Positions 1 to 64,000 of a stretch of DNA of 64,000 bases are shown here, piece by piece (within the stretch, counting starts at the first letter, position 1; each line of letters opens with the position of its first letter). Below the pieces are notes generated by a model that was given only the letters and a program-made list of their open reading frames with translations, searched no databases and was not told the DNA's origin. Made by a program: the position numbers and the translations under genes. Origin of the DNA: Candidatus Saccharimonadales bacterium (GTDB lineage: Bacteria > Patescibacteriota > Saccharimonadia > Saccharimonadales > SZUA-47); contig JBBQVE010000007.1 in assembly GCA_038211855.1 (NCBI GenBank), positions 53 through 64,052 of the forward strand, read 5' to 3'.

Positions 1-15
1 ACCCTAGCTAACCAA

Positions 16-89
16 TGGGGATTGGCCAAGTGGTAAGGCAATGGATTCTGGTTCCATGATCGGGGGTTCGAATCCCTCATCCCCAGCCA
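16..89 (+). tRNA. tRNA-Gln (anticodon CTG), CCA encoded
   Basis: Hand-folded cloverleaf. Acceptor TGGGGAT/ATCCCCA; anticodon stem ATGGA/TCCAT with loop TTCTGGT; T-arm GGGGG-TTCGAAT-CCCTC; discriminator G plus CCA. Confidence 0.9.
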
Positions 90-129
90 TAAGCATTTTT
101 AAAAATCTCTTATTGTACATAAGTGTGTT

Positions 130-138
130 TGCTATAAT
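130..138 (+). promoter_or_regulatory. Extended -10 (TGCTATAAT) placed 6 nt before the ATG at 145; predicted leaderless transcript
   Basis: TGnTATAAT match. Spacing puts the expected transcription start on the A of the ATG, and there is no Shine-Dalgarno sequence. Confidence 0.45.
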
Positions 139-144
139 AGGCCT

Positions 145-357
145 ATGAATGATGATCAATTATCTGACCTAATGCAGTTTATTTCAGCGACCGTTTCGCA
201 AGTCACTGCAGATATGGCAACAAAAGATGATATTGCTATGCTTGGGAATAAAATAGATGATATTGAACTAAAAGTCGATACTATATCTGAAACCCTCAAT
301 GACCAACTCAATCAACATGAGGTCAGAATTAATAAGCTAGAGCAACAAACTATATAG
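145..357 (+). CDS. Hypothetical 70-aa coiled-coil protein (cassette 1 cargo)
   Basis: Intact ORF with heptad-like acidic/leucine pattern. No recognisable family. Confidence 0.5.
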   Translation: MNDDQLSDLMQFISATVSQVTADMATKDDIAMLGNKIDDIELKVDTISETLNDQLNQHEVRINKLEQQTI

Positions 358-387
358 TTAACACACTACTTGTAAGGTTGAAAAAAT

Positions 388-421
388 ATTGCGAAGTACG
401 ACCACTAGCCACAGCCATGCC
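388..421 (+). repeat. Cassette-end repeat R1 (ATTGCGAAGTACGACCACTAGCCACAGCCATGCC)
   Basis: Hand alignment gives 25/29 identity to R5 over the core. It shares the CGAAGTAC...CCAC.AG...CAGCCA blocks with R2 and R5. Confidence 0.75.
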
Positions 422-444
422 ATTGATATACTATTGTTTGTATT

Positions 445-1053
445 ATGATGACGAAGAAAAAAAATAATAAAATTAAATCATCACGTAAATTTGTTATTTT
501 AGCCAGTTCTATATTATTGCTATCTCTGTTATTGGTCGTTGTTTTATACAGCAGTAGACGAAAAGGCGTTACAGAAACAGGCCCTGCAGTTTCTGGACAG
601 TCAGGTAACTCAAAAGACTATGCATTGACTCAGACAATTACAGCAACGAGAGATATCTTTCGCAATACCTACAAGAACACTCCCGCAGATTATGATAATA
701 GTAGTGTGGTTATAAAAGATATGAAACTGAGCTTTCCAAAATCTGACACATATTCGATTGGCTACTGGATTAGTGCTAAAGTAGATGGTTTAGCCGTAGG
801 GGCATCAGTTACTGATTTAAAAACGGTGGACAAACTACTCAACGAAGGTTCAAAGCCATCCGTTCAAAAAATATTTAACTGCTTCGAAGGCCTCGCTGTG
901 TTTGCGTCACAACAGCCGTCTGGCTACCAGACTTTTTTTCAAAAGAAACTCAAAGATGGTCGTTTTTACGAAATTAGACAGATAAAAAAAGAGTGCACAG
1001 TATTAATCGGAGATTTTACTGATTATTTGTCAAAAGCTGAATCTGTCGATTAA
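445..1053 (+). CDS. Hypothetical N-terminally membrane-anchored protein (cassette 2 cargo)
   Basis: Lys-rich N-terminus followed by a hydrophobic helix (FVILASSILLLSLLLVVVLY). No recognisable family. Confidence 0.6.
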   Translation: MMTKKKNNKIKSSRKFVILASSILLLSLLLVVVLYSSRRKGVTETGPAVSGQSGNSKDYALTQTITATRDIFRNTYKNTPADYDNSSVVIKDMKLSFPKSDTYSIGYWISAKVDGLAVGASVTDLKTVDKLLNEGSKPSVQKIFNCFEGLAVFASQQPSGYQTFFQKKLKDGRFYEIRQIKKECTVLIGDFTDYLSKAESVD

Positions 1054-1094
1054 GTTTGTTAGGCCGAAAGTTAATAATACTTCCACTTTTGCGG

Positions 1095-1142
1095 ATTCTT
1101 AAAAGTTCGAAGTACGTCCACTAGACCCAGCCAAGCATAAGC
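1095..1142 (+). repeat. Cassette-end repeat R2 (ATTCTTAAAAGTTCGAAGTACGTCCACTAGACCCAGCCAAGCATAAGC)
   Basis: 34/39 identical to R5 with no gaps. It shares GTTCGAA and CCCAGCCA blocks with the 3' half of tRNA-Gln. Confidence 0.8.
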
Positions 1143-1146
1143 ACAA

Positions 1147-1175
1147 TACCTTCAGAAATGTCTGAAGGTATTTTT
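1147..1175 (+). terminator. Rho-independent terminator
   Basis: Perfect 10-bp stem TACCTTCAGA/TCTGAAGGTA with loop AATG, followed by TTTTT. Confidence 0.75.
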
Positions 1176-1193
1176 ATTTGCAATAGTTAAATT

Positions 1194-1418
1194 ATGACAA
1201 TAAACAATAAGTACAGTTTAATCTCTTTAGTTGCACTCGTTTTTAGTCTTGTCATATTCTAACTTATACATAGTTCTGGTTTAACTGGAATATTACTATT
1301 TGTATTAATAATTTCATCTTTTCTGCTGTTTGGAGCATCTATCTATTTAGCGATTAGTTCGTTTACTAAAAATCCTAAAAAAACATTCAAAAGACTCATT
1401 CTTCTAGATTTTTTCTAG
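1194..1418 (+). pseudogene. Small two-helix membrane protein gene interrupted by an in-frame TAA at 1260 (cassette 3 cargo)
   Basis: Translation reads MTINNKYSLISLVALVFSLVIF*LIHSSGLTGILLFVLIISSFLLFGASIYLAISSFTKNPKK... The hydrophobic reading frame continues across the stop. Confidence 0.4.
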
Positions 1419-1443
1419 GGTTTGTTAAGGTAATAACTAACTC

Positions 1444-1481
1444 TAAAGTTTGAAGTGTGTCCACTCGCACAAGCCATTACC
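1444..1481 (+). repeat. Cassette-end repeat R3 (degenerate)
   Basis: AAAGTTTGAAGTGTGTCCACTCGCACAAGCCATTACC; 25/33 identical to R2 by hand alignment. Confidence 0.6.
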
Positions 1482-1554
1482 TCTTCGAAACATCACTTAT
1501 GCATATTGATGCAGTGATGCGTTTATGGTACAATGTTACTCATAGGAGAAAACT

Positions 1555-1773
1555 ATGCGTACGACTATCACCATAAATGACAAACTCTTGAGGACATTGA
1601 AGCTTCGTGCAGCAGAAGCTGACACAAGTGTCTCTGCAATAGTAGAAGACGCTGTCAAATATCAAATTCTCGAAGATTTTGAAGATATTGAAGATGCCCA
1701 GAAGCGGGTTAACGAGCCACAATATTCTTTTAATGATCTTGTAAAATTATATAAGGCAGAAGGTCTTATATAG
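1555..1773 (+). CDS. Type II antitoxin, ribbon-helix-helix (CopG/RelB-like)
   Basis: N-terminal RTTITINDKLLRTLKLRAAEADTSVSAIVEDAV matches the strand-helix-helix pattern. AGGAG Shine-Dalgarno sequence. Located 2 nt upstream of the toxin gene. Confidence 0.8.
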   Translation: MRTTITINDKLLRTLKLRAAEADTSVSAIVEDAVKYQILEDFEDIEDAQKRVNEPQYSFNDLVKLYKAEGLI

Positions 1774-1775
1774 AT

Positions 1776-2048
1776 ATGCCTCAGGACATATATCAACTAG
1801 AATACAAAAAGTCAGTCGATAAAGATCTAAGAAAACTCTCACCTGTTATAAGGGATCAAATCATAAGTAAAATTCTAAAACTTTCTGTTCAACCTTATCC
1901 ATCAGGAAATACTAAACTTCGAGGGTCTACCAACCTTTATCGCATACGACACACGAGTTATAGAATTATATATGAAGTGAATGGCAACAAACTTATAGTA
2001 CTGGTCATCAAAGTTGGGCACCGAAAAGAAGTATACAGAGACATTTAA
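1776..2048 (+). CDS. Type II toxin, RelE/ParE family
   Basis: 90 aa with LYRIRHTSYRIIYEVNGNKLIVLVIKVGHRKEVY, typical of the RelE/ParE C-terminal core. Confidence 0.85.
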   Translation: MPQDIYQLEYKKSVDKDLRKLSPVIRDQIISKILKLSVQPYPSGNTKLRGSTNLYRIRHTSYRIIYEVNGNKLIVLVIKVGHRKEVYRDI

Positions 2049-2063
2049 CAGAATATTTAAGGT

Positions 2064-2096
2064 AGTTCAAATTCCTATGCGCCAGCCATCATGCTC
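2064..2096 (+). repeat. Cassette-end repeat R4 (colinear degenerate copy of the tRNA-Gln T-arm/acceptor 3' half)
   Basis: GGTAGTTCAAATTCCTATGCGCCAGCCAT versus tRNA GGGGGTTCGAATCCCTCATCCCCAGCCAT; 21/29 identical, ungapped. Confidence 0.65.
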
Positions 2097-2130
2097 ATGC
2101 TTAAAGATTTTTTCGGAAGTGTTTTAAATT

Positions 2131-2139
2131 TGATACTAT
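2131..2139 (+). promoter_or_regulatory. Extended -10 (TGATACTAT) 6 nt before the ATG at 2146; predicted leaderless
   Basis: TGn plus TACTAT, then AAAATA, then ATG. No Shine-Dalgarno sequence. Confidence 0.4.
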
Positions 2140-2145
2140 AAAATA

Positions 2146-2955
2146 ATGGAAAATACTATTGGCTTCATCGGACTGGGTAATATGGGCGCTGGAATGGCTA
2201 GGAACTTAGTTAGTTCAGGCTGTTCAGTCATTGGCTTCGATTTAGATTATGAGAAACATAACGCACTCGTAGCTGATGGATATAAAAAAGCTGAGAATAT
2301 CAACGAGATTACTAATAATTGTGAAAAAGTAATTTTATGCCTTCCACATCCAGATGCTACACAACATGTTATATTTGATGGCTTACTCGTCAAGGACACT
2401 TTCGTAAAGACAATTATCGAGACTAGCACTCTTACGCCCGAAATTGTTGTAGATCTATCAGAAAAGTTAGCTGCAATGAACACGAAATTCTTAAGCGCTC
2501 CTATGATTGGTGGTAAAAATTCGGCAATCAATAAAACCATTCAATTCTTGGTCGAAGGCGAACCAAGTCTTTACGATGAAACATTATATCTATTTAAGGC
2601 CATGGGTAAACAAGCAGCCTATGTAGGTAGGGCACCGTCTGCAACTTTAGCAAAGCTTGCTTTTAATTTGTCGAGGTATGCGAATTTGGCGGCTGGAATA
2701 GAAATCTACAGATTATTACAAGCTTATGGTGCAAATAAAGAAGCTATCTATACATTCATGAGCGAACAATCTCTGGATAACTTTGGCCAAGTTTGGAAAG
2801 AAGATCTAAAAGACACTATGACTGAAGATACCCCCTTTAAGCCGAGTCAAGTTCCAAGGAAAGATTTGGAACTATTAGCTAAGATGGCCGATGAACATAA
2901 CTTGAGCAAAGATCTAATAAAAGCTATACGCAATACATATCTTTCTATGGAATAG
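2146..2955 (+). CDS. NAD(P)-dependent oxidoreductase, 3-hydroxyisobutyrate/6-phosphogluconate dehydrogenase-like (cassette 5 cargo)
   Basis: N-terminal Rossmann motif IGFIGLGNMGAGMARNL. Length and layout fit the beta-hydroxyacid dehydrogenase family. Confidence 0.75.
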   Translation: MENTIGFIGLGNMGAGMARNLVSSGCSVIGFDLDYEKHNALVADGYKKAENINEITNNCEKVILCLPHPDATQHVIFDGLLVKDTFVKTIIETSTLTPEIVVDLSEKLAAMNTKFLSAPMIGGKNSAINKTIQFLVEGEPSLYDETLYLFKAMGKQAAYVGRAPSATLAKLAFNLSRYANLAAGIEIYRLLQAYGANKEAIYTFMSEQSLDNFGQVWKEDLKDTMTEDTPFKPSQVPRKDLELLAKMADEHNLSKDLIKAIRNTYLSME

Positions 2956-2965
2956 CAGCAGGCAC

Positions 2966-3010
2966 ATTCTTAAAATTGCGAAGTACATCCACGAGCCCCA
3001 GCCATAAGAT
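2966..3010 (+). repeat. Cassette-end repeat R5 (ATTCTTAAAATTGCGAAGTACATCCACGAGCCCCAGCCATAAGAT)
   Basis: 34/39 identical to R2. It ends in CAGCCATAAG, as does the junction between the tRNA 3' end and its flank (CAGCCATAAGC). Confidence 0.8.
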
Positions 3011-3170
3011 ATTCGAACTAGGTTCATATATGTAGCCTTGCTGGTATTAACCATACTAGGTATTTGCCAGTCATTCTGATTTGTCGTTTGGATATATTAA
3101 AATAACCACTTTCAGATTGTTGCTGCTACAATCATAGCGTAATTACTAAGCCTATAGAGCTAACAACCTC

Positions 3171-3179
3171 TGTTATAAT
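3171..3179 (+). promoter_or_regulatory. Extended -10 (TGTTATAAT) 6 nt before the ATG at 3186; predicted leaderless
   Basis: TGnTATAAT, then GGCTTT, then ATG. Confidence 0.45.
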
Positions 3180-3185
3180 GGCTTT

Positions 3186-3437
3186 ATGGCTATGACTAAT
3201 CAATCGCAAAAAACAATCAGCAAAGTTCAAGGTCGCATTACTCGGCATAAAAAAGTTCGTTATCATAACGATGCCGCTCTGTTTCCTGACAGTGTCAAAA
3301 CTTGTTTGGTGTGTAATAAATCATTCGAAAATCGAAAACGGTGGGCATCACGAAGTAGCTTTGCTTATGTTAAATATTGTTCTAGACGATGTCGTCGTAA
3401 CGCTCGTAGTCTAGGCATTAGTGAAGCTTCGAAGTGA
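3186..3437 (+). CDS. DUF2256-type small zinc-ribbon protein
   Basis: KTCLVCNKSFENRKRWASRSSFAYVKYCSRRCRRN matches the recalled DUF2256 pattern (C..C...RKKW...V.YCS..C). Its stop overlaps the start of the next gene (GTGA). Confidence 0.7.
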   Translation: MAMTNQSQKTISKVQGRITRHKKVRYHNDAALFPDSVKTCLVCNKSFENRKRWASRSSFAYVKYCSRRCRRNARSLGISEASK

Positions 3438-4882
3438 AAGCTGTGCTGATACTGGGTAACCAGCTGCTAGAACATCACCCAGCATTGGCTGATGATAGCG
3501 TCGATGTGATTATCATGATCGAAGCTCAGGATTTGTGCCTAAAATTACCTTACCATAGCCATAAACTGGTGCTCTTATTATCTGCGATGCGACATTATTG
3601 CACTCAGCTTGAAAAAACTGATAAAAAAATAATTTACGCGACACTTAGCCAAACACCATACTTCATTCAATCGCTAAAAAGAATTATCTCGGAAAATAAT
3701 ATCAATGCACTGTTGTGGATGAAATCATCTGACGCCACTCCAAATAAAATACTAGCCGAACTTACGAAAATTTTAAAGATTGACCACGAAATCTATCCGA
3801 ATGAAATGTTCCTAACGCCAGAATCTGAGCTTCTAGATTGGTTCGATCGACAAAAAGCACCTCTAATGGAAAATTTTTATCACTGGCAACGTCAACGGAC
3901 CGGTATTTTGATGGTGGATAGTAAACCCGTGGGTGGGCGATGGAATTACGATGCCGACAATCGCCGGGCACTTCCTAAAAATGGCCTAACAATACCTGCG
4001 GTAGTATTCCCGGTTCACGATGTTATCACTAAGCAAGTGATCAATGATGTACAAGTCTACTTCCCGACTCATCCTGGTACAGCAAACGATTTTTGGTTGC
4101 CTGTCAGCCACACTGAGGCTGCTCGGTGGCTAAGGTCATTCATCAACGAACGATTTTCACAGTTCGGTCCATACGAGGATGCAATGAAAGCCGGTGAATC
4201 ATTTTTGTTTCACAGCGTGCTATCCCCACTGATTAACTGCGGTTTATTGTCTGTTCAGCAGGTTTTAGATGCTGCGCTGAATGCCTACGAATCTCAGCAT
4301 ATTGAGATCGAATCAGTAGAGGGCTTCATTCGTCAGCTGATCGGTTGGCGCGAGTATATGTACGGATTGTACCTAAGCGAACCTACTATGATGGCGGAAA
4401 ACTATTTTGGCTTTAACAAACAACTAGAGGATTGGTGGTATAGCGCTGACTGCTTAAACCAAGATTTGCCAATACCACTACTAAACGCGCTTCGTACGGT
4501 TCATGCCTACGGCTACAATCATCATATTGAACGATTGATGATTTTGGGTAACTGGTTCTTGTTGAATGAATACGACCCAAAGTCAGTCTACCGTTGGTTC
4601 TCTTCGATGTACGTAGATGCATACGAATGGGTGATGGTACCGAACGTGATTGGTATGAGTCAGTACGCAGATGGTGGCCGAACGGCAACCAAACCATACA
4701 TTTCAGGAGGCAATTACTTACAAAAAATGGGTCGCTGGTGGCCGAATGCTGCACAAGCTAAAGACAGTCAATTTACATCTTTATATTGGCAATTCTTGCA
4801 AAATAATTATGATAAATTACAATTGAATTTTCGAATGTCGTTGGTGCTAAAGCAAGCCGCCTTACGTATGAAACAAGATTGA
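3434..4882 (+). CDS. Cryptochrome/photolyase-related protein (FeS-BCP / (6-4) photolyase-like family)
   Basis: N-terminus KAVLILGNQL; GYNHHIERLMILGN; VDAYEWVMVPNVIGMSQYADGG..TKPYISGGNYL. These are typical of the PhrB/CryB-type family and its usual DUF2256 neighbour. Confidence 0.8.
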   Translation: MKAVLILGNQLLEHHPALADDSVDVIIMIEAQDLCLKLPYHSHKLVLLLSAMRHYCTQLEKTDKKIIYATLSQTPYFIQSLKRIISENNINALLWMKSSDATPNKILAELTKILKIDHEIYPNEMFLTPESELLDWFDRQKAPLMENFYHWQRQRTGILMVDSKPVGGRWNYDADNRRALPKNGLTIPAVVFPVHDVITKQVINDVQVYFPTHPGTANDFWLPVSHTEAARWLRSFINERFSQFGPYEDAMKAGESFLFHSVLSPLINCGLLSVQQVLDAALNAYESQHIEIESVEGFIRQLIGWREYMYGLYLSEPTMMAENYFGFNKQLEDWWYSADCLNQDLPIPLLNALRTVHAYGYNHHIERLMILGNWFLLNEYDPKSVYRWFSSMYVDAYEWVMVPNVIGMSQYADGGRTATKPYISGGNYLQKMGRWWPNAAQAKDSQFTSLYWQFLQNNYDKLQLNFRMSLVLKQAALRMKQD

Positions 4883-5719
4883 AAACTTAATTGTTCCGCA
4901 GCTCTTGATACGCCACTACGTCGTATCTGCGCATCAAGCCTCCTTCGTTCATGCCAAGTCCGATTGTGCAGTCCAACCATCGACCATAAAATGCCGACGT
5001 AGCCATTAAGGTCCCCCCCATCTATTGAGTAAGCATCTTATGAAATTGAACCTGACAAAGCTTATGCAAGTTCAGTCTTGTTATTCAATAGTCGTATAGC
5101 AGTAGTTGTCGCCTTATTTCTTGGTTTATCTGTTTTCTTCCATTTCTTGGTAGTGTATCTTGGTTCTTTAAGAGATATTCGACTTCATTAAAGAATCATA
5201 TATACGTTTTTCGTCGGGTAGAATATTCACTTAATTCGTCGTCAATGATTTATCTAATTGCTCAGCTTGATGGTATAAGACTAATAGCTGCACTTATCGC
5301 TATAGTTGGCATTAACGTATCGATGTTTTTTTGGTTGTATTGCTGGAGTAATTCCGTGGTTATTAGTAGTGTTATACATTGACACACCAAAAGCGCCAAG
5401 CACTGATCATGATCCTGGATTTGTGCATAAAATAGTAATATCTTTGTTTCTTTTTTTAATTGTTTTGCAATTGTTCAATATATTCAATACCAAGCCAAGA
5501 TCAAATGGGCCAATTACTTACGAAGCGAAAAGGCATATACTATTTTTAGTTTTACTGCTAAATCAGCTCTAACATGGCAATTATTTGCAAGCATACTAGC
5601 ATCTTCAAAGTAAGTTGCAAGATGTTACTTTAAACAAAAACATTATCTATTGACTGTGGCTTAATGTCTGGAAATAAATTCTTTGCCAAATCATTCGTAA
5701 CAACCATTGGGTTTGCCAA

Positions 5720-6511
5720 TTATTCTACCATTGCTCTCCCAACTTTAGCGTGTTTTTTTGGAGTAAATAAATTTAGCCACCATGCAGATACTGCCACTGG
5801 AATTATGGTTACAGTAATTAGTATAGCTTTAGTTTTCTTCCACTTTGCATAACGTTCCATGACTTCCTTATACGACATCGGTTCAGGACCGCCAATTTCA
5901 ACTATCAAGTCTTCTTCATTTTTTAAATCTATGGCCTCAATGAGATAAGAGAGTGCGTCATGTAGGCCAATTGGCTGCGTTAGCGTTTTAGACCATTTAG
6001 GTATTGTTAGAATTGGTAATCTATGTACTAAATTAGTGATTATTTCGTATGCGATACTGCCCTTACCTATTACCATTGATGCTCTAAATTCAATTGTTTG
6101 ATATATTTCAGATTTTAATAATTGACCAGTCTTGTGTCTACTAGCTAAATGTTTAGATAATTTATCTTTATCATCTCCTAGTCCTCCTAAATAAATAACT
6201 CGTTTTACTTCAGCATTCTCGGCTGCTTTACGAAAAGAAATTGCCGCATTTGATTCAGCTATTACGAAATCAACCTTTTTCTGACCCATCATATGAATTA
6301 AGTAATATACCAGAGTACATCCTTCTAGATGCAACGCCAAGCTATTAGTGTTAAAAACATCAACATCATATTTAGTTAATCTTTGATTGTTTATCGGGAT
6401 ACTGCTAGCGTCTCTAGAAATCCCTATTAGCTCGTGGTTGGTATCAGTAAGTAAACGATTAATGAGATTGTGCCCTATAAAACCGTTTGCACCTATTATG
6501 GCTATTTTCAT
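5720..6511 (-). CDS. NAD(P)H-binding atypical SDR / NmrA-like protein
   Basis: MKIAIIGANGFIGHNLINRL glycine-rich dinucleotide-binding motif. GGAGAA Shine-Dalgarno sequence upstream. Confidence 0.7.
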   Translation of the reverse strand: MKIAIIGANGFIGHNLINRLLTDTNHELIGISRDASSIPINNQRLTKYDVDVFNTNSLALHLEGCTLVYYLIHMMGQKKVDFVIAESNAAISFRKAAENAEVKRVIYLGGLGDDKDKLSKHLASRHKTGQLLKSEIYQTIEFRASMVIGKGSIAYEIITNLVHRLPILTIPKWSKTLTQPIGLHDALSYLIEAIDLKNEEDLIVEIGGPEPMSYKEVMERYAKWKKTKAILITVTIIPVAVSAWWLNLFTPKKHAKVGRAMVE

Positions 6512-6565
6512 GTTCTCCAGTATGCAACAAATTTATTATATGCACTAGCATTTCATTAAAAGCTA

Positions 6566-6942
6566 TTAATATATTTGATTTGCTTCAACCAAAAACGGCC
6601 TAATTATTAATATGCCTGGTTTCTGAATACCCGAGCCATTAATCAGTGAGCGCAATGTTCTTCGATCAACGAGTGTGCAGTTATTAGATTGTGCAAGTAA
6701 TCGTGCAGATCTACTAAAAACGCTATTAGTAATGACTACTACTTTTATACATCTATAGTGTGGTAGAGCAGTGACGCCCTGCCGTACTGCATCGGCACCA
6801 AGCAAGCCCTGTATAGTTTGCCTTGAATACCGTATACCATTCCGTATCGCTCAGCGATAATATCTATACCAAGGTCGTACTTTTCTGTAAGGTGAACATT
6901 CTTATAGCCATGTATCCGAAGCAAACCAACTAGATGGTGCAC
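6566..6942 (-). pseudogene. Mrr-type restriction endonuclease catalytic domain, split by a frameshift
   Basis: Two overlapping ORFs in different frames. Together they read ...GYKNVHLTEKYDLGIDIIAERYGMVYGIQGK.Y... then ...GADAVRQ...CIKVVVITNSVFSRSARLLAQSNNCTLVDRRTL. This fits the Mrr_cat pattern D-GIDiia...QcK...ft..A...L.D. Confidence 0.6.
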
Positions 6943-7166
6943 AAATTATAGCCCTATCATGTCGTCTACACAGCAGACATATTTTTACGCCATTTGAGTA
7001 TGGAAAATGGGTATGCTCATAGTCATTCCAAATTTTTGATAACCGGGGGCACTAAAAAATGTTGTTAAATATGCAACTTAACAGATGTATCGTGATCTGA
7101 GTCATACTACTGATAAACCGTTATAATTGTTATGCTAATTAGTAAGAACCTCAGTTATTCTTGGCT

Positions 7167-7481
7167 ATGAGAGAAGAAGATTACTATAAGCACTACCGTC
7201 GTGAGTATGCCACTCTGCACAGAGAGCGTTTTAGACCGACCACTCAGCACAATCCCCAACCCCAACAAGTACCAGCACCACAACTGCATTCAAACCCAAA
7301 CAAACGAAAAGTTCACACTATTGGCGAACTCCTTACTAAAAAATCCCTTATTCCCCGCAGTTTTAGATTGGCATACTGGGATTTTAAAGCTTACCGCCGA
7401 AGGCATCGCTGGGCTGTCAGGGCTATTAGCGTAGTATTAGTTATCGTTTTACTTGCGGGAATTTTTTTTATAGGTTATTAA
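7167..7481 (+). CDS. Hypothetical basic protein with a C-terminal transmembrane tail anchor
   Basis: Arg/Pro/Gln-rich N-terminus with a single terminal helix AISVVLVIVLLAGIFFIGY. Lies directly upstream of the giant ORF. A TTG at 7161 is an alternative start. Confidence 0.5.
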   Translation: MREEDYYKHYRREYATLHRERFRPTTQHNPQPQQVPAPQLHSNPNKRKVHTIGELLTKKSLIPRSFRLAYWDFKAYRRRHRWAVRAISVVLVIVLLAGIFFIGY

Positions 7482-7518
7482 TGCGCATAAGCATACGGTT
7501 GAATATTCACTTGATGGT

Positions 7519-10500
7519 ATGACGGATTCACTTATTGGCAAACCAAATGTGAAATACGCGAATAAGCTAAAATTTAATCCGAAAAACTCGACCTACAACT
7601 ATAACGAGGGGTTTTCAGCAGCTAAAACTGATTTAAGTGGACCAACGAGTTCGCCAAAATTCACTGCACAGTTTGGTGACGGAAAAGAATACACCGCAAA
7701 AGTTACCGACGTCATAAATGATGTGAGTGTTTCTTTTCAGCCTAAGTTTCAACTTTACATGCCACGCCAAGACGCAAATCGAGTTGTATACCCACTGGTC
7801 GGTCTAGATGCAGTAAAAGTCTACACACTTGGTGCAAGTGCCGCAAAAGACGACATTGTACTGCGTAGTTTTCAAGGTGACGAGCTACGCTTTGACTACA
7901 ATCTCATCCTGTCTAGTGGTCTAGAACCTCGAATTGAGACCGACGGTTCACTTGGTGTTTACGGCCCTGCGGCTGCACTACTTGGAAACGTCACTACAAC
8001 GACCGATACTGATGCGAAGCTTTTGGAAAATGCACGTCAAAATGCCAAAAAGGATCGGATCATTTTTACGGTACCTGCTCCGTTTATTGTTGAATCAGGC
8101 AAAAAGACAACGAGCGCCAAGGCTTGGTTCACGTTGGATGGCAAGACACTAAGCGTGCATGCGTCTCGACTCAAAAGTGCGACCTATCCACTTAGCATTG
8201 ACCCAAGTGTGTACATCGAAACAGCGGCGAAGTTCATGCGTGGCAATAATGAGAGCAATATAGATTTTGATGTTACGAATGAACTAATTCAAAAAAGCCA
8301 TACGACGGGTGCCCGTATTGATAATTGGACGGGCACAATTTCTCAGGCGTATAGCACGTGGGATCAAGGCACAGCTGTCGCTGGTGGTTACATATATTCG
8401 GTAGGTGGTCAGCAAGTTTATAGTAAAACGTATACAACGGTTGGCGCCGACACATTTGTAGTTCCTGCTGGAGTTACTAATGTCACTGTAAAAATGTGGG
8501 GTGGAGGCGGTGGATCGGCCGCAGGTGCTGCGTCTGCCGCAGGAGGTAATGGCGGTGGCAGTGGCAATGCAACGGGCATAATTAGTGTATCGGCAGGAGA
8601 AACACTCAATGTATATGTCGGTGACGGTGGCGGTGGCGGTATTTATAGTGCAGGTGGTAGTGATGCCGGTGGCGGTGGCGGTGGACATACAAGTATTATT
8701 AGAAGCTCAACGCCTCTCATAATTGCAGCCGGTGGCGGTGGCGGTGGCGGTGCACGTGCAGCACTTGGTGGTGGCGGTGGTGACACAACAAGTGGCGTTA
8801 CGGGTACATCGGTAGGTAACGGTCACGGTGGCGGTGGCGGTACCGCTAGTGCAGGAGGCACCGCTGGAACTGGTGGCAACAACAACGGAAGTAACGGAGG
8901 CTCACTTTTAGGTGGTGCTGGTGCTGATGGACGTAGCTCACAAGGCACCGACGGCTCAGGGGCATCGGGGGGATTACCTACAGGAGGAGCTGGAGGATTG
9001 GCAAACGTAAACACAACTCGAGCCGGTGCGGGTGGTGGTGGCAGTGGTTATTATGGTGGCGGCGGCGGAGGGGCTTCGAGCAGTACAGGCACGGCTGCTG
9101 GTGGTGGAGGCGGAGGCGGTTCGAGCTATATAGCTGCAGGTGCAACAGCGCCTTCTTCAACCGCTGGCTCTGGTACAACACCGGGGAATTCGAGTGATTC
9201 AGTACGTGGTACCGCAGGTGATGGCGCAACCGGAGCTGCAGCACTTACTGATGGTACCACCGGAAAAAGCGGCTTCGTTTTAGTCACGTATTCTATATCT
9301 GGAAATTCATCAGTAACGACTGCGAGCGTCTATTGGGCGCAGTTTAATGCAACGACAAACGCCATACAAAGCCCTAATCCGGGTAATGGAATATGCTCAG
9401 GGTGGTGTACCAACAGTGTGTACGATCTGCCAGAAGCGAGGCGTGGATTTTCACTTGTCGCCTACAATGGATTTTTATATGCCATGGGTGGATTAAATGA
9501 TACGGGAACACGCCGGTCTACTGTATATATTGCTAAAATCGGTGCTAACGGAGAGCCGCAGCTTTGGCACCCATCTGGAGGCACTCCTGTCTTTTGGTAT
9601 ACAGATAGCGGCCTTAATGGCGCAACAGCGCGAAGTTACTTTGCTGCTGCCGCTTACAACAATCGCATGTACGTACTTGGTGGGCAAACAAACGCCAGCT
9701 CCGGCGGAGTAATGACGGTAGTTGAAGCAGACATTAGCCCGACTGGCGCCCTGGGTAGCTGGACGGCGACTGGTATGCAGGCACTCCCTTCGGCCCGGCA
9801 TAGCCATACAGTAGAAATTTATAACGATACAATGTATATTCTTGGAGGAAATTCGTCTGGAACGCTCCAAAATACCACGTATTACTCCAAAATTAACAAC
9901 GATGGGACCATGAATGCGTGGGTGCAAACTGAAAACTTCGCTACAGCGCGCAGCACTATGGGTTCCAGTTATTCGACAATTTGGGGGGCGTACATGTATA
10001 TGGCCGGCGGTTGTACTGCGGTGAATGGGAGTGGTTATTGTACAGGCATAGCCTCGGATGTACAACTTGCAAGTATAAATGCAGATGGGAGTCTGTCTGA
10101 GTGGAATACCGTATTAGGACTCACGAACGACCGAATTGGTCACAGCCTGCTTGCCTGGCAAAATGGACTCTATCGAGTAGGTGGCTGCTCGTCTCAAGAT
10201 GGGACGACTGGGCTTTGCACCAACCCTTCTTCATCAATAGATTATGGTGTTATTAACAAAGATGGTGAAGCAAGTACGGTGGCCAACTCAGTCTCAAGTG
10301 GTACAGCGCCATGTTCGGGTGCTAGTCCTCATAATTGTGAGCTACCGAGTGTCTCTATTATCGGAAATGTACTCAGCGGTAGCGCTATCTTCAACGGCTA
10401 TTTGTATGTGTGGGGTGGGTGTTCAAATACGACATCAGGTTGTGGCACAGTTTCGAGTGGAGTGATCTATACATCTATAGGGAGTGATGGTTCGCTCACC

Positions 10501-12915
10501 AAGCCAGCTTCGTGCGGTTCATGGTCGACCGTAGACTCGTATTGCTACAACGCAACTTCCCTGCCTGGGTCTGTTGGCGCGCCCGGAGTTGCCGTCTTTA
10601 ATGGTACTATTTATTCTGTTGGTGGCTTTACGGCGGCCGGTAGCGTGAATAAGATATATTATGCACAACCTAGTGCAACCGACGGTTCAATTAGTTCATG
10701 GAGTAGTGTTATTTTAAGTAGCGGTGCTGGCAATATAGGCGCCGAAGATGTTGCCTATACCTATAGTTTTGCGAGGGCTAATCCAGCATCTGTTGGCAGC
10801 ACGCCCGGTAATCTATATATCTTAGGCGGTTGTACCGGCTCAGCTGGGATAGGCTGTAGTGGTTATACAGGCGGCGTTTATAAGTGCACAATCAGTACAT
10901 CCGGCGTTCCGGCGGCATGTAGCCAGAATCCTAGTGGCTCAAATCAACAGTTACAGATTGGCTCTGTCACAGATGGATTCGGGCACTCTGCTGGTACTGG
11001 ATTGGGTGCAATGGCCGGCACACTCTATGCTAATTATATCTACCTCATAGGCGGGTTATCGTCGAATGCAACATACGGTCTCGATTTGAAAGTTTCGCGC
11101 TATGCAAAAATAGACAACAACAATAATATTGTGGCTGTGAGTGGTAGCGCCTGGATAGAATCATCGAACCTCACATACTATGGTCGGCGGCGTGGTTCGG
11201 GGTTTGGCTATAATGGGTACCTCTATGTTGTTGGTGGATATGATGGGTCAAGCGGTGGCGGAGGCATTTTGGCCGATATCGAGTTTGCAAAAATTGATGT
11301 GAGCGATGGCAGCATTGGTGCATGGAAAGTTTCTACAGTTAATATCAATCAACGCTGGGGGCTAAATCTCACAGTTTCTAATTCTTACGCCTACGTTATT
11401 GGTGGCTGCATTACTGGTAACGCACCGACCTGCTCCAGTGGTGGCCAGACTAATTCCATACAAACCTTTCAGGTCTACAACAATGATAGTGGTGCAATTA
11501 AGAATATCACCGCTGGGAATTCACTTGGCGTTAATAGAATTGGTGGGAGCTCAACAGTGATGAATGGCTATATTTACTATGCAGGCGGTTGTACCGACAT
11601 GGCTTGTACGACTCCATCGACGGCAACGTACTATGCGCCTATTGATGCTTATGGTGTAGTCGGCTCTTGGTCTTCCGGTGGCACACTGCCAACAGCTGTC
11701 TCATGGGGTAAGCTCGTCAACGCCGGCGGCACTCTTTACTACGCGGGCGGCCAAACTGGAGCATCCAATGCCACCGCTGTAAGTACTATATATTTCACCT
11801 CAGCAGTCACCTCAGGGAATCCTACGTGGAACGGTACAGCAGCTACAAAGGGTATCGGAGATACTGGAAGCGGCGCGCAAACACGTACCGAATTTGGAGT
11901 CGCAACGTGGAATGATCGAATATATGTTACGGGAGGGTTTAGCTCGAGTGGTGCTGCACAATCTAGTGTCTTCTCAAGCGCCTCACTCGCGGCAGGTGGC
12001 AATATCACAGCTAACTGGACTTCTACTACTGGATTTAATTTTGCCCGTGGCGGCCACACAACAATCGCGTATGCTAATAATCTGTATTTACTCGGCGGCT
12101 TTGACGGTACAAACTATTTAAATAACGTACAGTACACCCAAATTAATGGTGATGGTACCGTTGATGCATGGACATACACAACGAGCCTCGATGGACCTAT
12201 CCGTGATGCTGATGGATTTGCTGCGAACGGCTACATGTACCTTGTTGGTGGGCGTTCAGCCGCTACCACATGCGCGCCAAATACATTCATTGCACCTATT
12301 AGCGCAAATACGACCATAGCGACAGGTAACAATCCAACAGGAATAGGTGAATGGTTCGAAACAAACGTTCGCTACACGGGCGACAGATTCGGGGCTGCAG
12401 TGTCTTATTCAAACGGTCGACTCATCCTTATAGGTGGGGGCTGTACTAGCTTTGTGAGTTCCGGTGACAGAATGTACTATTCAACGCTTAAATCTCAGCC
12501 ACAAATAGCAAAATACTCTCGACTCATAGATACCGATAAGGATGTGTTCCCAACCTACTGGCTCATGAATGGGCTCGACAATTCGACGGGTGCTGAATGG
12601 TACATGCGTTACAGATCATCGACAGAATCTGCTGCATCCTGGGGCCAAGAAACTAATTTTGGAAAGGTGACACTTGGCACCCCTGAAACTTACAATACGC
12701 TCGATGGGAGCGGCACCAATACAAACTTTGCTCGCTACTACTACCTATCAGTTAATATCGATAGCTCGCAGGCATTCGGCTATCCAGAAGATGTAACGAG
12801 AGGCCCGACCATCGATGACCTGACTCTTTTCTACACCAGTAATCCTTCTGGCCGGCTTCATCATGGCAAGACATTTACAGGGGGTATCCAACAGCCTTTC
12901 GATACGCCATTTTAA
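7519..12915 (+). CDS. Giant (1798 aa) protein with a glycine-rich domain and multiple Kelch beta-propellers; putative surface/adhesion protein
   Basis: Uninterrupted 5.4-kb ORF. Gly-rich block at about aa 312-594 (VVPAGVTNVTVKMWGGGGGS...TLNVYVGDGGGGG...GFVLVTYS). There are 17-18 Kelch-like blades (YNGFLYAMGG, YNNRMYVLGG, YNDTMYILGG, FNGYLYVWGG, YNGYLYVVGG, WNDRIYVTGG, ANGYMYLVGG and others). Confidence 0.85.
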   Translation: MTDSLIGKPNVKYANKLKFNPKNSTYNYNEGFSAAKTDLSGPTSSPKFTAQFGDGKEYTAKVTDVINDVSVSFQPKFQLYMPRQDANRVVYPLVGLDAVKVYTLGASAAKDDIVLRSFQGDELRFDYNLILSSGLEPRIETDGSLGVYGPAAALLGNVTTTTDTDAKLLENARQNAKKDRIIFTVPAPFIVESGKKTTSAKAWFTLDGKTLSVHASRLKSATYPLSIDPSVYIETAAKFMRGNNESNIDFDVTNELIQKSHTTGARIDNWTGTISQAYSTWDQGTAVAGGYIYSVGGQQVYSKTYTTVGADTFVVPAGVTNVTVKMWGGGGGSAAGAASAAGGNGGGSGNATGIISVSAGETLNVYVGDGGGGGIYSAGGSDAGGGGGGHTSIIRSSTPLIIAAGGGGGGGARAALGGGGGDTTSGVTGTSVGNGHGGGGGTASAGGTAGTGGNNNGSNGGSLLGGAGADGRSSQGTDGSGASGGLPTGGAGGLANVNTTRAGAGGGGSGYYGGGGGGASSSTGTAAGGGGGGGSSYIAAGATAPSSTAGSGTTPGNSSDSVRGTAGDGATGAAALTDGTTGKSGFVLVTYSISGNSSVTTASVYWAQFNATTNAIQSPNPGNGICSGWCTNSVYDLPEARRGFSLVAYNGFLYAMGGLNDTGTRRSTVYIAKIGANGEPQLWHPSGGTPVFWYTDSGLNGATARSYFAAAAYNNRMYVLGGQTNASSGGVMTVVEADISPTGALGSWTATGMQALPSARHSHTVEIYNDTMYILGGNSSGTLQNTTYYSKINNDGTMNAWVQTENFATARSTMGSSYSTIWGAYMYMAGGCTAVNGSGYCTGIASDVQLASINADGSLSEWNTVLGLTNDRIGHSLLAWQNGLYRVGGCSSQDGTTGLCTNPSSSIDYGVINKDGEASTVANSVSSGTAPCSGASPHNCELPSVSIIGNVLSGSAIFNGYLYVWGGCSNTTSGCGTVSSGVIYTSIGSDGSLTKPASCGSWSTVDSYCYNATSLPGSVGAPGVAVFNGTIYSVGGFTAAGSVNKIYYAQPSATDGSISSWSSVILSSGAGNIGAEDVAYTYSFARANPASVGSTPGNLYILGGCTGSAGIGCSGYTGGVYKCTISTSGVPAACSQNPSGSNQQLQIGSVTDGFGHSAGTGLGAMAGTLYANYIYLIGGLSSNATYGLDLKVSRYAKIDNNNNIVAVSGSAWIESSNLTYYGRRRGSGFGYNGYLYVVGGYDGSSGGGGILADIEFAKIDVSDGSIGAWKVSTVNINQRWGLNLTVSNSYAYVIGGCITGNAPTCSSGGQTNSIQTFQVYNNDSGAIKNITAGNSLGVNRIGGSSTVMNGYIYYAGGCTDMACTTPSTATYYAPIDAYGVVGSWSSGGTLPTAVSWGKLVNAGGTLYYAGGQTGASNATAVSTIYFTSAVTSGNPTWNGTAATKGIGDTGSGAQTRTEFGVATWNDRIYVTGGFSSSGAAQSSVFSSASLAAGGNITANWTSTTGFNFARGGHTTIAYANNLYLLGGFDGTNYLNNVQYTQINGDGTVDAWTYTTSLDGPIRDADGFAANGYMYLVGGRSAATTCAPNTFIAPISANTTIATGNNPTGIGEWFETNVRYTGDRFGAAVSYSNGRLILIGGGCTSFVSSGDRMYYSTLKSQPQIAKYSRLIDTDKDVFPTYWLMNGLDNSTGAEWYMRYRSSTESAASWGQETNFGKVTLGTPETYNTLDGSGTNTNFARYYYLSVNIDSSQAFGYPEDVTRGPTIDDLTLFYTSNPSGRLHHGKTFTGGIQQPFDTPF

Positions 12916-12959
12916 TGTATTGGGCACTTATAATCAAAAAATTATTGTCGTATTGTCGG

Positions 12960-12968
12960 TGTTAAAAT
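12960..12968 (+). promoter_or_regulatory. Extended -10 (TGTTAAAAT) 6 nt before the GTG start at 12975
   Basis: TGn plus TAAAAT, then GTGTAG, then GTG. Confidence 0.35.
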
Positions 12969-12974
12969 GTGTAG

Positions 12975-13598
12975 GTGGAGAACATATTCAAGTACGGTGT
13001 TTTAATTGATGCTAACCGTGGTGATGTTATTGCAGCGAGCGGATTCGTTTATATGACAATAGCTGGCGGAGTAGGACAATTCGCGCGAAGTAAAAGCAAT
13101 GATAGACTCATCTTTGCCTACAAAGCAGGGGAAATATTTCCATTAAAACCAATCGAGCTTAGTAGCTCGACGGGTCGTACATATATTTATAAAGCGCTCA
13201 ATAGTGTAAAACTACATCGCATAACAAACTCTCAATTTAAATCTATGCTAAAACAACAAGATAATACAATTAAATTTTTAAAATATGCACTACATATCAT
13301 TCAACAACAAACTGAACGTATAGATAACCTTCAAGAAGAACAGATCGTACAGCGACTACTTGAGCGGCTCGTATATATCGCCAATCGATTTGGGATTCAG
13401 GATGGGGATTCATTCATCATTTCGATCCCTATGTCGCACGTTGATCTTGCCACATCAATAAACACGACTCGTGAAACAGTAAATAGGCATATGAAAAACT
13501 TTGAAAAATTAGGTATTTTATCATTGCGCAAAAAGATAATACGCATCAAATCAATTCAACAAGTAAGAGATATGCTTACGGCGCTAAATAAGCAGTGA
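12975..13598 (+). CDS. Crp/Fnr-family transcriptional regulator
   Basis: N-terminal cNMP-binding-like beta-roll region and C-terminal HTH (MSHVDLATSINTTRETVNRHMKNFEKLGIL). GTG start. Confidence 0.75.
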   Translation: MENIFKYGVLIDANRGDVIAASGFVYMTIAGGVGQFARSKSNDRLIFAYKAGEIFPLKPIELSSSTGRTYIYKALNSVKLHRITNSQFKSMLKQQDNTIKFLKYALHIIQQQTERIDNLQEEQIVQRLLERLVYIANRFGIQDGDSFIISIPMSHVDLATSINTTRETVNRHMKNFEKLGILSLRKKIIRIKSIQQVRDMLTALNKQ

Positions 13599-13690
13599 CC
13601 TAATTTTGCGGATCTGCAGGTTTTGGTGGTGCGTGTATCAAAACTGGCGTGACGCTAATTATCTTATCGATCAGAGGCCAAGAAGATAGA

Positions 13691-13728
13691 TTGAACGGGT
13701 TCAACATTTGCGCTTACAATGTGCAAAT
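13691..13728. promoter_or_regulatory. Two adjacent palindromes, candidate Crp/Fnr-type operators upstream of the GT2 synthase gene
   Basis: TTGAACGGGTTCAA (13691-13704; perfect TTGAA-N4-TTCAA, one base per half-site away from the FNR box TTGAT-N4-ATCAA). ATTTGCGC-N7-GTGCAAAT (13706-13728; one mismatch). Confidence 0.4.
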
Positions 13729-13916
13729 ATAGGTTAAGAGCAATGACTCATTTTTCATGAAATAAGGGAGGTGTCGGCTCGAAGCATTGCTTTATATAAC
13801 CTAGTTGATAATAATTCTAACTTATGTTAATATATGTTTATTAAAAATGCACTTGGAGTTATTCAGATATACGTAAGAAAGTGTGTCGCTACGGCTCTTA
13901 CTTTTGAATTCATTGT

Positions 13917-15677
13917 ATGGCCAAACCAACAACAGACAAGATATATGACTATAAGTTATTTAGCAAGTTAGCGGGTTCCGTTACAGCAGTAAAAACTTTA
14001 CCATACACCGTACAATATAGGCGCCTTTCGAACAGGAAGGATGCCTTCAAGACTATTTTACTAGCTACTGCCAGCATTGGCGTAGAGGTATGGTTTTTGA
14101 CTTGGTTGCTATGGTCATTGCTTGCACCGATCTGGAGCAACAATGCCAAGCTGGGTACCGTTTTTATTGCGCTACTGGTATGCATTTTTGTGATAGAGAG
14201 TTTTCGCTTACTAAGTATTACATCCTTTGCCCTCTCTGCCCTTATGTCAAAAAATCCTGTTCCAGTCCGTCCATCACCGCGACAACGAATTGCCTTTACT
14301 ACCATGATTGTGCCTTCGAAAGAACCGTTTGAAATCGTAAAAAAAACTTTACTGGCTATGAAACAGGTTACCTATAACGGACAAATCGACATATGGCTGT
14401 TGGATGAGGGGAATGATCCGGCCATCAAATCGGCTTGTAAGACGATGGGAGTAAATCATTTCAGCCGGAAAGACATAGAAAAATGGAACCAGCCAAATGG
14501 TCGATTTAAAGCCAGGACCAAACATGGGAACGTGAACGCCTGGCTTGTAGCCAAGGGACATGCCTATGACTACGTGCTCTCCGTTGACTCAGATCACCAA
14601 CCTTTGCCTAGCTACGCCCAGCGTATGCTTGGCTACTTCCGAGACCAAGATGTCGCTTTTGTTGTGGGTCCGCAAGTCTACTCCAATCTGGAATCGGTTA
14701 TTACCAGAGGTGCTGAATCTCAGTCCTATGTCTTTCAAGCAACCATACAGCGGGCTGCCAATAGCTACAATGCCGCTATGTTTGTAGGTACCAACCATGC
14801 CTACCGGGTTGCCTCAGTCCTAGATATTGGTGGCTTTCAGGATTCAATTACTGAAGATTTACTGACGAGCCTGACGATTCATGGTCGGCGCAACCCAATC
14901 ACCAAGCATCACTGGAAGTCCGTGTATACTCCTGACGTATTAGCAATTGGCGAAGGGCCATCATCTTGGACCGATTACTTCTCGCAACAGTTACGCTGGT
15001 CGAGAGGTGCCAACGACGTCTTACTTAGACATTTTTTGGGTCGCTACTTGAAGCTACCTTGGCGAGCCAAACTTCACTACGGACTTATTATTTGGTGCTA
15101 CCCCGCGGCTGGATTTACTTGGTCAATAGGCATCGCCGTAAGTATGTTGTACCTTTTCTTGGGTACGACTGGAGTCGCCTTGCATGATAAAACATGGTTA
15201 GCTCTGTTCGTTGATGTTTTAGCCACTCAGTTATTGCTCTACAGCTGGCTGCGTCGTTATAACGTCAGCCCTCACGATAAACAAGGGTCGTTTGGTAGTG
15301 CCGGCATCTTCTTTTCGATCTTTGCAGCTCCCATCTATGCCTACTCACTGTTCAGCGCCCTCACCCGTAGGAAATGCAATTTTGTGGTAACTCCCAAAGG
15401 CGACAGCACTTCACCAGATAATTGGCGTACATTTAAATATCACCTTGGATGGGCACTGCTGATTGCGGGATTTTTAGTCTATAGCATCATAATCGGTAAC
15501 ACGCATCCTAATGTAAAAATTTGGTGCGTTTTGGCGCTAATATCCTGCTTGACACCCGTTGCTATGTGGCAAATTAGTTGCTGGCATTCGACTAAGCTGC
15601 GACTCTTTAGGTGGAATCCGTATCGTAAAACCCTCAGCCGATCTTTTTTGGAAAGATTTGAGAGAGTTGATTCATGA
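13917..15677 (+). CDS. Processive family-2 glycosyltransferase, cellulose-synthase-like (CslA-like), without a PilZ domain
   Basis: Multi-TM protein with DEGND, SVDSDH, ITEDL (TED) and QQLRWSRG (QxxRW) motifs. Confidence 0.85.
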   Translation: MAKPTTDKIYDYKLFSKLAGSVTAVKTLPYTVQYRRLSNRKDAFKTILLATASIGVEVWFLTWLLWSLLAPIWSNNAKLGTVFIALLVCIFVIESFRLLSITSFALSALMSKNPVPVRPSPRQRIAFTTMIVPSKEPFEIVKKTLLAMKQVTYNGQIDIWLLDEGNDPAIKSACKTMGVNHFSRKDIEKWNQPNGRFKARTKHGNVNAWLVAKGHAYDYVLSVDSDHQPLPSYAQRMLGYFRDQDVAFVVGPQVYSNLESVITRGAESQSYVFQATIQRAANSYNAAMFVGTNHAYRVASVLDIGGFQDSITEDLLTSLTIHGRRNPITKHHWKSVYTPDVLAIGEGPSSWTDYFSQQLRWSRGANDVLLRHFLGRYLKLPWRAKLHYGLIIWCYPAAGFTWSIGIAVSMLYLFLGTTGVALHDKTWLALFVDVLATQLLLYSWLRRYNVSPHDKQGSFGSAGIFFSIFAAPIYAYSLFSALTRRKCNFVVTPKGDSTSPDNWRTFKYHLGWALLIAGFLVYSIIIGNTHPNVKIWCVLALISCLTPVAMWQISCWHSTKLRLFRWNPYRKTLSRSFLERFERVDS

Positions 15678-17254
15678 AACACATAACTAGAACTTTTAAG
15701 TCCCGTAAGTTTTATTATGGGTTCGCTATTTTTGTAGTAATACTGGTTAATATAAATGCTCTTGTGGAGCCGGTGTACGCCAAAATCGAATATATTTATT
15801 CTCGCCAACAATCTGTTATAGAAAAAGATGGCCGCTGGGATACTCTTAATTACAAATCTCCCGTTCGGTCCGTGCATGCCGCACTGCTCCATACTGGCAA
15901 AGTTTTATTGATTGCAGGTTCTGGAAATGATAAAACCCAGTTTGATGCAAAGTCATTCCGTACGGTACTTTGGGATCCAATTACTGGCAAATTTAAAGAA
16001 GTAGTAACACCTTGGGATGCCTTTTGTGCCGGCCATGTCTTTTTGCCAGACGGTAAGTTGCTGGTTGCTGGCGGGACCAAAGGCTATGAAGACCTTACCA
16101 AAAATCCTCGCGTGAACTACAGCGGCTTAAAAGATTCCTACGTGTTCAATCCAGATACAGAATCTTATGAAAAAGTATCTGATATGCAGTTTGCTCGCTG
16201 GTATCCAACGCTCGTGAACCTGGGTGATGGAAGAGTTTTGGCGGCGGCTGGACTTGATGAAAACGGAAAAAATTCGAAGGGTCAGACTGAAATATACGAC
16301 CCTGCGACGAAGAACTGGACGTACAAACCGGCATTGAAGCATGTATTTCCAACATATCCATCATTGATACTGACGAGTGATGGTCGGTTATTTTATACTG
16401 GTTCAAGCCAGGGCTACGCTTCCGGAACTGCCAGTATGACCCCTGGATTATGGAACCTCAAAAATAATCAGTTCCAGGTCGTAAAAGGTTTGCCAGAGCC
16501 ACTCCGTACCGACAACAGCGCCTCAGTGCTCTTACCGCCGGCACAGAGTCAAAAGGTACTGCTCTTGGGTGGTGCTACAGCTGGAGACTCGCCGGTAACG
16601 GAAACAACCGATCGTACTGCAATCGTTAACTTGAGCGATACAACAGATCCAATGTATACTCAGGGCCCAAGTCTGCACAACGCCACTCGTTACCCAGGAG
16701 TTGTTATATTGCCCGATGATACAGTCCTGGAAACGGGAGGCTCCAAAGGATACCGTAATTTCAATTTACACTCGGCTGAAATATATCACCCCGATACCAA
16801 TGCACTTACTCCAGCTGCTTCCCCACGAGTCGGTCGCGATTACCACGCTGAAGCTATTTTGTTGCCAGATGGTCGAGTTGCTACTTTTGGCTCTAATCCA
16901 ATCGACAATACTTTTGAAATGCGCATAGAAATTTACTCACCTTCATATATGTTTAAGGGCGAGCGTCCGACAATAAAGAGCACAACGACAGAGATGCCGC
17001 GTGGTGGGACAGTCACACTACAGACTTCAAATCCCGACGATCTTAAAACTGCTAAACTTATCCGACCAAGTGCCGTCACTCATGTGACTGATGTCGAGCA
17101 ACGTTCGATTGATCTGCCGTTCACAAAAACAACTGGCGGTATACAGGTGACGGTACCCGAGAATCGTAATCTTGTTCCGTCAGGCTGGTACATGGTCTTT
17201 GTCACGAATAAACAGAACATCCCGTCGACTTCTTACTGGGTACATGTTCCTTGA
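15674..17254 (+). CDS. Membrane-anchored galactose-oxidase/glyoxal-oxidase-type radical copper oxidase (GlxA-like)
   Basis: ATGA overlap with the upstream gene. N-terminal TM helix and seven Kelch-type blades. Residues FCAGH (Cys), ARWYPT (Tyr), RDYHAE (Tyr-His) and VTHVTD (His) match the copper/Cys-Tyr cofactor positions of the family. C-terminal DUF1929-like beta domain. Confidence 0.8.
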   Translation: MKHITRTFKSRKFYYGFAIFVVILVNINALVEPVYAKIEYIYSRQQSVIEKDGRWDTLNYKSPVRSVHAALLHTGKVLLIAGSGNDKTQFDAKSFRTVLWDPITGKFKEVVTPWDAFCAGHVFLPDGKLLVAGGTKGYEDLTKNPRVNYSGLKDSYVFNPDTESYEKVSDMQFARWYPTLVNLGDGRVLAAAGLDENGKNSKGQTEIYDPATKNWTYKPALKHVFPTYPSLILTSDGRLFYTGSSQGYASGTASMTPGLWNLKNNQFQVVKGLPEPLRTDNSASVLLPPAQSQKVLLLGGATAGDSPVTETTDRTAIVNLSDTTDPMYTQGPSLHNATRYPGVVILPDDTVLETGGSKGYRNFNLHSAEIYHPDTNALTPAASPRVGRDYHAEAILLPDGRVATFGSNPIDNTFEMRIEIYSPSYMFKGERPTIKSTTTEMPRGGTVTLQTSNPDDLKTAKLIRPSAVTHVTDVEQRSIDLPFTKTTGGIQVTVPENRNLVPSGWYMVFVTNKQNIPSTSYWVHVP

Positions 17255-17274
17255 AATACGCTGCAACGTGGTTA

Positions 17275-17700
17275 CTATTTAGGTGTGACGTCTAGGGATA
17301 GATGTGCCCTGTCGCGCAAGTGATCATGCACGGTAAAACGACCGACCTGCGTGGCCTTAATTTCTAAAAACTCTTCAGGCCCTAAGGTTTGCATAGTAAA
17401 ACCAGAATAGTCAATGTGCTGGTCGTGGGTTCCAAAGGCTACGGAGTACTCGCTCGGTCCTGTGTTGCTGATTTTTAGCGTATCACAGCGCGGCATTTGG
17501 ACGTGATTAGGCACGAAGCTATCATCAATCAATGAAATGCTGTGAACCGTACCGCCGTCCGGACAATCTATACTATTCGCATGGCTATTTAAGCGGTTGG
17601 AAATTCCAAATATAACTAAAGCGCAGGCAGACAGGCCAACAAAAACGTCGAACCATAATCGCTGTCTGATGTGACGAGTTTTTTTCATTTTTTTAGTCAT
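17275..17700 (-). CDS. Membrane-anchored cupredoxin-like domain protein (function unknown)
   Basis: Start chosen at MTKKMKK, which avoids overlap with the GH6 gene. One TM helix, then a beta-rich domain (FVPNHVQMPRCDTLKISNTGPSEYSVAFGTHDQ...GRFTVHDHLRDRAH) resembling EfeO-type cupredoxin-like domains. Confidence 0.5.
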   Translation of the reverse strand: MTKKMKKTRHIRQRLWFDVFVGLSACALVIFGISNRLNSHANSIDCPDGGTVHSISLIDDSFVPNHVQMPRCDTLKISNTGPSEYSVAFGTHDQHIDYSGFTMQTLGPEEFLEIKATQVGRFTVHDHLRDRAHLSLDVTPK

Positions 17701-17720
17701 ATCTACTACTTTTAACGTGC

Positions 17721-18863
17721 TTATTGCCGCAATTCTTGTGGCCAACGGTTCACCAAGCCAAGCGCATAGTCCGGCCACCAAGTACCAGCAGTCGGACCGC
17801 CGAAGCACTTATTCCGATCGGGATCCTGACCATCAGATTCCCCCGGAATTTTAATATAAAGGTAAGCATCGGTTAATGGCCGACCTGTATTTGTCGTTGG
17901 GTGATTCCCAAGCGCTCTATCCGGCGGATTGCACCATGAAAAGTCATCATAGACTGGGTTTTTATAGGGTCCAGCACCATTTCGGGAGGTGTCGATTACA
18001 AAATGCTTGCCATTAAGACGTGCAGCAAGCAGAGCGCCGTAACGCTCACTATTGTTGGTAGTCTGAAAGTTTGAGACATTCAGACTGAAGCCGTCAGCCT
18101 GATCGATACCGGCTTTTTTGAGTCGGTCAGCTAGTTGATCGGTGTCCTGAACCCAGGCGCTATTACCGGCATCGATATATGCCTTTACGCCCTTTTGGGC
18201 TTTAAGTGTTGTCGTGGCATAGCGGATTGCTTGGTAAGTCTGATCCCGCTTGTGATCTGTTAAGCAAGGCTGACCGTCATTCATATTTTCATCGATCCCA
18301 GCGAGGGCATCGGGTTCAATTATGAGTATTGCTTGGTCACTCCCTACGAGCCCAGCCAGTTTGTTAATAAACTGTTTGTAACTGTCAAAACTAGACGCTC
18401 CTCCCGCAGAATAACTTCCGCAGTCGCGATCGGGAATATTGTATATAACCAGAACCGGCGTTGCCTTTGCCTGTCTCGCTTCGCTTAAGTAGCTGCCGAG
18501 TGATTGTAGACTGTCGTCAGTGGTCAACCATCGTGCCATTGGTTCAGAAGCTAGTTTGGACATCGCAGCGGCCTGCTGAGGTTTTGAACTACGCCACTCA
18601 ATTGCTTGTTGTGCGGCGCTGGAATGAGGATCAACGAACAAGCGACTATCGGCCGAAAGATTTGACGCTTGATCAACGGATGGTGTTAGGTCTGAGCTCT
18701 CTGCCCTCGTCTTATCATTGTGAGCAGTTGTATGAACCTTATTCCTATCTACTATAGCCAGCACCAAACTGACTATGAGCAGAGAGCTCACGGCTACCAG
18801 TGCCATTCGGCGCTGATTGCTGTGTTTATCATTTCGACTAGTTGATCGGTAACGGTGACGCAT
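17721..18863 (-). CDS. Glycoside hydrolase family 6 (endo-beta-1,4-glucanase-like, CslZ-like), N-terminally anchored
   Basis: VLVIYNIPDRDCGSYSAGG and ILIIEPDALAG match the two GH6 hallmark motifs. TM helix near the N-terminus. Confidence 0.85.
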   Translation of the reverse strand: MRHRYRSTSRNDKHSNQRRMALVAVSSLLIVSLVLAIVDRNKVHTTAHNDKTRAESSDLTPSVDQASNLSADSRLFVDPHSSAAQQAIEWRSSKPQQAAAMSKLASEPMARWLTTDDSLQSLGSYLSEARQAKATPVLVIYNIPDRDCGSYSAGGASSFDSYKQFINKLAGLVGSDQAILIIEPDALAGIDENMNDGQPCLTDHKRDQTYQAIRYATTTLKAQKGVKAYIDAGNSAWVQDTDQLADRLKKAGIDQADGFSLNVSNFQTTNNSERYGALLAARLNGKHFVIDTSRNGAGPYKNPVYDDFSWCNPPDRALGNHPTTNTGRPLTDAYLYIKIPGESDGQDPDRNKCFGGPTAGTWWPDYALGLVNRWPQELRQ

Positions 18864-19062
18864 GAATGAATGGGGTCCTGTTGCCGTCCAGACGGCATAT
18901 TGCGTTCTTTCTATGCATATTTTACAATGAATATTAGAATATTACAACCATAAGGTATTAACCTTTTCTGACTCTTAGATTATATAAGTATCCGAAAAAA
19001 GCACGAGTTTCCACAAAAAAGGCGTATATTTAAACTATAAGCTTTTAATGAAAGGGTACCAC

Positions 19063-19386
19063 ATGAGTAATCGTAAGAATCTCCCCCAAGACGGCTTCAG
19101 CGCCGTAGAGGGGGTGTTGCTCGTTATTATCATAGCAGTCGTAGCTGGAGCAGTCTTGTTTGTACATAATAAGAACCAGAAAACTGCTACCAATGACGCC
19201 ATCACCACAGCAGCCGTCGCCACAACCGCTGCCAAAGCCAGTGGGATCGATCAACAGAATATTCAAGAAGCTCAGGACGAGGCCGCCATCAATAGTACGC
19301 ATGAATCAAGTGAACAAACTGATGCCATCAGCGCCAACGCTTCGGCCACAGATATGGGAGGAGCCTACAATGAATCGAATTTCTAA
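19063..19386 (+). CDS. Type IV pilin/pseudopilin-like protein
   Basis: Class III signal: MSNRKNLPQDG|FSAVEGVLLVIIIAVVAGAV, with Gly at -1, Phe at +1 and Glu at +5. AAGGG Shine-Dalgarno sequence precedes the ATG at 19063. Confidence 0.75.
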   Translation: MSNRKNLPQDGFSAVEGVLLVIIIAVVAGAVLFVHNKNQKTATNDAITTAAVATTAAKASGIDQQNIQEAQDEAAINSTHESSEQTDAISANASATDMGGAYNESNF

Positions 19387-20134
19387 CCTAGTCCGCACTG
19401 CGGGTCTAAGTATCGGGCTTATCGGTGTGGCATCAATCGTCCCCGCAACGACCTACGCAGTAGCTTCTGCCAAGACAACTAGCTCTTTCTGCACGAATCT
19501 ATCTACAATTGTCACAAAGGTAAACAGCGGCGTCACAGACCGTAGCAGCAAGCATGATGTCGCTCGCACCAAGCGTACCACCGACATTGCTGCTCACCGT
19601 ACAAAATGGGATTCTGATTTGGCTGCTAACCGCACCAAGTGGGATGCCCTACGGACTGCCAATTTCTCAAAGTTAGAGGCTAAAGCCACAACCGATAACC
19701 AAAAAGCCGCCGTTAGCACCTACGTAGCCAGTATTAAAGCAGCTATTATCACTCGACGCAGTGCCGATGATGCTGCCCGTGATACCTTCCGTGCAGGTGT
19801 AGATGCCTCCATTGCAGCACATCAGTCAACGATTAGTGGCCAGATTGACACGTTCAAAGCATCGGTTGCCAGCGCAATTGCGACCGCAGAAACTGGCTGT
19901 ACGACTAACGCCGCAAATGGCCCTGCCCTACGCACTGTCTTCATGTCGAGCCTCAAAACTGCCCGTACTACATTCGTCAGTGCTCGCAAAGATGACGCTA
20001 AGCTTTCCACGGATGTAAAAGCGCTCTCTGACGCCAAAAAAGCCGCCATTGCCACACATGAAGCAACCTTCAAGACAGCCACCGCTGCTGCCCGCACGAC
20101 GCTCAAAGCAGCTTTTCCAAAAGCTGATATCTAA
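19370..20134 (+). CDS. Secreted alanine-rich helical repeat protein, unknown function
   Basis: Start chosen at MNRISNLVRTAGLSIGLIGVASIVPATTYAVASA (signal peptide). Overlaps the pilin stop by 17 nt. Repeats of the type AAHRTKWDSDLAANRTKWDALR. Confidence 0.6.
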   Translation: MNRISNLVRTAGLSIGLIGVASIVPATTYAVASAKTTSSFCTNLSTIVTKVNSGVTDRSSKHDVARTKRTTDIAAHRTKWDSDLAANRTKWDALRTANFSKLEAKATTDNQKAAVSTYVASIKAAIITRRSADDAARDTFRAGVDASIAAHQSTISGQIDTFKASVASAIATAETGCTTNAANGPALRTVFMSSLKTARTTFVSARKDDAKLSTDVKALSDAKKAAIATHEATFKTATAAARTTLKAAFPKADI

Positions 20135-21129
20135 GCGAGGTCAGGTGCAATAGTGAGCTTGCTTCTCTGGTCTTTTAGTCTGTTGGCTTCTTTTAGCGAC
20201 AATCCACCAAGAATTCGAACAAACTGTAGAACACTCTTGCGTGCACTTTCACCACTTTTACTTAGCTCGGTATTGTTTTGTATCTGAAGTTTTCTGATAA
20301 CCGGCTGCAAGATATGATTCACGTGTACCCTTGAATCATAGATGCCAACAATCGCGATTTGACTACTTTTTGTATCGAAGTCAGTGATGCCTGTACCTGG
20401 CATTTCAAAATTCTTAATAATTCTAAATAGTGATTCCATCGCTTTATCTGGCAGAATTTTGAAGGCTTCCATAGCTAGCCCAAGATAAAACTTGTGATGC
20501 CGACTTTCGTCGCCCATCACCTTCACAATACCGCCCGCCACTTTCAAGACGGCAGCTCTATCCACATCACTGCTAAGAAGGTTAGCTTCGGCTACCATTC
20601 TGGCTGCAGTCCGTTTATGCGACACGAGAGTCGCCAATTCCTGAATAGCAACGTACATAATACCGTCTAAGGTTCTTTCGAAGCGAGGTACGACACCGCC
20701 AGAAACCTGCTTCATTCGGTCGTCTTCTAGTAAGACCGGATCCACAAGACGCATAGTCATTAGACCCGTTCTGATGACTTCAGCATGTCTGCCTTCCTCA
20801 GCAGTCCACCTCAACCCCCATTTCCCCCACACACTTTCACCACCAAATAAATTATCAATCTCGTCAAAGTAATATGGTAAATTATCTTCGGTCAGTAAAT
20901 TTACGAACAGCGCACTAGTTAGCTCTGGGGAAAGGAGCGACTCTTCAGGCGTCCAGAGATAATCAGGATCAAAATCTTTGCCGTATGACCAAGGGGTTTC
21001 TTTGTGTGGGTACCATATATGTTTTTCGCTGAGCACCATATGCTCATCATAAAGTCTGTTTGCAGCTGGTTCTAATTGTGCAAGCAACTCAAGATCGGGC
21101 CTCTCACTTGCGTTTTCAATGGTTGACAT
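20131..21129 (-). CDS. Soluble di-iron acyl-ACP desaturase family protein (DesA1/DesA2-like)
   Basis: Two E..RH iron-binding motifs: WTAEEGRHAEV and MGDESRHHKFY. Confidence 0.8.
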   Translation of the reverse strand: MSTIENASERPDLELLAQLEPAANRLYDEHMVLSEKHIWYPHKETPWSYGKDFDPDYLWTPEESLLSPELTSALFVNLLTEDNLPYYFDEIDNLFGGESVWGKWGLRWTAEEGRHAEVIRTGLMTMRLVDPVLLEDDRMKQVSGGVVPRFERTLDGIMYVAIQELATLVSHKRTAARMVAEANLLSSDVDRAAVLKVAGGIVKVMGDESRHHKFYLGLAMEAFKILPDKAMESLFRIIKNFEMPGTGITDFDTKSSQIAIVGIYDSRVHVNHILQPVIRKLQIQNNTELSKSGESARKSVLQFVRILGGLSLKEANRLKDQRSKLTIAPDLA

Positions 21130-21156
21130 GCAACTAGTATACGCTACCTACTATGT

Positions 21157-22767
21157 CTACAATTTATTGACGCGGATCATATGGGCTTTGGCAAATTCTT
21201 CGGTCATGCCAATTTTTTTACCGGGGTTGAAGATATTTTGCGGGTCAAACAGATTCTTGGTGGCTTTAAACAGCTCGATAACATCGGGGCTAAACATCGA
21301 TGGCAGGAATGGAGTACGAATCAGGCCGTCGTTGTGGTCGACGCTCATGCTGCCGCCAAAGGCGAAAACCAAGTCATAACTACGACGCGCCAGTTCAAAA
21401 ATCTCATCTGGTGCAGTTGGTTTTTCCATATTAATGAGTGGAATCAGACGAATGCTGCCGTCACCGATGTGCCCCGCATTGGTATAGATCATGTCGTAAT
21501 CGCTCAAAATAGCTTCCCAGGCCGCCAAAAACTCGCCGTAATGATCGACGTTGATGATTGTATCTTCAATAAATGGCACTGCCCGAGTATGTGGTGCCGG
21601 ATGCGCTTTTAATAGTGCGTAACTGGCGCGGCGAATCTGCCAATGTGCTTCAGCTTCGTTATCGTCTTCGACATAATGAACTTTGAACTTCTTACGTTCC
21701 AAAGCGGCTTTGCAAACATCCGCATAGTGGTCGGTCTGATCTTTGGTGTGCTCAATAAACTGCGCCATCAACACAACTTCATGACCTTTACTAATGCCGG
21801 CAATCGCTGCCATCTCGGGCATATATTTTTCGGCCAGTTCGTAGGTGTAGTGATCATAGAGCTCGAGTCCTTCCGGATGACTGGCGGTAATGGTCTGTAA
21901 AGCAACTGCTAGTTGATCGAGATTATTAATAGGAATAACTAGCATCCGACGGTGATGCAGCTTCTCAACCAGACGTAGTTTTACAGCCGTCACCATGCCG
22001 AGCGTGCCTTGCGAGCCAACAATCAATTTCGCCACGTTAAAGTCATCTTGTTGCTTATTGATGACGTGCCACAGTTGATAGCCGGCGGCATTCTTGCGGA
22101 CTTTCGGACGCGCCGCTTCAAGCAAATCCCAGTTGTCTTCGATTAATTTATCGATCTCACGGTATATATAGCCTTCGTAGGAGTCTTGGCTGGCACGGCG
22201 GGCAAATTCGTCAGCATCAATCGAGCCGAATTCGTATTCGTTGCCGTCAGAACAGATCATGCGAACGGCTATGACATTATCAACCGTGGCGCCAAAACGA
22301 ATGCTCTTTTCGCCGCTAGCGTTGTTGCCGACCATGCCACCAATCGTGCAGAGGTCTTTACTGCTGGTATAGGGCGCAAACAACAATTTTTGGGGCGTTA
22401 ACTGTGCCTCAACATCGCGGTAATACGTCCCCGCTCCCACCCAGACACTTTTTTCTTTATGATCAACTTCGGCCATCCAGGTAAAGCCTGGCTTCATATC
22501 AACGGAGACACTTTCGGTCAGTGACCCACCAGACATACAGGTACCTGCCGCCCGTGCCGTCAAACTGACGTTCTGGCCACTTATTTTCATTTGGCTGGCA
22601 TTTTTGACGAGCGTCTTTAGATCCTCATCATCTTTTGGCACAGCAACAAACGCCGGCATCACCTGAAAAATACTGGCGTCGACACTGGCTTCTGTCCTGC
22701 TTGTTTCATCGGTTTTAATTTCGCCGCGGAAATTCTGCCGTAACTGATTAAGGACCCACTCTTCCAT
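21157..22767 (-). CDS. FAD-linked oxidase (GlcD/D-lactate dehydrogenase-like)
   Basis: FAD_binding_4-type N-terminus (TARAAGTCMSGGS, GGMVGNNASGEKS) and a C-terminal FAD-oxidase domain ending in IFNPGKK. Confidence 0.75.
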   Translation of the reverse strand: MEEWVLNQLRQNFRGEIKTDETSRTEASVDASIFQVMPAFVAVPKDDEDLKTLVKNASQMKISGQNVSLTARAAGTCMSGGSLTESVSVDMKPGFTWMAEVDHKEKSVWVGAGTYYRDVEAQLTPQKLLFAPYTSSKDLCTIGGMVGNNASGEKSIRFGATVDNVIAVRMICSDGNEYEFGSIDADEFARRASQDSYEGYIYREIDKLIEDNWDLLEAARPKVRKNAAGYQLWHVINKQQDDFNVAKLIVGSQGTLGMVTAVKLRLVEKLHHRRMLVIPINNLDQLAVALQTITASHPEGLELYDHYTYELAEKYMPEMAAIAGISKGHEVVLMAQFIEHTKDQTDHYADVCKAALERKKFKVHYVEDDNEAEAHWQIRRASYALLKAHPAPHTRAVPFIEDTIINVDHYGEFLAAWEAILSDYDMIYTNAGHIGDGSIRLIPLINMEKPTAPDEIFELARRSYDLVFAFGGSMSVDHNDGLIRTPFLPSMFSPDVIELFKATKNLFDPQNIFNPGKKIGMTEEFAKAHMIRVNKL

Positions 22768-22829
22768 CTATAAAATCATACCACGCTTATGCTTGGGGTC
22801 ATACGGGATTTTTAGTGTAGAATAGGCAT

Positions 22830-23480
22830 ATGCATATTGGCGCCAAACAATCCGAGTCTCGATTGCCCATATACGCCTCAATCATCCTCATGGTAGGCCT
22901 ACAAGTCCTCATAAATGACCGCCTGACGCTTGGCCCAAAATATTTTCTGGCCGTTTTAGAGCTCACATTGCTTTCTGTTGCAGCACTTGCACACCAAAGC
23001 GGCAAGGAGTCGCTGCGTGAAGTAAAACGCTATTTTTCATTTATGTTACTCATGGTGGTGACAGCTGCCAACATCGCCTCACTCATTTTAGTCGTCAAAG
23101 AGCTCATTACGCACACCGGCATTCCCGGCCATACCCTCCTCCTCTCGGCGCTCGCGATTTATCTCACAAATATCCTAATCTTTGGACTGTGGTACTGGGA
23201 GATGGACAGTCCGGGGTTATCGGGCTTTATTGAGCCGGCCAGCGGACCTGATTTTCTGTTTCCGCAGATGAGCGTACCAGACCTTCACCCTGCTTGTAAG
23301 AATTTTGAACCGCTCTTTTATGATTACTTGTACATTTCCATTACGAACGCTACGGCTTTTAGTCCGACCGATGCCCTGCCGCTGACGCACCGCGCCAAAC
23401 TGTTGATGGCTGTTCAGTCAATGACGTCCCTCGTCACCATCGCGCTCGTCGCCGCCCGCGCCGTTAACATCTTGAACTGA
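22830..23480 (+). CDS. DUF1345-like integral membrane protein
   Basis: Multi-TM protein. YISITNATAFSPTDALPL segment is typical of the family. Confidence 0.5.
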   Translation: MHIGAKQSESRLPIYASIILMVGLQVLINDRLTLGPKYFLAVLELTLLSVAALAHQSGKESLREVKRYFSFMLLMVVTAANIASLILVVKELITHTGIPGHTLLLSALAIYLTNILIFGLWYWEMDSPGLSGFIEPASGPDFLFPQMSVPDLHPACKNFEPLFYDYLYISITNATAFSPTDALPLTHRAKLLMAVQSMTSLVTIALVAARAVNILN

Positions 23481-24415
23481 TGAAGAAACCGAAGGAATCA
23501 CCGGTTCGCCGCTGGCTTGAGCTTGTCGGTGCACTTTTGCTTCTGTACGGTGTCTATAGCCAACGTCATGTTCTGACAAACTCCCTTTCGACGATTCGGC
23601 ATGCCAGTGAAGTTCCAACCATTGCCTGCTTTGCCTTAAGTTGGTTTCTCTTTGTGTGGAGCGCGCTGGGCTACCGTATCCTTCTTCAAAAATCGATTAA
23701 ACTGCATTTAATTATGCTAGCGCACCTGGCCGCCGGCGGCCCAGGGCGAGTGATACCTGGCGGTGCTGGCTACCTCAGCATCGGTACGCTTTTCTTGCGT
23801 AAATCAGGGCTCAAACTGTCAAATGCGCTCGCAATTGCTTTGACCAGTAATCTCGCAGGACTGATTGTCAACGTTGCTGTGTTGTGCATCGTTTTCATAG
23901 CCAGTCCGAGCCTACTTCGGTCGCTCCATATATCAGCTAAAAATGCTCTTATCTTATTGGCAATAACAGCTGTCATTGTTGGTATTCTCGCAGTCGCCAG
24001 ACGCAGTAAAAAAGTCAAAAAAGGCACCGATGAAGCCGGTAAAGAGTTCAAAAAACTCTGGCAACGGTTGCTACACGATCCTCTGCGCCTTCTCGGACTT
24101 ATTGGCATCATGTTGGCAACTATCCTCACCAATAGCTTCATGCTTTACCTCGCTGCCCACGCAGTAGGCCTGCACTTGCCACTGATCAGCGCCCTTGTGG
24201 CCATGAGCACCGGCGTGGCGCTCGGCAGCCTCGTACCGACTCCTGGCGGCATTGGCGGTGTTGAGGCTGGTTTAATCGTCAGTATGCATGCCCTTGGTTT
24301 TAACATTGAAATAGCAACCTCCGCAGCTCTGCTGTACCGCGCGGCTACTTATTTGCAGCCGTTTATTCCTGGTATCGGTGCGTATTTTTATCTGCGCAAA
24401 AAACAGCTACTTTAA
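23480..24415 (+). CDS. Flippase-like / lysylphosphatidylglycerol-synthase transmembrane-region family protein (UPF0104)
   Basis: Multi-TM protein with the PTPGGIGGVEAGLIVSMHALG motif. Its start abuts the previous stop (TGATG). Confidence 0.6.
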   Translation: MKKPKESPVRRWLELVGALLLLYGVYSQRHVLTNSLSTIRHASEVPTIACFALSWFLFVWSALGYRILLQKSIKLHLIMLAHLAAGGPGRVIPGGAGYLSIGTLFLRKSGLKLSNALAIALTSNLAGLIVNVAVLCIVFIASPSLLRSLHISAKNALILLAITAVIVGILAVARRSKKVKKGTDEAGKEFKKLWQRLLHDPLRLLGLIGIMLATILTNSFMLYLAAHAVGLHLPLISALVAMSTGVALGSLVPTPGGIGGVEAGLIVSMHALGFNIEIATSAALLYRAATYLQPFIPGIGAYFYLRKKQLL

Positions 24416-25293
24416 GTGCCTGATCTTTTGGCTTTTGCCGGTCGAATAATATCCGATAGGTCCATTGGTACAATACCTGCGAAGTAAAGACTGTGAAAGG
24501 CTCTGGAAAGTCCTTTTTGTCTATATTCCTGCGGATCCATCTTCTTGTCTAAACCAAATTTTACGGCAAAATCTACTAGACCGAAGCCCAGCTGAGTTGT
24601 GTAATCCGTGAGACTTTGCGCAAACTGAAGAGAAAGTTCATCGCGAGCCTCCTGTGGCGTCGCGTTCATGAGATACGAAGCGCCGAGTCCGTAACGAATT
24701 CTGTTCACTCGCTGAACTTCTTCTTCATCAATTTCGTAAGGATAGAGACTGGCTTCGATTTTACCGGCGCATTCCAGTTCTTCAAGCGTGCGCTGAATCG
24801 TTTCGGCATCATGAAGTGCCTCCTGTATCTGTACGACTGTCTTCATTCGTTTGGCAAATTCTTTTGTCTCGCGACGATATGATTCTGTATCAAGGTCACC
24901 TGTCCGAACATCACTCCTCATATTATCTATTTGAGTGCGGTATTCTCTTGCATCGAGAGCACTATGTACGAGCCCGACCCAGGCGAATGCCATTCCAAGA
25001 TAAATACGCCGTGCGTCCTGCTGATTAACGCCAACAACATCCGAAAATAGGGGTTCCCAGGTCTCGCGTAAAGCATCGGTGTTGCATATGACAGTGATGT
25101 CACGCGGCTCGCTCTCACTGTGTTCTAAAACGGGAAACGGCATGTAGGCATCGGCGCCTGTAACGCAGACAATTTCCGTACTATTGATTATAAGCTCAGA
25201 TGGTTGACTGAAGACATCACAATAATTCGCTAACGTGACGTCAAAATCCTGTCGTAGGTCACGTGCAAGTTCGCTTGATTCGACGTTAGCCAT
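24412..25293 (-). CDS. Hypothetical protein translationally coupled to trmD
   Basis: Start chosen at MANVESS, which has an AAGGAG Shine-Dalgarno sequence 8 nt upstream. It overlaps the trmD stop by 8 nt. No recognisable family. Confidence 0.55.
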   Translation of the reverse strand: MANVESSELARDLRQDFDVTLANYCDVFSQPSELIINSTEIVCVTGADAYMPFPVLEHSESEPRDITVICNTDALRETWEPLFSDVVGVNQQDARRIYLGMAFAWVGLVHSALDAREYRTQIDNMRSDVRTGDLDTESYRRETKEFAKRMKTVVQIQEALHDAETIQRTLEELECAGKIEASLYPYEIDEEEVQRVNRIRYGLGASYLMNATPQEARDELSLQFAQSLTDYTTQLGFGLVDFAVKFGLDKKMDPQEYRQKGLSRAFHSLYFAGIVPMDLSDIIRPAKAKRSGT

Positions 25294-25933
25294 TCTGCTG
25301 CTCCTTGCGCCACTTGTCGATTTCGGCATGGTGACCGCTCAGTAGCACATCGGGTACTTTATGGCCACGGAAGTCTTCTGGACGAGTGTACTGCGGGAAT
25401 TCAATTGATACATCATCAGCCTGGAAGCTTTCTAGCTCGGCAGAGTTTTCACCGCCCAGAACGCCAGGTAAGAGGCGCACGACGCTGTCAATCAGTACCA
25501 TTGCCGGCACTTCGCCGCCAGTGAGGACGTAATTGCCAATGCAAAACTGCTCATCTACCCAATTGACGATGCGCTCGTCATAGCCTTCATAGCGCGGGCA
25601 GATGATAATCATACCCTGCTTGTCGGCGGCCAGGTTTTTTGCCCAGGACTGTTTGTAGATTTTGCCTCGCGGTGTTGGCAAAAAGACTTTTGCATCAGGA
25701 TTGGTCTTCTTGGCGTGTTCGATTGCCGCTACCAGTGGCTCAGGCTTCAACAACATGCCATCACCGCCACCATAGGGAGTGTCATCGACAGTTCGTCGTG
25801 CACCGAGCCCAAAAGTACGTAAATCAATTAATTCAAACTCGACTGCTTTCGCTTCTTGGGCCTTCCATAACATTGACGAGTTCAAAACTTTATCGAACAT
25901 TTCTGGAAATAAGGTGATAACTTGAATTTTCAT
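25286..25933 (-). CDS. trmD: tRNA (guanine37-N1)-methyltransferase
   Basis: MKIQVITLFPEMF...DDTPYGGGDGMLLKPEP...CPRYEGYDERI are canonical TrmD motifs. Confidence 0.95.
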   Translation of the reverse strand: MKIQVITLFPEMFDKVLNSSMLWKAQEAKAVEFELIDLRTFGLGARRTVDDTPYGGGDGMLLKPEPLVAAIEHAKKTNPDAKVFLPTPRGKIYKQSWAKNLAADKQGMIIICPRYEGYDERIVNWVDEQFCIGNYVLTGGEVPAMVLIDSVVRLLPGVLGGENSAELESFQADDVSIEFPQYTRPEDFRGHKVPDVLLSGHHAEIDKWRKEQQNG

Positions 25934-26059
25934 AACAATTATGTTGTATTATAGCATTTAAGCGTAAGGTTGTATACCCCTGTATATCGCATTGTAAAAT
26001 TGCTTACTGCTAACGGTTATATATTTTGCTAATCTAAAAGCGATAACTAGGGGTTGCCA

Positions 26060-26518
26060 ATGTCTGATGTATTAACAGAACGAGCTACAATTAGTGGCGA
26101 AGAACATGATCTGATGGATAGCGCTGTGCTGGCGTTTGATTTTGCAAATCATTTTAGGGCTGAAGTTAAAAATGAGTATGGTCAAGGTTGGATGAAGGAC
26201 CGCAGCATAAATCCTGAAGATCCGAGATATGCATACATAGACAAGACGACTTTCTACGATACACTTGATGAACTAGAAAATAACGGCACTCCCCACGTCT
26301 CTATCTTGGTGATGACTGAGATGGGTAAAGTGACTCTGGACAGCGTCCACGGCATTCAGCCTTACCGTGATGTACACGAAGTCGAAGACAATGTTGACGA
26401 GGCGGAATTAGTAACTCCCACCATCTATGATGCGAGACGAATTGTCTATAGTGCGATTGACCGACTCGCCAATCGAGTACCCGGCGTACCATATGACACG
26501 CTCGGAGCCACCGCGTAA
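26060..26518 (+). CDS. Hypothetical acidic protein
   Basis: ATG with an AGGGG Shine-Dalgarno sequence 7 nt upstream. On the opposite strand to the flanking ribosomal-processing genes. Confidence 0.5.
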   Translation: MSDVLTERATISGEEHDLMDSAVLAFDFANHFRAEVKNEYGQGWMKDRSINPEDPRYAYIDKTTFYDTLDELENNGTPHVSILVMTEMGKVTLDSVHGIQPYRDVHEVEDNVDEAELVTPTIYDARRIVYSAIDRLANRVPGVPYDTLGATA

Positions 26519-26558
26519 TTACCTAGAGATGTAACGGCGAAAAAAGCCCCACAAACCT

Positions 26559-26584
26559 AAAGAAGCACCCGTAGGTGCTTCTTT
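26559..26584. terminator. Bidirectional rho-independent terminator
   Basis: AAAGAAGCACC-CGTA-GGTGCTTCTTT perfect 11-bp stem with A and T runs on either side, between convergent genes. Confidence 0.7.
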
Positions 26585-26742
26585 AGTCACATAAAGCTCC
26601 CAACATTTCTGCTGTTGGCTCGCAAGAGCTTGCTTTTGTGCGACTCCTTTATACTACCGCACCATAAGCATTATTTCAAGGGGCTTCCCTCTGTTATTTA
26701 TGCACACCAGTGGACAACCCACATATAGCGTCTGATTTTACT

Positions 26743-27270
26743 CTAGATGTCTAGGTCGTCGAGTTCGGCTAAGTCTTTGCGGGTTTTGCTGATCGAGTCG
26801 CTGTGGCTATCGTCATCGTCTTTGTTGTCGTCGCTTGTAGAAGGAGCGGGCACTGCTGAAGTCGACCAAGCGTCTTCAGTTACTGTTCCTTCACCAGCGG
26901 CTGGTGAGTCACCGTCTTCACGGCGGCTTTCATGGTGATCATCTGAACGCTCATCTTGGCGATCGTCATGACGGCTGTCGTGGCGATTATCTTCACGATC
27001 TTCACGAGGTGGCCGTGGTTCGCCATTGTCGACGATCTTCAAGTTATAACGGGCGTCATTCTTGGTACCAAGGGCACGTAACAATGTACGCAAGCTCTGA
27101 GCTGTCGCGCCACGCTTTCCAATCACACGGCCGAGATCTTCAGGATCGACGGTCAGTTCAAGTAGCACGCCTTTTTCATCAATAGTGCGGGCTATGCTAA
27201 CGGCATCGGGATTACCAACAAGAGATTTTACGATATATTCAACAAATTGCAGATCTATAGAATTGTCCAC
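26743..27270 (-). CDS. KH-domain RNA-binding protein (YlqC/UPF0109-like) with a long acidic/His-rich tail
   Basis: VGKVIGKRG-type motif (LGRVIGKRGATAQSLRTLL). Sits next to rpsP, the canonical position. Confidence 0.8.
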   Translation of the reverse strand: MDNSIDLQFVEYIVKSLVGNPDAVSIARTIDEKGVLLELTVDPEDLGRVIGKRGATAQSLRTLLRALGTKNDARYNLKIVDNGEPRPPREDREDNRHDSRHDDRQDERSDDHHESRREDGDSPAAGEGTVTEDAWSTSAVPAPSTSDDNKDDDDSHSDSISKTRKDLAELDDLDI

Positions 27271-27328
27271 GGTATATGCCTCCCATTACGATTGGTACAG
27301 TTGTAGTATAACAAACTGCTCGTGCTTT

Positions 27329-27829
27329 TTAAGCAGCAGTTTCTTTTGGAGTTTTTGGTTCTTCGGTCGGCTCTTCAGCGACAGGAGTGTCGGCTGTTGG
27401 TTCGTTCACTTCGGCTTCGGCAGCTGGTGCTTCTTCAACGGCAGCTTCTTCAGCGACAGGTGCTTCTTCGGGAGCAACAGCTTCGACGGCTGGCTCCTCA
27501 ACAACAACCTCTTCTTCAGGACGGTTGCGACGAAGTTTGTCGTTGTGCTTGATTGAACGACTCTTGCTGGAGTCGATTTTGACCCAATCAGGTAGTTTCA
27601 CACCTTCACTTTTCATAAGGTAGGCGACACGTGGTGATGGCTGCGCGCCATTCGTGACATAGAAGGTGGCCTTTTCTTTATCAAGAACAACGGCCTTAGT
27701 GTGCGGGTTGTAGTGGCCGACTTGGGCAACAATAGCGCCACTCGTAGGGCTACGGTGAGCTTCCTGAACGATTACACGGAATTCGGCATGACCTTTTCGG
27801 CCGACGCGCTGGAGACGGATTGCAAGCAT
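27329..27829 (-). CDS. rpsP: 30S ribosomal protein S16 with an acidic Ala/Glu/Pro-rich C-terminal extension
   Basis: MLAIRLQRVGRKGHAEFRVIV...HYNP. Confidence 0.95.
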   Translation of the reverse strand: MLAIRLQRVGRKGHAEFRVIVQEAHRSPTSGAIVAQVGHYNPHTKAVVLDKEKATFYVTNGAQPSPRVAYLMKSEGVKLPDWVKIDSSKSRSIKHNDKLRRNRPEEEVVVEEPAVEAVAPEEAPVAEEAAVEEAPAAEAEVNEPTADTPVAEEPTEEPKTPKETAA

Positions 27830-27880
27830 GTGAGCAAAATACCTTATTTTTAGCTACTTAATATACGATTTCACTATATT

Positions 27881-28609
27881 TTACAGATTGGTCGATGATT
27901 TGTCAACTGAGGTGGCGGCTTTGCCCGCTGTGAGGGCTTTATCAGCGGCATTTATCTGAGCGATTTGCTTGCTAGGTCCATCGCCCGTGCCGCGTAAATC
28001 ATTCTCAACATATACACCGACGGTAAAGACTTTATCGTGGTCCGGACCAATCTCACTCATGACTTTATACGACGGCGTGAAGCCTTCGGTACTCTGGACA
28101 AACTCCTGATAGCGTGATTTTGGATCCATCCATGAACCACTTTTGAGGATGTCGTCAAAGGTCGCGAGAACACTGCTCGTAATAAAGATTTTTGATGCTT
28201 CATAGCCTTGATCAAGATACAGCGCACCTATAACGGCCTCGTAACAGTTGGCCAGGATTTGGGCACGCCCCCGATCAGTTCCCCGTTTTTCACCTCGAGA
28301 AAGACGTAGTAGCGGTTCGAAGTTCAAACGTGATGCTGCGGCGCTAATACTTTCGGTTCGCACCAGCGAGCTACGCCAGTTCGTCAGAATGCCTTCCGGT
28401 TCGTTGAAGGCGTTATACAGATATTCGGTTGAGACGAGTTCCAAGACGGCATCACCAAGAAATTCTAGGCGTTCGTTGTGCACCTGCACGGTCTTCTTGT
28501 GCTCGTTTACGTATGAACGATGCGTAAAGGCGGTTACAAGTAGCCCTAAATCGTTAAATGTGACGCCAAGAACATCTTTAGCAAAGGCAGCGTAAGGTGA
28601 AAAATCCAT
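27881..28609 (-). CDS. rnc: Ribonuclease III
   Basis: NERLEFLGDAVLE signature plus a C-terminal dsRBD. Confidence 0.95.
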   Translation of the reverse strand: MDFSPYAAFAKDVLGVTFNDLGLLVTAFTHRSYVNEHKKTVQVHNERLEFLGDAVLELVSTEYLYNAFNEPEGILTNWRSSLVRTESISAAASRLNFEPLLRLSRGEKRGTDRGRAQILANCYEAVIGALYLDQGYEASKIFITSSVLATFDDILKSGSWMDPKSRYQEFVQSTEGFTPSYKVMSEIGPDHDKVFTVGVYVENDLRGTGDGPSKQIAQINAADKALTAGKAATSVDKSSTNL

Positions 28610-29110
28610 CTAAACTCTAGAATCCCTGATCTTTTTAAGCCCTAATAATATAATTTTACCGATGTCTTCGTATTCGATTTTATCAAGTGCTTCAGCCGCT
28701 GTAAACCATTTGATACCGTTCATCCATTCTTCTGGCTTGATAGCGTCAGTATCACCAACAGCGTGTACCAAGAAGATTTCGGTTGTCATTAGCACCAAAC
28801 TCTGTTGACGACGATAACGAAAGTTAATCTTGCCGAGCCAGCCCATCATCTCAACCTTCGCGAGGCCGGTTTCTTCCATGACTTCGCGCTCAGAAGTCTG
28901 TTTGGGTGTTTCACCCTTCTCGATATGTCCCTTTGGTATGGTCCAGCGGTCTTTGGCATCCTGAATCAGCAGAATTTCAACGTCCCCTTTCGTATTGCGG
29001 CGGAAGACGATGCCACCAGAGGTCGGTTCGCGAACTACCTCATTAATCGCGGCGTTCTTGCGATTAATGAGCTTTTTGAAAGCTTTGATTGGTTTCGGTC
29101 GGTATGCCAT
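28610..29110 (-). CDS. NUDIX hydrolase
   Basis: Nudix box GHIEKGETPKQTSEREVMEETG. Confidence 0.85.
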   Translation of the reverse strand: MAYRPKPIKAFKKLINRKNAAINEVVREPTSGGIVFRRNTKGDVEILLIQDAKDRWTIPKGHIEKGETPKQTSEREVMEETGLAKVEMMGWLGKINFRYRRQQSLVLMTTEIFLVHAVGDTDAIKPEEWMNGIKWFTAAEALDKIEYEDIGKIILLGLKKIRDSRV

Positions 29111-29117
29111 GCGTAAA

Positions 29118-29624
29118 CTATTCTTTTTCCTTTGTGGTCTTCTTCTTTGCTTTGGCGATTGGTTTTGCCTTGGTAACAGTCTTTTTGGTGGTCTTGGCTT
29201 CTTTATTTTTCAAAACGGTGCCGAGGACGCCGTTGATGAATTTGCTGGAATTGTCACCACCGAAGGCCTTAGCTAGTTCAACTGCTTCGTTAATCACCAC
29301 TTTTGGCGGTGTATCATCGGTGCCATACAAGAGCTCGTAAATCCCCATCCGGAGAAGTGAGCGGTCCATACGGGCAATCTGATCAATCGGCCACTCTGGT
29401 GCGACCGGTCCGAGCACCGCATCAAGCTCATCCTGCTTCTCTGTTGTGCCTTCTACGAGTCGGGAAATAAAAGCCTTGTCTTCCAGAACCTCTTGGTAGC
29501 GAGAGATATTGCGCAGTAACACCTCTTGTAGTACGAAGCCTTCATCTTTTACGTCACGCCGAAAATCTTGCTCATACAGTGTTTGCAGAGCAACAATGCG
29601 GCCAAGGTGACGGTTAGATGCCAT
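29118..29624 (-). CDS. nusB: Transcription antitermination factor NusB with a Lys-rich tail
   Basis: [10 protein letters not shown]...[25 protein letters not shown]. Confidence 0.9.
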
Positions 29625-29650
29625 GTTGTTAAAACCTTTTAAGGGGTTAA

Positions 29651-29809
29651 TTACTTCGTTACGGGAACAGTCTTCTTTGCAGATTCGCGGCTGGTTGTAC
29701 GGACTTTAACCGGACTCTTTGCATTTACGGCACGAGCGAGCTTAAGTACGAGGTGTGAGCGTCGTGTGCCGGTACGACGCGGACTGGTACGTTTCTTGGG
29801 TTTTCCCAT
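29651..29809 (-). CDS. rpmF: 50S ribosomal protein L32 (52 aa; too short for the supplied ORF track)
   Basis: Hand translation: [52 protein letters not shown]. The P-KKRTS...RRSH motif is typical of L32. Confidence 0.85.
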
Positions 29810-29896
29810 GAGTCTACTACAACTCCTTCCCTGTTATGTCAATAAATATTGCCCCCATTATACCCTGTAAAGCCCCTATAAAGCAACCAATAAATA

Positions 29897-29926
29897 TTGA
29901 CATAAGCACAACTAGTATGTTATAAT
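29897..29926 (+). promoter_or_regulatory. Near-consensus sigma-70 promoter (TTGACA-18-TGTTATAAT)
   Basis: -35 TTGACA at 29897-29902. Extended -10 TGTTATAAT ends at 29926. Start codons follow at GTG 29931 and ATG 29934. Confidence 0.6.
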
Positions 29927-29930
29927 AATT

Positions 29931-30284
29931 GTGATGAATCATATACCAGTAAAACAATTTATTGAAGAAGCTCATGACAGGTCAGTAGAACGTAAATTCG
30001 ATCGACGCCTGAGCGTACCACTTCGTTTTGCAGTTGGCTTTGTTGCTGCCGGCCTAACTATTGGTGCTGGATATGCGCTTGGTAAAGCTGCTCCTGATGG
30101 CTCACCAAGCCAAACAAACATGGAACGCGTTGAAAAATGTGCTATTCCTGATGTGAAAGCACTCGAGAGGGAGGCCTCTCAAACGGCCGTTGATGATATA
30201 ATCAGCCGCTGTGCGATTATTGAAGGAGTTACACTTCTCCCGACTGATTACGCAGCTGCAGAAGCAGCTATTGCACAAGGCTAA
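29931..30284 (+). CDS. Hypothetical membrane protein
   Basis: One TM helix (FAVGFVAAGLTIGAGYALG). The true start is probably ATG 29934, 7 nt after the -10 (leaderless). Confidence 0.55.
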   Translation: MMNHIPVKQFIEEAHDRSVERKFDRRLSVPLRFAVGFVAAGLTIGAGYALGKAAPDGSPSQTNMERVEKCAIPDVKALEREASQTAVDDIISRCAIIEGVTLLPTDYAAAEAAIAQG

Positions 30285-30290
30285 TTAGCT

Positions 30291-32783
30291 TTAGACCACG
30301 AAATTTAGGATCCGGCCAGGAACATAAATCGTTTTGGCCGGTTCTTTATTTTCGAGGTGTTTTTGGACGTTTGCGTCAGCTAAACCTGATGCGATGACGG
30401 CTTCTTTGGATGCATCGGAGGCAACTTCAATCTGGGCGCGGACTTTACCATTGACCTGAACAGCTAAGGTGATCGTCTCTTGTAAAAGGACTGACTCATC
30501 ATATTTGGGCCAGTGACCAATATGCACGCTGTCTTCGTTGCCAAGCTGATGCCACAGTTCTTCAGCGATATACGGCGCAAACGGCGCGACAATCTGTACT
30601 AACGACTCAAAAGCATAATTCCAGGCGTCAGATTTAACGATCGACTCTTTGGCTTTGATCAAATACAGCTCGTTCGTCATCTCCATCATTGCGGAAACAG
30701 AAGTGTTAAAGCTCAGGTTGGCCATGTCGTCGGTGACTTTTTTGACGGTTTTATGGGCAACTACCGTAACCTTTTTGACCATTTCTTCGGACGTCGTACC
30801 GACTGCGGCGTCAATATACTCCTGCACCAGTGTCCAGACGCGGTTCAAAAAGCGGTACGTGCCGGGCACACCGTGGGTGTTCCAACTAGTGTCTTGATCG
30901 TACGGCGCAATAAATAGCTCAAAAACGCGTAGTGAATCAGCCCCGTAGCCGGAATTAATAATATCTAGCGGATCAACAGTATTGCCTTTGCTCTTGCTCA
31001 TCTTCGCACCAGATTCGGCATTAATATAGCCGTTGAAGACAAGTTGTTTGACGGGTTCACGGCCAATCTTGGTTTCGTCAACTAGCTTAATGTCACAGAA
31101 GAACTTATGCCAAAAACGGAAGTACAGTAAGTGGCTAACGGCATGGTCAGCACCGAAGTAAAAGTCGACTGGGAACCAGTAATCTGCCTTGTCTTTATCC
31201 CAAGCCTGCATGTCGTTGTGGGCGTCGGTGTAGCGGTACATGTACCAGCTCGAGCAGGCGTAGCCGTCCATTGTGTCAGTTTCGCGCTTGGCTGGGCCAC
31301 CGCACTTTGGACAGGTAGTGTTCACCCAATCAGTCACGCCAGCCAATACAGAATGATTACTGCCGTCGGGCGCAAAGTTCTCGACCTTTGGCAACAAAAC
31401 CGGCAGATCTTTTTCTGGTACGGCGACAACTCCGTCAGTGCCACAGTAGACGATAGGAATCGGTGCGCCCCAATACCGTTGACGGCTTATCAGCCAGTCA
31501 CGCATTTTGTAGGTGGTAGAACGCGCGGCGTAGCCAATATTTTCAAGGTACTCGATAATGGCATCACGGTTCTCACCGGCAACTTTACCATCAAATTCAG
31601 GTGTGTTTATCAAAATACCGTGCGACATATCAGTGTAGCAATATTCCAGATTACGGACTTTTTCGGCTTCTACAGGATTAGCTGGCACCATCGTAGGGCG
31701 CAGCAAAATGTCATATTTCTTGGCAAACGCAAAATCGCGGTCATCATGCGCCGAACACAAGACAATACCCGTACCATAATCTGCCAAAGCATAGCTTGTA
31801 ATCCAGATCGGCAGGTCTTGTGCACCAAAGAAGTCGACCGCATCACGGCCGGTGTAAATACCTTCCATACTATCGGCGCCTTTTTCGCCCAGGCCATCGC
31901 GTTTCATGATCATTTTCTGAGCAGCGTCCAATGTTTCCTGCGCATTCGGTAGACCTTCAATGAGTTTTGGTAAAAAGGGATGATCGGGTGCTATCGCCAC
32001 AAAAGAGTTGGCTGTAAAAGCTTCAAAGTGCGCCGAATACGATTCAATAGTGAGATCGGTATCTTTAACCTTATTCTTATAGATGACTCCGTGACTTTTG
32101 CCAATCCAGTTCTTTTGCATGGCTTTGATTTTGGAAGGCCAATTCAAGTCATCAGTCATTTCTAAAAGTTCATCTGCATAATCTGTAATCTTGAAAAACC
32201 ACTGCTTTAGATGCTTTTTTATGACGTACGGATCATCATCACCATCATGACGCCAGCATTTGCCATCAATCACCTGCTCGTTAGCCAAAACGGTCTTACA
32301 CTGGTTACACCACCACTGAGCCTTTTGGGCTTGGTACGCTAAGCCATGCTCGAATAATTTCGTAAAGATCCACTGTGTCCATTTGTAATAACTGGGGTCG
32401 CTCGTCGTGAATTCACGGTCCCACGCATAGCTCATCGCAAGTGCCTGCAACTGTTCTTTGAAGTAAACCGTGTTCTTCTTGGTCGTTTCATCAGGTGGCG
32501 TGCCGGTTTTTATAGCGTAGTTTTCGGCGGGCAAACCAAAGGCGTCCCACGCCATATTGCTCATCGAATTATAGCCTTTTTGGCGGTAGTAACGGGCTAC
32601 GACATCGGCAATGGCGTAGTTGCGGACATGGCCAACATGCATGGCCGAACCGCTGGGGTAGGGCAACATCGGCGTGGCGTACATCTTTGTTTTCGACGTA
32701 TCTTCAGTCACCTCGTAGGTCTTGTCGCGAGCCCAGACTTTGCGCCACTTCGGCTCGATTTCTTTGGGATTGTATCTGTTCAT
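30291..32783 (-). CDS. leuS: Leucyl-tRNA synthetase
   Basis: HVGH (HIGH) and KMSKS motifs. 830 aa with a CP1 editing region. Confidence 0.97.
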   Translation of the reverse strand: MNRYNPKEIEPKWRKVWARDKTYEVTEDTSKTKMYATPMLPYPSGSAMHVGHVRNYAIADVVARYYRQKGYNSMSNMAWDAFGLPAENYAIKTGTPPDETTKKNTVYFKEQLQALAMSYAWDREFTTSDPSYYKWTQWIFTKLFEHGLAYQAQKAQWWCNQCKTVLANEQVIDGKCWRHDGDDDPYVIKKHLKQWFFKITDYADELLEMTDDLNWPSKIKAMQKNWIGKSHGVIYKNKVKDTDLTIESYSAHFEAFTANSFVAIAPDHPFLPKLIEGLPNAQETLDAAQKMIMKRDGLGEKGADSMEGIYTGRDAVDFFGAQDLPIWITSYALADYGTGIVLCSAHDDRDFAFAKKYDILLRPTMVPANPVEAEKVRNLEYCYTDMSHGILINTPEFDGKVAGENRDAIIEYLENIGYAARSTTYKMRDWLISRQRYWGAPIPIVYCGTDGVVAVPEKDLPVLLPKVENFAPDGSNHSVLAGVTDWVNTTCPKCGGPAKRETDTMDGYACSSWYMYRYTDAHNDMQAWDKDKADYWFPVDFYFGADHAVSHLLYFRFWHKFFCDIKLVDETKIGREPVKQLVFNGYINAESGAKMSKSKGNTVDPLDIINSGYGADSLRVFELFIAPYDQDTSWNTHGVPGTYRFLNRVWTLVQEYIDAAVGTTSEEMVKKVTVVAHKTVKKVTDDMANLSFNTSVSAMMEMTNELYLIKAKESIVKSDAWNYAFESLVQIVAPFAPYIAEELWHQLGNEDSVHIGHWPKYDESVLLQETITLAVQVNGKVRAQIEVASDASKEAVIASGLADANVQKHLENKEPAKTIYVPGRILNFVV

Positions 32784-32836
32784 TAAGCACTCATTATAGC
32801 AGTCTTGCCTTCTTGAGCACAGACGTCGGATTGGTA

Positions 32837-33649
32837 CTAAGTTTTATATCGTGGGTGTCGCCAGACAAATAGTCCTTCACCTCCCATAGGGCGGAATGTT
32901 ATGCGGCTCCTGAGTTCAGGGCTCCTCGTATAGTCGCCCACGGCGATTTGCATTATTCTCACAAAATCTGCAAAGACTACATCTGCTTTTGTCATAATTT
33001 TGAACTCATCAAACAAAAAAGTAACCGACCTCTCCTGACCCTCGTAGCGATGTAAAATCGAAAAAACTGCTACCGATTCTGGTGCAAATATACTGAAATC
33101 CATATCGCGAAATTCAAGTCTTTCCGACTGCAAACCTTTTAACCATTGCTGGTTCGATTCTCCTAGTAGGTTGCCTTTTGGCGTTAGTCTAAGGCCCACA
33201 CCGGGTTCAAAGACTACTTGTTTAGTATCTTGCTCCATATCGACTTGCGCCGGCCGCGTCACAAATGTCGCACCTTTTACAATTAGTGGACTGTTTTTAC
33301 TATTCTGGGCTCCCATCGTCAGGTCTATCAGGTTCCTACCAAAGATTGGTCGTAAAAGATGCATGAGCGAGTCATGTGCATGTAGCACACTATGTGAAGA
33401 CATCGTGAGTTTGCCTTCAGCTGTAAGTGCCGACCGATTTGCGAACTTATCTGGAGTGGCCATTGTGTAGTAAAGTAGCGCGCGAGCCCGCAGATCGTCT
33501 GAATTTTTATAAACGTGCTCCACTGAGCCGTCAATCTCAAGCTTGCACCCATCGAAAGCGACGGTAATGAGCTGACCACGCTCAACCAAATGAACATCTG
33601 ATACTTCTAAGTGTTGGGTAAAATCACCTTTGCTCACATTCGCTGCCAT
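32837..33649 (-). CDS. Hypothetical protein
   Basis: Intact 270-aa ORF. Extended -10 TGAGATAAT lies 6 nt before the ATG. No recognisable family. Confidence 0.5.
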   Translation of the reverse strand: MAANVSKGDFTQHLEVSDVHLVERGQLITVAFDGCKLEIDGSVEHVYKNSDDLRARALLYYTMATPDKFANRSALTAEGKLTMSSHSVLHAHDSLMHLLRPIFGRNLIDLTMGAQNSKNSPLIVKGATFVTRPAQVDMEQDTKQVVFEPGVGLRLTPKGNLLGESNQQWLKGLQSERLEFRDMDFSIFAPESVAVFSILHRYEGQERSVTFLFDEFKIMTKADVVFADFVRIMQIAVGDYTRSPELRSRITFRPMGGEGLFVWRHPRYKT

Positions 33650-33705
33650 ACAAGAATTATCTCATATCAGAGTGCTGTATTGCCAATACTGCAAAATTAT
33701 TTTAA

Positions 33706-35100
33706 TTAGTTTCGCGACGAGAAGGTGCCGCGGGCGTTGCCGTCAATTTGCAGCAATTGCTCAACCGTAACAAAGCGAAAACCGCGGTCCTCCAGCTGGG
33801 TAAGCACGTCAGGCAAGGCATCGGCGGTTATCTTCTGAGTATCATGCATAAGCATGATTGCACCAGGCCGTGATTGGCCAACAAGTGAGGCCACCATCGA
33901 GGCTGACGTGGTGCCCGGCCGCCACTCTTGGGCGTCGATGTTCCAAAGAATCAGTGGCATAGGAACGATCGCTTTTACATTGTCATCGACCGAACCGTAG
34001 GGCGGGCGCAGGAACTTAGCATGGAGCCCAACCGTATTAAATGCATTCTGGGTGTCATCAAGCTGTCTTCGTATCAGTGACGGCGTCTTGAGTTTTACGA
34101 GATCCGTGTGACTAAATGTATGCGATTCGACTTCGTTGCCGGCCGCAAGAATTCGCTTGGTGAGATCAGGCGAACGTAAAACGTGGTTGCCAAGTTCAAA
34201 AAACGTACCTTTGCTGTCATGAGCGCTCAGAATATCCAATACTCGCGGCGTTATCGTAGGGTCGGGGCCATCATCAAACGTCAGCGCGATGCAGCTTTCA
34301 ATGGTGCAATTTGGGGCAGCGACTCGACGTTTTAGCGCCGCCGCATACTCCCGATCAAGACTCGTCTGGACATCTTCTGGAATATGGACCGGATAGGTTT
34401 TGAAGAAATCGTGCCGATACATCTCGGCAATAGCCGGTAGACGGCCAAGCGGAATATCCCTATAGACTGGTGCACCGACATATTTGGCAAGCGCTCCCCC
34501 AGCGTAAAGTCGCACTTTATAATTTGGCAACAACCCGATCGCGAGTGGCTGGCCGACAAGTGCTTGCAGATCTTTTTCTGGGGCATGAAGCAGCTTGGCA
34601 AATTGGTTGACCATGGACCTCGTCAGTGTAGGTTGCGTCACGCTATCGCCGTCAGCAATCCAACTCTCATAACGGATAGAAACACTGCCTGTGGGATGAT
34701 ATTCATCAGTTTCTATCGTTACGGATTCAAGATCTTTGGCGCTGTAATCTATCCGCGGTACAATGCGTAGTTGATGGAAAAATCCAGCCACTGCCGGACC
34801 GATCGGTAAGGCCGCCGTGAAGGCCTGGACTTGTTCGGCTTCCCTTACGCCCACCACATCAACTATGGCTGTATCAGCACCATGAGGCGTGACCGCTTGG
34901 ATGGTGGCGTTTGCCAAGATTTGTTTGTTGGCGCTAGGTGAGATACGGTCAAAATGAGTACCTGAAATTGAAACAATGAGCGGCTGTTGTACCGCTGTCG
35001 GCTGTGTTATTACGTCTGTAATGAGGTACATAGGAACCAGAACAGCGCCAATCACAAACAGACTGCGCCACAAACGAACAAAGACTCGTACTCCTCTCAT
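33706..35100 (-). CDS. Membrane-anchored polysaccharide deacetylase (NodB domain)
   Basis: The C-terminal domain has TFDDGP, ESHTFSH, LRPPYGS and LMHD motifs. Confidence 0.85.
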   Translation of the reverse strand: MRGVRVFVRLWRSLFVIGAVLVPMYLITDVITQPTAVQQPLIVSISGTHFDRISPSANKQILANATIQAVTPHGADTAIVDVVGVREAEQVQAFTAALPIGPAVAGFFHQLRIVPRIDYSAKDLESVTIETDEYHPTGSVSIRYESWIADGDSVTQPTLTRSMVNQFAKLLHAPEKDLQALVGQPLAIGLLPNYKVRLYAGGALAKYVGAPVYRDIPLGRLPAIAEMYRHDFFKTYPVHIPEDVQTSLDREYAAALKRRVAAPNCTIESCIALTFDDGPDPTITPRVLDILSAHDSKGTFFELGNHVLRSPDLTKRILAAGNEVESHTFSHTDLVKLKTPSLIRRQLDDTQNAFNTVGLHAKFLRPPYGSVDDNVKAIVPMPLILWNIDAQEWRPGTTSASMVASLVGQSRPGAIMLMHDTQKITADALPDVLTQLEDRGFRFVTVEQLLQIDGNARGTFSSRN

Positions 35101-35111
35101 GCCTCACTATT

Positions 35112-36056
35112 CTAGCGCACCGACACAGTGGTTAGCCACTGTTCAGAGAATGCCGAATTATTCATCTGGGCGTCCTCATAGGCCTGTGCGAGCTTCGCAG
35201 TCAGATTGCTGCCTGTTTTTTTGTTTCCGATGGTTCGCCTATCAACAGATAAGATTGGCGTAATCCGGGCACTACTACCGCAGTAGAATAACTCATCGGC
35301 AATATAGAGCTCACTCCTATCAACCGCACGCTGCTTCATAGGAATATGCATGTCGCCAGCAAGTTTAATAAGGCTATCACGCGTTATCCCTTCAAGGATG
35401 TCTGCTGACTGGTAGGGTGTGATCAGTTCCCCGCTGCGTACCATGAACAGGTTCGCAACTGTGCCTTCTGTCACGTGGCCGGAGTCGTCGAGAGCTATCG
35501 CTTCGTCATAGCCGTTTAGAAGCGCCTCGTTCTTCATGAGCGTGGCATTGGCATAGCTGCCGTTGATTTTTGCACGTGACGGAATCGCATTATCGGGAGT
35601 CCGTTGCCAACTGGACACGCAGGCATGGACGCCAGTTGCTGGATAGAATGCCGCCATCGGATATATGTAAGCTGAAAAACTCGTCTTAAGTCCATTCGTT
35701 TTTGTGCCAGCAATTAGTTCGTCAATAAACAAAGTTGCCCTAATCAATACGTTCTCGCGAATCTTATTTGTAAGCAGCAGTTCTATCATAGTCGCTTGGA
35801 ATATTTCATAGCTCATTATCGAACGAAAGTCGGTAAAATTCATTATCTGAGCTGAATCACACAGCCGACGGTAATGATCTTGTAACCGAAAGATGTGGAG
35901 CTGCTTTCGAGCGGCGTCATAGCGAATATTAAAGACCGTGTACACCGCCAGCCCATACAAAACCGGTGAGCTGGCAATACTGAGATGTGCATCACGGAAA
36001 GGGACGAGGCCGTCGCGAAAGTACACCTGTGCCGACTTATAGTCAAAGATGTTCAT
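35112..36056 (-). CDS. Class IV aminotransferase (branched-chain / D-amino-acid aminotransferase)
   Basis: Fold-type IV length and motifs (EGTVANLFMV, GITRDS). Immediately downstream of ddl. Confidence 0.7.
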   Translation of the reverse strand: MNIFDYKSAQVYFRDGLVPFRDAHLSIASSPVLYGLAVYTVFNIRYDAARKQLHIFRLQDHYRRLCDSAQIMNFTDFRSIMSYEIFQATMIELLLTNKIRENVLIRATLFIDELIAGTKTNGLKTSFSAYIYPMAAFYPATGVHACVSSWQRTPDNAIPSRAKINGSYANATLMKNEALLNGYDEAIALDDSGHVTEGTVANLFMVRSGELITPYQSADILEGITRDSLIKLAGDMHIPMKQRAVDRSELYIADELFYCGSSARITPILSVDRRTIGNKKTGSNLTAKLAQAYEDAQMNNSAFSEQWLTTVSVR

Positions 36057-36057
36057 T

Positions 36058-37227
36058 TTAGAATTGCTTCAAAAAGTTTGTCTGGAAGGTCTTAGCAGTG
36101 CGTGCCTGGGCGGCAAATCGCTCTTCGGCAAAGCGGACTAGTTTGTTCACAAGTTCGACATTGGAGACACCGGCCGCACGCCAGTTATGGGCATACAAGC
36201 TGCCTGGCAACGGATTGACTTCGTTGAAGTACACGACGCCGGTTTTTTCATCAATTAGTAGATCAACTCGAGCAATGCCTTCACAGCCGATGGCACGATA
36301 GACGGCACAAGCTGTTTCTTCGGCCTTTTTGTAGAGATGTTTTGGCAGATCTGCCGGTACTTGGCTATAGCCTTGGGCGCCCTGCTTACCGCCGCCCATT
36401 TTCTTGCCGCCCTTCCCTTGACTCATGTATTTGGTATCAAAATCGAACACGCCGTCGTCTTTGGAAAGCGGACGTTCTACCATCGCCGGTATCAGCGTCT
36501 CATTACCCATGATTGGAACGGTTACTTCTATCAGGTTGTGGACACCTTCTTCGACCAGTACTTTGGTATCATAATGCGCCGCGATTTCGAGCGCATTATC
36601 AAGGTCTTTCGGTGAATCGACTTTAGTGATGCCAATGCTTGAACCGAGATGCGACGGCTTCACAAACAACGGATACTTCAAATTATTATTCACTGCCTTA
36701 GCGAATGCCTCCGAATGACGCTCCAGATCCGTCGTAGTAATAAATTCCATCTTTGGAGTAGGAATTTCTTGTGTCTGCGCAATCAACTTGGCAAGAATTT
36801 TGTCCATGGCGATCGCACTGGCTGCGACTCCACAACCGACGTAAGGCACATTTGCCATCTCGAGCAGTCCCATTAAATCACCATCTTCGCCGTGCGTGCC
36901 ATGAGTGGCCGGAAATACAACATCGATTTTTTTGTAGGCTTTGCGTCCGGCAAACTGACTCGATTTTACAAGCGTAAGACCATTATCGAATAACAGATGA
37001 ACTTTGGGAGCTTTGCGCAGAAAATCTTCTAATTCATCACCTTGGTAGAGCGATATGTCTTTCAAGCGTTGATCCCAGTACCAAGAGCCATCTTTGGCGA
37101 TGTACACCGCTTCTACCTGGTATTCACCCGACAGTTCAAGCGGCTTAATGATACTACTGATAGCGGTCACAATTGATACATCGTGCTCCGTGGAACGGCT
37201 CCCAAAAATAACGGCGATTGTCTTCAT
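36058..37227 (-). CDS. ddl: D-alanine--D-alanine ligase
   Basis: Start chosen at MKTIAVIFGSRSTEHDVS. ATP-grasp motifs, and FDFDTKY in the omega-loop region followed by a Gly/Lys-rich insertion. Confidence 0.9.
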   Translation of the reverse strand: MKTIAVIFGSRSTEHDVSIVTAISSIIKPLELSGEYQVEAVYIAKDGSWYWDQRLKDISLYQGDELEDFLRKAPKVHLLFDNGLTLVKSSQFAGRKAYKKIDVVFPATHGTHGEDGDLMGLLEMANVPYVGCGVAASAIAMDKILAKLIAQTQEIPTPKMEFITTTDLERHSEAFAKAVNNNLKYPLFVKPSHLGSSIGITKVDSPKDLDNALEIAAHYDTKVLVEEGVHNLIEVTVPIMGNETLIPAMVERPLSKDDGVFDFDTKYMSQGKGGKKMGGGKQGAQGYSQVPADLPKHLYKKAEETACAVYRAIGCEGIARVDLLIDEKTGVVYFNEVNPLPGSLYAHNWRAAGVSNVELVNKLVRFAEERFAAQARTAKTFQTNFLKQF

Positions 37228-37313
37228 ACTTGACAGTGTAGCACAAGCATAGTTACAATTACTAGTCACAATTATATATAATTAATTGTAATATAATGTG
37301 TAATGGAGAATTA

Positions 37314-37895
37314 ATGGCAGATTTTAAAAGTTATGTGACGGACTTCGAGTCATTACAGACAATTCCTCAGGCTGACCGCTGGCAACATTACATCGCTAGG
37401 GAACTTTTTATGCAGGTACCGATTACTGAAGATCAGCAGGTATACCGCGAGCCTTTGGTGTCCGCAGAAATACTTTCATCGAAGGGCGTCAGTGTCGAAC
37501 CGATCTGGCGAGACAGCCCTCTTGATGAAGAAGGCGAGGAATATTTACGTTATCTGGAAGACGAGGGGATAAACGACCTGCGCGACAATGTCAGTGACCC
37601 CAGTCAGATCGTACCGCCTCATTCGGCTGCGGCAGCCTGTGATGTTATTTTGCGAGATCATCAAGGAGGAAACGTGGATATGGGCGGCGGTTTTACGCTA
37701 GGCGACGACATCGTCTGGGCAGCATATCCTCACCTTACATCTATCCAAAAAGACAATCGCGCCCTTCTTAGAAACAGTATGCTGCAGGCTGGCTTTGCGC
37801 CTTTAGGAAGCGAATGGTGGCACTATAGGCTACGGCAATCAGGTATGGGCCGCATATTGGGGCCAAGCAAGCGCTCTATACGGACTCTACGATAG
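37314..37895 (+). CDS. M15-family D-Ala-D-Ala dipeptidase (VanX/DdpX-like)
   Basis: H-x6-D (PPHSAAAACD) and EWWH zinc/catalytic motifs. GGAG Shine-Dalgarno sequence 5 nt before the ATG at 37314. Confidence 0.7.
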   Translation: MADFKSYVTDFESLQTIPQADRWQHYIARELFMQVPITEDQQVYREPLVSAEILSSKGVSVEPIWRDSPLDEEGEEYLRYLEDEGINDLRDNVSDPSQIVPPHSAAAACDVILRDHQGGNVDMGGGFTLGDDIVWAAYPHLTSIQKDNRALLRNSMLQAGFAPLGSEWWHYRLRQSGMGRILGPSKRSIRTLR

Positions 37896-37904
37896 TCCCG
37901 CGCC

Positions 37905-39338
37905 CTAATTGTAATTGTCGGTCCAGTCGTTCTGTAGGAGGGCGAGGTCACCTGCTGCCAGAAAACTGTCGAGATTCGTATAAAATTTGAGTGGATCGGC
38001 TTCTTGGCGCACGTCACCGGTGTACATCGCTTCGCGCAAACCATCGATAATGTAGTTTGTGACGGAGTTTTTCATCAGCACCACCACTGTTGGACTCGCG
38101 GCAGCAATCAACGTGCCAAGTTCGCGGTGCACTCGAACTGTTTCAGGACCTTGGTCGACCAGACCCGGTGTGACATACCATTTACGCACAGCTGGTAGTT
38201 GTTTGAGGAGTGCTAAACCAGCGCGCAGGCCCTCAATGTTGCCATTATACGTGTCGTCGATAATCCAGGCGCCACTGGCAAGTTTCCGCGGCTGCATGCG
38301 ATGTTCGAAGGGCTTGGTTTTGGCAATGCCGGCCTTGATCTGATCAGGGGTGAGGCCAAGCGTTCGGGCAATTTCGGCGGCGGCGGCGATCGGGCCAAGG
38401 TTGTGCTCACCCAGCAGCCCAGTGCTCGCCGAAACTGAGGCATTTTTGCCAACTGCCAGCTTAAACACCGTCCCTTCAAGGCCGACTATGACATCAGAAA
38501 TCACCACTTCGCCACAGCCGGCGTCATTGTAGGCACGGTAGCCTGGCTTATAGAACGAGTGCAGTTTGGGCGATTCAATATTCACATAAACACTGCCAGG
38601 AACTTTACCACTGGCTGCGCTCATGATGTCTAAGGCGGCGGCATCATATGTTTCGTATTGATCGAGGTGTGCCGGCGCTAACCCCGTAATGACGGCAATG
38701 TCTGCGCCAGCCATTTCGCTAAAACGCATGACATCGCCCGGTTTTCCCTCACCAAATTCAATCACGATAACTTCTTCATCTCCCTTCAATCCACGCGCGA
38801 ATTTAGCGTGAGATGTTGCGACATTCATATTGGCTGGCGTAGCAGCCACCTTTTTGCCTTCCGAAAGGATAGTGAGAAGGAGTTCCTTCATGCTCGTTTT
38901 GCCATAGCTACCAGCAACAGCAATAATTGTTGCTTTGTGCTCGCCAAGAATCCCGCCAGCCTCGGCAAGCGCCTTTTTTTCTTTTGGTTTAGTAACAAAC
39001 TGCCGCGTCACAATCAGAACAAGCAAGACCGCTGCATAGCCGAAGATAGGTGCAGCAAAAATTAGGATGATGCCGAGGCCAATGAACCAAATACTGTGCA
39101 CAAAACAAGCCAAAATGCCTGCGAGCGTCACCACGAGTACTGTGACAAGTACGAATAGGCGGAACAATCGGCCGGCCTTCGTTGGTACTAAATCGCGGCG
39201 ATTCATAACAGATGAGAAATCTTTGGTGCGACGGAACCACTCGACGAAAGCTTTGGGCTGATATTCTACAGACTGCAACATATAAGCTAGCGCTCTGCTA
39301 TATGTAAACGGATTATAGCGACTCAAAAGGGCTCTCAT
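37905..39338 (-). CDS. murF: UDP-MurNAc-tripeptide--D-Ala-D-Ala ligase with an N-terminal membrane extension
   Basis: Start chosen at MRALLSRY (ATGA overlap with the upstream gene). Mur ligase P-loop AVAGSYGKTS. Two TM helices at the N-terminus. Confidence 0.85.
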   Translation of the reverse strand: MRALLSRYNPFTYSRALAYMLQSVEYQPKAFVEWFRRTKDFSSVMNRRDLVPTKAGRLFRLFVLVTVLVVTLAGILACFVHSIWFIGLGIILIFAAPIFGYAAVLLVLIVTRQFVTKPKEKKALAEAGGILGEHKATIIAVAGSYGKTSMKELLLTILSEGKKVAATPANMNVATSHAKFARGLKGDEEVIVIEFGEGKPGDVMRFSEMAGADIAVITGLAPAHLDQYETYDAAALDIMSAASGKVPGSVYVNIESPKLHSFYKPGYRAYNDAGCGEVVISDVIVGLEGTVFKLAVGKNASVSASTGLLGEHNLGPIAAAAEIARTLGLTPDQIKAGIAKTKPFEHRMQPRKLASGAWIIDDTYNGNIEGLRAGLALLKQLPAVRKWYVTPGLVDQGPETVRVHRELGTLIAAASPTVVVLMKNSVTNYIIDGLREAMYTGDVRQEADPLKFYTNLDSFLAAGDLALLQNDWTDNYN

Positions 39339-40090
39339 CAGGCGACAAAATCCTTCATGGCTTTGATGGTTTCGGCGAGCGCATCTATATGCACAAAGTG
39401 TCCAGCCAATGGAATGATGCGTAATGTCGCGTTGGGTAGCAGCGTTTCGAAGGCCTTCGCAATCCACAGCGGTGTGTCGGTATCTGCTTCGCCATACACC
39501 AGCAGAACAGGAATCTTTATGAGCGGTAGTTCGCCCCTGACGTCTTCGCGAACGACCTTCTTGAAGGTGTCAGCTAGATGTGGCATGGCCAGATAATCTG
39601 AACCAAGTTTTTTGTAGAGGGACTTCCGAATTGCCCGCTGATTGGCTTTTGGCAGTATCTTTACGAGCTGTTTGCCGATTTTTGCAGCAAGGGTGAGGAG
39701 GGTCGTTTTGAAGGTCTTTTTAGGTCGGATACCAGAGGCAGATAGCAGTATCAGCTTAATTGCAGTAACCTGCCCATTCTCGAGGGCTTTTATGGCTATT
39801 GCGCCGCCATTAGAATGCCCGACCAGTACATCAACTGATAGATTCAGCTTCGCAAGAAAGTGCTGTACAAAACTTCCATAGTCGGTCAACGACCAGGCCC
39901 CCTCAGGCACGTCAGTGCCCCCAAAGCCGGGCAAATCGAGGCGGAGACAAGTGTAATCTTGAGCAAAAGCAACCACTATACTATCAAAAGTTTTGGCTTC
40001 ATCGCCCCACCCATGCAAAAACAGCATAACCGGTCCGTTACCGGAGGTTTTGTACTGAGTAATCATGCCATCAATAACTGTTTGCATCAT
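39338..40090 (-). CDS. Alpha/beta hydrolase
   Basis: HGWG oxyanion region, nucleophile elbow GHSNGG, C-terminal His. Confidence 0.8.
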   Translation of the reverse strand: MMQTVIDGMITQYKTSGNGPVMLFLHGWGDEAKTFDSIVVAFAQDYTCLRLDLPGFGGTDVPEGAWSLTDYGSFVQHFLAKLNLSVDVLVGHSNGGAIAIKALENGQVTAIKLILLSASGIRPKKTFKTTLLTLAAKIGKQLVKILPKANQRAIRKSLYKKLGSDYLAMPHLADTFKKVVREDVRGELPLIKIPVLLVYGEADTDTPLWIAKAFETLLPNATLRIIPLAGHFVHIDALAETIKAMKDFVA

Positions 40091-40114
40091 ACACAGTATA
40101 GCGTAAGCATTGGC

Positions 40115-41611
40115 TTACTGTAGCAGTCCAGAACCTTCCAACGAACCACTGCTCAATGGACTTTCAACGCGCAACTGATCTTGCAGACCCTGCACCTGAC
40201 CAGTCAGACCACCCAATAAGTTGACAATATTCGTCGCGCCAGGCGGCTTTTCGACAGTAACCTTATCATCTGTTGGTGTAATGGTAAGCGTCGCACCGAC
40301 GTTAATCGACTGCCGTCCAGCTGCATTCGTACCAGTTCCAGAAAACGTCAGCGAAACTTTATTAGTAGCTCGATTGAGCGTCGCGCCAATCAGTAGATTT
40401 TGCGTACCGCTGGCATTCGTAGACATTGACGTGATTCGGAGCGGATAGTCATCGCCACCGGTATAGTTAAACATGAAGTCGACATAGCTTTTTGCATCTG
40501 TTGGGCTGGCATAGATGCGCACGTCGCGGATTGTATTTGTACTGAGGTCGATCCACACATCGGCTGTCGAATAGTCATAATTCTTAGCGTCAATGTTCTT
40601 AAGCAGCGAGTCAAAACCGGTCGCTTGTTCGAAAGATTTGCTGCTATTGGGCGCTACAAGCCAGGTGTTTAGCTTTGAGTTCTTCAAGGCATCTTTCATA
40701 GCAACCGCAAAGTCATGCAATTGTTGTTTTTGTATCTGCACACGGAGGTGCTGACTTTTGCGACCTTCGAAATCTTCCTTCGCTAGCTTATCTTTTATGA
40801 CAACAACCGCTTTTGACTTGTTGTCGCTGAAGAGCCGATCGTTTAAGACGACAGCGGCTTTTTTTACGATATCTTGGACATCCTTTTGGATTTGTGCTTG
40901 CGACTCGTTGGCTAAATCTGAAGCATTATTTCCGGTACTCTTCAGTAATTGGTCAATCAGTGTGTGATCGGCCACGAGCCATTTACCGTCGATTGAGTCG
41001 ATTACTGCTGCTTGCTGTCCGCTTAGGCCAAGGAGCGCCGCGATATTTTTGATGCCGCTTATATTGGCATAGACGTCAGACCCGTTGGTGCCGGCAGAAA
41101 ATACCCGCATTTCAAGATTGGCTCGTATACCCGATACGCCAGCAGTTAGCTTCAGGTCGGCCTTTTTGTCGTCCTTGGAGCCTGTCAGTGTGCCGTCGGC
41201 AGCAATCGGCGTCGTCATCTTGAAAGAACCATCTAGTTTGATACCATTTTTGCTTGAAGGCCCATTATTTATAATCGCTTGAAGACCTTGTCGTGTATTT
41301 GATAGGCTCGTCTTCCAAAGGTATTCCGGCGTCTGTGCGTAGAGTCCAAAGTAGGCATAAGAGCCGCCACCAATAAGGAGCACAAGTGCGGCAGCTACAG
41401 CTGGAAAAATCCAGCGATGCGGAGGAGTGTGTGATGTTTCTACGGCTATTTCAGTAGGCACTTCAGGTACATCAACTGACGGAAGAGGTTCCGGCACTGT
41501 CTCCACGACAAATGACTCCTCCGCTGCACCAGAGTTCACGGCAGTAGTCTTGACCGTCTTTTTCTTTTTTGATGTCGTCCGTTGCTTATTCTTAGAGGTA
41601 CTCGCAGCCAT
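40115..41611 (-). CDS. Hypothetical N-terminally anchored exported protein
   Basis: Lys-rich N-terminus and one TM helix (WIFPAVAAALVLLIGGGSYAYFGL). No family recognised. Confidence 0.6.
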   Translation of the reverse strand: MAASTSKNKQRTTSKKKKTVKTTAVNSGAAEESFVVETVPEPLPSVDVPEVPTEIAVETSHTPPHRWIFPAVAAALVLLIGGGSYAYFGLYAQTPEYLWKTSLSNTRQGLQAIINNGPSSKNGIKLDGSFKMTTPIAADGTLTGSKDDKKADLKLTAGVSGIRANLEMRVFSAGTNGSDVYANISGIKNIAALLGLSGQQAAVIDSIDGKWLVADHTLIDQLLKSTGNNASDLANESQAQIQKDVQDIVKKAAVVLNDRLFSDNKSKAVVVIKDKLAKEDFEGRKSQHLRVQIQKQQLHDFAVAMKDALKNSKLNTWLVAPNSSKSFEQATGFDSLLKNIDAKNYDYSTADVWIDLSTNTIRDVRIYASPTDAKSYVDFMFNYTGGDDYPLRITSMSTNASGTQNLLIGATLNRATNKVSLTFSGTGTNAAGRQSINVGATLTITPTDDKVTVEKPPGATNIVNLLGGLTGQVQGLQDQLRVESPLSSGSLEGSGLLQ

Positions 41612-41707
41612 TCAATGTCCTTCCTGTTGGACCATTACATCACCCCCTAGTCTAACACCTTGACTGCGACCTTCTAAACTTTATTTAACAGAGGTAAACT
41701 TAAGCAT

Positions 41708-42631
41708 TTACTGAGCGGCTTGGAGGCGCCCCTGCAACACATCGACCGATATGGTTTTTGATGGAAAGCTGACTGGCATAGTGACACCAAAATCATTATA
41801 GGATTCAGTTCGATCGTTGAAATTCACCGCTGCCAGCGTATTGCTCTTCATTGCAATAATGAACTGAGCATTCACACGAGCTTTATCGGAATAGCCTGAA
41901 GGGTCGAGTGGAGGGAAGCTACCAAAACCGGCTGCTGTAAAATATCTCTGAAGTGCAGAAACATACTTTTTGGTTTGTACTTTTACTGCATATATGACGT
42001 ATTTTTCGCCATTTATATTCTGATATGTCACGTGGTTAAAGTCTGTTTCATAGACTTGACCGGCTTTCATATCGGCAAGAATTGCTTGACGAGCGCTCGA
42101 AGTGAGATTGCCAAAAGGTGCGAGTGTGATGAGTGGTTGCGCATATGTCAGACGATGGGTGTTCAAAGCTTCTGCATCTTTAGCGTCCGGTTCCTTTGCC
42201 CATACATTTTTAATCGCATTAAAGTTATAGCTGCTGCCGTCAGATTTCTTCTCTGTCGAGAATATATTGTTATAACGAACGTACTGCGTGACCGGTGTTG
42301 TGATTGTTTCGGTCGTAACATTACTTTCCGTAGTAGCGTTCTTAAAACCAACGCTACTGACCTTGTCCTGAGCGGCTTGGGCGCCAAATACGAAGCGGGT
42401 CAGTTCCGTCGACTTGTTGCCTGTGCCACCGGTTTCGGTCGAGCGAACGACGCTCGGTGTTGATAAGTTATTGTTGATAGCCATCCAGAAACGACGTTCA
42501 GGCGTGAGATAGAGGCGAGTGTAGGCGATATACCCACTTATAACCAATAATAGTGCTGCAAGTGTGAGCGTACGGCGCAGGAGTTTTTTGTAATTGAGTT
42601 TTGGCAGACGTAGTTTAGGGGTATATTTCAT
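41708..42631 (-). CDS. Hypothetical N-terminally anchored exported protein
   Basis: TM helix LTLAALLLVISGYIAY. Extended -10 TGATACAAT lies 6 nt before the ATG. Confidence 0.6.
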   Translation of the reverse strand: MKYTPKLRLPKLNYKKLLRRTLTLAALLLVISGYIAYTRLYLTPERRFWMAINNNLSTPSVVRSTETGGTGNKSTELTRFVFGAQAAQDKVSSVGFKNATTESNVTTETITTPVTQYVRYNNIFSTEKKSDGSSYNFNAIKNVWAKEPDAKDAEALNTHRLTYAQPLITLAPFGNLTSSARQAILADMKAGQVYETDFNHVTYQNINGEKYVIYAVKVQTKKYVSALQRYFTAAGFGSFPPLDPSGYSDKARVNAQFIIAMKSNTLAAVNFNDRTESYNDFGVTMPVSFPSKTISVDVLQGRLQAAQ

Positions 42632-42718
42632 ACCGCTATTGTATCAGCTGTAGGGCGGCACGCATTTTTCTTTTTTACCACACTAGTCGAATCTGTTAAA
42701 ATCTATACTTGTGTTTAA

Positions 42719-42794
42719 GGGGATGTAGCTCAGCTGATAGAGCGCTTCCATGGCATGGAAGAGGTCCAGGGTTTGAGTCCCTGTATCTCCACCA
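42719..42794 (+). tRNA. tRNA-Ala (anticodon GGC), CCA encoded
   Basis: Acceptor GGGGATG/TATCTCC with the G3:U70 alanine identity pair. Anticodon stem CTTCC/GGAAG with loop ATGGCAT. Confidence 0.9.
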
Positions 42795-43055
42795 ATATCG
42801 AACATACGTTCCCGTGGACGGGGGTGACGGCCTACTGAGGGTTGAGGTTTGCATTGCACTTACTCGCTTCGATGGCTTGCCACCCCTGTGGTCGTGTATT
42901 GAGTCCCGGAAGGGTCGATGCCCTTGTTTGCTGACGAGGGACGGCGATAACGGGCGTCCTCGACGTCCGAGCGGGCGCAAGCTTGACAGACTCTGATACG
43001 TTGCCTGGTTAGACCGTGAGCTCAACTGACGGTCACCACAAAGGGGATGGTGCAC

Positions 43056-45293
43056 ATGTCGGGGTATGGGTTATGGCGCAGGCGCGTGCGGAGTCTGGTG
43101 ACAGTGGGGCTACTGGCTACCTCGTTACAGTTGGTCGCAGCAAAGCCTAGTCAAGCCGTTGACGGCACTATCTTGCGCACGATCACCGCTCAAAATTACT
43201 CCTGCGGGCTTGGCACGGGCCTTGCCTTTGATGGCACGGATTTACTGTTGTCGTGCTGGGGACAGAATCTAATCACTGCTATAAGTCCTGGGGATGGCAG
43301 CTTCCGCAGAAGCTACACAATCAGCGGCGTCAGCGACCTTGGGGCGCTTGCCTACGATGTAGGCCGAGCGAGTTTGTGGGCGTGCGACGCACGTAGTCAG
43401 ATTGTACTAATCGACCTTGCAACGCAGACAAGCTCGACACTTTTTTCTTCGGATGGATGTATCGACGGTCTCGCCTTCGATGGCACCGATGACACAATTT
43501 ACACGAGTGGCGACGCTGCGTCCACCTATCAGCACTACACCAGTGCAGGCCTGTTTCTGAGTAGTACGAGTATATCCGGCAAAATTGGTGCCTGCGGAAA
43601 TAGTGGTTTGGCGATCGGTGGACCATTCCTATTCCTTGCCAACGACGGTTGTTCGCAGATCTACCAGGCCCCCAAAGATGGCCTCACCGATCCAGTACTG
43701 TTCGGCTCATATGGAGCTCGGCTCGAAGATATGGAATGCGGCGATTTGACGTTCCAAGGGACGGGCAAAGCCGCGATTTGGTCGAAGGACGCGTACGACG
43801 GCGTCCTAAACGCATTTGAACTCAACCCAGGCGATTGTGGATTCGGTGGAAGGCCGCCGGCTGGCACAGCTCTAGCGGTTGCTGATCCAATCGTCAACAA
43901 CATGGATCCAACGTTACTCAACACTGCTGGTGGTGGTACTGAGCCATCGATCGCTATCAACCCGACGAGTCCGAACGAAGTTGTCATTTCGTCTGGAACT
44001 GCGGCGCAGGACCGATGGGGGGCTGGTGTACCAAACGCCCCACTGTTGATTTCTGAAGATGGGGGCAAAACGTGGGAGAAGAAGTTCGCTGTACCCGCCC
44101 CGCCTCAACGCTTTCTCGCCGGCTGCCCGTGTGACTCAACCATCGCCTTCTCACAGTCAGGCACTCTGTACCTCACGGTGCTGAGTGTTGCTGGTGACGG
44201 ATTGATAGGTAAGAAGGGCGGTCAAGACATCTATACCGCCAGCAACTCGGGTGACCCAGGCACCCCAGGAGACTGGGTATGGCGCAAGAAAAACCTAATT
44301 GCTCAAGCCACCAACACCACCAAGTACAAGTCGCAGGCAGATCAACCCTGGCTGGTGACGGGACCGAGCCCGACACAGCTCGGCATCGACAATGTTTACG
44401 TCGGCTACACCTTCACGAAGAATCCGCAAGTGCGCGTTGCCACATCTTTTCTCGACTCGTCGCCGCCTGACTTCACCAAGGATTCGTATGTAGGCGGCGC
44501 GAGTAACGCAGCAACAAACAATCCCGGCCTTCGCCTTACCGCCGATCCGAACAATGGATATCTCTACGCCGTTTGGGCGACGAGCCAGGCGGCGAGTTCC
44601 ACGGCAGACGTCCTGAATGTCACCCATCACCTCAACCGTTCGACAGATGGCGGACGAAGCTGGGCCTTGAATGGCGCCGCTGGAGGGATAAACGTTGCGA
44701 CAACGCCAAGCTATCAAGGAGCCGCTGCCGTGTTCGGTGGCGTCAATCAGCTGAGGGGGAGCGTACTCAGCGCCGCCGTCGACCCAGTCACATCAGAGGT
44801 TGTAGTGGCGTACGGAGCCGATGGCGTGTCGGGCGCCGGCAACCACATCATGACGCGACGCTTTAGCTTCAATGGTTCAGGCGATGTTACAGGCCAGCCC
44901 TCAAGTCTCGTTTCCGGGCCAACTGCCGCATCTGCACTACCTTCCATTGCTTTCCTCAAAGATGGTACAGCAGGTGTTCTCTACACAGTCGCCGACGACG
45001 TTGCCACTATAGACAACGCGGTAATCACGACATTCTCCGTACACCTTGGAATTGGTGCGCCGGGTGCCTCGTCTTTCACTGATGTCAAGGTCAGCAGTTT
45101 CCAGATCACGCATGGAACCGGAACTCGTGTCCTCGGCGATTATCAGCAGTTGCGAAGCATTGGTGATACCTTCTTTGGATCGTTTGCTGCGTCACGAGGC
45201 ACATTCTCCGCGTCAACTACTCTCGGTAACACCGTGGATCCTGCGTTCTTCCGATATCAGCCTTGCGCAGCTACTTCCTCATGCGCCGGATAA
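43056..45293 (+). CDS. Exported beta-propeller / BNR (Asp-box) sialidase-like protein
   Basis: Arg-rich signal (LWRRRVRSLVTVGLLATSLQLVAAKPSQA). GLAFDGTD repeats at the N-terminus. Asp-boxes SEDGGKTW and STDGGRSW. The ATG at 43047 is an alternative start. Confidence 0.7.
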   Translation: MSGYGLWRRRVRSLVTVGLLATSLQLVAAKPSQAVDGTILRTITAQNYSCGLGTGLAFDGTDLLLSCWGQNLITAISPGDGSFRRSYTISGVSDLGALAYDVGRASLWACDARSQIVLIDLATQTSSTLFSSDGCIDGLAFDGTDDTIYTSGDAASTYQHYTSAGLFLSSTSISGKIGACGNSGLAIGGPFLFLANDGCSQIYQAPKDGLTDPVLFGSYGARLEDMECGDLTFQGTGKAAIWSKDAYDGVLNAFELNPGDCGFGGRPPAGTALAVADPIVNNMDPTLLNTAGGGTEPSIAINPTSPNEVVISSGTAAQDRWGAGVPNAPLLISEDGGKTWEKKFAVPAPPQRFLAGCPCDSTIAFSQSGTLYLTVLSVAGDGLIGKKGGQDIYTASNSGDPGTPGDWVWRKKNLIAQATNTTKYKSQADQPWLVTGPSPTQLGIDNVYVGYTFTKNPQVRVATSFLDSSPPDFTKDSYVGGASNAATNNPGLRLTADPNNGYLYAVWATSQAASSTADVLNVTHHLNRSTDGGRSWALNGAAGGINVATTPSYQGAAAVFGGVNQLRGSVLSAAVDPVTSEVVVAYGADGVSGAGNHIMTRRFSFNGSGDVTGQPSSLVSGPTAASALPSIAFLKDGTAGVLYTVADDVATIDNAVITTFSVHLGIGAPGASSFTDVKVSSFQITHGTGTRVLGDYQQLRSIGDTFFGSFAASRGTFSASTTLGNTVDPAFFRYQPCAATSSCAG

Positions 45294-45313
45294 TCGATTG
45301 AACATCGCTGTCA

Positions 45314-45655
45314 TCATTCGTTGCCGCCAGCAGTAGAGCTGTAGGTACAGAGTCCATGGTACGGTTCGCACTCGGTGTGTTGCGGCAGCATGGCGACGAG
45401 GACCAGGACAATTTGAATAAGCGCAGAGACCGTGAATAATACTATGAACCGTCTACTACAAGATCCTTTGAGGCTCGTGCTAGCTCCGATAAACGTGAGA
45501 ACGAATCCCGCCATGAGAAGAATCCCGTTCCATGTTAAATCTCTGATGCTCGGAATAATGGGCGCAGCACCGAAACGGGTGCCGACCGCGATAACAGTCA
45601 CAGACACAACAAAAAGAAGAAGCAGAAGTCGAGATTTGCGGGTTGTTGTTGCCAT
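45314..45655 (-). CDS. Hypothetical small membrane protein
   Basis: Three predicted TM helices. Lies within the GC-rich island. Confidence 0.45.
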   Translation of the reverse strand: MATTTRKSRLLLLLFVVSVTVIAVGTRFGAAPIIPSIRDLTWNGILLMAGFVLTFIGASTSLKGSCSRRFIVLFTVSALIQIVLVLVAMLPQHTECEPYHGLCTYSSTAGGNE

Positions 45656-45715
45656 CGCTGAAATGATTGTCTCATGATTGGTAATCTATGTAACTCCCAT
45701 CCTGCTGCCTTATTA

Positions 45716-46106
45716 TCACGGACGTGGCCAGCCCCGGCGAAGCCGCATCTGAATCCCGGCACGAAGAAGTTCACGTCGAACAGTGCCGGCATCCACGTCA
45801 AACTTGGCACCCAGCGCAGCCAAGGAGTTCCCGGCCACGTAGAGCTGTGCTGCTTCACGAACGTCTACGTCGGTCATCCGTCGAGTATTGCGAGCTACAT
45901 GCGCCGGCCCGTTGCAGTTGTGCGATGACAGTGGTGCGGTTAATCTCATAGGTGTGAGTCAGCAGCATCACGCCGGACCCAGATTTGTAGTCCGCAACGA
46001 GCGAGGACACATTTGGCTCACCCAATCGGTGTTGTTTCTGCAGCTCACGAACAATGCGAGGCTGAGCCCGCTCACGACTGACCGGCCGTTTGAGGATTCG
46101 TGCCAC
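45716..46106 (-). pseudogene. Tandem helix-turn-helix protein gene, frameshifted
   Basis: Two overlapping frames each carry an HTH-like unit (…YEINRTTVIAQLQRAGA and …GAKFDVDAGTVRRELLRAGIQMR). The homology path switches frame near 45900. Confidence 0.45.
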
Positions 46107-46151
46107 GCTGGTGAAAGATTCGAGAGCTGGTGTGGTAGGTCCACCACAATA

Positions 46152-46177
46152 AAAAACCTATCCACGGATAGGTTTTT
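46152..46177. terminator. Bidirectional rho-independent terminator
   Basis: AAAAACCTATC-CACG-GATAGGTTTTT perfect 11-bp stem. Confidence 0.7.
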
Positions 46178-46949
46178 ATCTTTTAATAGACTTCAGCGTC
46201 GGAATCAGAACCGGTACTTCGTTTTTATATTTCTGATATGCCTTATCGCTTCCCCACTTCGTGATGGCAGATTTTTCGAGCAATGGAATGCCGCTTACGA
46301 AAAGTAATAAAACGATGATATAAAGTGGGCTGACGAGTGCATAGAGACGGTCCGAACCATGCAACGACGACACGACGTACAGATACACGCCGACCCACAC
46401 CATGATTTCGCCCAAGTAATTTGGGTGACGCGACCAACGCCACACGCCCGTATCAATCCATCTACCTTTATTTTTGGGTTGGTTATTAAACTTGAACTTT
46501 TGAGCATCGGCCATGGCCTCAATGAGTAGACCTGCCAAAAACACCACAAGTCCAAAAATGCTGAGCAATGTCAATGAGGTCACTGTCTGTTTCCAGACGT
46601 AGATTGCTGATAGTAAAACGATAAAGACGGTCACGCCCTGCAATATCCAAAACCGTAGAAAAGCAAAGAACTTCTCACGCATACCATCAAATCGGTGGTC
46701 GACTTTCATCTTATTTATACGCATAAAAAGGAAGCTACCGAGCCGAATCGCCCAGAGGTACACCATCAGAAACGTCACAAATTGTACCGTGGTTTTGGCA
46801 CTGTGGCTATAACCAACGACTCCCACGAACAAGAAGGTCAAGGCGTAGGATATATCTGTTAATTTATCTGTTTTCAATAGAAACGCTGGTACAAACATGA
46901 CGATGTTTATGACAAGCGAAGCGACGAGTGCCCAAAAGATTAAATTCAT
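46176..46949 (-). CDS. DUF1295 / steroid 5-alpha-reductase-like membrane protein
   Basis: Multi-TM protein with the WSRHPNYLGE motif. Confidence 0.7.
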   Translation of the reverse strand: MNLIFWALVASLVINIVMFVPAFLLKTDKLTDISYALTFLFVGVVGYSHSAKTTVQFVTFLMVYLWAIRLGSFLFMRINKMKVDHRFDGMREKFFAFLRFWILQGVTVFIVLLSAIYVWKQTVTSLTLLSIFGLVVFLAGLLIEAMADAQKFKFNNQPKNKGRWIDTGVWRWSRHPNYLGEIMVWVGVYLYVVSSLHGSDRLYALVSPLYIIVLLLFVSGIPLLEKSAITKWGSDKAYQKYKNEVPVLIPTLKSIKR

Positions 46950-46970
46950 ATCTTTAGTATAGCGCCAAAC

Positions 46971-46997
46971 AAAAAGATTACCGCACGGTAATCTTTT
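46971..46997. terminator. Rho-independent terminator
   Basis: AAAGATTACCG-CA-CGGTAATCTTT stem flanked by A and T runs, downstream of the ligA-rdgB operon. Confidence 0.65.
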
Positions 46998-47096
46998 GGC
47001 TTTTCGGGCGTGCCCACCCGGCTCTCGGGCTTTTTGTTTTGGATATGTTTATTTTGCGAGAGAGCCTGGAACGCCCGATCAACTGTTATTACACGC

Positions 47097-47645
47097 TTAT
47101 GCTTCAAGATTGTCAAGAAATTCTTTGACGGCCTGAAACGGCTTTATTTTTATGTACTCTCTTTTGAAGTCTTGTTCGTTCATTTCGCCTAATGTTTTAT
47201 TACTGCCTTCCGGAATAAAAATTTGATTCCAGCCGAAGCCCGAATCACCGCGCGGTGCTTGCGCGATTGTTCCATGCAGACCACCAGTAAATAACTTGAT
47301 GTTTTCACCGTCATAGTAAGCAAATGCGGCGGCGGCCGTTGCACTGCGGTCATCAGTCACGTCGGCGAGGCGACAGAGCTGTGTATCTTTGATTTCTCCT
47401 AAAAACCACTTGATGAACGTACCTGGTAGCTTGCCCATACTATGAAATATAAGTGAGCTATCTTCGACAATAACGGGTTGACCGATAGCAACATAAGCAG
47501 CCTTAGCTTTTTGGGTTACTACTTCTATTAAGTCAAGGCTTTGGATTTCAGGAGTATCGATTTTTTGATGTGGAATATCCATGCCTACAAGCTCAGAAAA
47601 ATATCTAGCCTTATGGGCATTCCCCGTCACATAGACGACGCTCAT
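47097..47645 (-). CDS. Non-canonical purine NTP pyrophosphatase (RdgB/HAM1 family)
   Basis: VVYVTGNAHKARYF...FGWNQIFIP. ATGA overlap with ligA. Confidence 0.8.
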   Translation of the reverse strand: MSVVYVTGNAHKARYFSELVGMDIPHQKIDTPEIQSLDLIEVVTQKAKAAYVAIGQPVIVEDSSLIFHSMGKLPGTFIKWFLGEIKDTQLCRLADVTDDRSATAAAAFAYYDGENIKLFTGGLHGTIAQAPRGDSGFGWNQIFIPEGSNKTLGEMNEQDFKREYIKIKPFQAVKEFLDNLEA

Positions 47646-49660
47646 GCGATCATCTCCATTAACTTATCTTCATCCATTATTTTGGTGCTGAGTTTTTCGG
47701 CTTTAGCGACTTTACTGCCCGGCTTACCGGAACCAACCACAAGATAGGTCGTGTCTCTGCCTAGACTGCTCTGAAATGTGCCGCCAAGAGCGCGGATTTT
47801 TTCGGCAGCGATATCTCGACCCATCGTTACAAGCGTACCTGTAATCACAAAACTCATGCCACTGAGCGGCCCACCAATATGCTCGACATCTTGCGGCCAG
47901 ACCCCTAGTGAACGGAATTTGGCGAGAAGCTGCTGGTTATAGTCTTCATCGAACCACAATACGACCGAGTCAGCCACAATATCGCCTACACCGTCAACCG
48001 CTCGTAAATCTTCGAGTGTAGCGGTGCCAAGTGTGTCCAGGCGTCTAAATTTCGTTGCTAGATCAATGGCCGTTTGCGTGCCAACGTGACGGATACCAAG
48101 CGCGTAAATAAAGCGGGCCAGTGGTGGATTCTTTTTGTCAGCAATGGCATCTACGAGTTTCGAGGCAGAGATTTCCGCGAAGCGATCAAGTTCCAACAAC
48201 TTTACTTTTGTGATCATATAGAGGTCAGCGAAGTCTTTGACGAGGCCAGCATCAACCAGCGCCACGACGTTCTTTTCGCCAAGTGAATCGATGTCCAGTG
48301 CACCTTTACTAGCAAAATGCTCAAGGCTTCGTTTGAGCATGAGCGGACCACTTGAGCCCTTCACACGGTAGACGACTTCGCCTTCGGCACGCTCAAATTC
48401 CAGTTCCGGGAACTGTCGCGCCAACTCTTTAAAATAAATAAAGGTCTTGGCATTTTTTGGGCGAAGTTCCGGCAAAACGCGCAAGACTTGCGGAATAATA
48501 TCACCAGCTTTATATATGACGACCGTGTCGCCGATCCGGATGTCTTTACGAGCAATTTCATCAGCATTGTGAAGCGAAGCGTGTTGCACTTTCGTACCAG
48601 CTACGACAACGGGATTAAAGAGAGCAACGGGAGTCGCCGCGCCCGTTCGACCGATGTTAATTACGATATCTTTGACAATTGTGGTGGCTTCTTCAGCAGC
48701 ATATTTATAAGCGACGGCGCCACGCGGTGTCTTGCCAACTGTGCCGAGTTCGGCATAGATTTTTCGGTTGTTCAGTTTGATCACCAGTCCATCAGTATTA
48801 AAACGTAGCGTCTTGCGCTTTGTGTCCCATTCATCGGTATAGTGAATCACTTCATCAATTGAATCAAAAACTTTTGCCTCTTTGTTAGCGGTGACACCCA
48901 GTGAGCGCATAATCGCATATGCCTCACCATACGACGGCACATCTCTCGGCTCGTCTCGAATCATGTCGTAGGCGTGAAAATGCAGCGGGCGCTCGGCGAC
49001 AAGCTTTGGATCGAGCTGACGAATAGTACCGGCCGCTAGGTTACGCGGGTTCATAAATGCCGGCTTCTGCTCGGCGACACGCTGCTTGTTTAAGCGATCA
49101 AAATCATCTTTGTACATAACGATCTCGCCGCGGATTTCAGTACGACCCCGTAAAAACTTCTCGTACCCTTTTGTGCTACGCAACTGTAATGGAACATTTT
49201 CAATCGTCCGCACATTCATGGTCACATCCTCACCGACCCGGCCATCGCCGCGGGTCACCGCTACACGTAAATCGCCGTCTTCATAGATGAGAGAACAAGC
49301 CAAGCCGTCCATCTTGACGTCACAAAAATACTGATGCGTGCGACCCGGGGCAAGCTTCTCGGTGCGTCTAATCCAAGCTTCGACCTCTTGGCGGTCAAAT
49401 ACATCGTTCAGTGAGATCATCGGATATTTGTGGGCGACTTTTACGAATTTATCGAGGGCCACACCGGCCACGCGCTGGGTCGGCGAATCAGCCGTCACAA
49501 GGTCTGGGTACAGCGCTTCAAGCTGAGATAGCTCATGCTTCAAGCTGTCGGCAGCAGCCTCGCTCATAATTGACTCGTCTAGCACATGGTAATGGTAGCG
49601 ATAGTCATTTATGAGCACGCGCAGCTTTGCAACCCGCTCGGTTGCCTCCGCCTGGGTCAT
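47642..49660 (-). CDS. ligA: NAD-dependent DNA ligase
   Basis: Adenylation motif CDVKMDGLA, OB fold, HhH and C-terminal BRCT regions. Confidence 0.97.
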   Translation of the reverse strand: MTQAEATERVAKLRVLINDYRYHYHVLDESIMSEAAADSLKHELSQLEALYPDLVTADSPTQRVAGVALDKFVKVAHKYPMISLNDVFDRQEVEAWIRRTEKLAPGRTHQYFCDVKMDGLACSLIYEDGDLRVAVTRGDGRVGEDVTMNVRTIENVPLQLRSTKGYEKFLRGRTEIRGEIVMYKDDFDRLNKQRVAEQKPAFMNPRNLAAGTIRQLDPKLVAERPLHFHAYDMIRDEPRDVPSYGEAYAIMRSLGVTANKEAKVFDSIDEVIHYTDEWDTKRKTLRFNTDGLVIKLNNRKIYAELGTVGKTPRGAVAYKYAAEEATTIVKDIVINIGRTGAATPVALFNPVVVAGTKVQHASLHNADEIARKDIRIGDTVVIYKAGDIIPQVLRVLPELRPKNAKTFIYFKELARQFPELEFERAEGEVVYRVKGSSGPLMLKRSLEHFASKGALDIDSLGEKNVVALVDAGLVKDFADLYMITKVKLLELDRFAEISASKLVDAIADKKNPPLARFIYALGIRHVGTQTAIDLATKFRRLDTLGTATLEDLRAVDGVGDIVADSVVLWFDEDYNQQLLAKFRSLGVWPQDVEHIGGPLSGMSFVITGTLVTMGRDIAAEKIRALGGTFQSSLGRDTTYLVVGSGKPGSKVAKAEKLSTKIMDEDKLMEMIA

Positions 49661-50655
49661 AGCAGCTCTCTATATATTGTAAAGAGATAGGCATGCAGGA
49701 ATGTCAGGCTCAGGAGCGTCAAGATGAAATACAGCCACGGAGCTACCGCTCCTAAAAAGTAAATTGCCGGTACGACCAGAAGTATCAGTACGAAGAAAAC
49801 TAAGAGGGGTAAAACCATTATCTTGCGTAGGATATTCAAGCGACGGGAAAGGACGAGTCCGCGGGCCGTTCGGAGGGCTTTCATCGGCGTCATCTCGGGC
49901 AACGTCACGACATACAGACCAAAGAGCGACGAACAAATCATATACGCCGACAATATGACGAGAGCCATGAAAAAAGAGAACCATAAAGCCTTCTCAAAAG
50001 CCGATACCGCCAATCCCGCACTCGATACGGTCCTATAAATGGCACCACCGATGACTGCTGGCAGCAACTGGATCGACATAACCAGTAGAACTAGCAAAAA
50101 AGGTATAAGCGGATACATCCCCCGAAAGAGTGCCATCTTGGCGGTCGGTTTGTTACCTGCTGCGTATTGCCGAAATATCCATATAAGCGACATGCTCATA
50201 ACAATCAGAAGTAGGGTTTGATAAACACCACTCGTGTCTGAAGAATTGTTCGAATTAGTACCGAGTAGCAAACCAAAGACTGTCGTTGTTGAAGCAGCCT
50301 TATTCCCTGTCTTGCCAAAAAAGCCGCTCAAAGTATTCTTTACCTCAGCAACATTGATAGGGGTCGTGAAATTCCGCACTAATACTAGGCTGAGAACCGT
50401 ATAAACAATGAATAGTGCCAAGAGCGGCTTTTTGTTTCCCCACAGTAAGCGACGGGTTTTGCCTAGAAGGCGCCAGGCGCTCGGAAGTGGCCCAGCAGGA
50501 TGCGGTATACGACGTTGTAGACGAAATGACTTATACTTGTTAAGCTTGCGCTTGCGCAACTTGGGTTCAGCCACTGGTATGACATCTTTACTGGTCCGCG
50601 CAGAGGATTTTGCCGTCTTTTTGAAAGGTGTCGTCCTAGCGTTTTCCTTTGTCAT
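49657..50655 (-). CDS. Hypothetical polytopic membrane protein
   Basis: Basic N-terminus and at least five TM helices. Overlaps ligA by 4 nt. Confidence 0.6.
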   Translation of the reverse strand: MTKENARTTPFKKTAKSSARTSKDVIPVAEPKLRKRKLNKYKSFRLQRRIPHPAGPLPSAWRLLGKTRRLLWGNKKPLLALFIVYTVLSLVLVRNFTTPINVAEVKNTLSGFFGKTGNKAASTTTVFGLLLGTNSNNSSDTSGVYQTLLLIVMSMSLIWIFRQYAAGNKPTAKMALFRGMYPLIPFLLVLLVMSIQLLPAVIGGAIYRTVSSAGLAVSAFEKALWFSFFMALVILSAYMICSSLFGLYVVTLPEMTPMKALRTARGLVLSRRLNILRKIMVLPLLVFFVLILLVVPAIYFLGAVAPWLYFILTLLSLTFLHAYLFTIYRELL

Positions 50656-50656
50656 T

Positions 50657-51544
50657 TTATTCTAAACCAATCATACCGCGCAGGATCTTAATTCGTTCAT
50701 CGATTGGTGGATGTGTACTGAGTATGTTGCTGAAAGCGCCACTCTTAAGGGGATTGGCGATGAAAAAATGCGCCGTACTAGAATTCTGTTTTTGCATGAC
50801 TGAGCCATTATCACGAATTTTTTCGAGGGCACTGGCCAGGCCCTCTGGGTAACGGGTGGTGAGCGCACCTGTCGCATCTGCCAAGTATTCACGTTTGCGC
50901 GAGATGGCCAGCTGCATAAAGGTTGCCACGATTGGCGCTAAAATCAAGGCCACAATCGCCAATACGGCCAGAATACTGCCACCTTCGCCATCGTTGTTGT
51001 TGCGACGACCGCCACCAAAAAAGCTGATCCGCAGAAAGATATCACAGATGAGTGAGACAACGCCGACCAGCGCAAAGGCCAACATACTGACGCGGATATC
51101 ATAGTTTTTGACGTGGCCAAGCTCGTGTGACATCACGCCTTGAATCTCTGTGTCACCAAGGACGTTCAAGAGGCCCGTCGTTATAGCAACACTAGCGTGG
51201 GCTGGATCACGGCCGGTCGAAAAGGCATTTAACGCGGGGTCGTCCATAATGTAGACGCGCGGCATCGGCAAACCATCTGTTATGGCGAGGTTTTCAACGA
51301 TGCGCCATAGGCGAGGATTGTCGCTCTTGTGAATTTCCTGTGCGCCGTTAATGCTGAGCGCAGCACTTGATGACGCAAAAAAGCCCCACAACGAATAACC
51401 GACCGCAAAAACGGCCGTCAACACCAGAATAGCGTTGTCGTGATACACCCGGGACAATAGATAGCCCAAAACTCCAACTAACAGAAAGAAGCCGAACATC
51501 AGTCCGACTGTCTTTCGCTTGTTACCTGCTATCTGATCGTACAT
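50657..51544 (-). CDS. htpX: Zinc metalloprotease HtpX (M48)
   Basis: HELGHV motif and four TM helices. Confidence 0.9.
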   Translation of the reverse strand: MYDQIAGNKRKTVGLMFGFFLLVGVLGYLLSRVYHDNAILVLTAVFAVGYSLWGFFASSSAALSINGAQEIHKSDNPRLWRIVENLAITDGLPMPRVYIMDDPALNAFSTGRDPAHASVAITTGLLNVLGDTEIQGVMSHELGHVKNYDIRVSMLAFALVGVVSLICDIFLRISFFGGGRRNNNDGEGGSILAVLAIVALILAPIVATFMQLAISRKREYLADATGALTTRYPEGLASALEKIRDNGSVMQKQNSSTAHFFIANPLKSGAFSNILSTHPPIDERIKILRGMIGLE

Positions 51545-51550
51545 TTTGTC

Positions 51551-52108
51551 CTAGAATTTGACTGCGACAGGATTCTGAACGGCTGCAGCTTCTGCATCGT
51601 CGAGCTGGTAGAATTCGCGAGCCTGGAAACCGAGCATCTTTGCGAAAACTACGGTTGGGAATGTGCTAATCTTGGTGTTCAAATCACGTACAGCGCCATT
51701 GTAGAAGCGGCGTGAAGCCTGAATCTTATCTTCGGTGTCGACGAGTTCGGCTTGAAGATCTTGGAAGTTCTGGTTGGCTTTTAGGTCAGGATACGCTTCG
51801 GAAACAGCAAAGATGCTCTTAAGAGCACCTTCCATCATATTCTCGGCTTTGGCAGTATCCTTGACACCTTGGGCACCAAGAATGGCACTGCGAGCCTCTG
51901 TCACCTTTTCAAAAACGCCGGATTCGTGTGCGGCATAACCCTTGACTGTTTCGACGAGGTTCGGGATGAGGTCGGCGCGGCGCTTCAACTGAACGGTGAT
52001 GTCGCTCCAGGCTTCATCAACGCGCACTTTGGTGCGTACAAGGCCATTATAAATAGCAACAAGAACGATGACGAGGATTCCGACAATGACCAATAAAACG
52101 ATTAACAT
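51551..52108 (-). CDS. lemA: LemA family protein
   Basis: Start chosen at MLIVLLVIVGILV, which has a GGAGG Shine-Dalgarno sequence. YNGLVRTKVRVDEAWSDI is typical of LemA. Confidence 0.9.
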   Translation of the reverse strand: MLIVLLVIVGILVIVLVAIYNGLVRTKVRVDEAWSDITVQLKRRADLIPNLVETVKGYAAHESGVFEKVTEARSAILGAQGVKDTAKAENMMEGALKSIFAVSEAYPDLKANQNFQDLQAELVDTEDKIQASRRFYNGAVRDLNTKISTFPTVVFAKMLGFQAREFYQLDDAEAAAVQNPVAVKF

Positions 52109-52185
52109 GATAACCTCCGAGTTATGCTTACAGTATAGCACTTTGAGTCTGATTTCTTACTGGCAAGTTTTATGTATAAAAAGTA

Positions 52186-52213
52186 AAAAGACGAGCTATT
52201 GACTCGTCTTTTT
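52186..52213. terminator. Rho-independent terminator downstream of tRNA-Leu(GAG)
   Basis: AAAAGACGAG-CTATTGA-CTCGTCTTTT perfect 10-bp stem. Confidence 0.7.
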
Positions 52214-52217
52214 ATTA

Positions 52218-52301
52218 TGGTGCGCGGAAGAGGACTTGAACCTCCACACCTTGCGGCACTTGCCCCTCAGACAAGCGTGTCTACCATTCCACCATCCGCG
52301 C
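52218..52301 (-). tRNA. tRNA-Leu (anticodon GAG), long variable arm, CCA encoded
   Basis: The reverse complement folds as follows: acceptor GCGCGGA/TCCGCGC, anticodon loop CTGAGGG, variable arm, T-arm GGAGG-TTCAAGT-CCTCT. Confidence 0.9.
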
Positions 52302-52349
52302 GTGTAGGTGTTATTCTAGCATTTTTACGTTGGAATTTCTAGCGGTTAG

Positions 52350-53006
52350 TTAGTAGCTACGAAAAATAGCACGCGACCAGCCTGTAAGTTTATAAAAAAG
52401 ATTTGTATCCAGAACATATATATCAAATACCCCATAAGGGAGTGAATTCTTATATGGATGAGGCAATGGCGTGACTCGTTTGTACGATTTAAAAAACTGC
52501 CTTGCCCTAATCGAGCTTACTCGCGCCCAATACTCTTGAGCCGCCTGCTCATCTAGATGATCATGAATATGAATGTGACCTCTGAATTTTTCCTCTGGTA
52601 CGTTACATACTCTACGAAAGAAAGCCATCATGATTCTTATCATTTCTGGGTCTCCATTACTAAAACGGACTAATCGTCTTGTTTTACCTCCTTCAGCCTG
52701 ATATAACATTACCCCTATAAGATGGAGCTCTTTTAGGCTTATTTTACCTATATCTTCGCCAGCGTTATTAATGACGAGATTACGTTTAACTAGCTCGTTC
52801 TTGAGCCTACTTGTTCTCCTTCTTTCGACTGTTTGTAATGAATAAGTGTTCTCTTTCAATTTTAATTGCAGTTCTTCGCTAATCTCTACATCCCTTACCC
52901 ATGTACTGACACTGGATTTAGCAACGCGAAGTATACTTGCGATCTCACCAATTGATTTACCCTCAGCCCTTAGTAGAATAGCTTTTTGATGTTCAGAAAT
53001 TTTCAT
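52350..53006 (-). CDS. HTH-domain protein with a LAGLIDADG-like endonuclease-type domain
   Basis: N-terminal HTH (ILLRAEGKSIGEIASILRVAKSSVSTWV). The central LIGVMLYQAEGGK...RFSNGDPEMIRIMMAFF resembles single-motif LAGLIDADG proteins. Confidence 0.45.
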   Translation of the reverse strand: MKISEHQKAILLRAEGKSIGEIASILRVAKSSVSTWVRDVEISEELQLKLKENTYSLQTVERRRTSRLKNELVKRNLVINNAGEDIGKISLKELHLIGVMLYQAEGGKTRRLVRFSNGDPEMIRIMMAFFRRVCNVPEEKFRGHIHIHDHLDEQAAQEYWARVSSIRARQFFKSYKRVTPLPHPYKNSLPYGVFDIYVLDTNLFYKLTGWSRAIFRSY

Positions 53007-53111
53007 TAAGCCTCCATTGATACTGTTTTGTCGAATACATCTCCTGAGTACATTTTATCATTTAACACTTGTAATTTTCCAATTTTCCAAGTAAAATCTT
53101 ACGGTATCTTA

Positions 53112-53188
53112 GGGCGCTTAGCTCAGTTGGCTAGAGCATCTGCTTTACACGCAGAGGGTCGGGGGTTCGAGCCCCTCAGCGCCCACCA
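53112..53188 (+). tRNA. tRNA-Val (anticodon TAC), CCA encoded
   Basis: Acceptor GGGCGCT/AGCGCCC, anticodon stem TCTGC/GCAGA with loop TTTACAC, T-loop TTCGAGC. Confidence 0.9.
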
Positions 53189-53201
53189 TGTAGTTCACTC
53201 T

Positions 53202-53236
53202 CAAACCCCCGCGACATACGTTGTCATGGGGGTTTG
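53202..53236 (+). terminator. Hairpin downstream of tRNA-Val (terminator-like)
   Basis: CAAACCCCC...GGGGGTTTG outer stem with inner GACA/TGTC pairs. The T-run is weak. Confidence 0.4.
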
Positions 53237-53469
53237 TCCATTCCGACCCATAAGTAAAGTTCGCGTAGATCCCCGATGTAATCTACTATGAATTCAGTGG
53301 GATACTAGTCGAGTTTAGGAAGCTCGCGAAGCGACTGCAATGTATCGCTCGACACGTACTAAATCAAATCACCTTCAGCATCAAATGCGCAATGGCTTAT
53401 GTCTTGGGTATGGCACTTCGACTATACCCCGTCACGTTGTAGGCCGTGCTTCGACATGCGATCAGTTTT

Positions 53470-53772
53470 TTATCTGCGAGACTTCTTTTTGCGTCGCAAC
53501 GGCGTATAGAGATTCTTTAAGAGTTCGCGGCGCTGACCGTATGAACTGATTCCCCGAAAGGCAACAATCGCCCAAACAACATTGATAACCATACTGACAT
53601 ACGCGTGCAGATGCGCTTGATAAATCAACAGCATCAGAGCACCAATCAAGTTATCAAGCTCATACCAAAACGATTTAGAAGACCACCGCCCGATGCTCGT
53701 GCGGTAAAAGCCAGTCAAAATTAAAATTGCGCCTATACCACCCGTGATTTGAAAGATGATCGCTGTTGACAT
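53470..53772 (-). CDS. Small three-helix membrane protein, unknown function
   Basis: Hydrophobic 100-aa ORF with a basic C-terminus. Confidence 0.5.
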   Translation of the reverse strand: MSTAIIFQITGGIGAILILTGFYRTSIGRWSSKSFWYELDNLIGALMLLIYQAHLHAYVSMVINVVWAIVAFRGISSYGQRRELLKNLYTPLRRKKKSRR

Positions 53773-53778
53773 ATAAGA

Positions 53779-55419
53779 TTACGGCCGCGGCATGTGATCG
53801 AGATTTTGACGAGTCGTGTAATTGTTGCGAAGCAGCGGCTTTAAGTTTTCAAGCGATGCGCCAACTTTTACGCCGGGGTTCATGATGTGGTATGGGTCAA
53901 ATATATCTTTGATTTTACTAAATAATTCGACGGCGCGATCACCAAACTGGCCGCTCATTTCGAGAGCACGGATGCGGCCGTCGCCATGATCTGCCGTCAT
54001 ACTACCGCCGAGCGAAACAACCAAAGTATAGTACTCATCGAGCAAACGGAAGGCTTTTTGACGGTCGCCGATTTGGCTGATGTCCAAATGCGGCAAAACG
54101 TGGACGGTGCCGGCCAAAGCACTGCCGGCGACTGAGAAAATAAGCTGATTATTACGCTGCATCATTTCGTCAATACCGGAGAGGAGAGCCAACAATTGGT
54201 CGATTGGCACGACGGCATCATCAATTATCGGCAAACTGCGAGCCGTGCCTTCGACGTGTGTCCACATCGTAGCGGCGCTGTCGCGAACAGCTTTGAGTCG
54301 ATCAATATCGTGCTCTTCACTGGCCAACGCTAAATACCCATTATATTTTTCGATAATCTTACGGGCTTTTTTGGCGAGGCGTTTTTGCTGACGAGTGTTG
54401 TCATCATCAAATTCAATGTACAGCAGCATTTCGGGAAGCGGTTCTTCGACGACATCTTTCAGGAGTTGCGGATTGATGCGATTAACGTGTTCCAGTAGGT
54501 GCTTATCGATAAAGTCGACGACGGCCGGACCATCGCCCATTGAGCGAAGTTCCTTAACGGCATCGAGGGCGGCAGCTCGAGTCGTGAAGCCGGCAGTCAA
54601 AGCAGTAATTTCCGGGTTATATGGTTCGGTTGTAAAAACAATTTCGCTGATAAGTGCAAGTGTACCCTGACTACCGACGATCAGCTGCGTCAGATCGACC
54701 GAGCCATCTTTACGTTTTACATCACCAATCGCGTAGCCAGCCGACTGGATTTTGGGCAATGGTGGCAGGTTTTTGATAATTTCGCTGCTTTCTTCAATCA
54801 GCGCGTCTAAACTTCGGTAAATTTCGCCTTCCAGCGTAGACAGTCCCATCTTTTTGGCGACTTCACGCTTGCTGATCCGCCCCGTTTCGATCAGTTCGCC
54901 ATTGGCTAATACCACGCGTAGGCCCTTGACGTAATCGCGGGCACTGCCGTATTTGCCAGAGCGCTCGCCACTGCAGTTATTAGCAACTGCGCCACCGATG
55001 CTCGTATATTCTACTGACGTCGGGAAAATCGGCACAAATCGGCCATGCGTGTGCAATGTCTGCTGCAATTTGCCAAAAATAGTGCCTGGTTGAACGGCGA
55101 CAATGCCGGACTTTGAATCTAATTCGAGAATCTTGTGCATATGGGCGGGAAATACCATGACGATGCCGCTTCCGAGCGCCGCACCACCAACGTCTGTTCC
55201 CATACCTCGGCCCGTAATTGGTATGACGCGACCACGTTCGGCCAACTGCCAAGTGAAGCGAGCAGTTTTTCGAATATCATTTTCATTACGCGGATACACC
55301 ACCAGAGCGGGTACGAGTTGTAAGATACTGCCGTCGGTCGCAAAATAGGCGCGCGTATCAGCGCTGGTGAAGACTTCGCCAATCAGGTGCTCTTGCAAAT
55401 AGTGCGCAACCTTGTTCAC
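53779..55419 (-). CDS. FAD-linked oxidase (second GlcD-like paralogue)
   Basis: GRGMGTDVGGAALG, GGAVANNCSGERS and a C-terminal IMNPGVK. Architecture is colinear with 21157-22767. Confidence 0.75.
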   Translation of the reverse strand: MNKVAHYLQEHLIGEVFTSADTRAYFATDGSILQLVPALVVYPRNENDIRKTARFTWQLAERGRVIPITGRGMGTDVGGAALGSGIVMVFPAHMHKILELDSKSGIVAVQPGTIFGKLQQTLHTHGRFVPIFPTSVEYTSIGGAVANNCSGERSGKYGSARDYVKGLRVVLANGELIETGRISKREVAKKMGLSTLEGEIYRSLDALIEESSEIIKNLPPLPKIQSAGYAIGDVKRKDGSVDLTQLIVGSQGTLALISEIVFTTEPYNPEITALTAGFTTRAAALDAVKELRSMGDGPAVVDFIDKHLLEHVNRINPQLLKDVVEEPLPEMLLYIEFDDDNTRQQKRLAKKARKIIEKYNGYLALASEEHDIDRLKAVRDSAATMWTHVEGTARSLPIIDDAVVPIDQLLALLSGIDEMMQRNNQLIFSVAGSALAGTVHVLPHLDISQIGDRQKAFRLLDEYYTLVVSLGGSMTADHGDGRIRALEMSGQFGDRAVELFSKIKDIFDPYHIMNPGVKVGASLENLKPLLRNNYTTRQNLDHMPRP

Positions 55420-55528
55420 CGGATAGTTTCTTTCATGATTTTTAGCATAAGTTCTTAGTGCTTATGATAGCACATCCACGCTCGCCTTTTAACCGATATT
55501 TTGCTAAACTCTAATCTGTTGAGTCCCA

Positions 55529-55614
55529 GCCGCGGTGGTGAAATGGTATACACGCTAGTTTCAGGTACTAGTGGGGGCAACCCTGTGGAGGTTCAAGTCC
55601 TCTTCGCGGCACCA
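55529..55614 (+). tRNA. tRNA-Leu (anticodon CAG), long variable arm, CCA encoded
   Basis: Acceptor GCCGCGG/TCGCGGC, anticodon stem CTAGT/ACTAG with loop TTCAGGT, T-arm GGAGG-TTCAAGT-CCTCT. Confidence 0.9.
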
Positions 55615-55655
55615 CACTAAAAAACCAGTCTTTCGACTGGTTTTTTAGTGTGGTG
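55610..55655. terminator. 21-bp perfect inverted repeat (bidirectional terminator) that includes the tRNA 3' CACCA
   Basis: CACCACACTAAAAAACCAGTC-TTTC-GACTGGTTTTTTAGTGTGGTG. Confidence 0.7.
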
Positions 55656-55664
55656 CTACTTTGC

Positions 55665-57470
55665 TTACTTAAGGACATGATCCTGAAGGACAGTCCACTT
55701 CTCTACATCATTAAATCTGTCGACAGCACTCTGCATGTGCATGGCATCAAAGCCCTCGAGTTCACTGCGCGTAATATATAAGAATCGCGGCTGGTACAAA
55801 GCAATCGCCGGTGCATCATCTTTCCAGGCAGTCAAGAAGGCTTTGTATTTGGTGGCACGCACCGCTGGGTCGGTTCGGGTACGGCCCGACTCTAGTGCTT
55901 TATCGGCAATCGTACTTTTATATTCCGATAGATTTAAGCGGCTGGAACTAACAGTTGCCTGCGAGCTATCCCAATAGGCGAACACGTCCGGATCTTGGTT
56001 CATCGAGATGCCATAGAGCAGCACATCATAGCCGTGATTAATCAATACGTCACTTTGAATATCATCTTCTGTTCGAAGTTTGACGTCGAGATCGACGCCG
56101 ACAGCCCGCCACTGCTTCTGAAGAGTCTGTGATAATTCTGCGTAGTCACCGAGGCTTTGTGACACAAATGCCAGTTTAAGCGGCTTACCGTCCTTTGTTC
56201 GGACGGCACCAGGGGTTTTCTGCTTCCAGCCAGCAGCATCAAGCAAGGTAGCCGCATCATTCGCAGAATATGATCGTTCGGTGAGCGCTGGATCATAGCC
56301 AAGTTGACCTTTTAGGAGCGGTTCACTACTGTCGAGCACACTAAAGCCAAGCTTTTTTAGCAGCTCGGGTCGGTTCGTTGCCGCTGTAAGTGCCTGACGG
56401 ACCTTCGCATCAGCCAGTGCCGATGAAGTATTGTTAAAAAATATATCGACCGACCCGGAGAGTGGCACATTGTAGGCAACAGCCGTTGCGTCATTGGTGA
56501 CATAAGTTGGAATTTCTGTCACCCCGACTACAGTCGTTAACTCACGCTGCGAAAATGCTTTTAAGGCATTCGCTTCATCCCGATACGTCTTGAGGACGTA
56601 GTGTTCGATTTTCGGCGCTCCGAAGTGATACGTGTTATTGCGGCGCAAGGCGACTTGTTCGCTACGGTTTTCGCGCGTCGTTCCCTGTACTGTGACCGAT
56701 TCCCACACAAACGGACCCGTCCCGATTGGATGAGTATTGAACGGCGAGCTCCGTAACTGACTGACCGGTGTTCCTCCAAGCAGATGCTTCGGCACAATAC
56801 CGTTCGTCAACGAATATGGAAAAGAGGCCAGTGCACTTGGCAGTTCAAATTTGACAGTAAATTCGTCTGACGCCGTTACTTTGACCCCTTGCCAACTCGG
56901 AAGAAGCGGTGATTTTGCGTCCGGATTCTGGATTGTATGGTACGTAAAAATGACATCGGCGGCAGTAAACGGGACGCCGTCACTCCACTTGATACCCTTG
57001 TGAAGCTGTACGGTATACACTTGGCCTTTTTCATCTGACGACCATTTGTCGGCAAGATCAGGCATCAGCTGATTGTTGGTATCGTGTGTCAGAAGGCCCG
57101 AAAACACTAATTTTGTAATTGAACTGTCCACTTGATTGGCAGCATACAGCGGATTAGCGGTCGAAAACGTGCCAACAACACCTTCTCGCAATGTGCCACC
57201 TTCGGAGGAGGCAATTTTTTGATAATAGGCACTGAGGCCGCGAGCCTGCAAACCAACGCTGGCAATCAGCAAAATCATGAGACCAATCCACCCAAACAGA
57301 AAGCGCCGGACACTGTATAAGTGAGACAAGCGTCGGAAGAAATTTCGCTCTAAGCCCTGCTCAGCCTGATCGGCCGCGTCTAGGGCAAGTTTTTTACGCC
57401 GCCGAACGAGGCGCCGCAAGCGAAGTTTTAGTTTGTTCGTAGAGATGGAAGACCCCACTGACTGCCCCAC
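55665..57470 (-). CDS. ABC-transporter family-5 (peptide/nickel, OppA-like) substrate-binding protein with an N-terminal TM anchor
   Basis: Length and motifs of the SBP_bac_5 family. Arg-rich N-terminus followed by a TM helix. No permease or ATPase genes are adjacent. Confidence 0.75.
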   Translation of the reverse strand: MGQSVGSSISTNKLKLRLRRLVRRRKKLALDAADQAEQGLERNFFRRLSHLYSVRRFLFGWIGLMILLIASVGLQARGLSAYYQKIASSEGGTLREGVVGTFSTANPLYAANQVDSSITKLVFSGLLTHDTNNQLMPDLADKWSSDEKGQVYTVQLHKGIKWSDGVPFTAADVIFTYHTIQNPDAKSPLLPSWQGVKVTASDEFTVKFELPSALASFPYSLTNGIVPKHLLGGTPVSQLRSSPFNTHPIGTGPFVWESVTVQGTTRENRSEQVALRRNNTYHFGAPKIEHYVLKTYRDEANALKAFSQRELTTVVGVTEIPTYVTNDATAVAYNVPLSGSVDIFFNNTSSALADAKVRQALTAATNRPELLKKLGFSVLDSSEPLLKGQLGYDPALTERSYSANDAATLLDAAGWKQKTPGAVRTKDGKPLKLAFVSQSLGDYAELSQTLQKQWRAVGVDLDVKLRTEDDIQSDVLINHGYDVLLYGISMNQDPDVFAYWDSSQATVSSSRLNLSEYKSTIADKALESGRTRTDPAVRATKYKAFLTAWKDDAPAIALYQPRFLYITRSELEGFDAMHMQSAVDRFNDVEKWTVLQDHVLK

Positions 57471-57492
57471 CCTTTAAATGTATGTCGTCTGT

Positions 57493-57711
57493 CTAGCTGG
57501 TCAATAGACCAATTAACAGAGAGACTGCAAAAATAATGCTGACGATAATTGTCAGGTTGAAGATGGTTTTATCTGAACCACGGCGCACCATGTTGACATC
57601 GCCACCACCACCACCCAAACCAGCGCCCAAAGAAGCACCACGGGTCTGTGTAAGCACCAAAATCGTCAGAATCACAGACGAACCGATTGTAATGTAGCCC
57701 CAGATATTCAT
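57493..57711 (-). CDS. secG: Preprotein translocase subunit SecG
   Basis: 72 aa with two TM helices and a Gly-rich loop (GASLGAGLGGGGG). Confidence 0.8.
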   Translation of the reverse strand: MNIWGYITIGSSVILTILVLTQTRGASLGAGLGGGGGDVNMVRRGSDKTIFNLTIIVSIIFAVSLLIGLLTS

Positions 57712-57736
57712 GTTTTCTTAATCCTACACAAGTTCA

Positions 57737-58111
57737 TTAGTTAGACTTCTCGTCTATTATAGCTGTTACAAGGAAGTTTGTCAGCCCAATTACGATGCCA
57801 GCCACAATTGCCACACCAAAGTTCTCGACTTTCAACTGATGATAGAAATGAGCCGCTACCAGCACCATAAAGCCATTGATGACAACCATAAAGATACCAA
57901 GTGTCAATAAAACCGCCGGCAAAGAGAGAAAAACGACCAAAGGTTTCAGGAGCGTGTTAACGATTGCCAGTACTAAGCCAGAAATAACCACGACGCTGAA
58001 TTTATTGTTGAAAGAGATTTTATCAGTGCCCACCAATGCCGCCGCCAGCCAGAGACCAACAGAAGACACAATCCATCTGACGATAAAACTTGAAGAACGC
58101 TTTCGCTTCAT
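57737..58111 (-). CDS. Phage-holin-4-like (YvlD) membrane protein
   Basis: RWIVSSVGLWLAAALV...NTLLKPLVVFLSLPAVLLTLGIFMVVINGF. Confidence 0.7.
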   Translation of the reverse strand: MKRKRSSSFIVRWIVSSVGLWLAAALVGTDKISFNNKFSVVVISGLVLAIVNTLLKPLVVFLSLPAVLLTLGIFMVVINGFMVLVAAHFYHQLKVENFGVAIVAGIVIGLTNFLVTAIIDEKSN

Positions 58112-58113
58112 TA

Positions 58114-59343
58114 TTATTGTAAGTATAACAGGTTATCAGACAGTCGTGCAGAGAGATTTTCTGCGCCTGTTTTCGTTATGAGAATATCGTCTTCGATCCG
58201 CACACCAATCTTATCTTCTGGCAGGTAAACTCCCGGTTCAATAGTGACGACACAGCCTTCGACGAGTGGATCATCATACATACCCGCGTCGTGCACATCA
58301 AGTCCTAAATGATGAGATATCAGATGCGGATAGTCCTTCTCGTATGCAGCACGGCGAACCTCTTCATATATTCCGGCTTTTATGAGTTCATCGACCAAGA
58401 AAGCCACGACTTCCCTCTGATACTGGCGGATGATAACACCAGGCCTCAACAGTCCGAGCGCAAATGTATGAGCAGATTTGACTGCATTATAGACTGCTTT
58501 TTGACGGTGCGTGGCTTTGCCGATTACCCATGTCCGTGAGATATCTGCCGCATAGCCCTCGTAAAGCGCTCCTACATCCATAAGCAGCAGGCTATTTTGC
58601 ACAAGTGGGCCATCGTTCGTTTCATGATGAATCGTTGCCGCGTGGATGCCACTGCCAACGATTGGATCGTACGCATGACCGCTGGCACCACGTAGGCGGA
58701 ATTCGTGCGACAGAAAGATATCGACATCGCGTTCGCTTTTCATGTTACCAATCTCACTTTTAAGCGCGGTGAGACTATCGACCGTAATGTTTACAGCATG
58801 CTTAATTGCGTCCAGTTCAGCGGGTTGTTTAACTTGGCGCAGACGAGCCATGTCGGTGCGGATATCGACTAACTGAGCCGTACCGAACATTCGGCGTAAG
58901 CGATTACGGAAGACGATCTTGGTCGGACTCAAATACATGCCATATGCTGCAAGATAGGCGATGTCGGGGACGATCGTACCGATTTTAGGCTTTTTTAGGG
59001 CGGTAGCCTTCAGGAGCGTGGTGCCTTCTGCCGCTTGTAACACCGTATCGACACCGCTCGAGCGACACAGTGCTTCTGTATCAATGGCACCCTCCCACAG
59101 ATCGCGATGCTTAGCTCGTTCGGGTAGAATGATTGTATCCTTGCCACTTTTTATATCCATAAAAATAAGGCCGTCGGCAATCTGCGAGCCGGTCAGATAC
59201 CAAAAGTTACTATCCTGACGAAATGGAAATGTAACATCGGCGCTTTTTTGGATCATGCCGTTCGCACTCAATAGTATGAAATCGGCTGAGCAGTCTTTGC
59301 GCAAGCGCGCGCGATTGCCGCTAAAAAACTCGGGAGTAAACAT
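58114..59343 (-). CDS. pepP: Xaa-Pro aminopeptidase (M24B)
   Basis: DVGALYEGYAADISRT, HHLGLDVHD, EPGVY and GVRIEDD metal-ligand motifs. Confidence 0.85.
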   Translation of the reverse strand: MFTPEFFSGNRARLRKDCSADFILLSANGMIQKSADVTFPFRQDSNFWYLTGSQIADGLIFMDIKSGKDTIILPERAKHRDLWEGAIDTEALCRSSGVDTVLQAAEGTTLLKATALKKPKIGTIVPDIAYLAAYGMYLSPTKIVFRNRLRRMFGTAQLVDIRTDMARLRQVKQPAELDAIKHAVNITVDSLTALKSEIGNMKSERDVDIFLSHEFRLRGASGHAYDPIVGSGIHAATIHHETNDGPLVQNSLLLMDVGALYEGYAADISRTWVIGKATHRQKAVYNAVKSAHTFALGLLRPGVIIRQYQREVVAFLVDELIKAGIYEEVRRAAYEKDYPHLISHHLGLDVHDAGMYDDPLVEGCVVTIEPGVYLPEDKIGVRIEDDILITKTGAENLSARLSDNLLYLQ

Positions 59344-59372
59344 TATTCACCAGTATACCTTACCGAGAGGTG

Positions 59373-59534
59373 TTATTGCTGGATTTTGTAGGCAGCCCAG
59401 ATGCCGGCAATACCCCCAACACCACCAAGCATAATACCCCACAAACCGAGGGGGCTATGATCAACCATTGAGCCAATGACGCTGCCGATGGTGCCGCCGA
59501 TCGTTGCACCAATCCAAATGACTGACTTATTCAT
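59373..59534 (-). CDS. Small (53 aa) glycine-zipper membrane protein, absent from the ORF track
   Basis: Hand translation: MNKSVIWIGATIGGTIGSVIGSMVDHSPLGLWGIMLGGVGGIAGIWAAYKIQQ. Confidence 0.45.
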   Translation of the reverse strand: MNKSVIWIGATIGGTIGSVIGSMVDHSPLGLWGIMLGGVGGIAGIWAAYKIQQ

Positions 59535-59546
59535 AAGCGTATTCTA

Positions 59547-61055
59547 CTACTTATATTTCTTTTCGGCACGGATATACTGTCGTAACAGCGCGGCTTTTTT
59601 GGTGCCGATTGTTTCTTCAAGTTCAAAATCGCGGGCCTGTAATACACCTCGCGCACTGCCAAAAGTTCTGATAAGTTTCTTCTTTGTTTCTGGACCGATA
59701 CTGGGCACCGATTCGAGCCAACTTGTTATCTGTCGTCCTCGTTTCAAAACCGTGTGATAGCTCACCGCAAAACGATGCGATTCATCGCGGATACGCTGCA
59801 GAAGCTTGACGATATCCTCATCTTTCGGCAATTCAACCGATACAAAGTCCTCTGTTCGACGCACATAACCACCTTTATCGAGGGCGTAGGCTTCATTCAA
59901 GACGACGGTACTGTTTTCAGGATGTATGACAATTTCTTCTTCACGTTTAGCCAAACCAACCATCGGAATGCGGCTGTACCCAGCCTTGTCTCGGGCTTCG
60001 AGTGCTGCACTCACCTGCCCTTTGCCACCGTCGATCAAGAATAATTCGGGTAACCCCCAGGCTTTAACGTTTTTCTCACTTAAACGGCGAGTAATAACTT
60101 CGTTCATATGGGCAAAATCATTGTTACCAGGAATGCGCATCTTGAACTTTCGATAAGCAGTTTTATCAGGAATCCCTTGACTAAAGACGACCATGCTAGC
60201 AACGGTATCTGTACCGCTCATGTGGCTGATGTCGTAGCCTTCGATGCGGCGCGGTGGTTTTAGCAGTCCCAACAAATCTTGCAAGCCAGCCAGTCCCCTG
60301 TCTTTTGACAGATCAAGGAATTCACGGTCGCTAAAGATGATCTGCCTGCCAAGCCCTTTGATTGCCAACATCTGATTGCGCAAAATGGCCGCCCGCTCAA
60401 AATCTTTTTCTTTGGCAGAAGCCTTCATGTCTTTTTCAATCTCTTTGACGACGGTCACGCGCTGACCCCTGAGGTACTGGCCTAATTTTGATAAGTTGGA
60501 ACGATAGACTTTGAGTGAGGTTTTACCGCTTTCGACGCCTGGGTCTAAACCGATCTGCTGGTACAAAGTGCTGCCCAATGTGCCCTCCTCTTTTTTGATG
60601 GCATACGGAAAAATCCGTCGCAAATATTTGAGGGCTTTTTTGACCTGCCAGCCATTTACGTATGGGCCGTAGTATTCAGCACCGTCATCAAGTGGCCGAC
60701 GCGTGAAGGTGACGGTCGGATAGTCGCTTTTATGATCTATCCGCACAAACTGCAATGACTTGTCGTCGCGTAAAAGTATGTTGTAGGGTGGCAAGTAACG
60801 CCTGATCATTTCGGCTTCTAAAAAGAGGGCGTCGATTTCGGTTTCGACTTCAATCCAGTCGGTATCAACGATTTCAGCTACCAGGGCATCGGTCTTTGGG
60901 TCACGCACTCGACTGGCATAAAAATATTGACGGACACGGTTGTTCAGAACGGCTGCCTTACCCACATAAATAATCTTCCCTGCGGTATTTTTGTGAAAAT
61001 ATACGCCGGGGGTTTTAGGGAGGGTCTTTAGTTTTTCCTGTAAAGCTTTATTCAC
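59547..61055 (-). CDS. uvrC: Excinuclease ABC subunit C (compact form)
   Basis: GIY-YIG (GVYFHKN...IIYVGKA), UVR domain (KDFERAAILRNQMLAI) and C-terminal HhH. Confidence 0.9.
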   Translation of the reverse strand: MNKALQEKLKTLPKTPGVYFHKNTAGKIIYVGKAAVLNNRVRQYFYASRVRDPKTDALVAEIVDTDWIEVETEIDALFLEAEMIRRYLPPYNILLRDDKSLQFVRIDHKSDYPTVTFTRRPLDDGAEYYGPYVNGWQVKKALKYLRRIFPYAIKKEEGTLGSTLYQQIGLDPGVESGKTSLKVYRSNLSKLGQYLRGQRVTVVKEIEKDMKASAKEKDFERAAILRNQMLAIKGLGRQIIFSDREFLDLSKDRGLAGLQDLLGLLKPPRRIEGYDISHMSGTDTVASMVVFSQGIPDKTAYRKFKMRIPGNNDFAHMNEVITRRLSEKNVKAWGLPELFLIDGGKGQVSAALEARDKAGYSRIPMVGLAKREEEIVIHPENSTVVLNEAYALDKGGYVRRTEDFVSVELPKDEDIVKLLQRIRDESHRFAVSYHTVLKRGRQITSWLESVPSIGPETKKKLIRTFGSARGVLQARDFELEETIGTKKAALLRQYIRAEKKYK

Positions 61056-61062
61056 TCTTTAA

Positions 61063-61920
61063 TTATAACTTGCGAGCAGTCTCAGTTGTAGCACAAGTCT
61101 CACAAAGGACATGCAGTTTGCGACGGACGTTGGGGGAGTTCACCAAGTGGCTGGTTTTTGTGCCGCATTGTTCGCAGATACCAATGTCTTTGGCTTCTTT
61201 CGAGAAGCCCATTTTCATGCGGTCATCAAACACAAATAACTTGCCTTCCCACAGACCATTATCTTTATACTTTTCGCCGTATTTTACGATGCCACCATCC
61301 ATTTGGTAGACCTCTTTAAAACCGCGATTTTTCATCATCGCACTAATGACTTCGCAGCGAATACCGCCGGTACAATACGTCACGACCGGTCTGTCTTTGT
61401 GTTTGGCAATTTCGCCTTCTTCTAAGTCCTTTTTGAACTCACGACTGGTGGTTATTTGAGGTACGACTGCGTTTCTGAACTTGCCGATCTGCGCTTCATA
61501 CATATTGCGGCCGTCATAGAAAATAACGTCGTCGCCACGCTCTTTCACGAGCTTGTGAACGGCAGCTGGTTTGAGGTGCTTGCCGCCATTTTCGATGCCG
61601 TTCATACCCACGACGATTTCATCGGCGGCGTCAAAAGTGACGATTTCGGGCTTGATTTTGACGCTGAGGCGCGGGAAGTGCTCGGTGCCGCCGTCGCTCC
61701 ATTTGTAGGTGATGCCATCGAAAAGTGTGTGGGCCTTCATTTCGCGGGTATAAAACTTTAAGTTCATCAAATCGCCGCCGAGTGTGGCGTTAATGCCGTG
61801 CGGGCTGATGATAATGCGACCCTTCAGGCCGAGCTTTTCGCATAAAGCACGCTGCCAAAACATAACTGACTCAGTATCAGCAATCGGCACGAACTTATAA
61901 AACAGAATTATTCTTTGCAT
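61063..61920 (-). CDS. trhO: Rhodanese-domain tRNA uridine(34) hydroxylase (TrhO/YceA family)
   Basis: UPF0176 N-terminus, rhodanese active-site CTGGIRCE, C-terminal Cys cluster. Confidence 0.8.
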   Translation of the reverse strand: MQRIILFYKFVPIADTESVMFWQRALCEKLGLKGRIIISPHGINATLGGDLMNLKFYTREMKAHTLFDGITYKWSDGGTEHFPRLSVKIKPEIVTFDAADEIVVGMNGIENGGKHLKPAAVHKLVKERGDDVIFYDGRNMYEAQIGKFRNAVVPQITTSREFKKDLEEGEIAKHKDRPVVTYCTGGIRCEVISAMMKNRGFKEVYQMDGGIVKYGEKYKDNGLWEGKLFVFDDRMKMGFSKEAKDIGICEQCGTKTSHLVNSPNVRRKLHVLCETCATTETARKL

Positions 61921-61951
61921 ATCTTCGAGAGTTCTTCTCTGTTATTATACC

Positions 61952-63748
61952 ATGATGAGACGCAAAAATCAGCCCCTTAGCATCGACCGTGAAACGCGGC
62001 GCTTCTACTGGCGTTTTTCAAGGCCTTACAAAGCACAGATCATCATGGCGCTTATTTTGCGACCGATTTACTTACTCGCGGCCTATACTGGCACGATTTA
62101 TCTGGTTAGCGTTGCACTCGATCGCCTGACTAAACCAGTTCATGGCAGTTTTTGGCATGACTTCGGACCGCTCGTACTGGTTGCGCTGGCAATGGAGCTT
62201 ATCAGAATTGTGGCAGAGCAGGTCAGTTTGAGCGTCATGTGGAAGGTACAGCTCAGAGTCGAAAACGACATCGCGGCCTATTGTAACGAAAATCTGACAT
62301 ATCGCGACGCTGATTTCCTTGCAAATCATTTCACTGGTAGCCTCGTGAACCAAACCAACAAATTCATTGGTGCCTATGCGCGCATTACCGACACACTCTA
62401 CTGGCAGGTCTATCCGTTGATAGTATTCGTTCTGGTGACCATGATAGTCTTATTCATAAAACTACCGGCTTTTGCCTTTGTGCTACTTATTACTATTGTC
62501 CTATACCTGTACTTGTCATACCGCGGTGGTAAGCGAAACGCTCATTTGAGTGCCTTGCTCGCCTCGCAAGAAAGCCGCAATACAGGGCAACTGGCTGATA
62601 CGCTCACCAATGCGCTGGCTGTAAAAAGCTATGGTCAGGAACGCTATGAAGTAAAGCGCTATGGCCTGGGGTTAGATAAGATTTTGGAAGCCGGTGATAC
62701 ATTACGACACTTCGTCACGCGTAAAGACTACAAATTAAGTACGCTTATTTCGTTTATGACAGCCACAGCTCTGATCATGAGTATTGTCGCTGTTTTTCAT
62801 GGCTATGCGACCGTGGGAACGATTGTCCTGGCAACCGCGCTCACCCGCGATACCTTATCGCGACTGCGAGAATTTAACACCAACATGCTCCGCACCATGG
62901 CGCGTGCGATTGGTGATGCTCGCGATATGACCGAAATATTACTCACAAAAACAGGCGTCCCAGACGTCCAACTGCCGGCCAATTTTGAAGTACACGACGG
63001 CGCGATCGAACTTAAGGATGTCGATTTCTGGTACCCTGAAAAGACCGCCACCCTAGCGCTCTTTAACAGCCTCAACCTTGACATCGCACCAGGAGAAAAA
63101 GTCGGCCTTGTTGGGCCAAGTGGTGGTGGCAAAACGACTATCACAAAACTGCTGCTACGTTTTATGGATATCCAAAGCGGCAGCATCAAAATCGACGGTC
63201 AGGATATTGCCAAAGTGCGTCAAGCTGAGCTGCGCCGTGCTATTAGTTACGTACCACAGGAACCGATGCTCTTTCACCGTTCGCTGTCCGAGAACATCGC
63301 TTACGGCAATCCTCGAGCGTCGCAGGCTTCCATTGAGGCAGCAGCCAAAAAAGCCAATGCTCACGATTTTATCGTCAAGTTACCGAAGGGTTATGACACC
63401 CCTGTGGGCGAACGCGGCGTCAAGCTTTCCGGCGGGCAGCGGCAGCGTGTCGCGATTGCCCGGGCGATGCTCAAGAATGCTCCTATCCTTGTGTTAGATG
63501 AAGCCACTAGCGCGCTCGACAGTGAAGCTGAAGCGTTGATCCAGGACGCATTATGGACACTTATGAAGGGCAAGACTGCCGTAGTAATTGCCCACCGCCT
63601 CAGCACAATTCAAAAAATGGATCGGATCATTGTGCTAGATGAAGGCAAGATCGTGGAAGAAGGCAGCCACAAACAACTCCTCAAAAAGAAGAACGGCTTG
63701 TACGCTAAGCTGTGGAAGCACCAATCAGGCGGCTTCTTGCAGGACTAG
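61952..63748 (+). CDS. ABC transporter, fused permease/ATPase (exporter type)
   Basis: Six-TM domain plus Walker A GPSGGGKTT, signature LSGGQRQR and Walker B ILVLDEATS. The start may be the second ATG (61955), 6 nt after the extended -10 TGTTATTAT. Confidence 0.9.
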   Translation: MMRRKNQPLSIDRETRRFYWRFSRPYKAQIIMALILRPIYLLAAYTGTIYLVSVALDRLTKPVHGSFWHDFGPLVLVALAMELIRIVAEQVSLSVMWKVQLRVENDIAAYCNENLTYRDADFLANHFTGSLVNQTNKFIGAYARITDTLYWQVYPLIVFVLVTMIVLFIKLPAFAFVLLITIVLYLYLSYRGGKRNAHLSALLASQESRNTGQLADTLTNALAVKSYGQERYEVKRYGLGLDKILEAGDTLRHFVTRKDYKLSTLISFMTATALIMSIVAVFHGYATVGTIVLATALTRDTLSRLREFNTNMLRTMARAIGDARDMTEILLTKTGVPDVQLPANFEVHDGAIELKDVDFWYPEKTATLALFNSLNLDIAPGEKVGLVGPSGGGKTTITKLLLRFMDIQSGSIKIDGQDIAKVRQAELRRAISYVPQEPMLFHRSLSENIAYGNPRASQASIEAAAKKANAHDFIVKLPKGYDTPVGERGVKLSGGQRQRVAIARAMLKNAPILVLDEATSALDSEAEALIQDALWTLMKGKTAVVIAHRLSTIQKMDRIIVLDEGKIVEEGSHKQLLKKKNGLYAKLWKHQSGGFLQD

Positions 63749-64000
63749 ATCAAACTGAACCGGCTCTGATATCTCTCGAGCTACCGTATGTTGACTATAT
63801 ACCATCGTAAGAACGAGCACAGCATCATTGTCGCTGTCGGCAGCCGATACCTGAAATGCCGTTTTGCCTATTCGCGTCACGACATGTCCGTCAGATGGCC
63901 GGGAATTCTCGTGATCGTAATATTCATATTCTGAAGCCATGGTCGTGGCACCCGGTAGGTCCCTCTTAGGCCAGGCGTGCTTACGGTCATCTGCTTGTAG

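Follow-up and report, generated by a model that had tools for sequence, protein, structure and literature searches.

An integron-like array of small gene cassettes beside a tRNA-Gln gene in a Saccharibacteria chromosome

In integrons, including the attC clusters without an integrase known as CALINs, cassettes are small, mostly single-ORF, co-oriented and unrelated to one another, with one recombination site 3′ of the ORF; toxin-antitoxin cassettes occur, no integrase lies within the cassettes, and close relatives share the flanks but not the cassette content. The attC site is a palindromic hairpin defined by its structure, and the array is anchored at attI beside intI. In the tycheposons of Prochlorococcus (bioRxiv 10.1101/2020.12.28.424599) and the ssrA islands of Dehalococcoides (PMC3146451), successive insertions at a tRNA-type 3′ end displace older elements, and the elements of the resulting flexible island, in a streamlined genome, are set apart by direct repeats with similarity to the end of the tRNA; a tycheposon as a rule encodes an integrase of its own along with further mobility genes, and genuine partial copies of the tRNA lie between neighbouring elements (bioRxiv 10.1101/2020.12.28.424599). 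CIMEs (cis-mobilizable elements), which belong with the accretion-mobilization model of streptococcal ICEs, are att-flanked elements without an integrase that lie in tandem at a tRNA-type site and are assumed to rely on the integrase of a related element; they are decayed ICEs or IMEs that bear the att of their helper. The Xer-dependent pdif modules of Acinetobacter plasmids combine small cargo, often toxin-antitoxin genes, with short conserved sites and no recombinase of their own, and depend for movement on a host enzyme acting in trans; their 28-bp XerC/XerD sites have dyad symmetry and alternate in orientation.

The locus described here lies in a window of 64 kb, by which we mean the whole stretch of DNA that was analysed. 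Positions 90–3004 are best read as five mobile mini-cassettes that form a hypervariable array in a Saccharibacteria (CPR) chromosome, anchored at the tRNA-Gln(CTG) 3′ end. The sequence-only reading had called the array integron-like, a description that holds for its layout, which has the cassette features given above for integrons, but not for membership of the family, as no attC-type hairpin and no IntI-type integrase were found. Whereas attC is defined by structure, the site here is a conserved unstructured sequence apparently taken from the 3′ end of a tRNA; a tRNA gene replaces attI as the anchor; and, unlike integron cassettes, those here appear to bear their own promoters, and often terminators. 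Successive elements separated by repeats that resemble a tRNA end also call tycheposons and ssrA islands to mind, but in contrast to tycheposons the units are only 0.3–1.3 kb long across arrays, usually with one gene and without an integrase or a fragment of one, and the repeat between them is a derived one that has a 5-nt insert and is kept from genome to genome. The arrangement resembles CIMEs in its integrase-less tandem units, although the elements are far smaller and more numerous, and the only helper candidates found, which are phages, bear a tRNA-type att and not the cassette-type site. The pdif modules are matched in cargo and in the lack of a recombinase, whereas the sites here are direct repeats without a dyad by eye, chromosomal and anchored at a tRNA gene.

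Anatomy of the array

The tRNA gene and the five co-oriented units (328–915 nt) proposed from the letters alone were recovered, the former by both ARAGORN and Rfam. The features are as follows, with strands given where they apply.

16–89, plus strand: tRNA-Gln(CTG), the array anchor (ARAGORN; Rfam 62.4 bits), with the 3′ end GGTTCGAATCCCTCATCCCCAGCCA
90–417, plus strand: cassette 1, with a 70-aa ORF (145–357) and terminal site R1 (383–417)
418–1133, plus strand: cassette 2, with a 202-aa N-terminally anchored ORF (445–1053) and terminal site R2 (1097–1133)
1133–1172, plus strand: junction module after R2, with the 11-mer AAGCATAAGCA (1133–1143) and a terminator-like hairpin (1145–1172)
1134–1476, plus strand: cassette 3, with a small membrane ORF (1194–1418) and terminal site R3 (1439–1476)
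1477–2089, plus strand: cassette 4, with an RHH antitoxin (1555–1773), a ParE toxin (1776–2048) and terminal site R4 (2065–2089)
2090–3004, plus strand: cassette 5, with a 269-aa NAD_binding_2 dehydrogenase (2146–2955; Pfam 1.3e-34) and terminal site R5 (2968–3004)
3005–3094: spacer that is not conserved, separating the last site from the right flank; homology to the relative L005 resumes only at 3095
3095–4882, plus strand: conserved right flank, with DUF2256 (3186–3437) and a photolyase-related DPRP gene (3434–4882), from Pfam and L005 homology

The tRNA is 100% identical over 74 nt to that of a Candidatus Saccharibacteria metagenome-assembled genome. ORF calls and Pfam agree with the cargo first listed, namely the 70-aa and 202-aa ORFs, the interrupted membrane ORF, the RHH/ParE pair (RHH_1 3.4e-6; ParE_toxin 9.3e-13) and the dehydrogenase. 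The 70-aa ORF has no Pfam match, and the 74-codon membrane ORF of cassette 3 contains a single in-frame TAA. The AT-richness noted earlier is borne out by a unit GC content of 0.29–0.38, against 0.46–0.50 over most of the window. No recombinase family, Phage_integrase included, matched a window ORF in a scan that covered almost every non-overlapping ORF of 120 aa or longer, and none of the cassettes encodes a recombinase.

Promoter-like sites were located in cassette 1 (TGnTATAAT type, at about 125–135) and, by promoter scan, in cassette 4 (1506–1534). Cassette 5 begins with an inverted copy of the 11-mer (2092–2102), and in other arrays the 11-mer stands 3′ of CCA at many junctions, in either orientation and with or without the hairpin. 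The conserved site follows the stop codon within about 90 nt. A cassette forms a self-contained expression unit in the direction of the tRNA, composed of an optional 11-mer and terminator hairpin, a promoter-like element, an ORF or toxin-antitoxin pair, and the site.

The repeat site and the tRNA 3′ end

A repeat search of the window returned a four-copy direct-repeat family, R1, R2, R3 and R5 (379–417, 1095–1133, 1438–1476 and 2966–3004), with 69–87% identity to R2; the 87% is that of R5 over 39 nt, in agreement with the 34/39 counted by hand. R4 is a tRNA-like variant, and its description as an ungapped copy of the tRNA end was upheld by 76% ungapped identity between 2065–2089 and the tRNA at 66–90. 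The recurring junction CAGCCATAAG was found at 83–92 and 2998–3007. When a profile built from the four copies was scanned over the 64 kb, each copy scored E = 3e-11 to 5e-10 and the next best match E = 0.7, so that within the window the repeat is confined to the array and is not a general intergenic motif.

The consensus of the site, about 33 bp long, is AAAAGTTCGAA-N5-TCCACTAGCCCCAGCCA. In a MAFFT alignment a single gap of 5 nt brings R1, R2, R3 and R5 into register with the tRNA 3′ end, and R4 has the tRNA spacing, which a few sites in other arrays also retain. Compared with the tRNA-Gln end, the site reads GTTCGAA, a 5-nt insert and then 13 of 17 matching bases, the last of which form the shared exact block CCCCAGCCA. 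The site is best read as derived from the tRNA-Gln 3′ end. The earlier term, tRNA-3′-end-like repeats, is therefore apt as regards relatedness but not if plain copies are meant, since the site has a conserved sequence of its own, in which 5 nt are inserted relative to the tRNA.

In the 26 sites compared, which come from eight contigs, the 17-nt core is 85–100% conserved, against about 35–45% at flanking positions. The core reads TCCACTAG... in all 26 and the tRNA's TCCCTCAT... in none, which argues that the sites share descent and are not independent copies of the tRNA. The 5-nt spacer tends to be array-specific, being GTACG in the window and L010 and ACACA/ATATA in L012 and L013.

When R1, R2, R3 and R5 were folded as single-stranded DNA, neither strand of any of them did better than shuffled sequence (z −0.58 to +1.43), and because the site forms no hairpin, the array is not an integron; by inspection, moreover, GTTCGAA does not fit the GTTRRRY of attC, and the site is conserved in sequence, not structure. 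No dyad symmetry was seen in the 26-site consensus by eye, and in the absence of both dyad and hairpin the site hints at neither a tyrosine nor a serine recombinase core. A Xer-dependent pdif/IMEX module would have a 28-bp dif-like site, in which a 6-bp centre separates inverted 11-bp arms, and was rejected on the same consensus, which by eye has no dyad. An IS200/IS605-type or other HUH transposon was also set aside: it would have subterminal hairpins at both ends and a Y1/HUH transposase, and the array has no hairpin at the conserved right end and the window no Y1_Tnp.

Related arrays and tRNA-Gln phages

Whether such a block is conserved and syntenic in relatives can be judged from L005, the closest relative with context, which keeps both flanks and has every cassette replaced. 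There, tRNA-Gln(CTG) is followed by three cassettes, each ending in the same site, and then by DUF2256 and DPRP; the cargo, a 124-aa membrane protein, a 187-aa P-loop kinase and a 127-aa ORF, is unrelated to the window cassettes. By blastn, homology is limited to the tRNA and, from window position 3095 on, the right flank, with 84.8% nucleotide identity over 3095–3533 and 87% identity between the DPRP proteins.

A metagenome scan with a degenerate site pattern yielded six independent contigs, each with at least two sites, of which L008 and L012 begin at tRNA-Gln(CTG); the array thus lies directly 3′ of this tRNA in the window, L005, L008 and L012. Eight sites follow the tRNA in L012, and L013 also has eight. 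Six arrays together comprise 29 inter-site units with a median of 488 nt; ORFs of 30 aa or more occur in 25 of these, and in all 25 the longest one runs on the same strand as the tRNA. Array cargo is mixed, including a toxin-antitoxin pair, a dehydrogenase, type IV pilin-like proteins, HD, GyrI-like and OLD nuclease proteins and many unknowns. A DUF1801 cassette is common to L011, L012 and L013 (70–75% nucleotide identity) with different neighbours, its homology spanning the hairpin, promoter, ORF and terminal site; the hairpin AAAATGACGAG..CGTCATTTT precedes both DUF1801 and LMWPc genes.

Neither the 7.5 kb that lie upstream of the L005 tRNA nor any array contig yielded a recombinase. In phage contigs, a 280-aa tyrosine integrase (PF00589, 2.8e-39) adjoins a partial tRNA-Gln 3′ half, an attP of which 25 nt are identical to the 3′ end of the window tRNA; tRNA-Gln(CTG) is therefore a genuine attachment site in this clade. 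The cassette-type site was not found in these tRNA-Gln-integrase phage contigs, in IMG/VR or in phage and plasmid collections. Its 5-nt insert gives it a spacing other than that of the phage attP/attB, and it would not be an obvious substrate for the phage integrase.

How cassettes may be gained and exchanged

We incline slightly towards an integron-like, integrase-less array whose cassettes are exchanged by a recombinase acting in trans. The earlier proposal of repeated site-specific capture survives in so far as there are variable, co-oriented, discrete cassettes with a shared site at a tRNA att locus, as attested by the replacement in L005, the six metagenome contigs and the DUF1801 cassette in three arrays. 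Inference enters with the circular form of the cassette, the point of crossover and the recombinase itself, its type and identity as well as its action in trans. A free cassette circle would bear one site, and a site-specific recombinase encoded elsewhere, in a phage or at another chromosomal place, would exchange strands in or just after the CCCCAGCCA block that cassette site and tRNA end have in common. This would leave the tRNA intact, with each new cassette inserting beside it and displacing older ones outward, while excision or site-by-site recombination would remove and reshuffle units. Several observations count against this scheme, among them the lack of a recombinase in the window and the array contigs, the lack of the cassette-type site in the phages, the missing dyad and hairpin, and the shifted spacing. 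Moreover, no circular form, empty site or within-population insertion or deletion was observed, and the site upstream of DUF1801 is nearly identical in L011 and L012 despite different preceding genes, so that the crossover may lie at more than one position.

The same junctions could serve in homology-anchored exchange, in which modules of 50–100 bp (site, 11-mer, hairpin and promoter) act as short arms and RecA, with incoming DNA, swaps, adds or deletes cassettes with no dedicated recombinase. Saccharibacteria are naturally competent. Such exchange would account for the lack of a recombinase near the arrays and for a conserved module that exceeds the 33-bp site and is common to unrelated cassettes, as with the DUF1801/LMWPc hairpin; array-specific spacers would be expected if copies were homogenised within a genome. 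However, 33–50 bp lies near the lower limit for RecA to recombine efficiently, and the origin of the site, its anchoring at a tRNA 3′ end used by phages as attB, the strict co-orientation and the layout of one site per gene are left unexplained. We regard this account as rather unlikely.

Rather unlikely, too, is a fossil origin, by which the array would consist of leftovers of classical phage or island integrations at tRNA-Gln, deletion having spared att-adjacent ‘moron’ genes and an att copy, with nothing mobile now. An integrase-bearing phage family does attach at tRNA-Gln and carries variable small genes beside int/attP (91-aa and 99-aa genes in L024–L027, missing from L023); the tRNA spacing of R4 and a few sites elsewhere, and decayed-looking window cassettes such as cassette 3 with its interrupted ORF, would also fit. 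Yet each integration should leave a true copy of the tRNA 3′ half (GATCGGGGGTTCGAATCCCTCATCCCCAGCCA), whereas the 26 sites on eight contigs share a derived state (AAAAG for GGGGG, the 5-nt insert and CACTAG). Moreover, tblastn with three tRNA-Gln phage integrases as queries returned nothing, fragments included, in the window or the array loci, the units are uniformly single-gene and co-oriented, and the same cassette occurs in different arrays. Very improbable is a 3′-UTR or terminator-associated RNA element, for instance a tRNA-acceptor mimic for processing or stability, duplicated locally with no role in DNA recombination: its invariable position just 3′ of the stop codon, often just 5′ of a terminator hairpin, and its tRNA-like end would suit such a role, but the site has no Rfam match even at E <= 10, lacks the folding noted above (assessed as single-stranded DNA), is missing after all other genes of the 64-kb window, and would explain neither cassette replacement between conserved flanks nor the exclusive link to tRNA-Gln.

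Returning to exchange by a recombinase in trans, we advance tentatively, at a little short of even confidence, the further proposal that the arrays constitute an undescribed gene-capture platform of CPR/Saccharibacteria, independent of integrons in origin, chromosomal and anchored at tRNA-Gln, with promoter-bearing single-gene cassettes, a dedicated double-stranded site of about 33–50 bp made from a tRNA 3′ end plus a 5-bp insertion, and a recombinase encoded elsewhere that would add, remove and reorder the cassettes. No description of such arrays was found in the literature searched. If true, the platform would parallel integron function and would give minimal genomes variable pilins, defence genes, toxin-antitoxin pairs and small enzymes.

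The sole homologue found for the 202-aa ORF of cassette 2 (51% identity) is on contig L004, where a different direct repeat of about 35 nt lies on either side of it. This otherwise unrelated contig is also the only one on which Y1_Tnp was seen.

The array in the window

The window can be assigned to a CPR/Saccharibacteria chromosome, since its tRNA-Gln is 100% identical to the tRNA-Gln of a Candidatus Saccharibacteria MAG and close homologues of the neighbouring photolyase-related protein carry Saccharibacteria annotation. GC content is 36-40% in the first 8 kb versus 46-50% over most of the remainder, which consists of core genes (LeuRS, LigA, TrmD, S16, RNase III, NusB, Ddl, and UvrC). The array and its right flank comprise the following features.

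16-89, tRNA-Gln(CTG), called by both ARAGORN and Rfam
379-417, repeat R1, closing a cassette with a 70-aa ORF
1095-1133, repeat R2, closing a cassette with a 202-aa ORF
1438-1476, repeat R3, closing a cassette with a membrane ORF of 74 codons and a single in-frame stop
2065-2089, repeat R4, found by the repeat search as a separate 25-nt match (76%) to the tRNA 3′ end (66-90), closing a cassette with an RHH/ParE pair
2966-3004, repeat R5, closing a cassette with an NAD_binding_2 dehydrogenase
3186-3437, DUF2256 gene
3434-4882, photolyase-related gene (DPRP)

The repeat search grouped R1, R2, R3, and R5 into a four-copy direct-repeat family with 69-87% identity to its second copy (R2). A profile of these four copies, run against the 64 kb, retrieved them at E = 3e-11 to 5e-10, with the next best match at E = 0.7; the repeat is therefore well above chance and, in the window, limited to the 3 kb lying 3′ of the tRNA. 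The repeats that the sequence-only reading had placed after tRNA-Gln were thus recovered, the four family members at E <= 5e-10, its description of the cargo agrees with the ORF and domain results for all five units, and the alternative it had raised, a general intergenic motif, found no further copy in 64 kb (best other E = 0.7). Rfam at permissive thresholds returned nothing beyond the tRNA in window 1-3600.

The cassette site and junction module

Across 26 canonical copies from eight contigs, the site that closes each cassette has the consensus AAAAGTTCGAA-N5-TCCACTAGCCCCAGCCA, in which the 17-nt core and the GAA are conserved at 85-100%, the 5-nt spacer is variable, mostly with purine/pyrimidine alternation (GTACG, ACACA, ATATA), and the flanking positions are at background (~35-45%). 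Relative to the tRNA end (GGGGGTTCGAA-TCCCTCATCCCCAGCCA), it corresponds to the stretch from T-loop to CCA, altered by an insertion of 5 nt and a small number of fixed substitutions, the same 5-nt gap having been placed independently by MAFFT. The earlier description of the repeats as tRNA-3′-end-like holds for the match to this segment and for R4, which, together with a few sites elsewhere, retains the tRNA spacing, but the other repeats depart from the tRNA by the insertion and the fixed substitutions. Because this derived state is common to all arrays, including that of the metagenome contig L008, whose resident tRNA has diverged (84% identical), the sites are, on sequence grounds, related by descent and travel with cassettes, rather than being separate duplications of each host's tRNA end.

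The CCA is often followed by the 11-mer AAGCATAAGCA, in either orientation, and this frequently by a terminator-like hairpin and a TGnTATAAT-type promoter-like element, forming a conserved junction module of up to ~100 bp that is common to unrelated cassettes. The 11-mer lies at 1133-1143 and 2092-2102 in the window and at junctions in L005-L013 (relatives and metagenome array contigs), after the CCA of the tRNA or of cassette sites; in the form TGCTTATGCTT(GCAA), it could also act as a -35 region. Its use as a genome-wide uptake sequence was rejected: the whole 64 kb has only six occurrences when up to one mismatch is allowed, and two of these belong to the array. Attempts to identify attC-like folding were likewise negative, as neither strand of the site, taken as ssDNA, out-folds shuffled sequence. 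No dyad symmetry was visible in the site by inspection, and the junction TTATGCTTAAA resembles a XerD arm, the matching inverted arm being absent.

Cassette variation among relatives and metagenomes

On L005, a 166-kb ENA contig, lies a homologue of the photolyase-related gene (87% identity). There, tRNA-Gln(CTG) precedes three cassettes unrelated to the window's own (genes for a 124-aa membrane protein and a 187-aa P-loop kinase, plus a 127-aa ORF), each with a repeat copy behind it, and DUF2256 and the photolyase-related gene come after them. By blastn, homology between the window and L005 is confined to the tRNA and to the right flank, where it resumes at window 3095 (84.8%); the segments in between (~3.0 kb and 2.1 kb, respectively) have only the repeats in common. 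The comparison with a relative that the sequence-only reading had proposed thus found the block neither conserved nor syntenic, the cassettes being replaced one by one between retained flanks.

In two further relatives (L006/L007 and L019), DPRP is 79-81% identical, and no tRNA-Gln lies within reach of it (within 10 kb in L006/L007), which places them outside the presence/absence comparison. In L006/L007 (1-7400, 14390-14990), one cassette-type site follows an EamA-like gene and another an LMWPc gene, which is itself preceded by a degenerate site and a DUF1801-type hairpin; the neighbourhood contains a reverse transcriptase (RVT_1), NYN, Mrr, and a truncated large serine recombinase. A DNA photolyase gene directly follows DPRP in L005, L006, and L019; the window has no ORF left there, and its 4883-7500 segment bears decayed genes, including a heliorhodopsin fragment at 5306-5572 (PF18761, 1.4e-9; intact in L005) and two Mrr restriction-endonuclease fragments at 6566-6942 on the minus strand.

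A metagenome scan with a degenerate pattern, which fits five of the eight known copies, returned six JGI contigs (L008-L013), all six with at least two copies. Both L008 and L012 start with tRNA-Gln(CTG), followed by two and eight sites, respectively, while L010 holds four sites and L013 eight. Counted over six arrays, there are 29 inter-site units (median 488 nt, range 64-1310); in every one of the 25 units having an ORF of at least 30 aa, the tRNA strand carries the longest ORF, and sites start about -10 to +90 nt relative to the stop codon. L011, L012, and L013 all carry a DUF1801 cassette (128 aa), at 70-75% nucleotide identity and with neighbours that differ from array to array, the homology covering hairpin, promoter, and ORF and, in L012 and L013, also its own terminal site. 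Other cargo includes an HD phosphohydrolase, a GyrI-like protein, an OLD-family nuclease, a kinase, two type IV pilin-like proteins, and many unknowns, with no recombinase among them. The pilin-like proteins (N_methyl motif; L012 313-954 and 3045-3707 (-)) and the OLD-family AAA/TOPRIM nuclease (L013 10734-12533 (-)) suggest that the arrays supply surface and defence variation.

The window's cassette proteins were matched only on short Logan contigs, and searches for exact copies of its DPRP and LeuRS proteins gave no match. The 202-aa protein has its only homologue (51% identity) on L004 (Logan SRR22388031), lying between two copies (3631-3668 and 4293-4340) of a direct repeat of ~35 nt unlike that of the array, GTTCTGACGGTGCTAATC.C.TGCACCAAA. 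Past the downstream copy come CCATAAGCAC and a terminator. The gene has no tRNA nearby and may belong to a comparable cassette system that uses sites of another specificity. The contig is Saccharibacteria-like and also carries a Y1_Tnp (RAYT-like) gene amid at least seven copies of the REP-like repeat TGAGGTGAGACCTTCCAA (1682-2320 and 2323-4618), a region adjoining rplL/rplJ.

Genome contigs scanned with a 52-nt tRNA-Gln pattern yielded one other MAG contig (L003), which carries the identical tRNA-Gln and ends 255 nt past it; this segment (1-255, minus strand) holds a terminator and the R4-like GGTTCAAATCCTATG. Logan contigs from the source sample SRR19962015 (L001, L002) start at window 65, inside the tRNA T-arm, with a gap at 1294-1328 that falls within the stop-interrupted ORF. 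Assemblies appear to break at this locus, so metagenome-assembled genomes probably under-report arrays of this kind.

Recombinase candidates, proposed mechanism, and known systems

Recombinase families matched neither the window ORFs scanned, a set that takes in nearly every non-overlapping ORF of 120 aa or more, nor the decayed fragments at 4.9-7.5 kb, so the earlier remark that no recombinase is in view is upheld for these ORFs. None was found in the 7.5 kb upstream of the L005 tRNA, and none intact among the unknown ORFs of L005, L006, and L013, the large serine recombinase of L006 being a truncated fragment without catalytic domain.

The exact 25-nt 3′ end of tRNA-Gln is present as a partial tRNA in two IMG/VR phage contigs. 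In L015, it adjoins a 280-aa tyrosine integrase (8393-9235; PF00589, E = 2.8e-39) that has homologues of 40-100% identity on other contigs, mostly phage-like among those read; the integrase with its partial tRNA-Gln half also occurs in the fetched contigs L017/L018 and L023-L028. The loci of this phage family are as follows.

L015 8393-9394
L014 1125-1149
L017/L018 10001-11160
L023-L028, further contigs

The integrases are small, Xer-like tyrosine enzymes (278-285 aa) adjoining a tRNA-Gln 3′ half of 32-41 nt and no full tRNA, and the phage variants differ by a pair of genes (91 aa and 99 aa) directly upstream of int. This half is presumably the attP for Saccharibacteria tRNA-Gln(CTG). The exact 3′ end beside tyrosine integrases indicates that tRNA-Gln is a genuine attachment site, and these phage integrases indicate that a compatible recombinase family exists in the ecosystem, as a candidate user of the cassette sites. 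The phage sites carry the true tRNA sequence rather than the cassette version, and the difference of 5 nt in spacing speaks against cassettes simply hijacking the phage integrase. The cassette-type site was absent from the fetched phage loci, from IMG/VR (exact-pattern scan), and from phage and plasmid collections (BLAST of the consensus), and tblastn of three tRNA-Gln phage integrases against the window and all array loci detected neither gene nor pseudogene.

From the 64-kb window and the contig fragments available for its relatives, we infer as the simplest model that a cassette circle with one site would recombine at the CCCCAGCCA core and insert beside the tRNA, pushing older units outward, with loss and reshuffling occurring via excision or site-by-site recombination. 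This model fits the anatomy, the junctions after the tRNA, which resemble cassette left ends, and the comparative data. The tRNA always retains its own 3′ end and cassettes always retain theirs, so any exchange with the tRNA would lie within or to the right of the common CCCCAGCCA; a near-identical site upstream of DUF1801 behind different genes in L011 and L012 is compatible with more than one crossover position. No circles, empty sites, or within-population variants were seen in the window or the relatives' fragments. That the array is an independent, dedicated gene-capture system is a tentative reading, to which we give slightly less than an even chance.

Recombinase-free swapping, through homologous recombination across junction modules after natural transformation, would account for both the missing recombinase and the array-specific spacers, but it leaves the origin and the anchoring of the site unexplained, and we consider it unlikely. 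Fossil remnants of classical integrations at tRNA-Gln are about as unlikely, given the derived site common to the arrays, the absence of integrase debris, and the presence of the same cassettes in different arrays. A role of the repeat at the RNA level is less likely still, as it is confined to the array in the window, has no Rfam match, and does not fold above shuffled sequence.

Among known systems, integrons and CALIN elements are alike in layout, although neither intI nor attC structure was found in the tRNA-Gln array. Tycheposons (bioRxiv 10.1101/2020.12.28.424599) and the Dehalococcoides ssrA islands (PMC3146451) share tRNA anchoring and outward accretion with the array, in which, however, no cassette encodes an integrase, the repeats match the tRNA end with a 5-nt insertion (R4 apart), and the units are roughly tenfold smaller. 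CIMEs and pdif modules offer a conceptual parallel in needing a recombinase in trans. No description of such arrays in Saccharibacteria, Patescibacteria, or CPR bacteria, whether as cassettes, integrons, or tRNA islands, was found in the searchable literature, matching the earlier statement that none was known.

The results point to one defined hotspot, conserved over several lineages and habitats, that swaps single genes as units, with cargo including type IV pilin-like proteins, an OLD-family nuclease, a toxin-antitoxin pair, and small enzymes. Saccharibacteria and other CPR genomes are ~1 Mb in size, and little is understood of how CPR bacteria gain adaptive genes. Should a trans-acting recombinase indeed be at work, the array would be an integron analogue of independent origin, arising from a tRNA att site; its short, well-defined, unstructured recombination site could serve CPR genetic tools, and the flexible gene pool of these streamlined episymbionts would become a testable question.

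Two other loci of the window may be mentioned. A 1798-aa ORF at 7519-12915, for which NCBIfam gave no match, combines long Gly-rich tracts with numerous repeated segments of the YxxGG type and exceeds its surroundings in GC content (0.49-0.52) and GC skew. Between tRNA-Leu (52218-52301) and tRNA-Val (53112-53188), a 218-aa protein is encoded at 52350-53006 on the minus strand, whose sole domain is an N-terminal transposase-type HTH (HTH_23/HTH_28).

Follow-up and report, generated by a model that had tools for sequence, protein, structure and literature searches.

A 5-kb cassette of four genes, spanning positions 13917 to 18863 of the 64-kb stretch of Candidatus Saccharimonadales DNA analysed here (hereafter the window), is conserved as a unit. 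Its genes encode a GT2 synthase, a radical copper oxidase, a cupredoxin-fold protein and a GH6 glucanase (Table 1), and it is likely that together they form, in the Saccharimonadales, the counterpart of the apical-glycan system CslA-GlxA-CslZ of actinobacteria. The conserved unit is this cassette and not the 13-kb stretch from 7161 to 20134, which an earlier note on this DNA had read as a single regulated module comprising a giant Kelch protein, a Crp/Fnr regulator, the glycan genes, a type IV pilin and an Ala-rich protein.

Extent of the conserved unit

All the ORFs proposed between 7161 and 20134 are real and lie at or near their proposed positions, and most of their labels hold, with some corrected below. 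The limits of the stretch are arbitrary, the genes on either side being ordinary metabolic and housekeeping genes. The single 13-kb module failed the gene-order test, its genes being scattered in relatives. GT2, oxidase, cupredoxin and GH6 were the sole genes that stayed neighbours in nine other Saccharimonadales-like lineages, with flanks that differed everywhere (the lineages compared were L004, L007, L010/L019, L011, L016, L017, L018 and L031/32). The synthase-oxidase-hydrolase set, together with the cupredoxin, is thus a real module that is kept together across the Saccharimonadales. A tblastn search of the roughly 10 kb around each cassette found no homologue of the giant protein, the pilin-like protein, the Ala-rich protein or the desaturase, and the giant Kelch, Crp, pilin-like and Ala-rich genes are lineage-specific neighbours outside the module.

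Table 1. Features of the cassette and its surroundings (window positions).
Feature	Position	Strand	Description
Giant Gly-rich/Kelch surface protein	7161..12915	+	Frameshift-split: 106-aa anchor ORF 7161-7481, 1798-aa ectodomain ORF 7519-12915
Crp-family transcription factor	12975..13598	+	207 aa; HTH_Crp_2 7.7e-14
Palindrome TTGAAC-GG-GTTCAA, candidate operator	13691..13704		crp-GT2 intergenic; overlaps -35 of promoter-like site
GT2 processive beta-glycan synthase, CslA-like	13917..15677	+	586 aa, ~6 hydrophobic segments
Radical copper oxidase, short GlxA form without domain 2	15674..17254	+	526 aa, N-terminal transmembrane helix 13-31
Membrane-anchored cupredoxin-fold protein	17275..17700	-	141 aa, transmembrane helix 15-33; converges on oxidase
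Membrane-anchored GH6 endoglucanase, CslZ-like	17721..18863	-	380 aa, transmembrane helix 20-38
Prepilin-like small protein	19048..19386	+	112 aa; G-FSAVE + hydrophobic helix N-terminus, low-complexity tail
Ala-rich protein with signal peptide	19370..20134	+	254 aa from Met at 19370

Genes flanking the cassette

The giant protein was correctly recognised as a Kelch protein (PF24681, 2e-21; PF01344, 7e-16). The supposed tail-anchored protein ahead of it is no separate gene: this 106-aa ORF encodes the cytoplasmic tail and N-terminal transmembrane anchor of the giant itself, and the two are split by a 1-nt shift in frame that falls between 7474 and 7478. When rejoined, the protein is colinear with the N-termini of the homologues P0128 and P0144. 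Homologues of the giant are 50-68% identical and mostly 1800-2150 aa long, and those with a name are labelled Saccharimonadales, Saccharibacteria or Patescibacteria. They occupy another block, which reads IleRS, L21, a second giant, the Kelch giant, a protein of about 270 aa and ParA in both L013 and L015; the giant-to-ParA portion is retained in L014, with an extra giant gene ahead of ParA. Kelch propellers had also been taken as a link between the giant and the oxidase. The two have only a generic fold in common (best BLASTP E value 1.2), and the giant is an unrelated neighbour of the cassette.

The regulator has the Crp-type C-terminal helix-turn-helix, a cNMP-binding-like barrel and a dimerisation helix, and aligns to residues 45-212 of NtcA (1.6e-07). 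The barrel is short at its N-terminus and gave no match to the Pfam cNMP_binding model. The protein is a member of the Crp family and contains no cysteine at all, the Fnr-type cysteines included. The corresponding entry in the NCBI-derived collection is 181 aa long.

The gene called a type IV pilin encodes a GFSAVE motif followed by a hydrophobic helix, as expected of such a label, but pilin models give it no backing: no pilin or N_methyl Pfam match was obtained even at E<=10, and an NCBIfam pilin model scored 16 bits, far below its cutoff of 138. The C-terminal 65 or so residues are of low complexity, tblastn across 97 loci returned no match, and no pilus machinery genes were found in the 64-kb window. 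For the Ala-rich protein, the most likely start is the signal-peptide Met at 19370; it has no assigned Pfam or NCBIfam family and is not conserved beside the cassette.

The stretch might nonetheless be a single Crp-controlled attachment regulon in this particular genome, in which a giant adhesin and the glycan machinery would be joined by the pilin-like and Ala-rich proteins. Every product except the regulator is membrane-anchored or secreted, and crp lies 59 nt past the giant gene and 318 nt ahead of GT2. Just two TTGA-N6-TCAA sites occur in 64 kb, both intergenic, one being the perfect palindrome of Table 1 and the other, at 6575, lying in the spacer upstream of the anchor ORF of the giant. 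This count is nevertheless at chance (1.37 expected; two or more in 38 of 100 shuffles), and in relatives no such motif precedes GT2. The recognition helix, RETVNR, is CRP-like, yet TGTGA-N6-TCACA, the site of CRP, shows no enrichment (19 found against 28.8 expected). Three lineages have Crp-family genes no further than 10 kb from the cassette, but the regulator adjoins it in this genome alone and is missing beside it in most relatives, so that its linkage to the cassette is weak. Moreover, beyond the four core genes the order is kept in none of the nine other lineages, the giant homologues have their own block by ParA, the giant gene is frameshifted in this genome, and the pilin label is weak. 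A single regulon over the 13 kb is therefore unlikely, and the four-gene cassette is retained as the functional unit.

The synthase and the radical copper oxidase

The labels GT2, copper oxidase and GH6 were all borne out by Pfam or structure matches. GT2 matches Glyco_trans_2_3 (5e-14) and aligns over residues 46-505 with the cellulose synthase BcsA (5EJ1/4HG6; 1e-22). The D, DxD, TED and QxxRW motifs of processive synthases are present as LLD163, DSD224-226, TED312-314 and QQLRW357-361, in a protein with multiple predicted transmembrane helices. No Pfam match to a PilZ domain was found in it.

GT2 lies immediately 5' of the oxidase gene in every low-GC locus (13/13) and in most of the high-GC ones (34 of 46). 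In the window the GT2 stop and the oxidase start share 4 nt (ATGA), and the same overlap occurs in each related locus with genes called, that of Frankia included. This arrangement points to translational coupling of the synthase to an oxidase that is itself anchored by an N-terminal transmembrane helix.

The oxidase aligns with S. lividans GlxA (4UNM; E 2.7e-134) in two blocks, between which chain residues ~134-226 are left unaligned. Residues C118, W176, Y177, Y390, H391 and H470 are invariant across 45 homologues, and the Cu/Tyr-Cys residues align with the GlxA motifs FCTGH, RWYPT, NYHS and STHVT; a GlxA-type site, with its Cys-Tyr cross-link, stacking Trp and Tyr/His/His copper ligands, is thus represented in full. 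PF21110, the beta-barrel domain 2 of GlxA, gave no match in the oxidase, which does not have the three-domain GlxA architecture. As it is without domain 2 and scores 622.9 bits against the NCBIfam GlxA model NF052501, under the cutoff of 800, it is a short-form relative and not a strict GlxA equivalog. In trees, the Saccharimonadales oxidases form a single old clade within a high-GC radiation.

The cupredoxin

Alignment places the cupredoxin start most likely at 17700 (141 aa) rather than at 17808 (177 aa), and with this start the gene does not overlap GH6. Direct sequence comparison with Pfam and PDB gave no match for the window protein itself. The proposed cupredoxin-like label is upheld by its family (354 representatives), in which 79 of 130 members match PF13473, and by an AF2 model (pLDDT 92.9) that has the cupredoxin beta-sandwich fold. 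The best Foldseek matches of this model were the Cu-bound Cupredoxin_1 protein 4HCF, AcoP, EfeO and FtrB, and the probability was 1.00 for 4HCF, AcoP, plastocyanin and EfeO. C46 and C72 are invariant, and D73, H95, H125, D126 and H127 are kept in 90% or more of members. A type-1 blue copper site (His, Cys, His, Met) was not found, since H125-D126-H127 replaces the H-C-T of amicyanin and there is no Cys ligand. The conserved residues and the predicted fold rather suggest that the canonical copper position holds a His-rich site that is not of the blue type.

The cupredoxin gene is present in 13 of 14 low-GC Saccharimonadales-type loci with at least 2 kb downstream, and also in L009, where the downstream sequence is shorter. 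It occurs in low-GC loci only (0/40 high-GC loci), each time adjoining the oxidase gene. The gene for Sco adjoins the oxidase in the high-GC loci L012, L020, L090 and L094 and lies about 6 kb off in L051; no Sco was found in low-GC loci. The cupredoxin thus occupies the place held by Sco in some high-GC loci, and it is a putative copper-handling partner of the oxidase. A role as redox partner, or in the service of some other copper enzyme, is just as possible.

Such an enzyme might be a respiratory heme-copper oxidase, the cupredoxin serving this or general copper homeostasis and standing by the GlxA-like gene incidentally. Cox operons do lie a few kb from the cassette in L007 and L016, and the Streptomyces chaperone Sco serves both cytochrome oxidase and GlxA. 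However, the cupredoxin also adjoins the oxidase in loci without cox genes within 10 kb, and none occur in the 64-kb window. Furthermore, it tracks the oxidase through two rearrangements, keeping beside it where GH6 relocates (L031) and where its own strand flips (L018). A respiratory or general copper role is likewise unlikely, and a partnership with the GlxA-like oxidase is preferred.

The GH6 glucanase

The GH6 gene is adjacent to the cupredoxin gene, 20 nt upstream of it on the same strand, and thus converges on the oxidase gene. Its product matches PF01341 (1.3e-67), M. tuberculosis Cel6 (1UOZ; 4.9e-59) and T. fusca endoglucanase E2 (1e-43), its best structural relatives are endoglucanases, and the catalytic signatures PDRDC144 and EPDAL183 are present. 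Least probable of the alternatives is a catabolic cassette, with GT2 unrelated, whose oxidase and GH6 enzyme would attack cellulose- or chitin-like glycans of the surroundings or of the host, as a source of nutrients or a way in. Although GH6 enzymes are classical cellulases, carbohydrates are substrates of copper-radical oxidases, and more glycanases lie near some relatives (GH8 in L007, a GH5 cellulase and a polysaccharide lyase in L010), GT2 and the oxidase overlap by 4 nt at each locus with called genes, the GH6 protein lacks a carbohydrate-binding module and shares its membrane anchoring with CslZ and the BcsZ-type synthase partners (PMC9040799), and in Streptomyces the same trio is genetically needed for glycan deposition. 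A biosynthetic cassette remains the preferred reading.

Comparison with known systems

In Streptomyces, cslA and glxA form an operon and a glucanase gene converges on glxA (PMC3543389); CslZ is a membrane-associated GH6 protein, and GlxA receives its copper from Sco (PMC9040799). The window cassette resembles this locus (SCO2836-2838; 4UNM) in the coupling of a GT2 synthase to a membrane-anchored radical copper oxidase, in the convergent GH6 gene, in the full Cu/Tyr-Cys site and synthase motifs and, presumably, in the need for a dedicated copper supply. It differs in its shorter oxidase (526 aa versus 645), which has no counterpart of domain 2 (about residues 143-260), in a GH6 protein with a transmembrane anchor where CslZ is reported as a lipoprotein, and in the membrane-anchored cupredoxin gene between the oxidase and GH6. 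The window showed neither LpmP nor DtpA, both participants in the Streptomyces system, and no Sco was found near the cassette. The hosts differ as well, Streptomyces being a filamentous actinomycete and the window host an ultra-small Saccharimonadales bacterium.

The Frankia/Protofrankia loci (for example L012, GCA_900635375.1) share the short oxidase without domain 2 (~530 aa, 50-54% identical), the 4-nt overlap and an adjacent GH6 gene. Unlike the window, they have a longer GT2 (766 aa in Frankia) and two co-directional GH6 genes, followed by SCO1/SenC in place of the cupredoxin. In the BcsA-BcsB-BcsZ system, too, a processive GT2 bearing these catalytic motifs is combined with a membrane-anchored extracytoplasmic partner and an endoglucanase of its own. 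The window system, however, is without PilZ and BcsC, its partner is a copper-radical oxidase and not BcsB, and its glucanase is GH6 and not GH8. Finally, the cupredoxin shares its beta-sandwich, and probably a metal site of the non-blue kind at the canonical end of the fold, with PF13473 Cupredoxin_1 (B. anthracis 4HCF) and the EfeO and FtrB domains; it differs from them in its N-terminal transmembrane anchor, invariant Cys pair, H...H-D-H signature and fixed place beside a GlxA-like gene, its function being putative.

Proposed role of the cassette

If the mechanism shown in Streptomyces carries over by homology, the polytopic GT2 would polymerise a cellulose-like beta-1,4-glucan from UDP-sugar and thread it across the membrane; the identity of the Streptomyces polymer is itself debated in vivo (PMC11022532). 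The translationally coupled oxidase would dock on the synthase via its N-terminal helix as an obligate extracytoplasmic partner and might oxidise the nascent glycan. The membrane-anchored GH6 may trim the glycan, or open the wall and let the polymer out to the surface. The lineage-specific cupredoxin may supply or hold copper for the oxidase, or exchange electrons with it. Its task would then be that of Sco in Streptomyces, the gene for which adjoins that of the oxidase in several high-GC loci, Frankia among them.

A surface or attachment role had been suggested for the whole 13 kb. It does not extend to that stretch, but is reasonable for the four-gene core by its Streptomyces counterpart. 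By this analogy, the cassette would provide the Saccharimonadales cell with a surface beta-glucan for adhesion or protection.

Gene content of the window

The open reading frames that an earlier note on this DNA had named between positions 7161 and 20134 are present, and profile searches bore out most of their labels. The labels were largely right, whereas their interpretation as a surface supra-locus was not supported. The closest named homologues belong to Candidatus Saccharimonadales or Saccharibacteria, and the remaining genes of the window are ordinary housekeeping genes, among them TrmD, S16, RNase III, NusB, LeuRS, LigA, UvrC and a Ddl/Mur cluster. An Rfam search returned tRNAs only, and no riboswitch was found upstream of the family-2 glycosyltransferase (GT2) gene.

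Coordinates of the features discussed (window positions, or positions within the named locus around a homologue in another genome)
Sequence	Feature	Position	Strand	Remark
Window	Anchor ORF of the giant protein, 106 aa	7161-7481		cytoplasmic tail and transmembrane anchor
Window	Gly-rich/Kelch giant protein, 1798 aa	7519-12915		profile searches
Window	Middle module of the giant	8500-9300		residues about 330-590
Window	Crp-family regulator	12975-13598		HTH_Crp_2, 7.7e-14; alignment to NtcA 45-212
Window	Palindrome TTGAAC-GG-GTTCAA	13691-13704		candidate operator
Window	GT2	13917-15677		profile searches
Window	Galactose-oxidase-like protein	15674-17254		profile searches
Window	Cupredoxin, 141 aa	start 17700		five orthologues align from this Met
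Window	GH6 hydrolase	17721-18863	minus	1.3e-67
Window	Ala-rich ORF	start most likely 19370		Met opening a signal peptide
Window	Acyl-ACP desaturase-like gene	20131-21129
Window	FAD-linked oxidase	21157-22767	minus	FAD_binding_4 and FAD-oxidase_C
Window	Peptidoglycan-related cluster	33706-39467
Window	748-aa ORF	43047-45293		weak BNR/Asp-box match
Window	FAD-linked oxidase	53779-55419	minus	FAD_binding_4 and FAD-oxidase_C
L004	CHASE3 histidine kinase	13509-15866
L007	cox (heme-copper oxidase) operon	1-4610
L011	Histidine kinase, plain HisKA	6190-8097
L016	dCache/PAS histidine kinase	1342-3393
L016	cox genes	10950-13743
L017	UvrD/PcrA helicase	13466-16711		Intein_splicing match
L031	Oxidase gene as two overlapping ORFs	9980-11579		apparent frameshift
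L032	Oxidase gene as two overlapping ORFs	415-1993		apparent frameshift

Two readings of individual genes were re-examined. In the putative type IV pilin, a G-FSAVE motif and a hydrophobic helix are the only pilin-like features; no pilin model matched it even at E≤10, NCBIfam matches fell far under the cutoff, and no pilus machinery was found in the 64-kb window. Kelch repeats, seen in both the giant protein and the oxidase, had been taken to tie the two together, and this link was discarded: the likeness is generic, with a best E value of 1.2.

Several other features of the window were recorded. Its first 8000 positions have a GC content of 0.355-0.40, against 0.45-0.56 elsewhere, and carry a tRNA-Gln, a 6PGDH-like dehydrogenase, a photolyase-related DPRP protein and an SDR. 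The two FAD-linked oxidases are paralogues, the first of them adjoining the desaturase-like gene. The peptidoglycan-related cluster comprises a polysaccharide deacetylase, a class IV (D-amino-acid) aminotransferase, a D-Ala-D-Ala ligase, a VanX-like M15 dipeptidase and a Mur ligase. The 748-aa ORF lies just past a tRNA-Ala in the GC-richest part of the window (0.52-0.56).

A four-gene cassette is conserved in relatives

Gene order in relatives was examined around oxidase homologues of 85, 84, 73, 73, 70, 63, 61 and 54% identity. In every low-GC, Saccharimonadales-type locus the oxidase comes after GT2, and a small membrane protein and GH6 lie next to this pair. The flanks differed among all low-GC loci compared: diacylglycerol kinase and a CHASE3 histidine kinase in L004; amidase/SLT and GH8, with a cox operon about 4 kb upstream, in L007; GDSL lipase and SDR in L010; a histidine kinase and an amine oxidase in L011; glyoxalase and a dCache kinase, with cox genes downstream, in L016; RNA ligase and UvrD in L017. 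When all window proteins were compared with 97 loci by tblastn, no homologue of the giant, the pilin-like protein, the Ala-rich protein or the desaturase was found near any cassette. The earlier note had proposed a single 13-kb module; the flanking genes differ between relatives and the giant homologues lie in another block, the outcome set beforehand as refuting it, and the 13-kb block is therefore not a unit.

The real feature is a conserved cassette of four genes, encoding GT2, a short GlxA, a cupredoxin and GH6. GT2 lies immediately upstream of the oxidase in 13/13 low-GC Saccharimonadales-type loci and in 34/46 high-GC loci. Of the 14 low-GC loci of this type in which 2 kb or more of sequence lies downstream, 13 have the small protein, as does L009, compared with 0/40 high-GC loci; GH6 occurs within 4 kb in 12/15 low-GC loci (two of the 15 being outgroup-type) and 15/40 high-GC loci. 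An ATGA overlap joins the GT2 stop to the oxidase start, here and in every relative with called genes, Frankia included. The small protein gene is without exception immediately adjacent to the 3' end of the oxidase gene, even where its strand is flipped (L018) or GH6 has moved upstream (L031).

Other features were seen around the cassette. In two lineages (L007 and L016) a cox operon lies within a few kb, making neighbours of two systems that depend on copper and oxygen. L004, L011 and L016 carry histidine kinases of differing type adjacent or close to the cassette, where the window has its Crp-family gene. The split oxidase genes of L031 and L032 come from independent metagenome contigs of the same lineage, and the helicase downstream of the cassette in L017 contains an intein.

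The oxidase, the glycosyltransferase and the hydrolase

The oxidase aligned with the Streptomyces lividans GlxA structure 4UNM (E 2.7e-134) in two blocks, skipping chain residues ~134-226. This gap corresponds to GlxA domain 2 (residues 143-260; PMC11022532), so that the oxidase lacks this domain; for the same reason it scored 622.9 bits against the NCBIfam GlxA model, below the cutoff of 800. The cross-linking Cys118 and Tyr177, the stacking Trp176 and the ligands Tyr390, His391 and His470 are all present and invariant in 45 homologues. The N-terminal transmembrane helix (13-31) is the counterpart of the GlxA helix that contacts CslA. A scan of genome contigs with one oxidase sequence gave three distant matches only. 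The protein is a natural minimal form without domain 2, which bears on the role of that domain.

GT2 matched BcsA across the membrane and catalytic regions (1e-22) and carries the D, DxD, TED and QxxRW motifs. The GH6 protein is membrane-anchored, has the PxRDC and EPD signatures, and is closest to M. tuberculosis Cel6 and T. fusca endoglucanase E2.

The Streptomyces genes cslA and glxA are coupled in an operon, with a glucanase gene converging on glxA (PMC3543389); CslZ is a membrane-associated GH6 that aids glycan passage through the wall, and GlxA receives copper from Sco (PMC9040799). The layout and chemistry of the CslA-GlxA-CslZ system are the same as those of the window cassette, which differs in its oxidase without domain 2, its GH6 with a transmembrane anchor and its additional cupredoxin gene. 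In the Frankia locus (L012), the trio is followed by SCO1/SenC.

A membrane-anchored cupredoxin

The small protein consists of a transmembrane anchor and a ~100-aa domain. A word-indexed homologue search returned the query itself only; a HMMER representative search gave a family of 354 cluster representatives, and 79 of 130 family members matched PF13473 (Cupredoxin_1). The AF2 model had a pLDDT of 41.7 from the single sequence and 92.9 when based on an alignment, and the alignment-based model matched copper-bound Cupredoxin_1 4HCF, AcoP, EfeO, FtrB and plastocyanins. C46 and C72 are invariant, and D73, H95, H125, D126 and H127 each occur in at least 90% of members. Where amicyanin has its H-C-T ligands, this protein has H-D-H; therefore the protein is not a blue copper protein, and we infer a His-rich site at the canonical cupredoxin position.

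No Sco homologue was found in any low-GC locus or in the window, whereas Sco also adjoins GO-like oxidases in the high-GC loci L020, L090 and L094 and lies ~6 kb off in L051. This distribution suggests that the cupredoxin fills the copper-handling role in the cassette, and its uncharacterised family provides candidate copper partners for radical copper oxidases.

Origin of the cassette

In a neighbour-joining tree of 118 oxidases, all Saccharimonadales-type sequences fell in one deep clade. A smaller tree was rooted on GO-like proteins without an adjacent GT2. In neighbour-joining bootstraps with most taxa labelled by GC content alone, the Saccharimonadales clade was monophyletic in 188/200 replicates and sister to long-form GlxA in 139/200; the high-GC sequences were monophyletic to its exclusion in 2/200. 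The GC content of the cassette (0.45-0.47) is like that of the rest of the window. Together, the clade placement and the GC content would fit a single ancient acquisition, with a high-GC and probably actinobacterial donor, and vertical inheritance thereafter.

The regulator and candidate operators

The Crp-family gene, which had been placed at the centre of the proposed module, is next to the cassette in this genome only. Crp-family genes also occur 1.4 kb downstream in L031/L032 (25% identical, E 4e-14) and 8 kb upstream in L004, so that a loose association is possible.

The perfect palindrome between crp and GT2 overlaps a promoter-like -35 element. The only other TTGA-N6-TCAA site (FNR/FixK-type) in the window is at 6575, within the spacer that precedes the anchor ORF of the giant. 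Both sites are intergenic, their number is not significant (2 versus 1.37 expected), and the motif is absent upstream of GT2 in relatives; as proof of regulation it was rejected, and it is retained as a lead. CRP-type TGTGA-N6-TCACA sites were dismissed, being not enriched (19 observed versus 28.8 expected). Five of the eight near-matches to TTGAA-N4-TTCAA fall in the low-GC first 8000 positions.

The giant Kelch protein

The 106-aa "tail-anchored protein" is not a gene of its own; it is the N-terminal part of the giant, colinear with the giant homologues P0128 and P0144. Both have an N-terminal cytoplasmic tail of ~80-90 aa and one transmembrane helix, followed by a region matching the start of the 1798-aa ORF, which has no signal or transmembrane segment itself. 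The anchor ORF is in another frame than this ectodomain ORF, and when frame 0, read to 7478, is continued in frame 1 from 7480, the product is colinear with both homologues. Frame 1 can be read from 7474 on, and frame 0 meets its stop at 7479; therefore a single extra base at 7474-7478 splits anchor from ectodomain, and dropping one base there gives back one ORF. A simple error in the adjacent T8 homopolymer was rejected as the cause, as T7 and T9 both reach stops. Either the gene is defective in this genome or the assembly is at fault here.

Homologues of the giant are 50-68% identical, most of about 1800-2150 aa, and lie in a block away from the cassette. In L013 and L015 this block reads IleRS, L21, another giant, the Kelch giant, a ~270-aa protein and ParA; L014 keeps its giant-to-ParA part, with an extra giant gene ahead of ParA. 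The second giant of L013/L015 is Pfam-poor (1364-1446 aa). L014 carries a 2053-aa giant, the Kelch giant, a ~258-aa protein, the extra 1869-aa Peptidase_S74 protein and then ParA, with a further Kelch paralogue (1636 aa) upstream, and ParB comes after ParA in L014 and L015. The middle module varies among homologues: the window copy and P0144 have a Gly-rich block there, whereas in P0128 the conserved N-terminal region is separated from the Kelch arrays by an unrelated sequence that is not Gly-rich. This suggests that the module is a swappable cassette.

Implications for Saccharibacteria

Runs of surface genes in such shuffled genomes are not to be taken for operon-like super-modules unless synteny supports this. 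To our knowledge, earlier descriptions confine the CslA-GlxA system to streptomycetes and a few actinomycetes, and the cassette extends it to a second phylum. A literature search covering few subscription journals found no paper that connects GlxA, CslA, cellulose synthase or GH6 with Saccharibacteria or Patescibacteria.

In the widest reading, a Saccharimonadales ancestor would have taken over actinobacterial apical-glycan machinery once, kept it through extensive genome reduction and shuffling, and gained a novel type of membrane-anchored, non-blue cupredoxin that serves the radical copper oxidase as its dedicated copper partner, the resulting surface glucan being a main determinant of host or surface attachment. 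As a whole, this scenario seems to us rather unlikely. The Saccharimonadales are ultra-small bacteria, and the cultured cases are epibionts of Actinobacteria; as far as we know, how Saccharibacteria build their surface and attach to hosts is largely unknown. The conserved cassette, a predicted oxygen- and copper-dependent glucan synthase system, is a concrete candidate for surface or host attachment in these bacteria.
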